This document shows, one piece after another, positions 1 through 32,000 of a DNA stretch of 32,000 bases. The DNA is taken from NCBI RefSeq assembly GCF_051207375.1, contig NZ_JBPJZD010000003.1, positions 525,612 through 557,611 on the forward strand, in the 5' to 3' direction. The translations under genes were made by a program, and so were the position numbers. Numbering within the stretch: position 1 is the stretch's first letter; every line of letters starts with the position of its first letter. This DNA comes from Haloarchaeobius sp. DYHT-AS-18. GTDB lineage: Archaea; Halobacteriota; Halobacteria; Halobacteriales; Natrialbaceae. The notes under the pieces were generated by a model. The model worked only from the letters and a program-made list of their open reading frames with translations, was not told the origin of the DNA and did no database searches.

Positions 1-1740
1 CGCGACGGCGAGTACGACAAGTCCGCGAGCATCGAACTCGACTTCGAGCCCGACCTCGCGGTGGAGCGGACGGTCGACGGGGCCGACGCCGAGATTCCGG
101 TCCGCTCGGTCTGGCTGAACCTGCAGGACGAGTTATCCAACTACGACCCGCAGTACGTCTACAACGAGACGGGTGTCGGCGAAGACACGCACCAGCGCAT
201 CGCCCGCGAGTTCGCCGAGGCCGAGCGCGCGAAGATCATCCACGGGAAGGGCGTCAACGACTGGTACCACAACGACCTCGGGAACCGGGCGCTCCAGTTG
301 CTCGTCACCCTCACCGGCAACCTCGGTCGGCAGGGCACCGGCCTCGACCACTACGTCGGCCAGGAGAAGATCTGGACTATCCACGGCTGGAAGAAGCTCT
401 CGTTCCCGACCGGGAACGTCCGTGGCGTCCCGACGACGCTGTGGACGTACTACCACGCCGGCATCATGGAGAACACCGACGAGGACACCCGGGCGAAGAT
501 ACAGGAGTCACTGGATAAGGGCTGGATGCCGCTCTACCCCGAGAAGCGCGATGACGGGTCCAGACCCGACCCGACGACCATGTTCGTCTGGCGGGGGAAC
601 TACTTCAACCAGTCCAAGGGGAACGTCGCCGTCGAGGAGACGCTGTGGCCCAAACTCGACCTCGTCGTCGACATCAACTTCCGCATGGACTCGACCGCGA
701 TGAACGCGGACATCGTCCTCCCGACCGCGAGCCACTACGAGAAACACGACCTCTCGATGACGGACATGCACACCTACGTGCACCCGTTCACGCCGGCGGT
801 CGAACCCCTGGGCGAGTCCAAGACTGACTGGCAGATCTTCCGCGAGCTCGCCGCGAAGATTCAGGAGGTCGCCCGTGACCGCGGCATCGAACCCGTGCAG
901 GACCGGAAGTTCGACCGCGAGATCGACCTCACGACCATCTACGACGACTACGTTCGCGACTGGCTCGACGACGAGGAAGGTGCTCTCGAAGAGGACCGGG
1001 CGGCCTGCGAGTTCGTCCTCGAACACTCCGAGGAGTCCAATCCACACGACAGCGACGAACAGATAACCTTCGCCGACACGGTCGAACAGCCACAGCGGCT
1101 GAAGGCCGCCGGCGACCACTGGACCTCCGACATCGAGGAAGGCGAGGCCTACACGCCGTGGAAGCGCTTCGTGCAGGACAAGGAGCCGTGGCCGACGTTC
1201 ACCGGCCGCCAGCAGTACTACATCGACCACGACTGGTTCATCGAGCTTGGTGAGCAGCTGCCCACGCACAAGGGACCGGTCGCCGAGCAGGACCGCGAGG
1301 AGTACCCGCTGAAGTACAACACGCCCCACGGTCGGTGGTCCATCCACTCGACGTGGCGCGACTCCGAGAAGATGTTGCGCCTGCAGCGCGGCGAGCCGCT
1401 GGTCTACCTGCACCCCGAGGACATGGACGAACGCGGCATCGAGGACGGCGACACGGTCGTCGTCCACAACGACCTCGCCGAGGTCGAGGTCCAGGCGAAG
1501 GAGTACCCGAGCAGCCAGCGCGGCACCGCCCGGATGTACTTCGCCTGGGAGCAGTTCCAGTTCCCCGACCGGGACAACTTCAACTCGCTCGTGCCGATGT
1601 ACATGAAACCGACCCAGCTCGTCCAGTACCCCGAGGACTCGGGTGAACACCTCTACTTCTTCCCCAACTACTGGGGGCCGACCGGGGTGAACTCGGACGT
1701 CCGCGTCGACGTCCGGAAGAAGGGAGGTGATGACGGATGA
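1..1740 (+). CDS. narG: Respiratory nitrate reductase catalytic (molybdopterin) alpha subunit, C-terminal ~580 codons; 5' end outside window
   Basis: Frame 1 is open from base 1; the track start at 61 is an internal GTG. The sequence looks like the C-terminal part of a DMSO-reductase-family type II enzyme. It is followed by a 4Fe-4S beta subunit, an EbdC-like subunit and a TorD/NarJ chaperone. ATGA overlap with the next gene. Confidence 0.85.
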   Translation, partial: RDGEYDKSASIELDFEPDLAVERTVDGADAEIPVRSVWLNLQDELSNYDPQYVYNETGVGEDTHQRIAREFAEAERAKIIHGKGVNDWYHNDLGNRALQLLVTLTGNLGRQGTGLDHYVGQEKIWTIHGWKKLSFPTGNVRGVPTTLWTYYHAGIMENTDEDTRAKIQESLDKGWMPLYPEKRDDGSRPDPTTMFVWRGNYFNQSKGNVAVEETLWPKLDLVVDINFRMDSTAMNADIVLPTASHYEKHDLSMTDMHTYVHPFTPAVEPLGESKTDWQIFRELAAKIQEVARDRGIEPVQDRKFDREIDLTTIYDDYVRDWLDDEEGALEEDRAACEFVLEHSEESNPHDSDEQITFADTVEQPQRLKAAGDHWTSDIEEGEAYTPWKRFVQDKEPWPTFTGRQQYYIDHDWFIELGEQLPTHKGPVAEQDREEYPLKYNTPHGRWSIHSTWRDSEKMLRLQRGEPLVYLHPEDMDERGIEDGDTVVVHNDLAEVEVQAKEYPSSQRGTARMYFAWEQFQFPDRDNFNSLVPMYMKPTQLVQYPEDSGEHLYFFPNYWGPTGVNSDVRVDVRKKGGDDG

Positions 1741-2792
1741 GCAGCCAGTCCGACGACGGGGTGAACCTCGCCGACGGCGTCGACCACCAGGTCGCGATGG
1801 TGATGGACCTGAACAAGTGCATCGGCTGCCAGACCTGCACGGTCGCGTGCAAGTCGCTCTGGACCGAGGGCGGCGGCCGCGACTACATGTACTGGAACAA
1901 CGTCGAGACCCGCCCCGGCAAGGGCTACCCGAAGAACTGGGAGGAGAAAGGCGGCGGCTGGAAATCCAGCGAGCATAACGAGCGCAACCCCGGCGAGATT
2001 CCCGAACAGGAGGACTACGGCCACCACTGGGAGTTCAACCACGAGGCCATCATGTACGACGGGAGCGACGAGCCCCTTCGCCCCCAGGGCGACCCCGAGT
2101 GGGGGCCGAACTGGGACGAGGACCAGGGGGCCGGCGAGTACCCCAACTCGTACTACTTCTATCTCCCGCGTATCTGCAACCACTGCACGCACCCCTCCTG
2201 TGTCGAGGCCTGCCCGCGCAAGGCCATCTACAAGCGCGAGGAGGACGGCATCGTGCTGGTCGACCAGGAGCGCTGCCGGGGCTACCGCTACTGCGTGGAG
2301 GGCTGTCCGTACAAGAAGGTGTACTACAACGCGGTCAAGAAGACCTCCGAGAAGTGCATCTTCTGCTACCCGCGGCTCGAAGGCGAGGGGCCGAACGGGG
2401 AGACGTTCAAACCGGCCTGCGCAGAGGAGTGTCCGCCACAGCTCCGGCTCGTGGGGTTCCTCGACGACGAGGAGGGCCCCATCCACAAGCTGGTGAACGA
2501 GTACGAGGTCGCGCTGCCCCTGCACCCCGAGTACCAGACCGACCCGAACGTCTACTACATCCCGCCCTACGCGCCGCCACAGCACTCCGAGGACGGCGAG
2601 ACCGTCGACGTGGACCGCATCCCCAGAACCTACCTCGAGGAGCTGTTCGGCGAGCGAGTCCACGACGCGCTCGACACCATCGAACGCGAGCGCGACAAGG
2701 TGAACCGCGGCGGCGAGAGCGAACTCCTCTCGATGCTCACCGACGAGAATCCGGCCCAGAAGTACCGCATGGAGGTGTTCGACGATGACTGA
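1737..2792 (+). CDS. narH: Nitrate reductase beta (iron-sulfur) subunit
   Basis: 351 aa with several ferredoxin-type Cys clusters (CIGCQTCTVACK, CNHCTHPSCVEACP, CRGYRYCVEGCP, CIFC). ATGA overlap with narG. Confidence 0.9.
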   Translation: MSSQSDDGVNLADGVDHQVAMVMDLNKCIGCQTCTVACKSLWTEGGGRDYMYWNNVETRPGKGYPKNWEEKGGGWKSSEHNERNPGEIPEQEDYGHHWEFNHEAIMYDGSDEPLRPQGDPEWGPNWDEDQGAGEYPNSYYFYLPRICNHCTHPSCVEACPRKAIYKREEDGIVLVDQERCRGYRYCVEGCPYKKVYYNAVKKTSEKCIFCYPRLEGEGPNGETFKPACAEECPPQLRLVGFLDDEEGPIHKLVNEYEVALPLHPEYQTDPNVYYIPPYAPPQHSEDGETVDVDRIPRTYLEELFGERVHDALDTIERERDKVNRGGESELLSMLTDENPAQKYRMEVFDDD

Positions 2793-3639
2793 GCGAACGG
2801 AGACGGGGAGCGGGAGACGGGCCGACCGTGAGACCAGACAGACCATCGCGGTCACGCTGGCGCTGACGGCGCTGGTGGTCGCGTCGGCCCTGCTGGTGCC
2901 GATGCTCGCCAGTGCCCGCCCGGCCCACCAGATTCCCGTCCACGAGCCGGTGGGCGAGACGAGCGCCGCGAGCCCGGACGCGGCCGCCTGGGGTGACGCA
3001 CCCCCCGTCGAGGTCCCGATGACCAGCGCCCCGAGTGGCGTCCCAAACGCCGATACGACCTCGGTCGAGGAGGTCACCGTCCAGGCGATCCAGACGGATG
3101 AACGGTTCTACGTCCGCCTGTCGTGGGCCGACGGAACCGCAGACCGGAACGCGAGCAGCCCCCGGGAGTTCGCCGACGCGCTCGCGGTCCAGGTCCCGGT
3201 GAACCAGAGCGCCCGCCCGCCCATCTCCATGGGCAGCACGCGCAACCCGGTCAACGTCTGGTACTGGAGTTCGCCCAGCGGGGCAGAGGAGCTACTGGCC
3301 GGTGGTCCCGCCACGACCACCGAGTTCGAACAACCCGCGGTGAACGTCTCGACCAGCTACGAGGACGGCCACTGGCGGGTCGTGTTGGCCCGCGACCTGC
3401 AGGCCACCGGCCAGAACCGGACGGTCGTCCCGACGGACGAGGACATGGACGTCGCCTTCGCGGTCTGGAACGGCTCCGAGATGGAGCGCTCCGGCCGGAA
3501 ATCCGTCAGCGAGTGGTACCACTTCGCGCTGGGTCCAGGCCCGCAAGGCCCACCGTACGAGACGCTGCTGTGGTCGGTCGCTGGCGTCTCCATCGTCGGG
3601 GTGGCGGTCGCGACCGTGACGGCGATGCGACGAACCTGA
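2785..3639 (+). CDS. EbdC/DdhC/SerC-like haem-b subunit (ethylbenzene-dehydrogenase gamma-like domain) with N- and C-terminal hydrophobic segments
   Basis: 284 aa. The region ERFYVRLSWADGTADRN...ALAVQVP...MGSTRNPVNVWYWS resembles the EB_dh gamma-subunit fold of type II DMSO reductases. Hydrophobic segments lie at residues ~20-45 and ~255-280. 8-nt overlap with narH. Confidence 0.7.
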   Translation: MTERTETGSGRRADRETRQTIAVTLALTALVVASALLVPMLASARPAHQIPVHEPVGETSAASPDAAAWGDAPPVEVPMTSAPSGVPNADTTSVEEVTVQAIQTDERFYVRLSWADGTADRNASSPREFADALAVQVPVNQSARPPISMGSTRNPVNVWYWSSPSGAEELLAGGPATTTEFEQPAVNVSTSYEDGHWRVVLARDLQATGQNRTVVPTDEDMDVAFAVWNGSEMERSGRKSVSEWYHFALGPGPQGPPYETLLWSVAGVSIVGVAVATVTAMRRT

Positions 3640-3648
3640 GGTGAGCTG

Positions 3649-4422
3649 ATGCAAGAACAACCCGATACCACGCGAGACGACGAGGAATCGACCGCAGGGA
3701 CGACGAGTGACGAGCCACCGATGCCGGACCAGACGGACAGGGAGGCCGCGGCCCGCGGCGCACTGTACGGGCTGTGTGCGACCCTGTTCCGCGAACCGAG
3801 CGCGTCGGTCCACGAGCGACTGGCCAGTGGCGAGGTCACCGAGACCGGTGCCGAACTGGTCGCGGTCTCGGGACTGGATATCGACCCGCCGGACCTCGGG
3901 ACCGACGACGACCACGACACGCTCTGTGCCCGCTACAACGACCTGTTCACGGTCGGCTACGCGGAGTACGAGGACCGGACCGACGGGTCGCTCGATTCGC
4001 AGGGGCCGCCCGTGTCGCTGTACGAGTCACGCTATCGTTCGGAGGTGTCCTGGAACGACGTGAACCTGGACCTCGCCCGGGCCTACGAGTACTTCGGCGT
4101 CGAGGTGAACCAGGAGACGCGCGACAACCACGACTTCCTGCCCTACCTGCTGGAGTTCGCGGGCTACCTCGCCCGGCAGGAGGCAGTCGCAGCCGACGAC
4201 GAGGGTCGCGACCTCGCCAGGGCCCGCCTCGACTTCCTCGACCGACACCTCAGGGTGACGGTCCCGGGAGTCGCCGAATCGATGGCAGCGCAGTCCGGGA
4301 CCGGTCTCTACGGGGTGCTCGCCGACTTCTGTGACCGGCTCTCCCGGGCCGACCAGCAGGCGCTCGCCGCGCGCTTCGAGGGAACGCCCCCGGCTGAGGA
4401 CCAGCGAGGTGACGACCCGTGA
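3649..4422 (+). CDS. narJ: TorD/NarJ-family redox-enzyme maturation chaperone
   Basis: 257 aa. The ALYGLCATLFREPSASVHERL region is TorD-like. Sits after narGH. A GGTGA Shine-Dalgarno-like element lies 5 nt upstream of the ATG. Confidence 0.75.
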   Translation: MQEQPDTTRDDEESTAGTTSDEPPMPDQTDREAAARGALYGLCATLFREPSASVHERLASGEVTETGAELVAVSGLDIDPPDLGTDDDHDTLCARYNDLFTVGYAEYEDRTDGSLDSQGPPVSLYESRYRSEVSWNDVNLDLARAYEYFGVEVNQETRDNHDFLPYLLEFAGYLARQEAVAADDEGRDLARARLDFLDRHLRVTVPGVAESMAAQSGTGLYGVLADFCDRLSRADQQALAARFEGTPPAEDQRGDDP

Positions 4423-5327
4423 GCAGTTCGACGTTCGACCACTGGAGTACCCGGACGCGCGGCGCGGTCGCGACCGTGGTAGACGGCCTCCCCGTCACCA
4501 CCCGGACCGCAGCTGCACTGCTCGCGGTCGTCCCCGCGACCGCCGTGTTCGTCCTCAGGCTGGCGGTGAACGCCTCGCTCCAGGGGCCGGTAGTCGACGC
4601 CTCCCTGTTGCGGCCGGTGCTGTTCGCGGCGCTCCTTGGGCCCGCACTCGCGGCACTCGTCCTCGGCGCGAGTACGGCTTCGACCTCGCCTGCCGAGCGC
4701 GTCGGCCTGACGTTCGTCGGCGTATTCGGCGTCCTCGCCGGACTCTCCCCGGCGGCGTGGCTGCCGGCTGCGGGGGCGGTCCTCGGCGGTGGTTCGCTCG
4801 CCGTCGCGGCCCGGATCCACGAGGCGAACCGGCAGGTCACCCCGCTGGGACTCGTTTCGAGTACCGTCGTGCTGCTCGGTATTGCACTCTCACTGGCGGC
4901 CTCCTCGGGCGTCGCAACTACCCTCCGAACCACGGGCACGACCGTGGCACTGCTGGGAATCGCCCTGGCACCGGCGTTCGCCGGACGGAGCCTCTCGTGG
5001 CCGGACCTCGGTGCCGGCGCACTGGCCGCGGTGGCGGTGTACCAGGCCGCGACGAGTGCGCCCTTCGTCGCCGGAGCCGCGCTGCTCGTCGGGAGCAACG
5101 TCGTCGGCGGGTCCGTGGTGCTGGTCGCGCTGGCGGCCGGCGGCGGCGTCGCCGCGACCGTGGCAGGTGTGAGAACCGGGCGCTGGCCGGTCGCCCTGGG
5201 AGCCGTCCTGTTGCTTGTCTCGGGCGTCCCGGCGACGCTGCCCGGAGCAGTCGGGGCGGTGGTCGCGCTCGCACTGCTCGTCGCCGATGGCGGTGCCGGT
5301 ACCGAGACTCGAGGTGGTCTCGCGTGA
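4419..5327 (+). CDS. Polytopic Ala/Gly/Leu/Val-rich membrane protein, unknown function
   Basis: 302 aa with about 8 hydrophobic segments. GTG start overlaps the narJ stop (GTGA), and its own stop overlaps the next start (GTGA). Confidence 0.65.
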   Translation: MSSSTFDHWSTRTRGAVATVVDGLPVTTRTAAALLAVVPATAVFVLRLAVNASLQGPVVDASLLRPVLFAALLGPALAALVLGASTASTSPAERVGLTFVGVFGVLAGLSPAAWLPAAGAVLGGGSLAVAARIHEANRQVTPLGLVSSTVVLLGIALSLAASSGVATTLRTTGTTVALLGIALAPAFAGRSLSWPDLGAGALAAVAVYQAATSAPFVAGAALLVGSNVVGGSVVLVALAAGGGVAATVAGVRTGRWPVALGAVLLLVSGVPATLPGAVGAVVALALLVADGGAGTETRGGLA

Positions 5328-6160
5328 GAGACGAGGAGGAGGCCACCGACGGGCCGCCGGACCCGCAACTCCACCCCGAGAACAGTCCCGGCTTCGGCGA
5401 GGAACCGGTCGGGCTAGAGGATATCGAGGTCTCCCGCGAGGACGTGACCATCGGGGAGGCCGACCCGGCCGAACTCGCGGCCAGCGACACGGAACCCGTC
5501 GAGGACGCGGCCGAGCACGACCTGCTCGCCACCCTCGCGGGCGACGACCCCATCGAGCGCCGCCGAGCCGCGCTCGCGCTGGCCGAACGCGACCCGAGTG
5601 ACGCCGCAATCGAGGGGCTGGCGGCGGCCGCGGCCACCGACGACGAGCCCGAGGTCCGCCAGTTCGCGGTCGAGGCCCTCGGGAAACTCGGCGGTGACAT
5701 CGCCGCGCAGACGGCCCGCAAACTGCTGGAAGACCCCGAGCCGTGGGTGCGCGCGGAGGCACTGGTCTCGCTGGACCGGCTGGACCGTGAGAGCCACGAG
5801 GAGGCGATCGAAGGCGCACTGGACGACGAGCACCACGCAGTCCGCCGGAACGCCGCCATCTCACTGTTCAAACTCCGCGGCGAGGCCGCGAAGGACCTGC
5901 TGCTCGCCCAGACCGACGACGAGAGCGAGCGCGTTCGCGAGTGGGCAGCACACCTGCTCGCGGGCGTGGACGACGACGACGCCAGGGAGCGCCTCGCAGC
6001 ACTGGCGGATTCGGACGACAGCGACATCGTTTGCCGAACCGCGGCCAGGGCGTACGAGGCCGACCCCGGGGCGTTCCGCCGGCAGTTCAGCGGTGCGCTC
6101 GACGAGGTTGACACGACCCTCCCCGGCGAGGACCGCCTGAACCGCCGGCCCGACCTGTGA
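5324..6160 (+). CDS. HEAT-repeat (PBS-lyase-like) protein
   Basis: Repeated ~31-aa units of the form D(P/E)xxxVRxxAxxALgxl. I chose the GTG at 5324 because it overlaps the upstream stop. The track ORF from 4331 carries an Arg-rich out-of-context N-terminal extension. Confidence 0.75.
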   Translation: MRDEEEATDGPPDPQLHPENSPGFGEEPVGLEDIEVSREDVTIGEADPAELAASDTEPVEDAAEHDLLATLAGDDPIERRRAALALAERDPSDAAIEGLAAAAATDDEPEVRQFAVEALGKLGGDIAAQTARKLLEDPEPWVRAEALVSLDRLDRESHEEAIEGALDDEHHAVRRNAAISLFKLRGEAAKDLLLAQTDDESERVREWAAHLLAGVDDDDARERLAALADSDDSDIVCRTAARAYEADPGAFRRQFSGALDEVDTTLPGEDRLNRRPDL

Positions 6161-7467
6161 CCATGCACGAGACAGACAACCAGACGGACGAGGACGAGGA
6201 CGAGGGAGTGGACGAACAGCCAGACCTGCAAGCGCGCGTCGAAGCCGCACTCCGGCAGGTCCGCGACCCCGAGGCCGGCGTGAACGTGTTCGAGGCGGGC
6301 CTGGTCGAGAACCTCGTGGTCGACGGGGGGAGCGCGACCGTCGAGGCGGACCTCTCTGACTTCGACCCGGCCGGCGAGCAGCAGGTGGTCGGGGCGGTCC
6401 TGCAGGCGGTCCGATCCGTCCCCGGAATCGAGTCGGCCCACGTCGAACCGGTAGCTCCGACGCCGGATTCGGACGTGGACCGCGACAGCGGGACGGCCGC
6501 CTTCGACACCGTCATCGCGGTCGCCAGCGCGAAGGGCGGCGTCGGCAAGTCGACCGTCTCGACGATGCTGGCCTGCGCACTCGCCGGTGACCAGGCGGTC
6601 GGCCTGTTCGATGCGGACGTGCACGGGCCGAACGTCCCGACCCTGCTCGACATCGCGGGCCCCATCCACTCCGACGACGACGGGCACCCATTACCCGTCG
6701 AGGTGCCCGGGGAGGGCACCCTCGAAGCCATGAGCATCGGGTTGATGGAGCAGGGCGCACCACTCGGCTGGCGCGGCGCGATGGCACACGACGCCGTGAC
6801 GGAACTGTTCGAGGACACGGCCTGGTCGAACACGGACACGCTGGTGCTCGACCTCCCGCCGGGAACCGGCGACGTGGTGCTGACGACGCTGCAGGAGGTC
6901 CACGTCGACGGCGTGGTCGTCGTGACGACGCCGTTCCCGTCGGCGGTCGAGGACACCGCGAGGAGCGTCGAGCTGTTCCGGGACAACGACGTGCCGGTTC
7001 TCGGGACCGTCGTCAACATGGGCGGGTTCACCTGCCCGTCCTGTGGCGACACCCACGACCTCTTCCCGGACGGCTCGCCAATGGACGACCTCCAGACGAC
7101 GACGCTGGCGGAACTCCCGTTCGCCACCGAGTTGCAGGAGCCGCCGGTCCCGGGAGCCGTGCCCGAGGTGGTCGAGCCACTGGGTGACGCGGTCACCGAG
7201 GCCGCCCAGACCACCTGGGACGTCGGCGCGCCCGAGTCGGCGGTCGATATCCGCGGGCTCCCGCCACAGGACCGCAAGCAGGAAGTCCGCGAGGCGTTCG
7301 CTGACCTCGAGTCTGGCGACCCCTTCGTGGTCGTCAGCGACCGGGACCCCTCACCCATCCGGGCGTTCCTCGCCGAACTCGCCGGTGCGAAACCGTCGGC
7401 GTTCGACCCGTTCACCGTCAAGCGGGCCACCCCACACGACTGGCTCTTGCGGACGACCAGGCCATGA
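6157..7467 (+). CDS. apbC: Mrp/NBP35/ApbC-type Fe-S cluster carrier ATPase with N-terminal DUF59-like and C-terminal DUF2249-like domains
   Basis: Deviant Walker A (VASAKGGVGKST) and CPSCG Fe-S ligand motif. N-terminus LRQVRDPEAGVNVFEAGLV is DUF59-like. The C-terminal ~75 aa (VDIRGLPPQDRKQEVREAFADLESGDPFVVVSDRDPSPI) aligns with the standalone DUF2249 gene at 13909-14142. The start could instead be ATG 6163. Confidence 0.8.
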   Translation: MTMHETDNQTDEDEDEGVDEQPDLQARVEAALRQVRDPEAGVNVFEAGLVENLVVDGGSATVEADLSDFDPAGEQQVVGAVLQAVRSVPGIESAHVEPVAPTPDSDVDRDSGTAAFDTVIAVASAKGGVGKSTVSTMLACALAGDQAVGLFDADVHGPNVPTLLDIAGPIHSDDDGHPLPVEVPGEGTLEAMSIGLMEQGAPLGWRGAMAHDAVTELFEDTAWSNTDTLVLDLPPGTGDVVLTTLQEVHVDGVVVVTTPFPSAVEDTARSVELFRDNDVPVLGTVVNMGGFTCPSCGDTHDLFPDGSPMDDLQTTTLAELPFATELQEPPVPGAVPEVVEPLGDAVTEAAQTTWDVGAPESAVDIRGLPPQDRKQEVREAFADLESGDPFVVVSDRDPSPIRAFLAELAGAKPSAFDPFTVKRATPHDWLLRTTRP

Positions 7468-8156
7468 CGGGCGACCGGGAGACGTCGGTGCTGCCAGCTT
7501 CTTCCCTCACGGGCGTCGTCCTCGCGGGTGGGACCAGCACGCGGTTCGGACCGACTCCGAAAGCGACGGCGACGCTCGACGGACGGCCCCTGGTGGACCG
7601 GGTCGTCCGCCGGCTCTGGCGGGCGACCGGGCGACCGCCGGTGGTCGCGGCTCGCAGTGCAGCGAAACGCGAGCTGGTCACCGAGGCCGTCTCCGAACCG
7701 GTCCGGTTCACCCCCGATGCGGACTGGTGTGGCGGCCCGGTTGCCGGTCTCGCCGGGTCGCTGGATGCGGTCGAGACCGACCGCGTGTTCGTCTGTGGCT
7801 GTGATATGCCCCTGCTCTCGCCCGCGGCGGTTTCCTGGCAGGCGGCCCGGTTGCAGACGACCGAAGCGAACGCGGTGGTTCCCATGGACGTCGAGGGGCA
7901 GCCACAGCTCCTCCACGGGGTATTCGACCGTGACGCGCTCGCGTCGCTGTTCGAGACGCGCCCCGACGACGACCGGCTCCGGGTCGTGCTCGACCGGCTG
8001 ACCGTCGACCGGGTTCCACAGCACGAGGCACCCCAGAACATCCCCCTCGCCCGGTCGACGGTGAACGTCAACACCCGGGGCGACCTACGTTCGATACCGA
8101 CGATGGAAGCCGCGGTCGGTCACGGCCCCGACCCGGGCGAACACGTTCGGAACTAA
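7464..8156 (+). CDS. mobA: Molybdenum cofactor guanylyltransferase
   Basis: 230 aa. N-terminal GVVLAGGTSTRFG nucleotidyl-transferase motif and a GCDMP motif. ATGA overlap with the mrp gene. Confidence 0.8.
   Translation: MTGDRETSVLPASSLTGVVLAGGTSTRFGPTPKATATLDGRPLVDRVVRRLWRATGRPPVVAARSAAKRELVTEAVSEPVRFTPDADWCGGPVAGLAGSLDAVETDRVFVCGCDMPLLSPAAVSWQAARLQTTEANAVVPMDVEGQPQLLHGVFDRDALASLFETRPDDDRLRVVLDRLTVDRVPQHEAPQNIPLARSTVNVNTRGDLRSIPTMEAAVGHGPDPGEHVRN
8138..8149. promoter_or_regulatory. Palindromic operator CGAACACGTTCG (site 1)
   Basis: Lies inside the last codons of mobA. Centre is 44.5 nt upstream of ATG 8188. The 16-mer GGCGAACACGTTCGGA is identical to site 8. Confidence 0.7.
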
Positions 8157-8187
8157 ATCGAGGGGACCCGCGGTCCTCTATCCACGT

Positions 8188-9507
8188 ATGCGACCAGCCG
8201 TGACCGACCTCGACACGGGACAGGGCCCCCCGACGGCCATCCCGCTGCGCCACTTCCTCGTCGCCCTCGCCTTCCTCGCGGCCGGGATGGGCCTGTGGGT
8301 GATTCGACTGTACCCGACACCGCAGCGGGTAGCCCCGCCGCCCGCGGTGGTACACGCGGTCGTCGTGGGCTGGATCTGTCTCACCATCATGGGCGCGATG
8401 ACGCAGTTCGTCCCGGTGTGGTCGGGAGTGCGACTCCACTCGACCCGGCTGGCCAGACTCCAGTTGCCACTCGTCGCCGGCGGGGTCGTCGGAATCGTGG
8501 CCGGGTTCTGGTCGATGACGCTCTGGCTGGTGCCCGCGGGTGGGCTCCTCGCCGGTCTCGGCCTCTGGCTGTTCACCTACAACATCTGGCGGACGCTCCC
8601 GCCCCGTGGCGACCGCGACGTGACGGAGACCCACTTCGCGGTTGCACTCGCCTTCCTCTCGGCGGTCCCGGCGGTGGGACTCGCACTCGGTGCGGGATTC
8701 CTCGACCCGGCCGTACTCGACTCGCTCCCTCCCAGGGACAGGCTCGTGTCGGCACACGCCACCATGGCGGTGTTCGGGGTCATCCTGCCGACGGTGTTCG
8801 GGGCGCTCTACCAGCTCGCGGTGATGTTCGCCGGGACGAGCCTCGACGAGCGTGACCAACGATTCCAGCGCGTGGAGACGGCGGTGTACCCACTGGGTGT
8901 CGGCGTGCTCGCGGCAGGTCGGCTGCTGGATTCGTCGCCGGTCGCCCGCCTCGGCGGTGCCCTCGTCCTCGTGGGTGTGGCCGCCTTCACCGTCGTGTTA
9001 GGTCGAGTGCTCCGTCGCCGGACCGTCGAGACCACGCCGACGCTGGCCCGGTACGGGGTCGTCGCCGTCGCCCTCGCGTGCTGGGTGGTCCTGACGGTCC
9101 CAGCGTGGGTGGGCGGCGACCCGACGGCGGCGACGGCCCGGTACGGCGGCACTGGTGGGGTCGCCCTCCTGCTGTTCGGCGGGGTCGCCGTCGTGGTCGT
9201 CGGGAGCCTCTATCACGTGATTCCGTTCCTCGTCTGGCTGGAGCGCTACAGCGACCTGCTCGGCTACGAGCCGGTGCCGATGGTCGAGGACCTGTTCGAC
9301 CACCGGCTGGCGAGAGCCGACTTCTGGCTGGTGGTGGCCGGGACCGGACTGGTCGCCGGAGCCGACCTGCGCTGGGTCCCTGGAACGGTCTTCACCGGTG
9401 GGGTCGTGTTGCTGCTGACTGGCTTCCTGCTCGTGGCGGCCAACATGGGACTCGTCGTGCACCGGGATGCGGGCCAGCCCGACCGGGGCGCTGTTGACGC
9501 GGACTGA
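8188..9507 (+). CDS. 12-TM integral membrane protein with conserved His in several helices (tentatively NnrS-like)
   Basis: 439 aa with about 12 hydrophobic helices. Motifs: VHAVVVGWICLTIMGAMTQFVPVWSG, AHATMAVFGVILPTVFGALYQ, GSLYHVIPF. The operator sits at -44.5. Confidence 0.7.
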   Translation: MRPAVTDLDTGQGPPTAIPLRHFLVALAFLAAGMGLWVIRLYPTPQRVAPPPAVVHAVVVGWICLTIMGAMTQFVPVWSGVRLHSTRLARLQLPLVAGGVVGIVAGFWSMTLWLVPAGGLLAGLGLWLFTYNIWRTLPPRGDRDVTETHFAVALAFLSAVPAVGLALGAGFLDPAVLDSLPPRDRLVSAHATMAVFGVILPTVFGALYQLAVMFAGTSLDERDQRFQRVETAVYPLGVGVLAAGRLLDSSPVARLGGALVLVGVAAFTVVLGRVLRRRTVETTPTLARYGVVAVALACWVVLTVPAWVGGDPTAATARYGGTGGVALLLFGGVAVVVVGSLYHVIPFLVWLERYSDLLGYEPVPMVEDLFDHRLARADFWLVVAGTGLVAGADLRWVPGTVFTGGVVLLLTGFLLVAANMGLVVHRDAGQPDRGAVDAD

Positions 9508-9594
9508 GCCGGAACGGTCGGAGAACGATATAAATCACCCTGACAATCGAGGCAGGGCACTGTTATCCCGGCTGGGACAACGTAGAGGTGTATC

Positions 9595-9894
9595 ATGACA
9601 GACATCGCCGACCTGAACGAGTTCGAGTCGACCCCTCACGCGGAAGTGTTCGCTGCCCCCGGTCCTCGCGTGGTTCGGCTCCAGCTCGAAGCCGGAGACG
9701 AGATGCCCGAACACAGCCATCCGGGTGAGACCATCGTCCTGCACGTGCTCGCTGGTGAACTCGACCTCAGGCTCGACGGCGAACCGAATCATCTCCAGGG
9801 GGACGAACTGATCCGGTTCGACGGGGACCAGGACATCCAGCCGCGCGCCCTCTCGGACACGAAAGCGCTGCTGTTCTTCTGTACGACTGAGTGA
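9595..9894 (+). CDS. Cupin-domain protein
   Basis: 99 aa. HSHPGETIVLHVLAGELDLRLDGE is a typical cupin_2 metal-binding motif. A TATA-like GATATAAAT lies about 60 nt upstream. Confidence 0.75.
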   Translation: MTDIADLNEFESTPHAEVFAAPGPRVVRLQLEAGDEMPEHSHPGETIVLHVLAGELDLRLDGEPNHLQGDELIRFDGDQDIQPRALSDTKALLFFCTTE

Positions 9895-9984
9895 GCAAGA
9901 AGCGAATCGGGTGGGTGGGACGAGACCCTGCACTCTGGTCCTGCCCGATCCCGGTTGCCTGCACCGACTGGGTGCCTGCACCGA

Positions 9985-11172
9985 CTAGCGGTTCGCGCGC
10001 TCTCGAAAGAGACCCCCGAGGAGCCAGACGTGAGCCACGGCCCCGGCGAGTGCGCTGACACCGCCGAGGAGTTCGAAGACGGGGACGTCGAACGCGAGGC
10101 CGGTCACTCCCAGCACGAGCCCCACCAGCAGACAGGCGATCGCGCCGAGCGCCGTCCGGTCCCCAGCGCCCGGGAAGGTCCCGACCGCAGGCGGGTAGAA
10201 CTGGTAGCTCACGCCGACGATGGTCAGCCCGAGGAAGCCGACGAGATTCAGGCGGGCATGTGCGAGCCCGAGGCCGGGCTGGAGACCACCCAGCGCGAAC
10301 TGCAGGCCGAGGCCGACCCCGAGGCAGCCACACACTGCGCCCGCGAGCACGCCGTAGAACCCGACCCGACGGCGTTCGGACCGGTAGGAGAGCACCCCGA
10401 GCACGATGGCGAAGGCGACGACGGCCGAGGCTTCGAGGACGGCCCCGAGCCGGAACCACTGCCCGCTCGGGAGGTACGTGGCGATGAGCAACGGCCCACC
10501 TGCCGCGGCCGGAAAGACGAGCACAGGCGCGAACCGCGGCGGGGTGGCGACGAAGAAGCGCGGCAGCAATCGGAATCCCACGGCGAACACGAACAGTGCG
10601 CCGGTACCCGCCGCGAGCAGGTGGCTGGACCGGGCGAGGCTCCCATCGAACACCACCGGGAGACCGGTTTCGGCCGCGAGCACACCGTAAGACCCGAGCA
10701 GGAGATACACGAGAGCGACCGGGACGAACGCGTTCGCCACCCTGTCGAGTGCCTGCCGGTGCGTGTTCACGGCACCGGTCCCGGTCGCCGCACCGGAGAG
10801 GTCACCGCGGACCGTCCACAGCAGCGACCCGGCGAAGACGAGGACGCCGAGCGACCAGCAGAGCGCGCCGACTGTCCCGACCCACGCCGGGGAAGCCCGC
10901 AGTCCGTCGAGTGCAAGCAGGGCTGTCCCCCCGACCGAAAGCGGAAACTGGACGAATGGGGCGCGCGCCACGGCGAGTTCGCGGTCGAAGTACACCGGAA
11001 TCAGCGAGTAGCCCTTCCCGAACACGGTGTGCAGGACGAACCCGAACAGGACGAGGACGACCTCGACGCGTCTCGGGGTGCCGATAAGCGCGGCGAGTGC
11101 CCAGACGAGGAGGAAGAGCGCGCCGGTGAACACGAACCGGCGGGCCCACCTCGAGACCGTGGCGGTCGTCAT
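9985..11172 (-). CDS. 12-TM integral membrane protein related to the 8188-9507 product
   Basis: 395 aa starting MTTATVSRW (ATG at 11172). The upstream part of the 680-aa track ORF is Arg/Pro-rich and looks like an artefact. It shares AHA-x5-G-x4-T-x2-G-x2-YQ at identical spacing with the 8188 protein. Confidence 0.7.
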   Translation of the reverse strand: MTTATVSRWARRFVFTGALFLLVWALAALIGTPRRVEVVLVLFGFVLHTVFGKGYSLIPVYFDRELAVARAPFVQFPLSVGGTALLALDGLRASPAWVGTVGALCWSLGVLVFAGSLLWTVRGDLSGAATGTGAVNTHRQALDRVANAFVPVALVYLLLGSYGVLAAETGLPVVFDGSLARSSHLLAAGTGALFVFAVGFRLLPRFFVATPPRFAPVLVFPAAAGGPLLIATYLPSGQWFRLGAVLEASAVVAFAIVLGVLSYRSERRRVGFYGVLAGAVCGCLGVGLGLQFALGGLQPGLGLAHARLNLVGFLGLTIVGVSYQFYPPAVGTFPGAGDRTALGAIACLLVGLVLGVTGLAFDVPVFELLGGVSALAGAVAHVWLLGGLFRERANR

Positions 11173-11177
11173 CGCGC

Positions 11178-11759
11178 TCAGTACGGTGCCTGCGGGCCGG
11201 GCCCGGGCGGGACGTCGGAGCCGGTGGGTTCGAGGGCGTCGAGTTCGTCCGGGTGCGGAATCTGGCCGGTCTCGCGGAACTCGGTCTCCAGGACCGAGAG
11301 CACGTCGTTCGCGGTTGCACTCGCCTGGTGGGACGGAGCGATTCTGACCCGCACGAGGTCGTAGTCGTGTCGGTCGGAGAGCCCGTTCAGGGCCCGGAAC
11401 ACGGCCGTCACGAGGGTCTGCCCCTGCGGGCAGAACTCGGTCGTCGGGGTGAACTCGACGCGGAGGACGCCCTCCTCGTCCGACGACTCGGCGTACCGGA
11501 ATCCTGCATCGGGGTGTCGACTGTCCCGGTTGAGGCGCGCGAGGTTGTACCCGAAGGTCACGTCGTAGACGCCGCGTTCCTCGAAACACTCCCTGGCCAC
11601 CGAATGGACCCTGACGTGCGCATCGCCGGTCAGCACCTCGTGGCCGGCGAGGAACGGTCCCGGGTCGGGGAGGTGTTCGAGGACGAAGGCGTCCTGGGGG
11701 TCGAACGGCTCCTCCGTGCCATCGTCGTCGCTGCCAGAGAACGGTGATGGGAACTGCAT
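11178..11759 (-). CDS. Acidic hypothetical protein with a DUF59/MIP18-like T-x-T-x-x-x-C-P motif
   Basis: 193 aa from ATG 11759 (MQFPSPF). The track start at 11807 lies inside the palindromic operator. The motif VEFTPTTEFCPQGQTLVTAVFRAL resembles DUF59. Only 5 nt separate it from the downstream membrane gene. Confidence 0.6.
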   Translation of the reverse strand: MQFPSPFSGSDDDGTEEPFDPQDAFVLEHLPDPGPFLAGHEVLTGDAHVRVHSVARECFEERGVYDVTFGYNLARLNRDSRHPDAGFRYAESSDEEGVLRVEFTPTTEFCPQGQTLVTAVFRALNGLSDRHDYDLVRVRIAPSHQASATANDVLSVLETEFRETGQIPHPDELDALEPTGSDVPPGPGPQAPY

Positions 11760-11797
11760 CTCGTCCGTGCCTACGGACGCCTGCGTGGTATGGTTGC

Positions 11798-11815
11798 GCA
11801 CGAACATGTTCGTGC
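11798..11815. promoter_or_regulatory. Perfect 18-bp palindrome GCACGAACATGTTCGTGC (operator site 2)
   Basis: Lies between the rSAM stop (11856) and ATG 11759. Centre is 47.5 nt upstream of that ATG. Confidence 0.7.
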
Positions 11816-11855
11816 TCGCGGGACAGAAACGGGTGTCGCTCGAAACGGGCGACCC

Positions 11856-12977
11856 TCAATCGGCTGGGCCGCCGGTGCTCGCCTCGGGGTGGCGGTCCGG
11901 GAGCGGGCCGTCGTATCCCTTCGGCACGTACGGACAGAGCGGGTCGGCGGCGAGAGGGTCCCCGGTGACCGCGGCGGCACGGGACCGGCTCCCGCCACAG
12001 ACGCCGCGGAAGGGACAGGCACCGCACTTGCCGCCGAGTTCGTCGGGGTCGCGCAGTCGCTGGAAGAGGTCGGCGTTCCGGTAGACGTCGACGACATCGT
12101 CCCGTCGGACGTTCCCGGCTGGGTGTGGCAGGAACCCGGACGGGTACACCTCGCCGACGTGACTGACGAAGGCGAACCCGTCACCGGCCTTGATGCCAGC
12201 GCGACGCCCGATGGCGTCGGCCGCCGGCCGGTCGGTTCCGTCGTCCTCCCCGGCCGATTGCTGGATGGCGACGCGCCGGTAGTGGGGTGCCTCGGTCGTC
12301 TTCACCCCGAACTCCGCAGACTCGCTCACCTCGTGGAGCCAGCGCATCACCGATTCGGCCGTCTCCGGGGAGACCGGGTCCAGCAGGGCACCGCGCCCGA
12401 CCGGCACGAGGAAGAACACGGACCAGAGGACCGCACCGAGGTCGGCCACGAGTTCGCGGATCGCGGGGAGTTCGTCGACCGTCTGTGCACACACCGTCGT
12501 GTTGACCTGCAGTGGCAGCCCCACCTCGCGGGCGGCCCGCGCTGCCGCGACGGTGTCGTCGAAGCTCCCCTGCTCGCCCCGGAAGGCGTCGTGTGCCTCG
12601 GCGGAGCCGCCGTCGATGCTGAGGGCCATCCGACGAAGACCGGCGTCGGACAGGCGCTCGATTCGGTCGGGAGTGAGCGAGGACGTGCCACTGGGCGTGA
12701 GCGTCATCCTGAGCCCCTGCTCGGCCCCGAAAGTGACGAGCTCTGCGAGGTCGCCACGTGCCAGCGGGTCGCCGCCCGAAAGCACGACGAGCTGGCCGTC
12801 GCCGAACTCGCTGGCGTCTTCCAGGAGGCGCTTTCCTTCCTCGGTGGTCAGCTCGTCGGGGTGACGCTGTGGCTTCGCGTCGGCGCGACAGTGCTCGCAG
12901 GCGAGTTCGCACGCCTGCGTCACCTCCCAGACGAGCACGAACGGTCGTTCCTCGGTGTCGATGGTTGCCGGGTTCAT
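11856..12977 (-). CDS. Radical SAM enzyme with C-terminal SPASM/twitch-like Cys cluster
   Basis: 373 aa from ATG 12977. C23-x3-C27-x2-C30 (QACELACEHC) sits right at the N-terminus. C-terminal GKCGACPFRGVCGG...DPLCPY. Confidence 0.85.
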   Translation of the reverse strand: MNPATIDTEERPFVLVWEVTQACELACEHCRADAKPQRHPDELTTEEGKRLLEDASEFGDGQLVVLSGGDPLARGDLAELVTFGAEQGLRMTLTPSGTSSLTPDRIERLSDAGLRRMALSIDGGSAEAHDAFRGEQGSFDDTVAAARAAREVGLPLQVNTTVCAQTVDELPAIRELVADLGAVLWSVFFLVPVGRGALLDPVSPETAESVMRWLHEVSESAEFGVKTTEAPHYRRVAIQQSAGEDDGTDRPAADAIGRRAGIKAGDGFAFVSHVGEVYPSGFLPHPAGNVRRDDVVDVYRNADLFQRLRDPDELGGKCGACPFRGVCGGSRSRAAAVTGDPLAADPLCPYVPKGYDGPLPDRHPEASTGGPAD

Positions 12978-12979
12978 GG

Positions 12980-13285
12980 TCACTCGACGGAGACGCGGGT
13001 GACGTGCCCGCCACAGCCGCACTGTTCGACGTACTCGCAGCTGATGTCGTCGCCGAAACGGTCGGCGAGGTGCTCGAAGAGGTAGGTCTCGGGATGCCCG
13101 TGGTCGCCGTGAGTCACCAGGTTCACGTGGTTCCCGGCTGCCGTGTGCTCGACCGCCTCCACGGCCTGTGCGAGCACGAGGTCGCGGTCGTCGGCGTGGG
13201 CCGGCCGCTCCAGGTTCGCCGACCACGAGTTGTCGTGGACGGTGTCGGTGACCGGGTCGACTGCGTCGTGCGAGACTGGTGCCAT
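12980..13285 (-). CDS. His-rich 101-aa acidic protein ending ...CEYVEQCGCGGHVTRVSVE; putative rSAM substrate (CGCGG-motif protein)
   Basis: ATG at 13285. The stop is 2 nt from the rSAM start. 10 His and 3 Cys, all three Cys within the last 19 residues. The operator sits at -44.5. Confidence 0.7.
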   Translation of the reverse strand: MAPVSHDAVDPVTDTVHDNSWSANLERPAHADDRDLVLAQAVEAVEHTAAGNHVNLVTHGDHGHPETYLFEHLADRFGDDISCEYVEQCGCGGHVTRVSVE

Positions 13286-13323
13286 ACGCGAGAGTCGTTC
13301 CGGGACCCACGAAACCCTCATCG

Positions 13324-13335
13324 CGAACATGTTCG
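13324..13335. promoter_or_regulatory. Operator CGAACATGTTCG (site 3)
   Basis: Centre is 44.5 nt upstream of the minus-strand ATG at 13285. Confidence 0.7.
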
Positions 13336-13348
13336 TGGACACGGGGTG

Positions 13349-13360
13349 CGAACATCTTCG
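13349..13360. promoter_or_regulatory. Operator CGAACATCTTCG (site 4)
   Basis: Centre is 44.5 nt upstream of the plus-strand ATG at 13399. One central mismatch to the perfect palindrome. Confidence 0.65.
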
Positions 13361-13398
13361 GGGCAAACGACCTATGCCAGCCACCGGAATGGACGAAT

Positions 13399-13677
13399 AT
13401 GGCGGCGAAGACAGATCCACCGACGCTGTCCGCGTTCCTGGAACGGAGCAACGCGCCGACCGACGGCAGCCTGGACCGGCTCGACGTGGCGGACCTACCG
13501 CCACCACAGCCGCTCACGAAGACGCTCGAGCACCTCGCAGACCTCGACGGCGGCGTGCTGGTCCAGTTCAACGACCGAGCGCCCAAACACCTCTATCCGA
13601 AGCTGAACGAGCGGGGCTTCCGATACGAGACAGAGGAGATCGCCGGGCGCATCGTGACCCTCATCTGGCGGGGGTGA
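13399..13677 (+). CDS. DUF2249-like small protein (subtype 2)
   Basis: 92 aa from ATG 13399 (MAAKTDPP). LDVADLPPPQPLTKTLEHLADLDGGVLVQFNDRAPKHLYPKLNERGF. Confidence 0.65.
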   Translation: MAAKTDPPTLSAFLERSNAPTDGSLDRLDVADLPPPQPLTKTLEHLADLDGGVLVQFNDRAPKHLYPKLNERGFRYETEEIAGRIVTLIWRG

Positions 13678-13770
13678 CGGTCGCCAGACATCGATTCCTC
13701 ACCACCCACCCTCACCTCGGAGTCACCGCGGCCTCGGACCGCCGCCGGTGACCCACCTCACCTCAGTCGT

Positions 13771-13849
13771 TCCTCACACTCTTGCCCGACAGTCCTCACA
13801 CTCTTGCCCGATAGTCCTCACACTCTTGCCCGATAGTCCTCACACTCTG
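13771..13849. repeat. 22-bp tandem repeat TCCTCACACTCTTGCCCGA(C/T)AG, 3.6 copies
   Basis: Copies at 13771-13792, 13793-13814 and 13815-13836, plus a partial copy at 13837-13849. Sits in a CTCAC-rich stretch (about 13690-13870) between convergent genes. Confidence 0.9.
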
Positions 13850-13874
13850 CCTCGCCGAACCGCACACTCACCGC

Positions 13875-13890
13875 TTCGAAAAAGAGAGTA
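13875..13890 (-). terminator. Oligo-T terminator candidate for the minus-strand DUF2249 gene
   Basis: Plus-strand AAAAA at 13879-13883 gives T5 on the minus strand, 26 nt after the stop at 13909. Confidence 0.4.
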
Positions 13891-13908
13891 CCTGGGCAGC
13901 GGCAGCTG

Positions 13909-14142
13909 TCACTGCTTGGGCAGCGTCGCGATGAACTCGGTGTCGCTCACCTGGTCGAGTTCGTAGCCCTCGGCGTCGAAGTCGTCGCGCTCGGCCTGTA
14001 GCTGGTAGTACAGCGGCTGGGGGTCGTGGTCGTTGACCAGCGTCAACGCCTCTCCCGAGTCGAGCGCGTCGAACGCCTCGAATATCTTCTCGTGGCGGTT
14101 CCGCGGTGCGTACTCACGTGCGTCGATGGTCGTCTCGGTCAC
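13909..14142 (-). CDS. DUF2249-like small protein (subtype 1)
   Basis: 77 aa from GTG 14142, the only in-frame start before the domain. IDAREYAPRNRHEKIFEAFDALDSGEALTLVNDHDPQPLYYQL. The rest of the 317-aa track ORF is antisense to the regulator gene. Confidence 0.65.
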   Translation of the reverse strand: MTETTIDAREYAPRNRHEKIFEAFDALDSGEALTLVNDHDPQPLYYQLQAERDDFDAEGYELDQVSDTEFIATLPKQ

Positions 14143-14180
14143 AGGTGAACGGTCTCCGCGGTCCGTCGAAGTCGTTCTGC

Positions 14181-14192
14181 CGAACGTGTTCG
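14181..14192. promoter_or_regulatory. Operator CGAACGTGTTCG (site 5)
   Basis: Centre is 44.5 nt upstream of the minus-strand GTG at 14142. Confidence 0.65.
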
Positions 14193-14223
14193 TCGCCCGC
14201 GAGAGACAACCCGACCGTTCGGC

Positions 14224-14235
14224 CGAACATGTTCG
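14224..14235. promoter_or_regulatory. Operator CGAACATGTTCG (site 6)
   Basis: Centre is 51.5 nt upstream of ATG 14281. Confidence 0.65.
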
Positions 14236-14258
14236 TCGCCACTGTTTCCTCCCTGGGC

Positions 14259-14270
14259 CGAATACGTTCG
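14259..14270. promoter_or_regulatory. Operator CGAATACGTTCG (site 7)
   Basis: Centre is 16.5 nt upstream of ATG 14281, so it overlaps the expected core promoter or initiation region. Confidence 0.55.
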
Positions 14271-14280
14271 GGTAGGAACG

Positions 14281-14934
14281 ATGGCCCGAGCGAACCTGAC
14301 TATCACCGTGCCCGAAGACGTCTGGGTCGGCCGCGTCTCCAGAGCGTACCCGAATGCCCGGATCCGCATCCTCGCCGCGCTCCCCGACGGCGACCACGGG
14401 GTCGCCCTGGCGGAGGTGACGAGCGACCAGCTCCCCGACCTCGTCGGTGACATCCGGACCGCGGAGATGATCGTCGACCTGGACCTGCTCCAGCACCATG
14501 GCGAGACCGCCCTGATCCAGTTCGAGACCACGACGCCGCTGTTGCTCCAGCCCATCAAGAGTTCGGGTATCCCACTGGAGATGCCGTTCGACATCAAGGA
14601 CGGGCAGGCGAAGTGGGAGATAAACGCCCCGCAGGAGCACCTCTCCCGGCTCGGCGAGAAGCTCGAGGAGTTCGGTATCCCCTTCGACGTCGAAGAGCTT
14701 CGCCATCAGGTCGAACCCGACCCGGCACTCACCCCACGACAGCGGACCCTCATCGTCGAGGCAGTGGAGCGTGGCTACTACGATACGCCCCGGGAGTGCA
14801 CGCTGACCGACCTGGCCGAGGCGCTCGACCTCGCGAAGTCGACCTGTAGCGAGACGCTGCACCGCGCGGAGGAGACGATAATCAAGGAGTTCGTGGCGGA
14901 GCTTCCCGACTCGCAGGTGTCGCGAGAGGACTGA
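14281..14934 (+). CDS. HTH-10 (Bat/halobacterial type) DNA-binding transcription regulator
   Basis: 217 aa. The C-terminus LTPRQRTLIVEAVERGYYDTPRECTLTDLAEALDLAKSTCSETLHRAEETIIKEF is the characteristic HTH_10 domain. Confidence 0.8.
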   Translation: MARANLTITVPEDVWVGRVSRAYPNARIRILAALPDGDHGVALAEVTSDQLPDLVGDIRTAEMIVDLDLLQHHGETALIQFETTTPLLLQPIKSSGIPLEMPFDIKDGQAKWEINAPQEHLSRLGEKLEEFGIPFDVEELRHQVEPDPALTPRQRTLIVEAVERGYYDTPRECTLTDLAEALDLAKSTCSETLHRAEETIIKEFVAELPDSQVSRED

Positions 14935-14961
14935 CGGACCGACTGGGGTCGGCGAACGGGG

Positions 14962-14973
14962 CGAACACGTTCG
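14962..14973. promoter_or_regulatory. Operator CGAACACGTTCG (site 8), upstream of qNor
   Basis: Centre is 74.5 nt upstream of ATG 15042, which is 30 nt further than the -44.5 class. Confidence 0.65.
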
Positions 14974-15010
14974 GACACCTTCTCAGGTCGCGGTAGCTGG
15001 CCTGTAGTGC

Positions 15011-15017
15011 ATTATTA
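15011..15017 (+). promoter_or_regulatory. TATA-like box ATTATTA for qNor
   Basis: AT-rich heptamer about 28 nt upstream of ATG 15042, consistent with a leaderless or near-leaderless transcript. Confidence 0.4.
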
Positions 15018-15041
15018 CACCTGTTCGAACCACCAGATGAG

Positions 15042-17324
15042 ATGGAGATACGACGACAGACGCTCGCGAAGATACTGGTACTGGTCTTCGTGTTCAACCT
15101 GGCCGTCATGGGCTTTGGTGCATGGTACTCCACCGAGAACGCGCCACCCATTCCGAAGGAGGTGGTCGGCCCGGACGGCCAGCAGGTGGTGACGGACGAA
15201 CAGGTACGCACCGGCAAGACGGTGTTCCAGTCGGACGGCATGATGAACCACGGGTCCATCCTCGGGAACGGGGCATACTTCGGCGTGGACTACACCGCCG
15301 ATGCACTGGACCTGAAGGTGCAACACATGCGGGAGTACTACGCCCGCGAGCGCCATGGCGAGTCCTACTCGGCTCTCTCGTCGCCCGAGCAGGCGGCCAT
15401 CGACGAGGTCGTCCAGCGCGATCTCGACTCGGGAACCGTCGACGAGACCATCGAGTACTCCGCCGCGGAGATGTACGCGCACGAGCAGGTGCGTGAGGTC
15501 TACGTCGAACGCTACCACGAAGGCAGTCCCGAGCGAGGTGTGCCCGAGGGGATGGTCGCCTCCGAGGAGGAGGCCCGACAGTTCGCCGACTTCGCGATGT
15601 GGACGGCGTGGATGAGCCACACCGACCGACCGGGCAGCGAGCACTCGTACACGAACGAGTGGCCGTTCCAGCCCGCAGCCGGGAACACTCCCGGTGCCTC
15701 CGCGATGACCTGGAGCGTCATCGCGATGGTGCTGCTGGTCGCGGGCGCTGGTATCGGCGTCTGGCTCTACAAATCGGTCGACCTGCCCGAACCGTCGGCC
15801 GCCGGTATCGAGGTTCCCGACCCCGACGAGAGCGACCTGCTCCCGAGCCAGGCCGCGGCGGTGAAGTTCGTGCCGGTCGCGGCGCTGCTGTTCGCCGGAC
15901 AGGTCCTGCTCGGTGGGTTACTGGCCCACTACTACGTCGAGCGCTCGGCGTTCTTCGGCATCGAGTCGGTGTTCGGCATCCCGATTATCGACCTGCTGCC
16001 CTTCGCACTGGCGAAGACGTGGCACATCGACCTCGCCATCCTGTGGATCGCGACGCTGTGGCTCGGCGCGGGGCTGTTCCTCGCGCCGCTGCTGACCGGC
16101 TACGAGCCCGAGAACCAGTCGCGCTACGTCTACGGGCTCCTCGGCGCGCTCGTGGTCGTGTCCGTCGGCGGCCTGACGGGCATCTACCTCGGCGCGAACG
16201 AGTTCTTCCAGGGTGACCTCTGGTGGCTCCTCGGGAACGAGGGGCTGGAGTACCTCGAGGTCGGGAAGGTCTGGCAGTTCGGGCTGCTGCTCGGCTTCGG
16301 CGCGTGGGCGGTCCTCGTCGCCCGCGGGTTCGGGCCACTGCTCGACCGTGAGCCCCGGTTCGGCCTCGCGCACATGATACTCTACGCCGGCGGGTCCATC
16401 GGCCTGCTGTTCGTCGCCGGCTTCATGTTCACCCCCCAGACCAACATCGCGGTGACGGAGTTCTGGCGCTGGTGGGTCGTCCACATGTGGGTCGAGGGTG
16501 CGTTCGAGTTCTTCATCGTCGCCATCGTCGGCCTCACCCTCGTCTCGATGAACCTGCTGGAGAAGCGGTCGGCCGAGAAGGCGGTGATGGTCGAGGCGCT
16601 GCTCGTGATGGGGACCGGCGTCATCGGTGTCTCCCACCACTACTGGTGGGTCGGGATGCCGGACGTGTGGGTGCCCATCGGGAGCGTCTTCTCGACGCTG
16701 GAGCTCATCCCGCTGGTGTTCATCCTCTACGAGGCGCTCAACGAGTACGGGGCGCTCTCGGCCAGCGGCGAGGACTTCCCCTACCGGCTCCCGTTCATGT
16801 TCATCATCGCCAGCGGGGTGTGGAACTTCGTCGGGGCCGGCGTCCTCGGCTTCTTCATCAACCTCCCGCTGGTGAACTACTACGAGCACGGGACCTACCT
16901 GACGGTCGGGCACGCTCACGCCGCGATGTTCGGCGCGTTCGGCTTCCTCGCGCTCGGGATGGCGACCTACATGCTCCGCCTCACCACGACCGACTGGAAG
17001 CCCAGACGTCTCCGGGCCGCGTTCTGGCTGTGGAACGTCGGCCTCGCGCTGATGGTGTTCGTCTCGGTGCTCCCCGTCGGCTTCCTGCAGCTCGAAGCCG
17101 CGTTCACCGCGAACTACGACGCGGCCCGGAGCCTGGCGTTCTACAACGGCGAGCTGGTCCAGTTGCTGTTCTGGGCTCGCCTGCCCGGTGACACGATGCT
17201 CATCGCCGGGACGCTGCTGTTCGCCTACGACGTGGTCGAGAAGCTGTTCGCCCAGCGTGAGGTGACGGCAGCCGACGAGTCCGACGGCGTCGTCGCGACC
17301 CGGATGGCAACCGACGACGACTGA
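15042..17324 (+). CDS. norZ: Quinol-dependent nitric oxide reductase (qNor; haem-copper oxidase subunit I family with N-terminal extension)
   Basis: 760 aa. One N-terminal TM plus a ~200-aa soluble domain, then 12 or more TM helices with HCO-type His motifs (HYWWVG, GHAHAAMFG, WVVHMWVEG). Confidence 0.9.
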   Translation: MEIRRQTLAKILVLVFVFNLAVMGFGAWYSTENAPPIPKEVVGPDGQQVVTDEQVRTGKTVFQSDGMMNHGSILGNGAYFGVDYTADALDLKVQHMREYYARERHGESYSALSSPEQAAIDEVVQRDLDSGTVDETIEYSAAEMYAHEQVREVYVERYHEGSPERGVPEGMVASEEEARQFADFAMWTAWMSHTDRPGSEHSYTNEWPFQPAAGNTPGASAMTWSVIAMVLLVAGAGIGVWLYKSVDLPEPSAAGIEVPDPDESDLLPSQAAAVKFVPVAALLFAGQVLLGGLLAHYYVERSAFFGIESVFGIPIIDLLPFALAKTWHIDLAILWIATLWLGAGLFLAPLLTGYEPENQSRYVYGLLGALVVVSVGGLTGIYLGANEFFQGDLWWLLGNEGLEYLEVGKVWQFGLLLGFGAWAVLVARGFGPLLDREPRFGLAHMILYAGGSIGLLFVAGFMFTPQTNIAVTEFWRWWVVHMWVEGAFEFFIVAIVGLTLVSMNLLEKRSAEKAVMVEALLVMGTGVIGVSHHYWWVGMPDVWVPIGSVFSTLELIPLVFILYEALNEYGALSASGEDFPYRLPFMFIIASGVWNFVGAGVLGFFINLPLVNYYEHGTYLTVGHAHAAMFGAFGFLALGMATYMLRLTTTDWKPRRLRAAFWLWNVGLALMVFVSVLPVGFLQLEAAFTANYDAARSLAFYNGELVQLLFWARLPGDTMLIAGTLLFAYDVVEKLFAQREVTAADESDGVVATRMATDDD

Positions 17325-17325
17325 C

Positions 17326-17348
17326 GGCCCACGCTCGGCCTCGATTTT
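17326..17348 (+). terminator. Weak hairpin plus T4 downstream of qNor
   Basis: GGCC-N7-GGCC followed by TTTT at 17345-17348. Confidence 0.3.
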
Positions 17349-17388
17349 CACGCATACCTAACCTGTTCCGGTACAAGTCGATACGTCC

Positions 17389-17400
17389 TGAACACGTTCG
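17389..17400. promoter_or_regulatory. Operator-like TGAACACGTTCG (site 9)
   Basis: One mismatch to the consensus. Centre is 15.5 nt upstream of ATG 17410. Confidence 0.45.
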
Positions 17401-17409
17401 TATATGTAG

Positions 17410-18405
17410 ATGCGAAGGGCCACCCTCGCCGTCGTGCTCGTGCTGGTGCTCGTGAGCGCCGGCTGCGTGGGCTCGTGGCCGGGACAACCGGCTCCTGATT
17501 CGCCCGGCGGCGAGGAGGCTGGGACGACCGCGACCGTCACACGCGTCATCGACGGTGACACCATCGAGATCCGGTACCAGAACGGGACCGTCGACACGGT
17601 TCGATTGCTCGGCGTCGACACCCCGGAAGTCCACAAGGGAGTCGAACCGGAGGAGTATCCGGGCATCCCCGACAGCCTCGCGGGGCGTGACTGGCTTCGC
17701 AACTGGGGCGAGAACGCCAGCACGTTCGTCAAGCAGAACCTCGCGGGCGAGACGGTCCGGGTCGTCGTCGACCCGGAATCAGACGTTCGTGGCTACTACG
17801 GCCGCCTGCTCGCCTACGTCTACTACGATGACGGCGTGATGCTCAACGAGGAGCTGCTGCGGCGGGGCCTCGCACGCGTGTACGACTCGAAGTTCTCGAA
17901 GAAGGAGCACTTCTACGCGCTGGAAACCGAGGCCCGCGAGCAGGGTGTCGGCATCTGGGGCTTCGGCGGCGGCAGCGGTGCCAGCACGTCGGTCGAACTC
18001 TCGGTGGTCACCATCCAGGCTGACGCACCCGGCAACGACAACGAGAACCCGACGGGCGAGTACGTCACCTTCCGGAACACGGGCGACGCGACGGTCGACC
18101 TCTCTGGCTTCGTCGTCTCGGACGCGGCGAACCACGAGTTCGTCATCCCGGAGGGCGTGACGCTGGCCCCTGGAGCCGAGCTGACGCTCCGGAGCGGCCG
18201 CGGCCAGGACACCGAGTCCACCCTCTACTGGGGGAGCGACCGCGCCATCTGGAACAACGGCGGCGACACCATCACGGTTCGGACCGCCACGGGCCTGGTC
18301 GTACTCGAGGAATCCTACAGTTCGACGGGCTCGATTGTGGCCGATTCTGTAGATAGACGCCCCGAACCGCCAGAGTATTCGTTTTCTACTATCGTAGTAG
18401 TGTAG
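17410..18405 (+). CDS. Secreted lipoprotein: staphylococcal (thermo)nuclease domain fused to a lamin-tail domain
   Basis: Signal peptide with lipobox (LVLVSAGC). The SNase motif is VIDGDTIEIRY...VRLLGVDTPE...YGRLLAYV. The C-terminal LTD-like region is PGNDNENPTGEYVTFRNTGDATVDLSGFVVSD. Confidence 0.8.
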   Translation: MRRATLAVVLVLVLVSAGCVGSWPGQPAPDSPGGEEAGTTATVTRVIDGDTIEIRYQNGTVDTVRLLGVDTPEVHKGVEPEEYPGIPDSLAGRDWLRNWGENASTFVKQNLAGETVRVVVDPESDVRGYYGRLLAYVYYDDGVMLNEELLRRGLARVYDSKFSKKEHFYALETEAREQGVGIWGFGGGSGASTSVELSVVTIQADAPGNDNENPTGEYVTFRNTGDATVDLSGFVVSDAANHEFVIPEGVTLAPGAELTLRSGRGQDTESTLYWGSDRAIWNNGGDTITVRTATGLVVLEESYSSTGSIVADSVDRRPEPPEYSFSTIVVV

Positions 18406-18477
18406 GGGAAACTATTAAGATAGTCAACGCCATAGAGGTAGTTGCGAAGGCCGAGCACCCCCGCTCGGAGGTTCACC

Positions 18478-19494
18478 ATGAACGGAGCCAACCAGACCGT
18501 CAAGACGACCGACAACCGCCCGACGACCTACCGGTCAAACGGTGCCCGAACAGAGACGGACGAGTCCACCACTGCGGAACGTGAAGAGACCTCCTGTCCC
18601 GAGTGCGGTGCCGACAGTATCGCCGACGAAGAACACGGCGAGACGGTCTGCAACGAGTGCGGCCTGGTGCTCGCCGAGGGCAACGTCGACCGTGGGCCGG
18701 AGTGGCGCGCGTTCGACAAGGCCGAGAAGGACAAGAAGTCCCGCGTCGGCGCGCCGACGACCGGGATGCTCCACGACAAGGGCCTCTCCTCGGTCATCGA
18801 CTGGCAGAACAAGGACGCCTACGGCAGCCAGCTCTCGGCGCGCAAGCGCCAGAAGATGCAGCGCCTGCGCACCTGGGACGAGCGTTTCCGTGCCACCAGT
18901 GCCCGGGACCGCAACCTGAAGCAGGCGCTCGGCGAGATCACCCGAATGGCGAGCGCGCTGGACCTCCCCGACAACGTCCAGGAGACCGCATCGGTCATCT
19001 ACCGCCGCGCCCTCGAAGAGGACCTCCTCCCCGGTCGGTCCATCGAGGCCATGGCGACCGCGTCCCTCTACGCCGCGGCCCGGCAGAGCAACGTGCCCCG
19101 GAGCCTCGACGAGTTCGCCCCCGTGAGCCGCGTCGACCGCCGTGAGTTCGCTCGGGCGTACCGCTACATCGGGCGCGAGCTCGGCCTCGCCGTCGAGCCC
19201 GCCGACCCGGCCGAGTACCTGCCGCGGTTCTGCTCGGAGCTCGAGGTCTCCCACGAGGTCAAGACCCTCGCCCACGAGCTCATCGAGTCCGGCAAGCGCC
19301 AGAGCGTCCACAGCGGCAAGTCCCCGGTCGGCCTCGCCGCGGCGGCCATCTACGCTGCCTCCCTGCTGGCCAACGAGAAGTTGACCCAGAAGGAGGTCGG
19401 CGAAGCCGCCGAGGTCAGCGAGGTCACCATCCGCAACCGCTACAAGGAGCTCTTGCACGCGAACGACGAGAGCCAGCAGCAGGCGACCGCCTGA
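18478..19494 (+). CDS. tfb: Transcription initiation factor IIB
   Basis: Zn ribbon CPECG...CNECG, then RAFD and two cyclin-like repeats. I preferred ATG 18478 over the TTG at 18442. Confidence 0.9.
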   Translation: MNGANQTVKTTDNRPTTYRSNGARTETDESTTAEREETSCPECGADSIADEEHGETVCNECGLVLAEGNVDRGPEWRAFDKAEKDKKSRVGAPTTGMLHDKGLSSVIDWQNKDAYGSQLSARKRQKMQRLRTWDERFRATSARDRNLKQALGEITRMASALDLPDNVQETASVIYRRALEEDLLPGRSIEAMATASLYAAARQSNVPRSLDEFAPVSRVDRREFARAYRYIGRELGLAVEPADPAEYLPRFCSELEVSHEVKTLAHELIESGKRQSVHSGKSPVGLAAAAIYAASLLANEKLTQKEVGEAAEVSEVTIRNRYKELLHANDESQQQATA

Positions 19495-19739
19495 CCCACC
19501 TGTCGGCACGCGCCGACCACCCCGATTCCGCTGTCCCATCCCCGAGACGCGCCATCCCACAGCCTGTCATCCACCCCAACCTCCCTTCCCGAAGCCATGT
19601 CGCGCGTCTCCCTCTCCCGTGTTTTCATACCCGACGAGCGGCCAGCACGGTCATTCGAGACCAACTACGACGGGAGTCCCCGCGGAGAAACGATTATAGA
19701 AGTCCCTTCCCAAGCCCCGGCTATCCACGCCACCGAGCC

Positions 19740-20561
19740 ATGACCAACAGACACACCGATTCACCCGAGGAACTCGCCGCGGAAGCCGTCGACCTGCTCA
19801 AAGCCTTCGAACTCACCGAGTACGAGGCGAAATGCTTCACCGCCCTCTGTCGTATCGGACAGGGCACCGCCAAGGAGGTGAGCGAGGTCGCTGGCGTCCC
19901 CCAGGCCCGTGTGTACGACTGTATGGACTCGCTGCAAGAACGCGGCCTCGCCGACGCCCAGCAGTCGAAACCCCGTCGCTACCGGGGGACTGGTCCCGAC
20001 GAGGCCGTCGACACCCTGGAGCGTCGTGTCGACGAGAAACTCTCTCGGCTCGGGGAGCTGCTCCCACAGCTCGGTGCCGACGCCCGCGAGGAGAAGGGCG
20101 GCGAGATATGGGTGACCGAAGGTGACGCGGAGGTCGCAGAGCGCATGGCTCGGCTCGTCGGAGAGGCAGAAACGGAGGTGTTGCTCGCGGTCGCGGTCGA
20201 GGACCTCCTCACCGACACCCTCCTCGACGCGCTCCGGGCTGCCACCACCCGCGGGGTGGCCGTGACGGTCGGCTCGCCCGCCCCGGCGGTCCGCGACACC
20301 GTCTCTTCGGGTGTCACCGGTGCCACCGTGGTCGAGACCTGGACGTGGTGGGAGTCACACCCCATCCGACCCGGCGCGATGAGCAGCGTCCTGATGGTCG
20401 ACGGCCACTCGCTGCTCGTGAGCGCCGACGCCCCGACCGACCTGCCCGGGGTTCGAACCCATCGCGCGGTCTGGACCGATGGGGACGACGCCCCGCTCGT
20501 CAGCATGATGCGCCCGCTGCTCTCGCAGGCGATTGCGGGCGACGAGACGGCGACCATCTGA
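19740..20561 (+). CDS. TrmB-family transcriptional regulator
   Basis: 273 aa. N-terminal winged HTH LTEYEAKCFTALCRIGQGTAKEVSEVAGVPQARVYDCMDSLQERGL. Confidence 0.8.
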   Translation: MTNRHTDSPEELAAEAVDLLKAFELTEYEAKCFTALCRIGQGTAKEVSEVAGVPQARVYDCMDSLQERGLADAQQSKPRRYRGTGPDEAVDTLERRVDEKLSRLGELLPQLGADAREEKGGEIWVTEGDAEVAERMARLVGEAETEVLLAVAVEDLLTDTLLDALRAATTRGVAVTVGSPAPAVRDTVSSGVTGATVVETWTWWESHPIRPGAMSSVLMVDGHSLLVSADAPTDLPGVRTHRAVWTDGDDAPLVSMMRPLLSQAIAGDETATI

Positions 20562-20632
20562 CCGCAAAGTCCGCATTCACCGCCGACGAGAACGGTCAGA
20601 AACGCTTTGTACTAGTTCAGCCGACTGTAGTC

Positions 20633-21271
20633 ATGCAATTATCACGACGACGGTTCCTCGCGGCGGCGACCGGCGGACTTGCGGCGACCAGCGGCTGTCT
20701 GGACATGGTCCTGGGCGAGGAGCAGTCCTTCGAGGCGACCGCGGCAGAGGTCGGGGCGGCAGCACTCGGCGAGACGAACTACGAGCACCTGGAGACCGAA
20801 GCGAACACCATCTCGGAGACGTTCGAGATCCAGGGGAACGAGCGGACGGTCACCCTGACGAACTACATCAGCACGTACCAGCGCATGGTCGACATCCCCG
20901 GAATCGGCGAGCAGCCGGCCGCGGTGTTCGCGACGCTCTCGACACCGAAGTTCGAGATCCTCGGCCGGACACTGAACCCCATCGCAGAGGTCGAGAAGGA
21001 AGAGCTTGCGAAACGGGCGCAAGACAGCTACGGGTCGCTTCGCGTAAAGGAGCTTCTCGGGACCCAGCAGGTCGACGTCCTCGGGGCGGCCCACGAACTC
21101 GCGACCTTCTCCGGCATCGCGGAACTGGCGAGCACGGAGTTCGACGTACATCTCGACATCGGCACGGTGCCACACGAGAAAGACATCGTGGTGCTGTTCG
21201 GGGGCTACCCCGCCGAGATGCAAGGGGAGGCGGAGAATATCTTGACGATGGTCCGGGGCGTCACGCACTGA
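20633..21271 (+). CDS. Tat-exported lipoprotein, unknown function
   Basis: 212 aa from ATG 20633. Twin-arginine signal SRRRFLAAATGGLAATSGC with a lipobox. Confidence 0.7.
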   Translation: MQLSRRRFLAAATGGLAATSGCLDMVLGEEQSFEATAAEVGAAALGETNYEHLETEANTISETFEIQGNERTVTLTNYISTYQRMVDIPGIGEQPAAVFATLSTPKFEILGRTLNPIAEVEKEELAKRAQDSYGSLRVKELLGTQQVDVLGAAHELATFSGIAELASTEFDVHLDIGTVPHEKDIVVLFGGYPAEMQGEAENILTMVRGVTH

Positions 21272-21278
21272 GCCGGGG

Positions 21279-21294
21279 GACGGGGCAACCCGTC
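21279..21294. terminator. Hairpin GACGGG-GCAA-CCCGTC between convergent genes
   Basis: Perfect 6-bp stem with a tetraloop. Overlaps the stop codon of the minus-strand gene. Confidence 0.3.
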
Positions 21295-21796
21295 AGCTGC
21301 CGCCGTACTGTGTGAGCGTCGACTTGCCCCCGACGAGGACGAAGAACAGCCCGATACCGGCGAACAGGAGCGGACTGTTGGACTTCTCGTTCTTCAGGAA
21401 GGCATTGCCCGGCTGGTCGGGGGAGACGTACGCGGTGACCGTCGCACCCTCGTCGTAGTCCGCCACTGCGTCCCGGGCTGCCGACCGCGTATCGTAGCTC
21501 GGAGTCGTCTCCGCCGGGTAGAGGTTGGTACTCGTGTACGACTCACCCTCGTAGGTGTACGAGAACTCGACGGTCGGGGTGTATTCGACGTCGGTGCTGC
21601 TGCCGGCGGAATCGGACTCGACACCGACCTCGGTCATCTCCGCGTCCACCGAGACGGCGTTCTCCATCGCGTCGGATTGCTGGAGGTAGTCGTACGCGCC
21701 GAAGCCGGTCATCGCGAGGCCGACGACCAGGAACAGCACGGCACCACGGAACGTGCTCGGCCCGTCGACAGAGATGGTCGAATCACCGGACATCAT
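21293..21796 (-). CDS. DUF3592-like membrane protein
   Basis: 167 aa. Two TM helices flank a beta-rich domain containing FSYTYEGESYTS. Confidence 0.7.
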   Translation of the reverse strand: MMSGDSTISVDGPSTFRGAVLFLVVGLAMTGFGAYDYLQQSDAMENAVSVDAEMTEVGVESDSAGSSTDVEYTPTVEFSYTYEGESYTSTNLYPAETTPSYDTRSAARDAVADYDEGATVTAYVSPDQPGNAFLKNEKSNSPLLFAGIGLFFVLVGGKSTLTQYGGS

Positions 21797-22011
21797 ACTG
21801 GTGGCCGTCGCCGGGGTCTGGTAAGTGAATCATCATAGCTCTCCGTGAAGCAGACCATGGATACTGATTGCGGTGCGAGGGGCTACTTTTCTCTGTCTTA
21901 TCTTCTTTGTGATTCGATTCTGTCCGGAGTATTCCGGCCGGTCGGGACGACGAAACGGAACCGCCTGCCGAGAGTTTCGAGTTTAAATACTCGGGGGCGA
22001 AACCACGGCAC

Positions 22012-23001
22012 ATGGAACTCGACTACGTTCCCCTCGGTCGCACCGGGACGATGGTGAGCGAACTGGCCTTCGGGACCTGGCGCTTCGGTCGCGAGACCGA
22101 GGATGGACTCGAAATCGGCGAGGACCGCGCCTACGACCTGCTCGACGCCTACGAGGAGCACGGCGGCCGGTTCATCGACACCGCCGACGTGTACGGGGGC
22201 GGCAAGTCCGAGACGTGGATCGGCAACTGGCTGGCCGACCGCGACCGCGAGGACTACGTCATCGCCTCGAAGATATTCTGGCCGACACGCGAGGAGGACC
22301 CGAACGGGCGCGGCCTCTCTCGAAAGCACCTCCGACGCCAGATCGACCTGATGCTCGACCGCCTCGGGACGGAGTACATCGACCTGCTGTACATCCACCG
22401 CTGGGACGACGACACGCCCGCCGAGGAGTTCATGCGCACCCTGAACGAGTTCGTCGATTCGGGGAAGGTGAACTACCTCGGCGCGTCCACGTTCTACCCG
22501 AACGCCTGGAAGGTGGCGAAAGCGAACGAACTTGCCGAACGCCGCGGCTACGAACCGTTCACCGTGACCCAGCCCCGGTACAACCTCGTCGACCGCGAGG
22601 CGGAGGTGAACTACCTGGATATGTGTGCCGACTACGACCTCGGCATGTGTCCCTGGAGCCCCCTCGGGCAGGGCTTCCTGACCGGGAAGTACAGCCGTGA
22701 CGACAGGAACCCGGAGGACTCCAAGGTCGCCAGCGAGGACCGGTTCCGTGACAACTACCTGACCGAGGAGAACTTCGATGCCCTCGACGAACTGCAGGCG
22801 GTCGCCGACGAAGTCGAGGCATCGCCGGCACAGGTCGCGCTCGCGTGGCTCATGCACCACGACCAGGTGTCCGTCCCGCTCATCGGCGCGCGCACGGTCG
22901 AGCAACTGGAGGAGAACCTCGGCGCGGCCGACGTCACCCTCACGGAGGCGCAGTTCGAGCGACTCGACGAGTCGAAGGACCACCCGCTTGCGGGTCTCTG
23001 A
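22012..23001 (+). CDS. Aldo/keto reductase
   Basis: 329 aa. FIDTADVYGGGKSE, LSRKHL, LGAST and CPWSPLGQGFLTGKY are AKR signature regions. TTTAAATA TATA box about 28 nt upstream. Confidence 0.9.
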   Translation: MELDYVPLGRTGTMVSELAFGTWRFGRETEDGLEIGEDRAYDLLDAYEEHGGRFIDTADVYGGGKSETWIGNWLADRDREDYVIASKIFWPTREEDPNGRGLSRKHLRRQIDLMLDRLGTEYIDLLYIHRWDDDTPAEEFMRTLNEFVDSGKVNYLGASTFYPNAWKVAKANELAERRGYEPFTVTQPRYNLVDREAEVNYLDMCADYDLGMCPWSPLGQGFLTGKYSRDDRNPEDSKVASEDRFRDNYLTEENFDALDELQAVADEVEASPAQVALAWLMHHDQVSVPLIGARTVEQLEENLGAADVTLTEAQFERLDESKDHPLAGL

Positions 23002-23074
23002 AGGCAAGAAACGCATCTGAAGGAAACAGGCAAGTAGGTCCGGCAAGAACTGGGCCTGAACCGAACCGCTCGCA

Positions 23075-25876
23075 ATGATTCCTCGTTCTCCCGCCGACCC
23101 GGCATCCACCCCCGTGGAGATACTGACGGTCACGGACTCCGGGCTGGACGAGGCACTCACCGCCGAATCCCAGGAGTGGGGAGTGGAACTTACGCAGGCC
23201 GAGTCGCTGGACGCGGCACTCGACCGACTCGCTGACGGCGAGGCGTACGACTGTCTCCTCGTCGACTGGGACTGTTTCGACCGGGCTCCCGACGAGCTGT
23301 CGGCCCTCGCGGCATCACACGTCGGACCGAACCTGTTGGTCATCGTCGAGGAGATGACCGAATCGGTCGTCGACCGGGTCGAACAGACGATGACCGTCGA
23401 GTTCTTCCCGGTGGACGGCCCACTCGCGCTGCTCGTCAACCGTCTCAGGTTGCTCGCGCAGGCGAAACGCTCCCAGGCACAGTTGCGACAGGAACAGACG
23501 TTCGCGCGAACGGCCCTCGACGCCGTCTCCGACCTCTTCTACGTCCTCGACGAACACGGTGAACTGTCCTTCTGGAACGAACGAACCGCGGCGGCGACCG
23601 GCTACGATTCGGAGTACCTGGCGTCCGCACACCTCACCGACCTGCTGACAGACGAGGACGGAACCCGCATTCGTGACGCACTCGGACGGGTGATGAACGG
23701 GCGCACCGTGACGGTCAGGGCCACACTCGACAGGGCAGACGGGCAACGGATTCCGTACGAGTTCACGATTGCACCACTGCGACAGGACGACGACGTGGTC
23801 GGCACCTGCGGCGTCGGGAGGGACGTCCGCGGGCGCGAACGCCGGCTCGACCAGCTCAAGACGAGCCACCGGCGGTTCGAGGCGGTGTTCGACGACCCCG
23901 TCGCGTTCATGGGGCTGCTCTCCCCCGATGGGACGCTCATCGACGTGAACGACCGGGCGGTCGGCTTCATCGACGCTGGACGCGGTGAAGTCCTCGGACG
24001 GACGTTCTGGGAGCTGCCCTGGTGGCAGCACTCGGAGCACGAGCGAGAGCGTGCCAGACGGGCGGTCTCCCGGGCTGCAGACGGTGAATTCGTCCGGTTC
24101 AAGACGACGAATCGAGGCGAGGGCGACGAGCTGGTGTACCTGGATTGTTCGCTCCGCCCGGTCGCGACCGACGATGGGACGGTGCGCTCTATCATCGCCG
24201 AGGGCATCGACATCACCGAACAGGTGCTCGCGACCAGGGAGCGCGAGTTACTCCTCGACACCATCCAGGCGGCCGCACAGGCGACGACGTTCGACCACGC
24301 GCTGGAAGAGACGATCAATCGCGTCGTCGAATCGACCGAGATGGTGTACGGCGAAGGCTGGGTCGAAGACGGTGACGTACTGGGTCTGGCAAAGTCGTGG
24401 TACAGCACAGAGGAGACCTCGGCTCCGTTCGGTACTCGAAGCGAGACCCTCACGTTCGACGTCGGCGAGGGACTCCCGGGGCGCGTCTGGCAAACCCGGG
24501 AACCGGAGTGGCTGACGTCCCTGACCAACACCGGGGACAGCGCGTTCGCCCGAACCGACCTCGCACACGCCCACGGACTGCAGTCGGCCGTCGGCGTCCC
24601 GATTCTCGGTGAGGGGAACCGACCTGTGGCTGTCCTGGTGTTCATGGCCGACAAGCCGACCGACCGTGACGAGCGCTTCCTGAAGCTCCTCCGGTCCATC
24701 TCCACCCACCTCGGCGCGGTCCTCCAGCGCCGCCTCGCACAGGACGACCTGGAGGCCGAGCGCCAGCGACTCGACCGCATCCTCGCGACGAGCCCGGTCG
24801 GCATCGTCGTCCTCGGCCCCGGGGGGGCGGTACGACGCGAGAACCGACGCGCCCACGACATCCTCAGACTCGACTCCGACCAGACCATCGCGGACTCGTT
24901 CCAGGAGCGGTCGTGGCTGCTGACCGACGAGATCGGTGAGCCACTCGACGGGGACGAAATCGTCTTCGAGTCCGTCCGTGAGACCGGCGAATCGGTGTTC
25001 AACGAGGTCCGGATCGTCACGCACCCGTCGGGAGAACGTCGGTGGTTGCTGTTCAACGCTGCACCGGCCGACAGCGTGACCGGGACGGAGGTCATCGTCT
25101 CGTTCTCGGATATCACCGCCCAGAAAGAGCGCCAGCGCGTCCTGCAGAACCAGGCCGAGCGCGTGAGCGTCCTGAATCGCGTGCTCCGACACGACCTGCG
25201 GACGAACCTGACGATCATCGGTGGGGTCGTCGACCTCGTCCGGGAGCGCGGCGAGGCCAGGCCGGACCAGCTCGAGACCATCCAGCACTCCATCGACCAT
25301 CTGGCCGAGGTGGGCAAGCAGGCACGCGAGATCGAGCAGGCGTTCGAACGGACCGGCCGGGTCCGGGTGTCCGTGGACGAGATGGCCGAGGCGGCGGTCA
25401 CGGCCGCCAGGGAGACACACCCGGCGGCGGAGTTCGTCCTCGATTGCGAGTCGGTGCCGGCGGTGTCGGGCCACGAGCGGTTCCGGCTGGCCCTCGACCA
25501 CCTGTTGGACAACGCCGTCACACACGCTGACACCGAGGCACCGGCGGTCCACGTCGACGTCTCACAGGTCGACGACGCCCACGTCGCGGTCACCGTCAGC
25601 GACGACGGCCCGGGCATCCCCGAGAACGAGGTTGCGGTCCTGGAATCGACCGAGGAGACACCGCTGGTGCACTCGAACGGCCTCGGCCTCTGGTTCGTCC
25701 ACTGGCTCGTCTCGAAGTCCGACGGTGAGTTGGCCATCTGGAACGACGACGGGGCGCACGTGCGGATGACGCTCCAGGTCGCGTCCGTCACGGAGGACAC
25801 CGAGAGTGACGGACGTGGGACTGCGGAATCGGAGGACAGCACTGAGAGTGGAAGTGATGCGGAAGCGGACGACTGA
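23075..25876 (+). CDS. Cytoplasmic multi-domain sensor histidine kinase (receiver-like N-terminus, PAS x3-4, GAF, HisKA, HATPase_c)
   Basis: 933 aa. H-box LNRVLRHDLRTNL. ATPase motifs DDGPGIP and GLGLW. No hydrophobic segments. Confidence 0.85.
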   Translation: MIPRSPADPASTPVEILTVTDSGLDEALTAESQEWGVELTQAESLDAALDRLADGEAYDCLLVDWDCFDRAPDELSALAASHVGPNLLVIVEEMTESVVDRVEQTMTVEFFPVDGPLALLVNRLRLLAQAKRSQAQLRQEQTFARTALDAVSDLFYVLDEHGELSFWNERTAAATGYDSEYLASAHLTDLLTDEDGTRIRDALGRVMNGRTVTVRATLDRADGQRIPYEFTIAPLRQDDDVVGTCGVGRDVRGRERRLDQLKTSHRRFEAVFDDPVAFMGLLSPDGTLIDVNDRAVGFIDAGRGEVLGRTFWELPWWQHSEHERERARRAVSRAADGEFVRFKTTNRGEGDELVYLDCSLRPVATDDGTVRSIIAEGIDITEQVLATRERELLLDTIQAAAQATTFDHALEETINRVVESTEMVYGEGWVEDGDVLGLAKSWYSTEETSAPFGTRSETLTFDVGEGLPGRVWQTREPEWLTSLTNTGDSAFARTDLAHAHGLQSAVGVPILGEGNRPVAVLVFMADKPTDRDERFLKLLRSISTHLGAVLQRRLAQDDLEAERQRLDRILATSPVGIVVLGPGGAVRRENRRAHDILRLDSDQTIADSFQERSWLLTDEIGEPLDGDEIVFESVRETGESVFNEVRIVTHPSGERRWLLFNAAPADSVTGTEVIVSFSDITAQKERQRVLQNQAERVSVLNRVLRHDLRTNLTIIGGVVDLVRERGEARPDQLETIQHSIDHLAEVGKQAREIEQAFERTGRVRVSVDEMAEAAVTAARETHPAAEFVLDCESVPAVSGHERFRLALDHLLDNAVTHADTEAPAVHVDVSQVDDAHVAVTVSDDGPGIPENEVAVLESTEETPLVHSNGLGLWFVHWLVSKSDGELAIWNDDGAHVRMTLQVASVTEDTESDGRGTAESEDSTESGSDAEADD

Positions 25877-25889
25877 AGCCGGTTGGTGG

Positions 25890-25911
25890 GCGAACCGACC
25901 TAGCGGTTCGC
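25890..25911. terminator. Inverted repeat GCGAACCG-ACCTAG-CGGTTCGC between convergent genes
   Basis: 8-bp arms, 14 nt after the kinase stop and overlapping the msrA stop. No T-run. Confidence 0.3.
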
Positions 25912-26436
25912 TCTGGTCGCGAACTTCTCGCGAACCTTCTCGATCTTGGGCTGCGCGTGGAAGGTGCAGTAGGTGTCGTTCGGGTTCTTCTCGTAGTAGT
26001 CCTGGTGATAGTCCTCGGCCTCGTAGAACGTCTCCAGGGGCTCGACCTCGGTCACGATGTCGTCGTCGTAGGCTCCTTCAGCTTCGAGTTCGGCGATGAA
26101 GCCCTCGGCGAGTTCCTGCTGGTCCTCGTCGTGGGTGAAGATGGCCGAGCGATACTGGCTGCCCACGTCGGGCCCCTGTCGGTTGAGCTGGGTCGGGTCG
26201 TGGACGGTGAAGAAGACCTTGAGCAGGTCCTCGTACCCGAGTACGTTCGTGTCGTACTCGACCTGGATGACCTCGGCGTGGCCGGTGTTCCCGGAGCAGA
26301 CCTGTTCGTAGGTCGGGTCCTCGACGTGCCCGCCGGCGTAGCCGGAGGTGACGGATTCGATGCCGTCGAGTTCCTCGAACGCGGCCTCGATACACCAGAA
26401 GCAGCCACCGCCGAATGTGGCACTGTTCGTCGTCAT
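25900..26436 (-). CDS. msrA: Peptide-methionine (S)-S-oxide reductase
   Basis: GGGCFWC active-site motif. I preferred the start at ATG 26436 (MTTNSATFGGGCFWC). Confidence 0.9.
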   Translation of the reverse strand: MTTNSATFGGGCFWCIEAAFEELDGIESVTSGYAGGHVEDPTYEQVCSGNTGHAEVIQVEYDTNVLGYEDLLKVFFTVHDPTQLNRQGPDVGSQYRSAIFTHDEDQQELAEGFIAELEAEGAYDDDIVTEVEPLETFYEAEDYHQDYYEKNPNDTYCTFHAQPKIEKVREKFATRANR

Positions 26437-26577
26437 GGGATGAAGTAGGGACTCGAAGCCTAAAGACACACAGGCACCGGAAAGGCGGGAACCGGACCGG
26501 CCGGGACGAGGGCGCTAGCTGACACCTATCATGCTAATGCGCAGAACTAAGTCACCCCCCGGAGTGTACTGATAGAA

Positions 26578-28176
26578 ATGGGCCAAGACGACGCTTCCCG
26601 GCAGGCGGAACGGTTGCGGGACGCGGCCATGGACGACCCGACAGACCCGATGGGGCTGGCGGACGACCTCGCCGCGCTCGCCGCACACGACCAGCCTGCT
26701 GTCCGTCGTCTCGCGGTCGAAGGACTGTGCGAACTCGCGGAGACCAGTATCGACCCCGTCGAACCGGTACTCGACGTGGTGTTCGACGCGCTGGACGACC
26801 CCGATTCGGAGACGGTTCGAGAGGCCGTGAACGTGGTCGCAATCGTCAGCGACGAAGACCCGTCGCTGGTCCAGCCGGTCGCCTCCGACCTCTGTCGACT
26901 CCTCGAGGAGGACCGCAGGGGGACCAGCGAGGCCGCCGCCGTCGCACTGTGGCCGATCGCCTGGACGACGCCCGGAGAGGTCGTCGAGGCGGTCGACCCG
27001 CTCCGCCGGCTCCTCACCCGACCGGAGCAGGCCACTCGCCTGAGTGCGGTCGCGGTGCTCCGTGGAATCGCCTCGGAGCACCCGGAGGTCTGCGTCCGAG
27101 CGACCGAGGACCTCATCGAGCGGTGTTTCGACCGCCGGCAGAACGTCCGCGTCATGGCGACCGCCGCGCTCGGCCCGCTCGCGACGGTGTTCCCGGGACG
27201 CATCCAGCCAGCCGTCCCCCGACTGGTCCGCTGTCTCGATGACGGCGACGGCCGGGTCCGCCAGAACGTCGCCGCGGTCGTCCAGCAGATCGTCAAGGCG
27301 TACCCGGAGGTCTCGCTGGACCACCACGCCGCGTTCGTCTCACTGCTCGACGACGAGAACGAAGAGACCCGCACGAGCGCCTCGAACGTCCTCACGACGG
27401 TCGCCGACTACCGGCCGGGTGTCCTGAGCGACCATCTCGAGACGCTGGTTCGTGCCACCGGCGATGAGGATACACGCGTCGCCGCGAACCTCTACCTGGG
27501 ACTGGCGACCATCGGCTGGACACAACCTGAGGAACTGGTAGACCACCTCGACCCGCTCGCCGACGGGTTGACGCGAACCGAGGGCGTGAGTCACAACGCC
27601 GCCTACCTGCTCGGCGTGCTCGCCGAGACCTACCCGGTGGTCGTGGCGGACTACCTCGACGCCCTGTTCGAACAGCTCACCGGCGGTGTCGACCGGGTGA
27701 GCCGGAACGCGGCCTGGGCGGTCGCGGTCATCGCAGAGGACCAGCCAGCCGCAGTCGAGCGGTACCGCCACCTGCTGGTGCAGGCCCTGGACGATGACTA
27801 CGTCGCCGTCAGGGGGAACGCCGGCATCGCCCTCGGCCTGCTCGGAAATCCACCCGAGACCGCCGTCGAGGCCGTCCTCGACATGCTCGCCGACGGGGGC
27901 GACCCCCACGACGTTCGCCTGGCGAGTAGTGCTCTCGTCGCGCTGACCGACGCGAGCACGCAGGTCTCGGTCGGCGACCTGCCGGTCGAAGCCGTCCTCG
28001 ACCTGCTCTCGGCCGACAACCCACAGGTCAGGGCGAACGCGTGTATCGCGCTCGGAAACCTCGGCGTCCAGACCGCCCTCGACGACCTCTACGAGTGCCA
28101 GACCGACACCGAACCGGAGGTCAGGGACGCTGCAAAGTCCGCCGTGGAACAGGTCCACGGCCGGCGGGCGGATTGA
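26578..28176 (+). CDS. Large HEAT/armadillo-repeat protein
   Basis: 532 aa with a dozen or more repeats of the type D(E/D)xxxVRxxAxxAL. Confidence 0.75.
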   Translation: MGQDDASRQAERLRDAAMDDPTDPMGLADDLAALAAHDQPAVRRLAVEGLCELAETSIDPVEPVLDVVFDALDDPDSETVREAVNVVAIVSDEDPSLVQPVASDLCRLLEEDRRGTSEAAAVALWPIAWTTPGEVVEAVDPLRRLLTRPEQATRLSAVAVLRGIASEHPEVCVRATEDLIERCFDRRQNVRVMATAALGPLATVFPGRIQPAVPRLVRCLDDGDGRVRQNVAAVVQQIVKAYPEVSLDHHAAFVSLLDDENEETRTSASNVLTTVADYRPGVLSDHLETLVRATGDEDTRVAANLYLGLATIGWTQPEELVDHLDPLADGLTRTEGVSHNAAYLLGVLAETYPVVVADYLDALFEQLTGGVDRVSRNAAWAVAVIAEDQPAAVERYRHLLVQALDDDYVAVRGNAGIALGLLGNPPETAVEAVLDMLADGGDPHDVRLASSALVALTDASTQVSVGDLPVEAVLDLLSADNPQVRANACIALGNLGVQTALDDLYECQTDTEPEVRDAAKSAVEQVHGRRAD

Positions 28177-28205
28177 CGGTGAGAGCGGCGAATCGGGCGA
28201 CGGTA

Positions 28206-28210
28206 TTTTT
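28206..28210 (+). terminator. T5 run downstream of the HEAT gene
   Basis: TTTTT lies 30 nt after the stop, at the edge of an AT-rich island. Confidence 0.35.
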
Positions 28211-28312
28211 ATTAACTAATAGCGAGTAGCCGTGGTGCCAGAACAGCACATATCGCTTCAGACACTCGTATTCAGCAACCCCAATAAAGAATTGTACCCA
28301 CGTTTGTTAATT

Positions 28313-28355
28313 AAAACCGATTCTCCGGGTGCGTCGGGAGCGTCAACAGAATCGG
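28313..28355 (-). terminator. Hairpin (CCGATTCT/AGAATCGG) followed by T4 on the minus strand, downstream of tatA
   Basis: 8-bp arms at 28317-28324 and 28348-28355. Plus-strand AAAA at 28313-28316. Confidence 0.45.
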
Positions 28356-28371
28356 TCCGCAGCCGACGAGA

Positions 28372-28740
28372 TCAGTCCGAATTGCGCTCGGTTTCGACCT
28401 CGCGCTCGCCCGACTCGGCAGCGTCGGTTTCGGGTGGCGCATCCTCGACGGGTTCCGCCACATCGTCGTCCATCGCTGCCGGCTCGTCGGCCGGGGCAGC
28501 GTCGACCGACATGTCGTCGTCCATCTCGTCGCCGACGACGGCGCGTCGAGTCTCCTCTTTCACGCCGGTGATCTCAGCTTCCAGTTTCTCTCGGCCCTTC
28601 TGGTACTCGCCCATCGCTTCACCGCTCGCTCGTGCCAGCTTCGGCAGTTTGTCCGCGCCGAAGAGGAGAACGACGAGCAGAAGCACGACGATGAGTTCGG
28701 GGCCGCCGATGCCTCCGATGAACAGCGGTATCGTCACCAT
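28372..28740 (-). CDS. tatA: Sec-independent (Tat) translocase subunit TatA/E
   Basis: The N-terminus GGPELIVVLLLVVLLFGADKLPKLARASG is the canonical TatA TM plus amphipathic helix. Acidic C-terminal tail. Confidence 0.85.
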   Translation of the reverse strand: MVTIPLFIGGIGGPELIVVLLLVVLLFGADKLPKLARASGEAMGEYQKGREKLEAEITGVKEETRRAVVGDEMDDDMSVDAAPADEPAAMDDDVAEPVEDAPPETDAAESGEREVETERNSD

Positions 28741-28872
28741 TCTATACTCAGAGAAGCGATGCTCGAAGATAACCCTTCTACCGAGGAAATCCGATAACTC
28801 GCGGGTCAGGCGCTTACACGGTCGAACGGGTCGGGTTCAAGACCGAGGCGTCACGGGGTCCGCCGCGGTGAC

Positions 28873-30795
28873 TTAGCGCCAGACACGCGAGTAGGGCTGG
28901 ACCACGACGTCGGTCCGAATCTCCGACAGCTGGTCGACGGTCGGGGCGTTCACGATGGTGACGCGGGTGCCGTCGAGGGTGACGTGGAAGGCGTCGGCGA
29001 ACGGGCCGCGCTCGATGACCCACGTGTTCTGGCCCACACGGTCGGCACGGAACTCCTCGAGGACGTCGGTGTACGCCTCGTAGAACTCCCGTGCGTCGGT
29101 GGTGGTGTCCCACTCGGTGGCCCAGACGTACCCGTACTCGCCCTCGTTGTGGTACGGGACGATGCGGTCGCCGGCCCAGCCAGCAGAGGGCTTGCTCACG
29201 TAGTTGTAGGTGTCGTAGCTGGACTCGACGTTGGTGATGTCGTAGGCACTGATGACGCGGGAGTTCTCCTCCTTCGCGAGGTGGTAGAACATCGCGTAGA
29301 TGGACGCCTCGCCGAGGACGTCCGCACCCTCGTCACCGGATTCGAACCGGGCCCAGCCGCCCGTGGTCGCGTCGGTAACCTCGACGCGGGTCGGGCGGTC
29401 CGTGTTGGCCGGGTGGATGACCGCCTCGGTGGTCGTCGGCATGTTCTCGAACGAGTACGTCACGGCCTGCCAGCCCTTCTGCTGGACCATGTAGTCCATC
29501 CAGACGGGACCGTCGGAGTAGGGCTGGAAGATGGCGATGAGCAGCCCGGTCGCCGGGGACTCGCCGCTGGTGTCCGCGCCGGTGTTCGGCGGGCTCTGGG
29601 TGCAGGTCCAGGTGGTGCCACAGTGCTGCTTGTACAGCGCCGTGATGTAGTTGGCCTCACCCTCGACCACGCCGTTGCGGGCGAGCTGTTCGTCCTGGAC
29701 GTCCTTCAGCGAGGAGGTCAGGTCGAAGTGCTGGTCCTGCAGGGCGTGGACCATCTCGTGGACGAGCACGTTCGGGTCGACCGTCGGCTGGTCGGGGTCC
29801 GTCGAGACGATTATCATCTCGTCGGTCTTCGGTGCGTAGTAGCCGAGCACGTTCGAGCCGAACAGCTTGTTGAACTCGTCGGAGATGTTCTCGTCCTCGC
29901 CGACGATGAACAGCGCCTCCCAGACCTGGTTGTTCCACAGGGAGTGGTCCTCGGTCTCGTTGGAGCCCTCTGCGAGCTGTTCACGGTACTCCGCGCGGGA
30001 GATGATCTTCACGTCGACCGGTTCGAGGTACTCCAGCCCGCGGATGTACTCCACGCGAGCCATCGTCACCGCGACCAGGGCGTCGAGTTCGGCGTCGGAG
30101 ACGCCGTCGCTCTGGTCGATGAGGACGGTCTGGTTGTACCAGTAGCCGGCCTCGTAGCCGATGATGCCGTCGTCCTCACTGCCGATTGGCGTGCCCTCAC
30201 CGCCGTCCTCGATGGGGACGCCGCCATCGGTCGTGCCGCCGGTGTCACCGGGGATGACGTCGGGGTCGCCACCCGCCGAACTGTCACCGCCTTGCTGGCC
30301 GGCGTCCGAGCCACCGTCGTTTGCAGGGGCATCCGAGCCGCCGTCGGTGCCTGGGGCGTCGCCCCCGCCGGACGGCCCGTCGGTGTCGGGCGTGTCGGGT
30401 GTCCCGTCAGGGGATGGGTCAACGGCCGGGTCGCCGCCGTCGCTGCCGCCAGCCTCAGGGTCGGAGACGTCGGGCTCACCCGCACCGGAGCCGCCGTCGG
30501 TGACAGGTGTGTCGGGACTGTCCGGGTCGCCAACGGCCGGTTCGTCGGGCGTGTCGACATCGGGCGCGGGGGTGTCAGTCCCGGTCGCCGGGCCGTCCAC
30601 GTCGGGGCTCTCCCCACCGTCGCTCCCCTCGCCCGCAGGTGGTGTCACGTCCGGTGTGGGTGCGGGGTCATCGACGACCGGTGGATAATCGTCGTCTGGT
30701 ACGGCGCTCACGGGCGCGTCGTCGAACGAGACGAAGACAACGGTACCCGAGAGTAACACGAGGAGTGCGAGAAGCACTGCTGGGACCCCCTTCAT
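28873..30795 (-). CDS. Secreted/surface protein with HExxH zinc-metalloprotease-like motif and a long acidic Pro/Gly/Asp/Thr low-complexity linker
   Basis: 640 aa from ATG 30795 (MKGVPAVLLALLVLLSG signal/anchor). About 190 aa of low complexity, then a globular domain with VLVHEMVHALQDQH. Confidence 0.7.
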   Translation of the reverse strand: MKGVPAVLLALLVLLSGTVVFVSFDDAPVSAVPDDDYPPVVDDPAPTPDVTPPAGEGSDGGESPDVDGPATGTDTPAPDVDTPDEPAVGDPDSPDTPVTDGGSGAGEPDVSDPEAGGSDGGDPAVDPSPDGTPDTPDTDGPSGGGDAPGTDGGSDAPANDGGSDAGQQGGDSSAGGDPDVIPGDTGGTTDGGVPIEDGGEGTPIGSEDDGIIGYEAGYWYNQTVLIDQSDGVSDAELDALVAVTMARVEYIRGLEYLEPVDVKIISRAEYREQLAEGSNETEDHSLWNNQVWEALFIVGEDENISDEFNKLFGSNVLGYYAPKTDEMIIVSTDPDQPTVDPNVLVHEMVHALQDQHFDLTSSLKDVQDEQLARNGVVEGEANYITALYKQHCGTTWTCTQSPPNTGADTSGESPATGLLIAIFQPYSDGPVWMDYMVQQKGWQAVTYSFENMPTTTEAVIHPANTDRPTRVEVTDATTGGWARFESGDEGADVLGEASIYAMFYHLAKEENSRVISAYDITNVESSYDTYNYVSKPSAGWAGDRIVPYHNEGEYGYVWATEWDTTTDAREFYEAYTDVLEEFRADRVGQNTWVIERGPFADAFHVTLDGTRVTIVNAPTVDQLSEIRTDVVVQPYSRVWR

Positions 30796-30934
30796 GCGTA
30801 TAAAAACGGTATTTTGTCTGATAAGGCTTTCACGCCGCGTCGTAACGGGGTAACGACAGAGAACCATCAGGTAAGTAGAAAGGATATGAAGCCTGTGCGT
30901 CTATATCACACACGAGTGATGTACCGATCAGACC

Positions 30935-32000
30935 ATGGAAATCGAGAAGGACACCTCTGAGTTAGCTGCAAGTACCGACACCCCGCCCACGAGCAGGGAA
31001 TACGGGCCGTTCCCGCCAGCGCCAGCGCCGGACGACGACGCCGACGAGGCCACAGCCGAGCTTCTCGGCGGCCTCGAGATCGAGAGCACCGCCGACGTGG
31101 AGGTCCCGCGCATGCTCATCGACCAGGTCATCGGGCAGGACCGGGCCCGCGATATCATCGAGAAGGCCGCGACACAGCGCCGCCACGTGATGATGATCGG
31201 CTCCCCGGGGACCGGGAAGTCGATGCTCGCAAAGGCGATGGCCGAACTGCTCCCGAGTAGTGAACTCTCCGACGTGCTCGTCATGCACAACGAGGACGAC
31301 GGGAACCGCCCGAAGGTCGAGATCGTCCCGGCCGGTGGCGGCGAGCTCGTCATCAGGGAGCACCGCCAGCGCGCCCGGAAGGGGCTCCAGCTCCGCTGGT
31401 TCGCGATGTGGACGACGATACTGCTCGTGTTCATCTACACCATCATCGTCCAGCAACTGCTGCTTGGCATCCTCGCCATCGCAGTCATCTACTACATCTT
31501 CCGGAGCGGTGCCCGGAACCGGAACCGGATGGTCCCGAAGATACTGGTCGACAACAGTGAGCGCACAAGTGCGCCGTTCCAGGACGCGAGCGGTGCCCAC
31601 GCGGGGGCACTCCTCGGCGACGTGCGCCACGACCCGTACCAGTCCGGTGGGATGGAGACGCCGAGCCACGACCGCGTCGAACCCGGCGCGATCCACAAGG
31701 CCGACAAGGGTGTGTTGTTCATCGACGAGATCAACACGCTCGAGGTCCGCACGCAGCAGAAGCTACTGACGGCGCTCCAGGAGCGCGAGTACTCCATCAC
31801 CGCCCAGTCAGACACCTCGTCTGGGGCGATGGTCCACACCGAGGCGGTCCCGTGCGAGTTCGTCATGATCGCTGCAGGGAACCTCGACGCGATGGAGAAC
31901 ATGCACCCCGCACTCCGCAGCCGTATCAAGGGCTACGGGTACGAGGTCTACATGGACGACACCATCGACGACTCGCCGGAGATCCGGCGCAAGTTCGTTC
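30935..32000 (+). CDS. lonB: Archaeal membrane-bound ATP-dependent Lon protease (LonB), N-terminal 355 codons; 3' end outside window
   Basis: Hand translation of the frame from ATG 30935. Walker A is MMIGSPGTGKSML. Two TM helices are inserted in the AAA+ module (WFAMWTTILLVFIYTIIVQQLLLGILAIAVIYYIF). Walker B is VLFIDEI. The ORF is absent from the track because it has no stop in the window. Confidence 0.85.
   Translation, partial: MEIEKDTSELAASTDTPPTSREYGPFPPAPAPDDDADEATAELLGGLEIESTADVEVPRMLIDQVIGQDRARDIIEKAATQRRHVMMIGSPGTGKSMLAKAMAELLPSSELSDVLVMHNEDDGNRPKVEIVPAGGGELVIREHRQRARKGLQLRWFAMWTTILLVFIYTIIVQQLLLGILAIAVIYYIFRSGARNRNRMVPKILVDNSERTSAPFQDASGAHAGALLGDVRHDPYQSGGMETPSHDRVEPGAIHKADKGVLFIDEINTLEVRTQQKLLTALQEREYSITAQSDTSSGAMVHTEAVPCEFVMIAAGNLDAMENMHPALRSRIKGYGYEVYMDDTIDDSPEIRRKFV

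Follow-up and report, generated by a model that had tools for sequence, protein, structure and literature searches.

A DUF59-Mrp/ApbC-DUF2249 fusion encoded in a haloarchaeal nar operon: a candidate client-dedicated Fe-S-cluster carrier

The proteins that most resemble the one discussed here come from quite different settings. HCF101, with the layout DUF59-ParA-DUF971, is a chloroplast/mitochondrial [4Fe-4S] scaffold (PMC7980591). In Thermus thermophilus, the DUF2249 proteins DrpA and DrpB are encoded downstream of nar; a drpAB double mutant makes the nitrate-reductase subunits while the enzyme is nearly inactive, and nar expression needs both proteins in order to depend on nitrate (PMC6282519). 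In Haloferax mediterranei, a fusion of the kind described below and its location in the nar operon have already been published, together with its induction under denitrification (log2FC 3.6), the authors preferring a sensor role for DUF2249 proteins (PMC11218638); sensing is the published view of this family (PMC11218638, PMC6282519). The fusion itself is not new: it is already annotated and was mentioned in that 2024 paper. What we add is that the fusions form one clade restricted to haloarchaea, that they are syntenic with narG, that a sister clade belongs to a second operon, that the DUF2249 domain has a TusA-like fold without the cysteine, that the Nar-linked copies have lost its two histidines, and that DUF2249 is distributed more widely than nar. 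A literature search for Mrp together with mobA and narJ in haloarchaea returned nothing relevant.

The window analysed here is a stretch of 32,000 nucleotides from Haloarchaeobius sp. DYHT-AS-18, at the beginning of which the fusion gene lies in the following series:

1 to 1740, plus strand: narG, truncated by the window edge to its 3' part (TIGR03479, 739 bits; 82% identical to H. mediterranei NarG)
1737 to 2792, plus strand: narH, Fe-S subunit (88% identical to the H. mediterranei nar locus)
2785 to 3639, plus strand: EB_dh-type heme-b gamma subunit
3649 to 4422, plus strand: narJ chaperone
4419 to 5327, plus strand: DUF8068-like gene, 302 aa (42% identity to the DUF8068 gene that H. mediterranei has in the same position)
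5324 to 6160, plus strand: HEAT-repeat protein, 278 aa, always immediately upstream of the fusion
6157 to 7467, plus strand: DUF59-Mrp/ApbC-DUF2249 fusion gene (open frame of 436 aa from GTG 6157)
7464 to 8156, plus strand: mobA, molybdenum cofactor guanylyltransferase

The locus is a haloarchaeal periplasmic nitrate reductase (pNar) operon: it encodes the alpha and beta subunits of a type II DMSO reductase, the EB_dh heme-b subunit and NarJ, and it is highly identical to nar of H. mediterranei. The first-pass annotation was right to place the fusion inside it, narG, narH, EB_dh and narJ being upstream and mobA downstream. A 609-aa ORF (4331-6160), considered as a single “HEAT” gene, was rejected in favour of two genes, 4419-5327 and about 5324-6160, the first of which gave no match in the Pfam scan. 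The fusion gene overlaps each of its neighbours by 4 nt, the HEAT stop at its start and the mobA start at its end, which indicates that it is co-translated with the maturation genes. Among named relatives, a Haloarchaeobius protein comes nearest to that of the window, at 82%. The orthologue in H. mediterranei (E6P09_17415) is 62% identical, has the same three Pfam domains and occupies the same place after narJ-DUF8068-HEAT; it differs in belonging to another genus, in being followed by a small Oxidored_molyb protein and in that mobA appears fragmented there.

The recorded protein starts at ATG 6163 and has 434 aa. Its domains and motifs are as follows:

6232 to 6444, plus strand: DUF59 / FeS_assembly_P, N-terminal domain, residues 26-96 (Pfam PF01883)
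6508 to 7140, plus strand: Mrp/NBP35-type P-loop NTPase core, residues 118-328 (Pfam PF10609, ParA/NUBPL Mrp-type)
6532 to 6552, plus strand: deviant Walker A, KGGVGKS (K126-S132), signature lysine present (read in the sequence; invariant in 55 fusion proteins)
7033 to 7044, plus strand: CPSC (C293, C296), the cluster-bridging CxxC motif (read in the sequence; invariant in 55 fusion proteins)
7243 to 7461, plus strand: DUF2249, C-terminal domain, residues 363-435 (Pfam PF10006)

All three domains exceed their Pfam cut-offs: DUF59 with 42.1 bits (cut-off 23.5, E 1e-10), the core with 209.8 bits (cut-off 27.1, E 5.5e-62) and the C-terminal DUF2249, for which a Pfam check had been called for, with 49.8 bits (cut-off 29.5, E 3.1e-13). 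The three-domain architecture read from the letters is thereby borne out, and the extension placed at about 7234-7464 is close to the domain, which starts at about nt 7243. As to the two motifs reported for the core, CPSCG is present (C293, C296); the supposed GKGGVGKS actually reads S-A-KGGVGKS. In the alignment of 55 fusions, K126 and K131 of Walker A, the DxD switch, Walker B and both C293 and C296 are invariant. Residues 26-96 contain no Cys, so the conserved cysteine of SufT/CIA2-type DUF59 proteins is missing. The AF2 model of the full-length protein (pLDDT 87.8, pTM 0.74) found ApbC 8zkc as its best PDB fold match (E 6e-23), with Cfd1 6g2g and AF2382 also among the matches. The fusion thus shares with ApbC/Mrp, Nbp35/Cfd1 and Ind1 (NUBPL) the PF10609 core, the deviant Walker A, the CxxC and the fold; unlike the ApbC/Mrp carriers, it has an extra DUF2249, lies on a long separate branch and stays under the NCBIfam ApbC equivalog cut-off (NF008669, 164 bits against 348). 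The best NCBIfam match, MrpORP (NF041136), likewise falls short of its equivalog cut-off (189 bits against 450). By these scores, the protein is a diverged paralogue and no ApbC or MrpORP equivalog.

We favour, with moderate confidence, the reading that the fusion, a paralogue that has diverged from the housekeeping Mrp/ApbC ATPase, is an Fe-S-cluster carrier dedicated to particular clients, the NarGH-type enzymes exported by Tat, much as HCF101 or Ind1 is to its own. It would form an ATP-dependent dimer, hold a [4Fe-4S] cluster on two CxxC motifs and hand this over, in the cytoplasm and before Tat export, to type II Mo-bisPGD enzymes, whose NarG/NarH-type subunits are rich in Fe-S; its partners in assembly would be NarJ, MobA and the DUF8068 and HEAT-repeat proteins encoded next to it. 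HCF101 is similarly built, with an N-terminal DUF59, an Mrp/NBP35 core with CxxC and an additional C-terminal domain, and it too is a client-directed paralogue beside a general carrier, the clients of the fusion being predicted ones. However, the C-terminus of HCF101 is a DUF971, often with CxCxxC, and that of the fusion is a TusA-like DUF2249 without Cys (the Pfam scan found no DUF971 in it); the predicted clients of the fusion are Tat-exported molybdoenzymes, and the fusion is confined to Halobacteria. The analogy is, thus, one of layout only.

One has to ask whether the core handles another cofactor altogether, that is, a Mo-containing or other metal centre in the manner of MrpORP or of ATPase-type HypB, or whether the protein only escorts the apo-enzyme as a Tat-proofreading helper. 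MrpORP as best NCBIfam match (189 bits), ATPase-type HypB among the fold matches (TM about 0.8 on target) and mobA as the next gene speak for it; but the MrpORP score is far under the cut-off of 450, the top fold matches are ApbC and Cfd1, and CxxC plus DUF59 is typical of Fe-S carriers. Of all the readings weighed here, we hold this one the least probable, and by itself very improbable.

A survey of 401 Halobacteria genomes gives this picture: plain housekeeping Mrp is found in 401/401, the fusion in about 98, of which 82 are NarG-positive. The fusion is therefore not ubiquitous, ubiquity among non-denitrifying haloarchaea being what the first-pass annotation had named as evidence against itself. 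NarG was found in 89/401 genomes; in 77 of these 89, narG and the fusion share a contig, with the fusion 4.2-6.0 kb downstream, and in five more it is on another contig or distant on the same one, which could be due to contig breaks or circular-replicon wrap-around. The remaining seven (genus g46 and G004) have retained narJ-DUF8068-HEAT but have no fusion; it is therefore dispensable in some lineages. In the tree, all fusions form one clade with a long stem (SH-aLRT 100), apart from housekeeping Mrp; the clade is of single origin and restricted to haloarchaea. In a search for the fusion outside Halobacteria, among 1.84 billion representatives, about 17 clusters carried a complete or shortened tail, the named ones being haloarchaeal and all of them showing halophile composition (pI 4.0-4.6), and the longer multi-stretch matches lower in the search were without DUF2249.

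A second, uncharacterised enzyme of the type II DMSO-reductase family, probably no nitrate reductase, is found in 35 genomes; in at least 29 of them its operon ends with a fusion of a sister clade, here too preceded by a HEAT protein. These fusions also occur in NarG-less genomes, and exclusive tracking of nar by the fusion was rejected on that ground. The genome from which the window comes has the second operon as well, but with no separate fusion belonging to it, so that the fusion is not obligatory. Matters of observation are the domain architecture, the intact catalytic motifs, the single origin of the clade and its tight synteny with type II operons of two kinds; all functional statements on the fusion rest on this context. 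The proposal that DUF2249 is linked to Fe-S delivery for a denitrification enzyme survives in part: the narJ/HEAT/mobA surroundings and the Thermus drpAB phenotype fit a role in cofactor assembly, but the sister clade at the second operon shows that the link is not specific to denitrification.

The role of the tail was the harder question. Two free DUF2249 genes lie elsewhere in the window:

13399 to 13677, plus strand: free DUF2249 gene b, 92 aa (43 bits)
13909 to 14142, minus strand: free DUF2249 gene a, 77 aa, keeping the RH...DHDP histidines (DUF2249 84.8 bits)

In the window, qNor, the free DUF2249 genes and the denitrification operator lie near the fusion. The alignment of the fusion tail with the gene at 13909-14142, noticed early on, holds at 38% identity over 42 aa (E 8e-11), with the strand of that gene corrected to minus. 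The model of the fusion's DUF2249 (pLDDT 96) predicts a two-layer beta-alpha-beta-alpha-beta-beta, TusA-like fold, with TM of 0.6-0.7 to TusA/SirA/YeeD sulfur carriers (3lvj chain C, TM 0.63/0.66; YeeD 8k1r, TMq 0.69); 3hz7, 2lxr, 1jdq and 1dcj also match, and no match of the fold search was at E <= 1e-3. DUF2249 and TusA have an LDxxG...DxxP register in common, but opposite the catalytic Cys of the TusA CPxP the fusion has Pro and the free copy Ala, and when the DUF2249 alignment was compared by profile with the two TusA proteins of this genome, the match lacked significance (hhalign probability 7.5%) and is no proof of homology. The fusion domain does not reach the Pfam TusA model (PF01206), free copy b being the only one to match it, under the cut-off (E 8e-4); a PDB sequence search with a free DUF2249 protein gave chance-level matches only. 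Without the cysteine, the tail can therefore run no persulfide sulfur relay, and sulfur transfer in the manner of TusA was rejected.

We infer that the tail is a docking or ligand-binding regulatory module. Across the 55 fusions, D364, R366, R373, G387, D395, D397, P398, P426 and W429 are invariant, and the charged ones (D364, R366, R373, D395, D397) would lie in the pocket that matches the active site of TusA. The canonical His positions of DUF2249 (RH...DHDP) are K374 and R396 in the fusion (RK...DRDP): both histidines are missing from the Nar-linked fusions and kept in the copies linked to the second enzyme.

By the published sensor view, the tail would bind a nitrogen oxyanion, NO or O2, the main role of the protein being to couple this signal to nar expression or maturation and not bulk cluster carriage. 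This is what has been proposed for Thermus DrpA/DrpB, without which nar expression loses its nitrate dependence (PMC6282519), and what the H. mediterranei authors prefer (PMC11218638); invariant Arg and Asp are conspicuous in a protein that is otherwise very acidic and Lys-poor, and K/R in the Nar-linked copies versus His in those of the second enzyme could mean different ligands. Like the fusion, DrpA and DrpB have a DUF2249 encoded beside a respiratory nitrate reductase, and their mutants point to both nar control and enzyme maturation; they differ in having no ATPase, DrpA being periplasmic and DrpB consisting of DUF1858 and two DUF2249, and the conserved histidines of DrpA are missing from the fusion domain. 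However, DUF2249 has no known ligand, the fusion lacks a DNA-binding or signalling output domain, the same fusion also goes with the second enzyme, probably no nitrate reductase, and the conservation of all Mrp catalytic motifs argues for a working carrier. We consider a sensor-gated factor unlikely on balance.

Dedicated cluster delivery during assembly, our preferred reading, must also be set against repair. The first-pass annotation had suggested such a role under NO stress. The fusion and the free DUF2249 proteins might restore Fe-S or other metal centres that become nitrosylated or oxidised in the course of denitrification, as RIC/YtfE does. The closeness of qNor, the free genes and the operator would suit this, as would an association of DUF2249 with hemerythrin, reported in papers cited by PMC11218638. 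But the fixed partners of the fusion are assembly genes (narJ, HEAT, mobA) rather than nirK or nor, in NarG-less genomes it also lies behind the operon of a non-nar enzyme, and the Pfam scan found no hemerythrin or di-iron domain in it. Moreover, DUF2249 occurs in 290/401 Halobacteria genomes, far more widely than nar: many of these are without NarG and some without detectable qNor, and some DUF2249 genes are not near nor. Having the free proteins act in the same process is, for this distribution, a weak step, and nothing was found that favours repair over assembly; we regard it as very unlikely.

A bolder version of the carrier reading can be drawn by analogy with CIA delivery, with its NBP35/Cfd1 scaffold, DUF59 CIA2 and HEAT MMS19. 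The HEAT protein and the fusion would form an archaeal, client-dedicated counterpart, in which the Cys-less DUF2249 might act as an oxyanion- or metal-binding switch releasing Fe-S insertion into the Tat-exported molybdoenzyme only when substrate or cofactor is present. We give this a small chance; if true, it would provide the first molecular function for DUF2249 and would explain the difference in ligand residues between Nar-linked and second-enzyme-linked copies. Beyond the 290 genomes, thousands of other proteins contain DUF2249, a domain that has no known function; that it is covalently joined to a recognisable Fe-S carrier, and this in a fixed place among genes for molybdoenzyme maturation, is the clearest functional clue to it. 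The locus also bears on how large Tat-exported respiratory enzymes are supplied with Fe-S clusters, and it suggests that haloarchaea evolved a dedicated carrier and a HEAT-repeat partner for that purpose. Haloferax mediterranei, being open to genetic work, would allow the question to be tested directly.

The fusion gene is real and had been read correctly in the first-pass annotation. Translation of 6157-7467 (+) gives a 436-aa open frame from a GTG at 6157; the protein on record (P0003) is identical but starts two codons on, at the ATG at 6163, and counts 434 aa. Pfam confirmed the three domains proposed, including DUF2249 at the C-terminus, all above the curated cut-offs:

residues 26-96, DUF59/FeS_assembly_P, 42.1 bits
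residues 118-328, Mrp/NUBPL-type ParA NTPase, 209.8 bits
residues 363-435, DUF2249, 49.8 bits against a cut-off of 29.5, E 3.1e-13

As to the two motifs reported with them, CPSCG is present (C293, C296), but the Walker A reads AKGGVGKS and not GKGGVGKS. The fusion is a variant within a known kind of protein, and its H. mediterranei orthologue P0019 (62-63% identity, with the same Pfam set and neighbours) is already in print (PMC11218638). What is new, modestly, is that the fusion goes, across its family, with two kinds of type II molybdoenzyme operon and a HEAT-repeat partner, that its DUF2249 domain has a predicted TusA-like, cysteine-less fold, and that the Nar-linked copies have lost a histidine pair.

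The fusion is preceded, in order, by the 3' part of narG, narH, an EB_dh heme-b subunit gene, narJ, a 302-aa gene and a 278-aa HEAT-repeat gene, and followed by mobA. Identity with the Haloferax mediterranei nar locus is 82% for the part of NarG and 88% for NarH, and the 302-aa gene shares 42% identity with the DUF8068 gene found there in the corresponding position. A single 609-aa ORF at 4331-6160 was rejected as a high-G+C artefact, the true genes being 4419-5327 (DUF8068-like) and ~5324-6160 (HEAT repeats). The published denitrification operator CGAAYATDKTYG has ten sites in the window (19 strand matches vs 0.84 expected by chance), and the ten sites of the palindrome CGAACATGTTCG, a motif published for denitrification promoters of H. 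mediterranei, at 575, 945, 8138, 11801, 13324, 13349, 14181, 14224, 14259 and 14962, precede a 439-aa membrane gene, orf209, both free DUF2249 genes, an HTH_10 regulator and qNor. Because the HEAT stop and the fusion start, then the fusion stop and the mobA start, overlap by 4 nt, and none of the ten operator sites lies before the fusion, the latter looks like a part of the nar transcript. Other genes of the window deserve a mention:

8188-9507 (+), multi-pass membrane protein without a family match
~9985-10911 (-), multi-pass membrane protein without a family match
11178-11807 (-), 209-aa ORF with a DUF59-like T-P-T-x-x-x-C-P motif (TPTTEFCP)
26578-28176 (+), larger second HEAT-repeat protein (532 aa), its position unrelated to the nar cluster

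Both membrane proteins are conserved next to the fusion/mobA module in several genera (loci L004, L005, L011, L013). The 209-aa ORF had zero matches in Pfam/NCBIfam; homologues about 50% identical to it adjoin the second-enzyme fusion described below in L004 and L005, and it may be a further Fe-S assembly helper.

Plain Mrp is found in 401/401 Halobacteria genomes and a fusion-type gene in about 98 of them. The best 120 homologues (57-82% identity) all have the three domains, every named source being a haloarchaeon. Among 1.84 billion representatives searched, about 17 clusters at 50% identity have a DUF2249 tail or a tail cut short, and below them scores fall to plain Mrp proteins; DUF2249 was found by Pfam in 10 of the 11 representative clusters scanned, two clusters are named (Halorussus and Halorubellus), and all have an acidic, lysine-poor, halophile-like composition. 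In our tree, all fusion-type proteins form one clade (SH-aLRT 100, stem of 1.36 substitutions per site), and the genome's housekeeping Mrp falls outside it together with its relatives.

Tracking with nar held in part. NarG was matched (E <= 1e-150) in 89 of the 401 genomes, 77 of which carry the fusion downstream of narG on the same contig, at a distance of 4.2-6.0 kb (median 4.5 kb); in another five it is on a different contig or lies far off on that of narG, perhaps because a contig ends in between or the replicon is circular. Seven have NarG without fusion, and the three such loci that we looked at (L021 and L023 of genus g46, L022 of genome G004) each end in narJ-DUF8068-HEAT; the g46 loci also have an AhbD-like radical-SAM gene and a free DUF2249 gene 0.5-2 kb downstream. 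Conversely, 16 genomes have a fusion-type gene without a NarG match. In four of these, the fusion is the leftover of a decayed nar cluster, with narG broken into three out-of-order pieces (L010, G361) or HEAT or fusion genes truncated (L007, G345; L008, G296; L011, G198). Decay also takes the form of deleted nar genes, with the fusion (at times truncated) and mobA or HEAT fragments left.

The other NarG-less fusion genomes, and second copies in several NarG-positive ones, have a sister-clade fusion (44-52% identical) closing a different operon of the type II DMSO-reductase family, whose products are an alpha subunit with a Tat signal (23% identity to NarG), beta and heme-b gamma subunits, a chaperone, and two further proteins, one with HEAT repeats and one of 212 aa. 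This second enzyme occurs in 35/401 genomes of several haloarchaeal families (alpha 76-95% identical; also at L001-L006, L009, L012, L019), at least 29 of the 35 having a fusion-type gene within ~8 kb. In the genome of the window itself, this operon lies on a separate contig and has no fusion gene (G000:C2:695599-703200, L017); the one fusion of this genome may thus act for both enzymes. On this evidence, what stays constant beside the fusion is a NarGH-like, Fe-S-rich molybdoenzyme with its chaperone and a HEAT-repeat protein, and not denitrification as such, to which the fusion had been linked at first.

The most economical explanation, towards which we lean, is that the fusion is a client-dedicated Fe-S carrier, comparable to HCF101 (DUF59-ParA-DUF971; PMC7980591) and Ind1, which would load clusters into NarG/NarH-type subunits ahead of Tat export. 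That it would carry some other cofactor seems to us very improbable. Repair under NO stress, also put forward in the first-pass annotation, gained no specific support from our data, and we consider an NO-damage repair factor improbable.

The authors of the H. mediterranei study take Thermus DrpA/DrpB as their model and incline to see DUF2249 proteins as sensors (PMC11218638), which would make the fusion a sensor-gated factor, a reading that we find rather unlikely. In the Thermus drpAB double mutant, nitrate-reductase subunits are at wild-type levels and activity is low (PMC6282519), a phenotype that, by analogy, hints at agreement with the carrier function. A sequence search of solved structures returned no match for DUF2249. 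AlphaFold2 with a 55-sequence alignment modelled the full-length fusion at pLDDT 87.8 and pTM 0.74 (tail pLDDT 91-98), with matches to ApbC (8zkc, E 6e-23), Cfd1 and AF2382. The DUF2249-only model (pLDDT 96.1, beta-alpha-beta-alpha-beta-beta) had no structural match at E <= 1e-3, and over the whole domain it came closest to the TusA family: TusA 3lvj_C (TM 0.63/0.66), YeeD 8k1r (TMq 0.69, rmsd 2.3), 3hz7, 2lxr, 1jdq and 1dcj. Free copy b (13399-13677) reaches Pfam TusA at E 8e-4, below the cut-off. In an alignment with the two TusA proteins that this genome encodes, the fusion has Pro where TusA has its CPxP cysteine, and the free copy has Ala; sulfur relay by the tail is ruled out by the lack of this cysteine. 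DUF2249 is thus predicted to fold like TusA, though it lacks the persulfide cysteine, and as profile-profile comparison with TusA was not significant, we do not claim homology as proven. Residues D364, R366, R373, G387, D395, D397, P398, P426 and W429 are invariant across fusions. The canonical histidines (RH...DHDP) are retained in free copy a (13909-14142) and most second-enzyme-linked copies, whereas Nar-linked copies have K or R at both positions. The role that we favour for the tail is docking or the binding of a ligand.

The 4.35-Mb genome has only three DUF2249 matches, the fusion and two free copies:

13399-13677 (+), free copy b, 43 bits
13909-14142 (-), free copy a, 84.8 bits

The alignment first noticed between the tail and copy a was reproduced by BLASTP (38% identity over 42 residues, E 8e-11), the gene lying on the minus strand. 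The step from the fusion to free proteins acting in the same process is weak: DUF2249 occurs in 290/401 genomes, well above the NarG or fusion counts, and the free genes of five NarG-less genomes are beside qNor in one and far from it in two, with qNor undetected in two. The fusion helps to suggest what DUF2249 is capable of, but is no demonstration that the free proteins act in Nar assembly. Many haloarchaea also have proteins of ~370-400 aa with two or three tandem DUF2249 domains per frame (e.g., G030:C48:83340-84065 and G109:C1:2833732-2834460). P0135, a 647-aa fusion from metagenomic data, carries DUF2249 at the N-terminus; two matches to the domain suggest another copy at the opposite end of the protein.

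Follow-up and report, generated by a model that had tools for sequence, protein, structure and literature searches.

The window analysed here is a stretch of 32,000 nucleotides from Haloarchaeobius sp. DYHT-AS-18 that begins inside narG and covers a nar/nor island. Its genes of interest are listed below, with positions counted from the first letter of the window; S1 to S9 are the palindromic sites described in the next section.

8188-9507, plus strand: 439-aa membrane protein, divergent and heme-copper-oxidase-like; predicted leaderless target of S1
9595-9894: cupin gene, probably on the same transcript as the 8188 gene
9985-11181, minus strand: 398-aa membrane protein, weak paralogue of the 8188 gene; predicted operon with the 193-aa gene
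11178-11759, minus strand: 193-aa protein without assigned family; predicted operon 9985-11759, downstream of S2
11856-12980, minus strand: TIGR04053 radical SAM/SPASM protein, second gene of the operon 11856-13285
12980-13285, minus strand: CGCGG-family protein of 101 aa, first gene of the operon 11856-13285, downstream of S3
13399-13677, plus strand: DUF2249 protein of 92 aa, downstream of S4
13909-14142, minus strand: DUF2249 protein of 77 aa with a GTG start, downstream of S5
14281-14934, plus strand: HTH_10 (Bat-type) regulator of 217 aa, with S6 and S7 in its promoter
15042-17324, plus strand: nor, quinol-type nitric oxide reductase with a NorB cytochrome-c-like domain and a COX1 domain
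18442-19494: TFIIB gene (TFB paralogue) beside the island

The start of the radical SAM gene at 12980 overlaps the stop codon of the CGCGG-family gene, and the ATG at 13285 belongs to the latter, not to the radical SAM gene. Searches of Pfam (E up to 10) and NCBIfam returned nothing for the two membrane proteins and the 193-aa protein; the 439-aa protein, which had no Pfam match, is 100% identical to a protein recorded for Haloarchaeobius sp. DYHT-AS-18, and its homologues are either annotated as heme-copper oxidase family or contain PF00115. The sole HTH_10 ORF of the window (14281-14934) contains an HTH_10 domain (PF04967) in its C-terminal residues 150-202, scored at 65.9 bits against a Pfam cut-off of 23.1.

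Palindromic sites in the window

Seven exact copies of CGAACNNGTTCG are present in the 32 kb, at 8138, 10725, 11801, 13324, 14181, 14224 and 14962. Dinucleotide-preserving shuffles gave an expectation of 0.07 exact copies, and none of 100 shuffles reached seven. When up to one mismatch was allowed, 22 matches were found in the window against 2.8 expected, and the one-mismatch copies within genes also exceeded the shuffle expectation. Of the exact sites, five occupy intergenic DNA and one falls within the final codons of mobA, 38 bp before the next ATG; the remaining one (10725) is intragenic. Promoters hold six of the seven exact copies, and the intergenic share of the window was estimated from the gene map at about 6%. 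The sites are as follows, with the distance from the site centre to the start codon.

S1, 8138-8149: CGAACACGTTCG, within the final codons of mobA; 44.5 nt before ATG 8188 (plus strand)
S2, 11801-11812: CGAACATGTTCG; 47.5 nt from ATG 11759 (minus strand)
S3, 13324-13335: CGAACATGTTCG; 44.5 nt from ATG 13285 (minus strand)
S4, 13349-13360: CGAACATCTTCG, one mismatch; 44.5 nt from ATG 13399 (plus strand)
S5, 14181-14192: CGAACGTGTTCG; 44.5 nt from GTG 14142 (minus strand)
S6, 14224-14235: CGAACATGTTCG, distal perfect operator of the HTH_10 gene; 51.5 nt from ATG 14281
S7, 14259-14270: CGAATACGTTCG, one mismatch, proximal weaker operator of the HTH_10 gene; 16.5 nt from ATG 14281
S8, 14962-14973: CGAACACGTTCG, distal promoter class; 74.5 nt from the nor ATG 15042
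S9 (doubtful), 17389-17400: TGAACACGTTCG, one mismatch; 15.5 nt before ATG 17410 of a secreted SNase/LTD nuclease

An earlier sequence-only reading had counted these nine sites as copies of one palindrome in promoter regions. Six of them are exact; S4 and S7 each contain a mismatch that was left unflagged, S9 one that was flagged, and the exact but intragenic copy at 10725 was overlooked. The distances given for all nine were reproduced when re-derived. The quoted expectation of 0.002 copies is valid for one fully specified 12-mer and not for a pattern with a degenerate centre, but the strong excess stands. S4 was counted as supported because the same variant (CGACATCTTCG with leading CGAA) recurs at 44.5-type promoters of other genomes, in five further occurrences, and S7 because of the conserved 35-bp two-site design described below. 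S9 is without comparative support, since the 80 fetched loci yielded no orthologue of the nuclease gene. In Hfx. mediterranei the exchange of C1 to T, as in S9, is the motif mutation that lowers nos promoter activity most. The copy at 10725-10736 (CGAACGCGTTCG) has GC instead of RY at its centre and encodes A-N-A-F-V in a conserved membrane-protein gene; it is regarded as a coding coincidence because orthologues have the motif only if they encode identical or almost identical residues there. The palindrome marks a compact set of seven transcription units.

As the sequence-only reading had considered possible for a CGAA-N4-TTCG motif of Haloferax denitrification promoters, the palindrome is the same element as the semi-palindromic motif CGAAYATDKTYG of Hfx. 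mediterranei (Miralles-Robledillo et al. 2023, PMC10062603; 2024, PMC11218638) and the CGAA-X4-TTCG cis element of Hfx. volcanii in the form in which PMC5746218 cites it (Hattori et al. 2016). Sites S2, S3 and S6 are identical to the motif of the Hfx. mediterranei nor and nos promoters, the activity of which falls when the motif is mutated, in agreement with the activator-like position proposed earlier. In Hfx. volcanii the palindrome is reported to be essential for nirK transcription. RNA-seq of Hfx. mediterranei showed induction of motif-adjacent genes under denitrification with log2 fold changes of 2.8-8.7, and in Haloferax DUF2249, CGCGG, TIGR04053 radical SAM, cupin and HTH genes beside the motif are among the induced genes; the radical SAM gene linked to the motif in print for Hfx. 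volcanii is ahbD. The extension of the regulon to radical SAM/CGCGG, DUF2249 and HTH_10 genes, put forward earlier, is therefore not new, these genes having appeared in the motif table and RNA-seq data of Hfx. mediterranei and, for ahbD, in work on Hfx. volcanii. A need for the motif in activation under anoxic or denitrifying conditions is established only in Haloferax, by reporter mutagenesis and RNA-seq.

Spacing to start codons and promoter signature

The comparison set comprised 80 related loci with a total of 1.34 Mb, in which 198 exact sites were found, their centre biased to RY. Distances between site centre and ATG were concentrated at 44.5 nt (106 cases), with 25 cases at 43.5 and 14 at 45.5 over a background of about 4 per offset. 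Promoters with the 44.5 spacing were present in 57 of the 80 loci, from at least 15 genera. The spacing is nucleotide-exact across genera, whereas the flanking sequence is not conserved. The commonest targets at this position are DUF2249 genes (44 cases at 43.5-45.5 in 33 loci); CGCGG-family genes have a site at 44.5 in 23-24 loci. Orthologues of the 8188 gene have the site at 44.5 in 12-13 other loci, and those of the 193-aa protein, which like the 398-aa gene is conserved in 19-21 loci, have it at exactly 44.5 in 13. For the window copy of the latter, S2 places the predicted transcription start at 11762, with a 3-nt leader.

A profile of 116 promoters, with the A of ATG as +1, revealed GG at -38/-37 followed by an A-rich stretch from -36 to -33, W at -27 in 82%, WW at -11/-10 in 84% and 72%, and a pyrimidine at -1 in 95%. 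Published haloarchaeal promoter elements are CGAAA (BRE), TTWT (TATA) and WW at -10, and 72% of the transcripts of Hfx. volcanii are leaderless. The profile accordingly shows the WW, the pyrimidine-purine initiator and a BRE/TATA region at about -38 to -26 of a leaderless haloarchaeal promoter; the TATA box is weak, so that promoters of the 44.5 class were assigned chiefly by WW at -10 and the initiator. The WW at -11/-10 and the pyrimidine at -1 argue for leaderless transcripts with the operator abutting the BRE. The sequence-only reading had drawn the same conclusion from four promoters, and their phasing recurs in the 57 loci. The dRNA-seq supplement of Hfx. volcanii contained no start entries for the orthologues HVO_B0159 and HVO_2141-2147.

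Two other roles for the palindrome were considered and rejected. If it were the BRE/TATA element itself, transcription would be expected to begin some 15 nt upstream of the conserved ATG and WW signals. A hairpin or terminator would consist of a 5-bp stem with a 2-nt loop, which is unstable, and the sites precede genes; in the intergenic region 13600-14000 a scan detected no terminator-like site.

The nor promoter (74.5) has an architecture other than that of the 44.5 class. S8 starts 80 nt before the nor ATG, a TATA-like CATTATTA lies between the two at about 15009-15017, and nor orthologues have the site centre 72.5-74.5 nt before ATG in 8 of 13 loci. The distances published for Hfx. mediterranei are similar (79, 66 and 69 nt from ATG), and the window nor has its site in the range of about 66-79 nt known for enzyme genes. 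Promoters of this type do not fit the -44.5 geometry: with a start assumed 44.5 nt from the site and a leader of 28-30 nt, the WW and initiator signals were inconsistent. The TATA-like element, at +42 to +46 from the site, would agree better with a site position near -73. Many genomes have a second inverted repeat in the intervening stretch of these distal-class promoters.

The HTH_10 gene and its double operator

Orthologues of the HTH_10 gene have the site upstream in about 75 of the 80 loci. Nearly all of them combine a perfect site at -44.5 from the predicted start with a weaker site exactly 35 bp downstream, and strict pairs of sites 35 bp apart occurred in HTH_10 promoters in 27 of 27 cases and nowhere else in the 80 loci. 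The distal site is followed by the element GGAACACTGATWG, and a T/A initiator is kept at +43.5/+44.5 from the site even where the ATG lies 6-8 nt further. In the window, S6 corresponds to a predicted transcription start at 14274, with the T/A initiator present. S7, exactly 35 bp from S6, would then be centred at about -9.5 and span -15 to -4. The pairing suggests autoregulation of the HTH_10 gene, and because it was found nowhere else the HTH_10 protein appears to be the likeliest binder of the palindrome.

A presumed recognition helix, AKSTCSETLHRAE in the HTH_10 domain, was invariant in 22 of 22 aligned sequences from many genera. Just two cysteines are conserved in the family alignment, C173 (>90%) and C189 (invariant), and they belong to the HTH domain; the window protein has none in its N-terminal domain. 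An AlphaFold model (mean pLDDT 80) depicts the N-terminal domain as a tandem beta-alpha-beta-beta arrangement. A Foldseek search against the PDB found nothing informative, the best domain-level match being Ta1207 with a TM-score of 0.44.

The HTH gene that was proposed as regulator in Hfx. mediterranei has only a weak motif match (CGAATGTTTTTG). Regulation of a gene by a motif need not make its product the binder.

Discussion

We propose, with a probability of roughly 0.6, that the palindromes are denitrification operators for a dimeric helix-turn-helix activator bound 44.5 bp upstream of the transcription start, most likely the HTH_10 protein linked to nor. The site excess, the phasing, the promoter signatures and the conservation across genera observed here support this reading. 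The activator would bind CGAAC-RY-GTTCG from -50 to -39, next to a BRE at about -38 to -33, and presumably help TFB/TBP to load onto promoters with weak TATA boxes. Transcripts of the accessory genes (DUF2249, CGCGG and radical SAM, heme-copper-oxidase-like membrane proteins, the 193-aa protein, cupins and the regulator itself) would be leaderless and start on the A of ATG, which would explain why the distance between site and ATG is exactly 44.5. Respiratory enzymes (nor here; nirK and halocyanins elsewhere) would use the same site some 28-30 bp further upstream, near -73. In the HTH_10 promoter the perfect distal site can be read as activating and the weaker proximal one as self-limiting repression. 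Start positions, the identity of the binder, TFB/TBP recruitment and negative feedback are predictions from the DNA, and the mechanistic steps beyond its geometry we infer for the window organism and its HTH_10 protein.

The identity of the binder may be questioned in favor of NarO. In this alternative, the palindrome is bound by an oxygen-sensing HTH_10 protein of the NarO type whose gene lies beyond the window, next to where the nar operon begins; the nor-linked HTH_10 gene is only one target in a cascade, and its product binds something else. NarO is reported to be the protein first linked to the motif, in Hfx. volcanii, where CGAATCCGTTCG has its centre 44.5 nt from the ATG of narO itself. 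It is reportedly required genetically for the activation of nar and nirK in that species. In 23 of the 80 loci a separate NarO-like gene lies no more than 10 kb from the HTH_10 gene, and the corresponding helix segment of the NarO HTH_10 domain is conserved as well; helix conservation, tried as a way to separate the two proteins, consequently fails. On the other hand, Hfx. mediterranei is reported to lack a NarO homologue, yet the motif functions there, and the window has no NarO-like ORF although it starts inside narG. A site precedes only 4 of 24 NarO genes, compared to about 75 of 80 nor-linked HTH_10 genes, and the 35-bp double operator, a hallmark of autoregulation, is exclusive to the latter. 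We consider NarO the less likely binder.

Other alternatives concern the nature of the element. S7 (-15 to -4) and the doubtful S9 lie where archaeal repressors usually act, which could point to induction by derepression under anoxia; most sites, however, lie upstream of BRE/TATA, where a bound protein would not block TBP, TFB or RNA polymerase, and motif mutation in Haloferax lowers promoter activity rather than raising it, which renders a repressor operator highly improbable. Since the motif adjoins the BRE, with a half-site CGAAC similar to the CGAAA of the haloarchaeal BRE, and a TFB paralogue (18442-19494) is encoded beside the island, the motif might also extend the core promoter and be read by a dedicated TFB. 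Such a reader is scarcely credible for a perfect 5-2-5 palindrome, typical of a dimeric HTH protein, that works at -44.5 and at about -73 and serves two divergent genes at once, and the TFB gene is present in only 4 of the 80 loci. Finally, the copies might lack a regulatory role and have arisen by chance, through codon use or from an old repeat element. Coding does account for the copy at 10725, and the surplus of intragenic one-mismatch copies would agree with this view. As a general explanation its probability is virtually nil: the excess of exact copies, their location at promoters, the conserved spacing amid unconserved flanks and the published mutagenesis already refute it for the promoter-located copies.

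Returning to activation by the nor-linked HTH_10 protein, a bolder form, to which we give slightly less than even odds, makes this protein and not NarO the general master activator of haloarchaeal denitrification. Bound to CGAAC-RY-GTTCG at the fixed position -44.5, it would bring TFB/TBP to leaderless promoters that are poor in TATA, and it would limit its own synthesis via the second operator, 35 bp further downstream. At the promoters of nor, nirK and halocyanins it would cooperate with a second factor reading a TTCC-N9-GGAA repeat exactly 20.5 bp away.

It has been argued that denitrification by haloarchaea releases nitrogen-oxide gases in hypersaline systems, and how it is regulated is still poorly understood. 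The literature compared here, that on the Hfx. mediterranei motif, gives only distances of 66-79 nt for nor, nos and nirK, and describes neither an exact 44.5 phasing nor the leaderless signature nor the 35-bp double operator. The apparent addition is thus the exact placing of the operator before numerous accessory genes with leaderless transcripts, across at least 15 genera. It provides a precise and testable model of archaeal activation, which predicts transcription starts to the base, sensitivity to 5-bp insertions, and one widely conserved HTH_10 protein with an autoregulatory double operator as the binder. The site may also serve as a practical marker for accessory denitrification genes (DUF2249, CGCGG/radical SAM, heme-copper-oxidase-like) in new genomes.

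Comparison with known systems

The closest system is that of Hfx. mediterranei, which shares with the window the core sequence, the clustering (8 copies in a 12.5-kb nirK-nor island there), the neighbours nor, DUF2249, CGCGG, TIGR04053 radical SAM, cupin and HTH_10-type regulator; the activating role of the motif, known from Haloferax, would be shared as well. The window differs in its genus, Haloarchaeobius, and in uniting the nar operon, accessory genes and nor in one island. As the motif and most target genes are already published, it adds another genus and not a new system.

The HTH_10 protein resembles NarO of Hfx. volcanii (pHV3) in its C-terminal HTH_10 domain, its size of about 210 aa and its location in a denitrification island. 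It is nevertheless not NarO: the identity of 38% over 81 residues is limited to the DNA-binding domain (aligned residues 134-201), and the N-terminal domains do not align. NarO has C17 and CAC-X7-C; the window protein lacks the N-terminal CXnCXCX7C pattern and full-length homology. The narO gene adjoins the nar operon, the HTH_10 gene nor. The link to NarO drawn in the sequence-only reading hence applies to the motif and not to the local gene.

Bat of Halobacterium salinarum is likewise an HTH_10 (Bat-type) activator. It is induced at low oxygen and works via a short upstream activator sequence beside the core promoter; at bop this sequence extends from about -52 to -39, which would equal the position of a 44.5-class site. 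Bat, in contrast to the window protein, carries PAS and GAF sensor domains, its activator sequence is different, and its regulon comprises purple membrane and carotenoid synthesis.

A functional analogy exists with the class II promoters of the bacterial FNR/CRP family (FNR, Dnr, NnrR), in which a dimer occupies a short palindromic sequence at a constant spacing from the start, centred at -41.5. The protein families are unrelated, and the archaeal promoters employ TBP, TFB and RNA polymerase rather than a sigma factor and yield leaderless transcripts. In both cases genes for anaerobic growth and denitrification are turned on from a site that borders on the core promoter, and there is a second promoter class in which the site lies further upstream.

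Gene content of the nar/nor island

The window has a G+C content of 67%, and one protein encoded in it shares 100% identity with a Haloarchaeobius sp. DYHT-AS-18 protein. At its left end the 3' part of an operon for respiratory nitrate reductase is present, with the gene order of the Hfx. volcanii pHV3 nar operon. This part comprises a truncated molybdopterin subunit, a 4Fe-4S subunit, an EB_dh-type subunit, a NarJ-like chaperone, a HEAT-repeat protein and an Mrp/ParA-DUF2249 fusion.

Genes following the partial nar operon
7464-8156: mobA
8188-9507, +: 439-aa membrane protein; homologues annotated as heme-copper oxidase family or cbb3-type oxidase subunit I
9595-9894, +: cupin
9985-11181, -: 398-aa membrane protein, weak paralogue of the 8188 gene
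11178-11759, -: 193-aa protein without family match
11856-12980, -: TIGR04053 radical SAM/SPASM protein
12980-13285, -: CGCGG-family protein, 101 aa
13399-13677, +: DUF2249 protein
13909-14142, -: DUF2249 protein
14281-14934, +: HTH_10 regulator
15042-17324, +: quinol-type nitric oxide reductase (nor)
17410-18405, +: secreted SNase/LTD nuclease
18442-19494, +: TFIIB paralogue

The two membrane proteins (8188-9507 and 9985-11181) had no match in Pfam/NCBIfam. Both are multi-pass, weakly related to each other and encoded downstream of copies of the palindrome CGAAC-RY-GTTCG, a position that would fit divergent relatives of oxidases handling NO or O2. The CGCGG-family and radical SAM genes (11856-13285, -) are translationally coupled through an ATG/stop overlap at 12980. 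The radical SAM protein scored above the cut-off of TIGR04053 (493 vs 395) and below that of the AhbD heme b synthase profile (333 vs 500); HVO_2144, the radical SAM protein of the equivalent nirK-nor neighbourhood in Hfx. volcanii, is named ahbD in the literature. A 22-bp tandem repeat, TCCTCACACTCTTGCCCGATAG, occupies 13771-13848 between the convergent DUF2249 genes (3.5 copies, 98% matches), and no terminator-like site was found in this intergenic stretch.

Motif copies and their distances to start codons

The exact motif CGAACNNGTTCG occurs seven times in the window against 0.07 expected, and 22 matches with at most one mismatch compare with 2.8 expected. Six of the nine copies listed in the sequence-only reading were exact, while those at 13349 (CGAACATCTTCG), 14259 (CGAATACGTTCG) and 17389 (TGAACACGTTCG) carry one mismatch each. 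The list had also overlooked an exact copy at 10725-10736 (CGAACGCGTTCG), located within the membrane-protein gene 9985-11181, where it encodes A-N-A-F-V. In the orthologues this motif is kept only if the encoded residues are identical or almost so, which points to a coding coincidence, and the copy is regarded as non-functional. All distances reported between site centres and the first bases of start codons were correct on re-reading of the sequence. One gene assignment in the proposed radical SAM/CGCGG module had to be corrected: the ATG at 13285 opens the CGCGG gene, and the radical SAM gene comes second, its own ATG overlapping the CGCGG stop codon at 12980. With these corrections, the motif observation is confirmed.

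Phasing across haloarchaeal genomes

The HTH_10 protein of the window was aligned with 21 orthologues (55-88% identical to it), and a search based on this alignment retrieved 438 relatives. The loci of 80 of these in haloarchaeal genomes, 1.34 Mb in total, served as comparison set. They contained 198 exact sites, of which 58 had AT as centre dinucleotide and 86 had GT or AC. Site centres were plotted by their distance to every ATG opening a long, high-GC3 reading frame, and a sharp peak emerged: 106 cases fell at 44.5 nt, 25 at 43.5 nt and 14 at 45.5 nt, compared with about four per offset elsewhere. The 44.5-nt phasing is real and general: promoters at exactly this distance were present in 57 of the 80 loci, representing at least 15 genera going by record titles. 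At 43.5-45.5 nt stood DUF2249 genes (44 cases in 33 loci), the HTH_10 gene itself (33 cases), CGCGG genes (27), orthologues of the 8188 membrane protein (13) and of the 193-aa protein (13), as well as an approximately 140-aa family, cupins and some radical SAM genes.

Ten sites were flagged with a start 43.5-45.5 nt away on both sides (among them L013:9429, L068:17795, L059:11492 and L067:7042, numbered by locus of the comparison set), and at least seven were clear pairs of conserved genes. The layout suggests that one palindrome can serve two divergent leaderless genes. The window entry among the flagged sites was a spurious overlapping frame, and one further entry also looks spurious.

Directly 3' of nor lie the lipobox-bearing nuclease (SNase and lamin-tail domains, 17410-18405) and the TFIIB paralogue (18442-19494). 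Of the 80 related loci, only four had the TFIIB paralogue and none had the nuclease, and both genes are therefore probably outside the conserved island.

Promoter anatomy of the 44.5 class

When 116 distinct 44.5 promoters were profiled, the motif stood at -50 to -39, followed by a BRE-like region consisting of GG (-38/-37) and A-rich sequence from -36 to -33. The TATA signal was weak (W at -27 in 82%), WW occurred at -11/-10 in 84% and 72%, and a pyrimidine preceded the A of the ATG (+1) in 95%; direct reading of the four window promoters at 44.5 gave T at -1 in all of them. These are the known haloarchaeal promoter elements, namely BRE CGAAA, TATA TTWT and WW at -10, and leaderless mRNAs account for 72% of the protein-coding transcripts of Hfx. 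volcanii. We infer that genes of this class yield leaderless mRNAs whose start lies at a constant 44.5 bp from the centre of the operator. Since the operator directly abuts the BRE, its position would be that of an activator, in agreement with point mutations of the motif which reduced nos and nor promoter activity in Hfx. mediterranei (Miralles-Robledillo et al. 2023, PMC10062603). Phasing, promoter signature and published mutations thus agree with the leaderless, activator-like arrangement initially proposed for the window.

Double operator at the HTH_10 gene

About 75 of the 80 HTH_10 orthologues had a site 5' of the ATG, centred at 43.5-45.5 nt in 32 loci and at 49.5-53.5 nt in 37. With the promoters aligned by their sites, conservation extended over the 13 bp that follow (GGAACACTGATWG, BRE and TATA), and a T/A initiator lay at +43.5/+44.5 irrespective of the ATG distance. 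From this invariant position the transcription start appears to be fixed, and the longer class would carry a leader of 5-8 nt. A start at 14274 with a 7-nt leader is predicted for the window gene.

A second, weaker site (consensus CGAATATATTCG) followed exactly 35 bp downstream in HTH_10 promoters, at about -15 to -4. All 27 strict CGAA-N4-TTCG pairs with 35-bp spacing were in the HTH_10 promoter, with none elsewhere in the 1.34 Mb. A presumed high-affinity site in activating position, combined with one of presumed low affinity over the start region and confined to the gene of the regulator itself, matches the classic layout of positive then negative autoregulation.

The HTH_10 relative of Hfx. 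gibbonsii pHGLR1 (L081, 9001-9663; 51% identical, with Cys55, Cys77 and Cys78) is located in a nos-nirK island and differs from the other genera in promoter layout: CGAATATGTTCC at 8891-8902, then a TATTTTTA box, lies approximately 104 nt before its ATG.

A second promoter class at nor, nirK and halocyanin genes

The site lay 72.5-74.5 nt from the ATG in eight of 13 nor orthologues (74.5 in the window), at 69.5-75.5 nt in genes for Tat-signal halocyanins and mostly at 84.5-86.5 nt in nirK. These promoters had a TATA-like element at +42 to +46 relative to the centre of the site; in nor and halocyanin genes it precedes the ATG by about 27-30 nt, a spacing that would place the site near -73. Moreover, a TTCC-N9-GGAA inverted repeat was found exactly 20.5 bp centre-to-centre from the site in 13 strict cases in nor, nirK and halocyanin promoters (L002, L013, L034-L036, L050, L054, L056-L060 and L072; e.g. 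L013:11651-11667), out of 79 such patterns in 1.34 Mb. Together, the two elements look like a composite operator. The window nor promoter has only a degenerate copy of the repeat (TTCT-N9-GTAG, 14980-14996) and retains a TATA-like CATTATTA at about 15009-15017.

Identity of the regulator

The sequence-only reading connected the motif with NarO, another HTH_10 regulator, which implied a tie between NarO and the local regulator that does not hold. The window protein is not NarO: only the HTH_10 domain aligns with NarO of Hfx. volcanii pHV3 (38% identity over 81 residues), and NarO has cysteines C17 and CAC-X7-C, in contrast to the window protein, which has no N-terminal cysteine. In 23 of the 80 loci, NarO-like genes were present as distinct genes no more than 10 kb away from the HTH_10 gene.

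We rank the nor-linked HTH_10 protein first as binder of the palindrome, with a probability of roughly 0.55-0.6, mainly because the double operator was found only at its own gene. That NarO binds the palindrome instead is rather unlikely. The corresponding helix segment of the HTH_10 domain is conserved in NarO as well as in the nor-linked protein, so helix conservation cannot decide between the two. Hfx. volcanii narO does have CGAATCCGTTCG centred exactly 44.5 nt 5' of its ATG (L082, pHV3, 26111-26122), but it is one of only four among 24 NarO genes with a site at 44.5-45.5, and most homologues examined in other genera lack it. Furthermore, Hfx. mediterranei is reported to have no NarO, yet the motif is functional there (Miralles-Robledillo et al. 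2023, PMC10062603). Both points favour the nor-linked HTH_10 protein. Its AlphaFold model (mean pLDDT 80) has an N-terminal domain of tandem beta-alpha-beta-beta units, for which no informative structural neighbour was found with the model as query. Other authors have suggested a sensor function for the co-regulated DUF2249 proteins.

Comparison with known denitrification motifs

The Haloferax motif named in the sequence-only reading is indeed a published element. The nar, nirK, nor and nos promoters of Hfx. mediterranei contain CGAAYATDKTYG, those of nor and nos exactly CGAACATGTTCG (Miralles-Robledillo et al. 2023, PMC10062603), and a similar motif is attributed to six genera (Hattori et al. 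2016, as cited by Miralles-Robledillo et al. 2023). In Hfx. volcanii, the palindrome CGAA-X4-TTCG occurs in the promoters of denitrification genes and in that of the radical SAM gene ahbD (HVO_2144), and was stated to be essential for nirK transcription (Kosugi et al. 2017). The 12.5-kb nirK-nor island of Hfx. mediterranei holds eight copies, and the motif is tabulated adjacent to CGCGG and nor, TIGR04053 radical SAM and DUF2249, cupin and HTH genes, all of which were induced (log2FC 2.8-8.7); a "bacterioopsin-activator-like" HTH protein was proposed as possible main regulator (Miralles-Robledillo et al. 2024, PMC11218638). The expected response to oxygen or nitrate has therefore been observed in a relative, and the gene set offered as an extension of the regulon was already in print (PMC11218638; Kosugi et al. 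2017). The window system is a Haloarchaeobius example of the known haloarchaeal denitrification motif system. Neither the exact -44.5 geometry with its leaderless signature, nor the double operator specific to the regulator gene, nor the composite operator of nor/nirK is described in the literature examined; they represent refinements rather than a new system.

What the first reader, a model, noticed from the sequence alone, without database searches (positions are those of the whole stretch)
11856..13285. His-rich CGCGG-terminated protein coupled to a radical-SAM/SPASM enzyme under denitrification-type control
A 101-aa acidic protein has 10 His, including THGDHGHPE. Its only three Cys are clustered at the C-terminus (C83, C89, C91: ...DDISCEYVEQCGCGGHVTRVSVE). 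Its stop lies 2 nt before the start of a 373-aa radical SAM enzyme.

That enzyme's CxxxCxxC begins at residue 23, so there is no room for an N-terminal RRE domain. It ends in a Cys-rich SPASM/twitch region. The arrangement is that of a substrate-maturase pair, and I recall an annotation class named 'CGCGG family rSAM-modified RiPP protein'.

The substrate is large and looks folded and metal-binding rather than leader-plus-core. Possible chemistry includes thioether or Cys-derived cross-links, or a Cys-to-formylglycine-type modification that creates a metal or cofactor site. Co-regulation with qNor, through the same operator at the same -44.5 position, suggests a role in anaerobic/NO physiology that has not been described to my knowledge.
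Basis: partly seen in the sequence, partly recalled or inferred. Interest (0 to 1): 0.85.

Follow-up and report, generated by a model that had tools for sequence, protein, structure and literature searches.

The report
Anaerobic heme synthase with CGCGG partner
A haloarchaeal two-gene operon, switched on together with the denitrification genes, encodes the oxygen-independent heme synthase AhbD and a small folded protein with a Cys-Gly-Cys hairpin whose role is unknown; the database label "RiPP precursor plus maturase" is probably wrong.

Summary
A 101-aa acidic protein (12980-13285, minus strand; TIGR03995/PF26005 "CGCGG family") ends 2 nt before a 373-aa radical SAM gene (11856-12977; TIGR04053). 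Two CGAA-N4-TTCG operators lie upstream.

The substrate-maturase reading is weak:
- The rSAM is 75% identical to Haloferax volcanii HVO_2144. Deleting that gene blocks anaerobic growth, and protoheme rescues it (published AhbD).
- It carries the AhbD cysteine signature CX3CX2C plus CX2CX5CX20C.
- The CGCGG gene directly precedes this rSAM in only 18 of 71 evaluable haloarchaeal loci. In 80 of 80 Bacillota loci no such rSAM lies within 10 kb.
- The small protein is predicted as a compact beta-alpha-beta-alpha-beta-beta domain (pLDDT 90.5). Only C-x-C-G-G is invariant family-wide. The His cluster is specific to haloarchaea, and C83 is not conserved.

What is conserved is anaerobic control and a recurring neighbourhood:
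- The NarO-type operator lies upstream in 52 of 80 haloarchaeal loci.
- An Fnr-type box lies upstream in 33 of 80 Bacillota loci.
- Recurring neighbours are DUF2249, cupin (also fused), DUF59/DUF7998, an HCO-like membrane protein, qNor, NirK and Nar.

Best reading: AhbD plus an uncharacterised accessory factor of anaerobic N-oxide respiration. Both families are already annotated, so interest is moderate.

The parts
12980..13285 (-). CGCGG-family small protein (101 aa; TIGR03995 / PF26005). Predicted beta-alpha-beta-alpha-beta-beta domain, with C89-G-C91-G-G93 forming the beta3-beta4 hairpin turn.
11856..12977 (-). Radical SAM enzyme (373 aa; TIGR04053). Orthologue of H. volcanii AhbD (HVO_2144), the oxygen-independent heme b synthase. 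Its start is 2 nt after the CGCGG stop.
13324..13335 (.). NarO-type operator CGAACATGTTCG. Centred -44.5 from the CGCGG ATG and -69.5 from the divergent DUF2249 ATG.
13349..13360 (.). Second operator CGAACATCTTCG. Centred -69.5 from the CGCGG ATG and -44.5 from the DUF2249 ATG (13399).
11178..11759 (-). DUF7998-family protein (193 aa from ATG 11759). It is the next gene after the rSAM and is often directly downstream of CGCGG genes elsewhere. It carries a DUF59-like VYDxxxGxN / TPTTxFCP core.
11801..11812 (.). Operator CGAACATGTTCG between the rSAM stop and the DUF7998 start, centred -47.5 from ATG 11759.
13399..13677 (+). DUF2249-like small protein, divergent from the CGCGG gene and sharing its two operators.
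13909..14142 (-). DUF2249 protein (PF10006, E 3.5e-24). Operator centred -44.5 from GTG 14142.
14281..14934 (+). HTH_10 (bacterio-opsin-activator-like) regulator, the candidate operator-binding protein. Three operators lie upstream, at -16.5, -51.5 and -94.5.
15042..17324 (+). Quinol-type nitric oxide reductase qNor (760 aa). Its operator 14962-14973 is centred -74.5 from the ATG.
8188..9507 (+). 439-aa polytopic membrane protein, a distant relative of heme-copper oxidase subunit I. Operator 8138-8149 is centred at -44.5. It recurs beside CGCGG genes in haloarchaea, and weakly similar proteins of about 410 aa recur in Paenibacillaceae.
9595..9894 (+). Small cupin_2 protein. Cupins are frequent neighbours of CGCGG genes and are fused to the CGCGG domain in some bacteria.
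9985..11145 (-). 386-aa membrane protein, a weak paralogue of the 439-aa protein and a recurrent neighbour.

Best explanation
The locus is a two-gene operon of the haloarchaeal anaerobic/denitrification (NarO-type, CGAA-N4-TTCG) regulon.

**Gene 2** is AhbD, the oxygen-independent radical SAM heme b synthase. It decarboxylates Fe-coproporphyrin III to protoheme when the aerobic ChdC/PitA route cannot work. This supplies heme b to Nar, qNor and other anaerobic respiratory enzymes. This assignment rests on orthology to a genetically characterised enzyme and on a motif test.

**Gene 1** is not a RiPP precursor. It is a compact cytoplasmic alpha/beta protein. Its only universally conserved chemistry is a solvent-exposed Cys-x-Cys-Gly-Gly hairpin, flanked in haloarchaea by conserved His.

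It belongs to a gene set that recurs in both Archaea and Bacteria around NO-generating respiration: CGCGG, DUF2249, cupin, DUF59/DUF7998, an HCO-like membrane protein of about 420 aa, and often qNor, NirK or Nar. This set is placed under whatever anaerobic regulator the host uses.

Inferred mechanism, not shown: the CxC dithiol, probably in a dimer and with His94/His59/His64 in haloarchaea, binds a metal, an Fe-S centre or an iron-nitrosyl centre, or cycles as a disulfide. It would then act in the assembly, repair or protection of iron centres (heme, non-heme Fe, Fe-S) of anaerobic enzymes. AhbD, which itself depends on [4Fe-4S] clusters, would be one client. Adjacency to ahbD in some haloarchaea would then reflect shared regulation and shared physiology, not an enzyme-substrate relationship.
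For: **rSAM is AhbD**
- It is 75% identical over 359 aa to H. volcanii P0167.
- P0167 lies between nirK and norB, exactly as HVO_2144 does.
- Deletion of HVO_2144 abolishes only anaerobic growth, and protoheme restores it. The gene has the CGAA-N4-TTCG promoter motif (PMC5746218).
- P0167 itself scores TIGR04053 at 501 bits and TIGR04545 at 341 bits, the same pattern as the window protein.
- The window protein has CX3CX2C plus CX2CX5CX20C and lacks the full SPASM motif. Fix et al. describe this for all AhbDs and for non-methanogen AhbDs respectively (PMC10452713).
- 119 of 120 haloarchaeal homologues keep both motifs.

**Small protein is a folded domain**
- AF2 gives pLDDT 90.5 and pTM 0.81.
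- Identity across haloarchaeal genera is 66-80%, unlike a leader-plus-core peptide.

**Decoupling from the rSAM**
- The rSAM is adjacent in 18 of 71 evaluable haloarchaeal loci. It lies elsewhere within 10 kb in 6 and is absent from the flank in 40.
- It is absent within 10 kb in 80 of 80 Bacillota loci and in the Paenibacillaceae loci L162 and L167-L169.

**Anaerobic control in two domains**
- The exact operator lies within 200 nt upstream in 52 of 80 haloarchaeal loci, against 14% of neighbouring genes.
- GTGA-N6-TCAC lies upstream in 33 of 80 Bacillota loci, against 2.8% of other genes.
- RNA-seq shows induction in Hfx. mediterranei.

**Recurrent module**
- CGCGG-cupin fusions exist, one directly downstream of qNor.
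- Paralogues lie beside a RIC-type ScdA/hemerythrin gene.
Against: - Where the two genes are adjacent, the order CGCGG then rSAM is constant and the genes are nearly or actually overlapping. This is the classic precursor-maturase layout.
- NCBI curators named the family from its association with TIGR04053. I could not compute genome-wide co-occurrence, so a strict phylogenetic link between the two families is not excluded.
- rSAM/SPASM enzymes that modify Cys in folded proteins of about 100 aa without an RRE do exist (own knowledge: QhpD/QhpC, anSME).
- The AhbD assignment rests on one genetic study in one species. Rescue of denitrifying growth there was only partial, and no enzyme assay exists for a TIGR04053 member.
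- Nothing here shows metal binding, redox activity or any client of the small protein. No significant structural relative was found.
- Many census loci come from related metagenomes and are not phylogenetically independent.
Confidence: 0.5

Rival explanations
1. Dedicated AhbD helper. The CGCGG protein works specifically with the AhbD-type rSAM. It could be the missing external electron acceptor for the oxidative decarboxylation, a donor or repair factor for its [4Fe-4S] clusters, or a carrier that hands coproheme in or heme b out to membrane hemoproteins such as qNor.
For: - The genes are translationally coupled in the window and in 18 of 71 evaluable haloarchaeal loci.
- AhbD needs an unidentified external electron acceptor (PMC10452713).
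[quoted passage not shown] This is the same kind of host as the bacterial CGCGG genes.
- Position 94, directly after CGCGG, is almost always His or Tyr, both possible heme ligands.
- The gene lies next to qNor in Haloferax and in Schinkia-type loci.
Against: - M. barkeri and D. vulgaris AhbD are active in vitro without such a protein (as summarised in PMC10452713).
- No rSAM lies within 10 kb in 80 of 80 Bacillota loci or in the Paenibacillaceae loci.
- The most constant partners are DUF2249, DUF59-like proteins, cupin and HCO-like membrane proteins, not ahbD.
Confidence: 0.2
2. True protein substrate of the rSAM. The TIGR04053 enzyme installs a thioether or another Cys-derived modification in the CGCGG hairpin, either instead of or in addition to heme synthesis.
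For: - The family is named 'CGCGG family putative rSAM-modified RiPP protein'.
- The gene order is precursor-first, with a 2-nt gap.
- The invariant Cys sit in a Gly-rich exposed turn.
- Precedent exists for SPASM enzymes acting on folded proteins without an RRE (own knowledge: QhpD, anSME).
Against: - The orthologue's deletion phenotype is rescued by protoheme.
- The nearest characterised family is AhbD, with a full-length match at E 7e-100, and the AhbD Cys signature is present.
- Synteny is partial in haloarchaea and absent in the sampled bacteria.
- The whole protein is conserved, not a leader/core pattern.
- rSAM proteins adjacent to a CGCGG gene and those not adjacent are equally similar to the window enzyme: 69-76% against 67-75% identity.
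Confidence: 0.12
3. Signal-sensing co-factor. The CxC hairpin senses NO, oxygen or redox state, for example through a labile Fe-S or nitrosylatable dithiol. It then modulates the local anaerobic regulator: an HTH_10/NarO-like protein in haloarchaea, a Crp/Fnr-family protein in bacteria.
For: - An HTH_10 regulator is the commonest neighbour in haloarchaea (25 loci in the clustering; 29 by tblastn).
- Crp/Fnr-family regulators lie nearby in L162 and L163 and are detected by tblastn in L045, L058, L063 and L078.
- The window's HTH_10 protein has no obvious sensory Cys cluster.
- The neighbouring DUF2249 proteins have been proposed as nitrate sensors in Thermus (cited in PMC11218638).
Against: - Many CGCGG genes have no regulator nearby.
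- Strong induction (log2FC 4.3) is more typical of an effector than of a sensor.
- There is no evidence of any interaction.
Confidence: 0.08

Closest known systems
AhbD / heme b synthase (EC 1.3.98.6): M. barkeri Mbar_A1458, D. vulgaris AhbD, H. volcanii HVO_2144
   Same: - The window rSAM is 75% identical to the H. volcanii enzyme.
- It gives a full-length match to the AhbD model TIGR04545 at E 7e-100.
- It has CX3CX2C plus C-terminal CX2CX5CX20C.
- It has an anaerobic promoter motif like HVO_2144.
   Different: - It scores below the curated TIGR04545 cut-off (335 against 500), and NCBI files it under the unnamed family TIGR04053. So does the H. volcanii AhbD itself.
- It lacks the AuxI cysteines of methanogen and SRB enzymes.
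- In this window it is co-transcribed behind a small protein, which methanogen and SRB AhbDs are not known to need.
rSAM/SPASM enzymes that modify folded protein substrates (QhpD on QhpC; anSME on sulfatases); own knowledge
   Same: - The enzyme is a SPASM/twitch-type rSAM without an RRE.
- The candidate target is a protein of about 100 aa with the critical Cys.
- The small gene comes first.
   Different: - No modification has been shown.
- The enzyme's orthologue has a tetrapyrrole substrate.
- Synteny is facultative, whereas (own knowledge) qhpC/qhpD sit together within one operon.
Classical RiPP precursor plus maturase (sactipeptides, ranthipeptides, mycofactocin, PQQ)
   Same: - The neighbouring enzyme belongs to the rSAM/SPASM family.
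- The conserved Cys/Gly motif is C-terminal.
   Different: - There is no leader/core split and no RRE.
- The protein is confidently folded and conserved along its whole length.
- The family is cytoplasmic and housekeeping-like and sits in respiratory gene islands.
Bacilliredoxins BrxA/BrxB (YphP/YqiW, DUF1094) with a redox-active Cys-Gly-Cys site; own knowledge
   Same: An invariant C-G-C triplet in a small cytoplasmic protein of Bacillota, compatible with a strained redox-active disulfide or metal chelation.
   Different: - The fold is different: thioredoxin-like against beta-alpha-beta-alpha-beta-beta.
- There is no sequence similarity, and this comparison was not tested here beyond the motif.
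DUF2249 / TusA-SirA-like small proteins of denitrification clusters (e.g. Thermus DrpA/DrpB)
   Same: - Similar size, the same predicted beta-alpha-beta-alpha-beta-beta topology, the same gene islands and the same operator.
- The closest same-sized match in the Foldseek list (rank 14 overall) is a SirA-like protein, 3hz7, with TM 0.60 normalised to the target.
   Different: - There is no detectable homology: hhalign probability 0.5% and Foldseek E 0.065.
- The conserved Cys lie in the beta3-beta4 hairpin, not at the helix-1 N-terminus as in TusA (own knowledge).

Membership tests
TIGR03995 / PF26005 CGCGG family | HMM score above the curated cut-off (70 bits) | tested here: met
   141.7 bits, E 7e-42, covering model positions 1-83 of 83. 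Homologues carry PF26005.
TIGR03995 / PF26005 CGCGG family | Near-C-terminal C-G-C-G-G motif | tested here: met
   C89-G-C-G-G93. C, C, G and G are the only invariant columns in a 46-sequence cross-domain alignment.
TIGR03995 / PF26005 CGCGG family | Association with a TIGR04053 rSAM gene, the basis of the family name | tested here: met
   Met in the window, with a 2-nt gap. Across the family it holds in only 18 of 71 evaluable haloarchaeal loci and 0 of 80 Bacillota loci within 10 kb.
TIGR04053 radical SAM/SPASM family | HMM score above cut-off (395 bits) and a CX3CX2C cluster motif | tested here: met
   495.7 bits. C23/C27/C30. PF04055 at E 4e-23.
AhbD heme b synthase | Score above the curated TIGR04545 equivalog cut-off (500 bits) | tested here: not met
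   334.8 bits. The genetically validated H. volcanii AhbD also fails at 341.5 bits, so the cut-off excludes the haloarchaeal clade rather than the function.
AhbD heme b synthase | Cysteine signature CX3CX2C plus C-terminal CX2CX5CX20-38C (Fix et al. 2023) | tested here: met
   C318-x2-C321-x5-C327-x20-C348. Motif definition taken from PMC10452713.
AhbD heme b synthase | Orthology to an enzyme with a heme-rescuable anaerobic phenotype | tested here: met
   75% identity to P0167. P0167 occupies the HVO_2144 position between nirK and norB. Phenotype reported in PMC5746218.
AhbD heme b synthase | Conversion of Fe-coproporphyrin III to protoheme | not testable with these tools
   Needs an enzyme assay.
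RiPP precursor / maturase pair | Leader-plus-core precursor and a recognition (RRE) domain in the enzyme | tested here: not met
   The precursor candidate is a folded 101-aa domain with pLDDT 90.5. The rSAM motif starts at residue 23, so there is no N-terminal domain.
RiPP precursor / maturase pair | Obligate co-localisation of precursor and maturase | tested here: not met
RiPP precursor / maturase pair | Demonstrated post-translational modification | not testable with these tools
   Needs mass spectrometry.
Haloarchaeal NarO-type denitrification regulon | CGAA-N4-TTCG palindrome in the promoter | tested here: met
   Two copies at -44.5 and -69.5. Conserved in 52 of 80 haloarchaeal loci. The motif is described in PMC5746218 and PMC11218638.
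Haloarchaeal NarO-type denitrification regulon | Induction under anoxic/denitrifying conditions | not testable with these tools
   Shown only for the Hfx. mediterranei orthologues (log2FC 4.30 and 2.78), not for this organism.

The most novel reading that the evidence does not exclude
The AhbD-type rSAM is bifunctional, or was recruited, and uses the same radical chemistry to cross-link or otherwise convert Cys89/Cys91 of a folded protein. This would create a protein-derived redox or metal cofactor that serves NO reductase-type respiration in both Archaea and Bacteria.

A less radical novel reading is that CGCGG, a DUF59-like protein, DUF2249, cupin and an HCO-like membrane protein form an unrecognised cross-domain system. 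That system would assemble or repair iron centres under NO stress.
Probability: 0.1. Interest if true: 0.85.

Novelty: new member of a known kind. Interest (0 to 1): 0.45.

Why it matters
Three practical points follow.

1. A widely propagated annotation, 'rSAM-modified RiPP protein' next to an unnamed 'TIGR04053 family' enzyme, probably misleads. The enzyme is best read as the anaerobic heme synthase of haloarchaea. Its relatives may be the oxygen-independent coproheme decarboxylase that reviews still list as an open point for facultative Gram-positive bacteria.

2. The CGCGG protein is a small, highly conserved and strongly induced protein. It is placed under the anaerobic regulator in two domains of life and sits next to qNor, NirK and Nar, yet it has never been discussed. 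It is a cheap, well-defined knockout and biochemistry target for understanding how denitrifiers build or protect iron enzymes in the presence of NO.

3. The case shows how shared-regulon clustering can mimic an enzyme-substrate gene pair.

Tried and rejected
- **Homology of the CGCGG family to DUF2249.** The motifs look alike (hVNLVTHxxHGHPxxYL against LxLVNDHxPxPLYY). hhalign gave probability 0.5% and E 0.11, so I rejected it.
- **Structural relatives.** Foldseek against the PDB gave nothing at E <= 0.001. The best hits were fragments of Rossmann methyltransferases, plus IF3-C, Alba and SirA-like topologies.
- **Profile search of PDB sequences.** Only noise was returned.
- **Solved AhbD structure by sequence.** None found. 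The nearest structures are BlsE, PqqE and SkfB.
- **Literature searches.** CGCGG plus 'radical SAM', TIGR03995/TIGR04053 and HVO_2148 returned nothing relevant. I tried one PMC id each for Haft & Basu 2011 (id recalled from memory, so possibly wrong) and Hattori 2016; neither id is held.
- **NCBIfam on ten neighbouring or unknown proteins.** No hits.
- **AF2 of the DUF7998 protein.** The single-sequence model is unusable, with pLDDT 39.
- **Subfamily split.** I tested whether CGCGG proteins next to the rSAM form a separate subfamily. They do not. Arrangement follows lineage, with 66-68% identity between classes against 70-72% within.
- **The Desulfitobacterium locus.** The context is uninformative.
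Full report
**1. What is there**

The window has 67% G+C and comes from a haloarchaeon. The small protein is 99% identical, and the rSAM 100% identical, to Haloarchaeobius proteins.

On the minus strand, 13285..12980 encodes the quoted 101-aa protein:
- It has 10 His, Cys at 83, 89 and 91, and pI 4.7.
- Its TGA is followed by CC and then the ATG of a 373-aa radical SAM protein at 12977..11856.

NCBIfam places both genes above the curated cut-offs:
- The small protein scores 141.7 bits for TIGR03995, 'CGCGG family putative rSAM-modified RiPP protein' (cut-off 70).
- The enzyme scores 495.7 bits for TIGR04053 (cut-off 395).

**2. Surroundings**

The window is a denitrification island. In order it holds:
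- NarG (partial), NarH, an EB_dh-type subunit and NarJ;
- an Mrp/ApbC protein carrying DUF59 and DUF2249 domains, and a MobA-like protein;
- a 439-aa membrane protein, a cupin and a 386-aa membrane protein;
- a protein of about 200 aa of unknown function;
- the rSAM and the CGCGG gene;
- two DUF2249 genes, an HTH_10 regulator and qNor.

The palindrome CGAA-N4-TTCG occurs 10 times against 0.49 expected. Its centres relative to start codons are:

| Gene | Operator centre(s) |
|---|---|
| CGCGG | -44.5, -69.5 |
| Divergent DUF2249 (ATG 13399) | -44.5, -69.5, mirror-symmetric with CGCGG |
| 439-aa membrane protein | -44.5 |
| Second DUF2249 (GTG 14142) | -44.5 |
| DUF7998 (ATG 11759) | -47.5 |
| HTH_10 | -16.5, -51.5, -94.5 |
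| qNor | -74.5 |

In H. volcanii the shared operator is also about 47.5 nt from the CGCGG start and about 72.5 nt from the norB start (derived).

The motif is the published haloarchaeal denitrification operator (PMC5746218; PMC11218638).

**3. The enzyme is AhbD**

The closest characterised family in NCBIfam is heme b synthase, TIGR04545. The match is full length at E 7e-100, ahead of NirJ, AhbC and all peptide maturases.

Haloferax volcanii has one close homologue, P0167, at 75% identity. Its locus reads nirK, HVO_2142-family protein, DUF2249, rSAM, halocyanin, a 165-aa protein, norB. This is the published position of HVO_2144 between nirK (HVO_2141) and norB (HVO_2147).

Kosugi et al. deleted HVO_2144:
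- Aerobic growth was normal, while denitrifying and DMSO-respiring growth were lost.
- Protoheme restored growth, fully for DMSO respiration and partly for denitrification.
- They noted the CGAA-N4-TTCG motif in its promoter.
- Pfeiffer et al. list it as ahbD, 42% identical to the M. barkeri enzyme.

P0167 itself scores 501 bits for TIGR04053 and 341 bits for TIGR04545. Failing the TIGR04545 cut-off is thus a property of the haloarchaeal AhbD clade, not evidence against the function.

Fix et al. define the AhbD cysteine pattern as CX3CX2C plus C-terminal CX2CX5CX20-38C. They report that non-methanogenic archaeal AhbDs lack the four AuxI cysteines. The window protein has C23/27/30 and C318/321/327/348, with spacing x2, x5 and x20, plus one other Cys. 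Of 120 haloarchaeal homologues, 119 share both motifs.

I put the AhbD assignment at about 0.85.

**4. The small protein**

AlphaFold2, run with a 46-sequence alignment spanning Archaea and Bacteria, gives a confident compact domain with pLDDT 90.5 and pTM 0.81. The topology is beta1 (21-25), alpha1 (34-46), beta2 (53-58), alpha2 (70-80), beta3 (81-88), beta4 (94-100). C89-G-C-G-G93 forms the beta3-beta4 turn. It is a folded protein, not leader plus core.

Conservation family-wide:
- Only C, C, G and G are invariant.
- Nearly invariant are the VNLVT strand, G-x-P, a Leu, and V-x-R after the motif.

The His cluster:
- THGDHGHPE becomes, for example, TPAGLGNPE in Bacillota.
- Within 119 haloarchaeal sequences, H17, H30, H53, H59, H64 and H94 are at least 98% conserved.
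- A Cys/His metal site specific to haloarchaea therefore remains possible.

C83 is Trp or Tyr in most homologues and conserved in only 4%.

No significant structural or sequence relative was found in the PDB. A suspected link to DUF2249 failed.

The family is small. It has 101 representatives at 50% identity among 1.84 billion proteins and occurs in 357 of 185,579 species genomes.

**5. Is the pair syntenic?**

*H. volcanii and Hfx. mediterranei.* The CGCGG gene is not next to ahbD. It is divergent from norB and shares one operator with it. In H. volcanii the two genes are 4.6 kb apart; the mediterranei supplement shows the same arrangement.

*Haloarchaeal loci.* I examined 80 metagenomic loci plus H. 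volcanii. Of the 71 with at least 1.2 kb downstream:

| Arrangement | Loci |
|---|---|
| rSAM immediately downstream, same strand | 18 |
| DUF7998 homologue immediately downstream instead | 7 |
| rSAM elsewhere within 10 kb | 6 |
| No rSAM in the flank | 40 (17 of these have at least 8 kb on both sides) |

Arrangement follows lineage and there is no deep subfamily split.

*Bacteria.* In the 80 best bacterial loci (Neobacillus, Cytobacillus, Schinkia azotoformans, Anaerobacillus, Desulfitobacterium and others) no TIGR04053-like gene lies within 10 kb. The Paenibacillaceae loci also lack one.

**6. What is conserved instead**

*(a) Anaerobic control.*
- The exact operator lies within 200 nt upstream of 52 of 80 haloarchaeal CGCGG genes. 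This includes 'orphan' loci with no denitrification gene nearby. About 4.5 would be expected from local density, and 14% of neighbouring genes have it.
- In Bacillota, the Crp/Fnr box core GTGA-N6-TCAC lies upstream of 33 of 80 CGCGG genes, mostly 50-60 nt from the ATG. This compares with 0.67 expected and 2.8% of other genes.
- In Hfx. mediterranei the gene is induced 20-fold under denitrifying conditions: log2FC 4.30, against 5.73 for nor and 2.78 for the rSAM. The paper's main text does not discuss it.

*(b) A recurrent gene set.*
- Haloarchaeal neighbours, as loci among the 81: HTH_10 regulators 25-29, DUF7998 15-22, cupin up to 19, 439-aa membrane protein 8-17, DUF2249 16 or more, NirK-like 9-13 (ranges span the clustering and the tblastn census). 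An SRPBCC protein lies in 24 loci.
- In Schinkia-type loci the order is narGH, CGCGG, small ORF, membrane ORF, DUF2249, qNor.
- narG lies within 10 kb in 13 Bacillota loci, NirK in 7, and NosL or NosY in 7-8.
- A Paenibacillaceae contig carries CGCGG, a Crp-family regulator, YwiC, cupin, DUF59, two membrane proteins of about 420 aa, DUF2249/TusA and NirK.
- Thermobacillus carries CGCGG, DUF59, a 410-aa membrane protein and DUF2249.
- The bacterial membrane proteins are weakly similar to the window's 439-aa protein (E 3e-7). A Haloplanus orthologue of that protein hits Pfam COX1 at E 8.6e-8, just under threshold.
- DUF7998 aligns with DUF59 over both hallmark motifs, at hhalign E 4.8e-4 and probability 32%. 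This is suggestive only.
- Two independent protein clusters are CGCGG-cupin fusions, one directly downstream of a qNor gene.
- A haloarchaeal plasmid has two paralogues, one a CTCGG variant, beside a ScdA_N-hemerythrin (RIC-type) gene.

**7. Interpretation**

*Shown:*
- The operon is real.
- It carries the denitrification operator.
- Its enzyme is orthologous to the genetically defined AhbD.
- The small protein is predicted with high confidence to be a folded domain with an invariant CxCGG hairpin.
- Its association with ahbD is facultative.
- Its association with anaerobic regulators and with a DUF2249 / cupin / DUF59-like / HCO-like / N-oxide-reductase neighbourhood spans two domains.

*Inferred:* the small protein is an accessory factor that uses a dithiol, plus His in haloarchaea, to bind a metal, Fe-S or iron-nitrosyl centre, or to act as a redox pair. 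It would serve the building or protection of iron enzymes during anaerobic, NO-producing respiration. AhbD would be a neighbour by shared need, and perhaps a client.

*Rivals, in order:*
1. A dedicated AhbD helper, acting as electron acceptor, cluster donor, or coproheme/heme hand-off protein.
2. A genuine protein substrate of the rSAM.
3. A sensor partner of the local regulator.

I could not test genome-wide co-occurrence of the two families, any modification or any metal binding. These gaps keep the rivals alive.

**8. Novelty**

Both genes belong to named families, and near-identical proteins are already in NCBI. The operator, the regulon and the AhbD role are published. The instance is therefore a new member of known kinds.

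Two points appear not to have been stated. First, the CGCGG family is decoupled from the rSAM in most genomes sampled. Second, it is instead tied to anaerobic N-oxide respiration in both haloarchaea and Bacillota, which makes the 'RiPP' label doubtful.

Interest is moderate. This is a tractable and probably mis-annotated unknown in a well-studied pathway, not a demonstrated new mechanism.

Noticed in passing
window 13286-13398: The 113-bp divergent intergenic region is mirror-symmetric. Its two palindromes (13324-13335 and 13349-13360) are centred at -44.5 and -69.5 from both the CGCGG ATG (13285) and the DUF2249 ATG (13399). The centres are 25 bp apart.
   Followed up: partly
window 11178-11807: The mechanical ORF start at ATG 11807 lies inside an operator. 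Homologues begin at the equivalent of ATG 11759 (MQFPSPF...), which puts the operator at -47.5. The protein is DUF7998 (PF25979 in H. volcanii and Haloplanus). It has a DUF59-like VYDxxxGxN...TPTTxFCPQ core (hhalign E 4.8e-4) and a conserved C-terminal ...APF/APY tail after an acidic linker.
   Followed up: partly
window 8188-9507 and 9985-11145: Two weakly paralogous polytopic membrane proteins (439 and 386 aa) have no Pfam hit. A Haloplanus orthologue of the first hits COX1 at E 8.6e-8, just below threshold. Bacterial proteins of about 410-430 aa next to CGCGG genes share the HxxLxGWxxxxxMGAxxQ motif (blastp E 3e-7). This may be an unrecognised family related to heme-copper oxidases.
   Followed up: partly
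L002-L081 (Bacillota loci), about 50-60 nt upstream of the CGCGG start: A Crp/Fnr-type box core GTGA-N6-TCAC lies upstream of 33 of 80 bacterial CGCGG genes, against 2.8% of other genes in the same loci. This implies Fnr-type anaerobic control in bacteria, parallel to the NarO-type operator in haloarchaea.
   Followed up: yes
L005-L079, for example L039 9109-9420: An unannotated ORF of about 92 aa (MEKQ...YFP) starts at or overlaps the stop of the CGCGG gene in 32-34 of 80 Bacillota loci. It has no significant Pfam or NCBIfam hit. In another 12 loci a coiled-coil protein of about 100 aa follows instead.
   Followed up: partly
L163 8001-8663; P0312, P0341: Natural fusions of the CGCGG domain to a cupin_2 domain (220-225 aa), one directly downstream of a qNor gene. 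Separate small cupins are common neighbours in haloarchaea, including window 9595-9894. The Hfx. mediterranei cupin is induced at log2FC 8.1.
   Followed up: partly
L164 8001-8318 and 9799-10113: A haloarchaeal plasmid carries two PF26005 paralogues, at least one (P0288) with C-T-C-G-G instead of C-G-C-G-G. They lie among ScdA_N-hemerythrin (RIC-type), TusA, DsrE, HMA, cupin and DUF2249 genes.
   Followed up: no
window 14181-14270: Three operators lie between the divergent DUF2249 gene and the HTH_10 regulator gene, at -16.5, -51.5 and -94.5 from the regulator's ATG. The -16.5 site suggests autoregulation, possibly repression.
   Followed up: no
window 10725-10736 and 14691-14702: Two further exact CGAA-N4-TTCG matches lie inside coding regions, one in the 386-aa membrane protein gene and one in the HTH_10 gene. 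Their significance is unknown.
   Followed up: no
window 6157-7467: An Mrp/ApbC-type P-loop Fe-S carrier has an N-terminal DUF59 domain and a C-terminal DUF2249 domain fused in one protein, followed by a MobA-like gene. The Hfx. mediterranei counterpart (E6P09_17415) is induced under denitrification.
   Followed up: no
L165 5529-5945 and 24 metagenome loci: An SRPBCC (Polyketide_cyc2) protein of about 140-180 aa lies directly upstream of the CGCGG gene, mostly on the same strand (19 of 24), in many haloarchaea. It is absent from this window.
   Followed up: no
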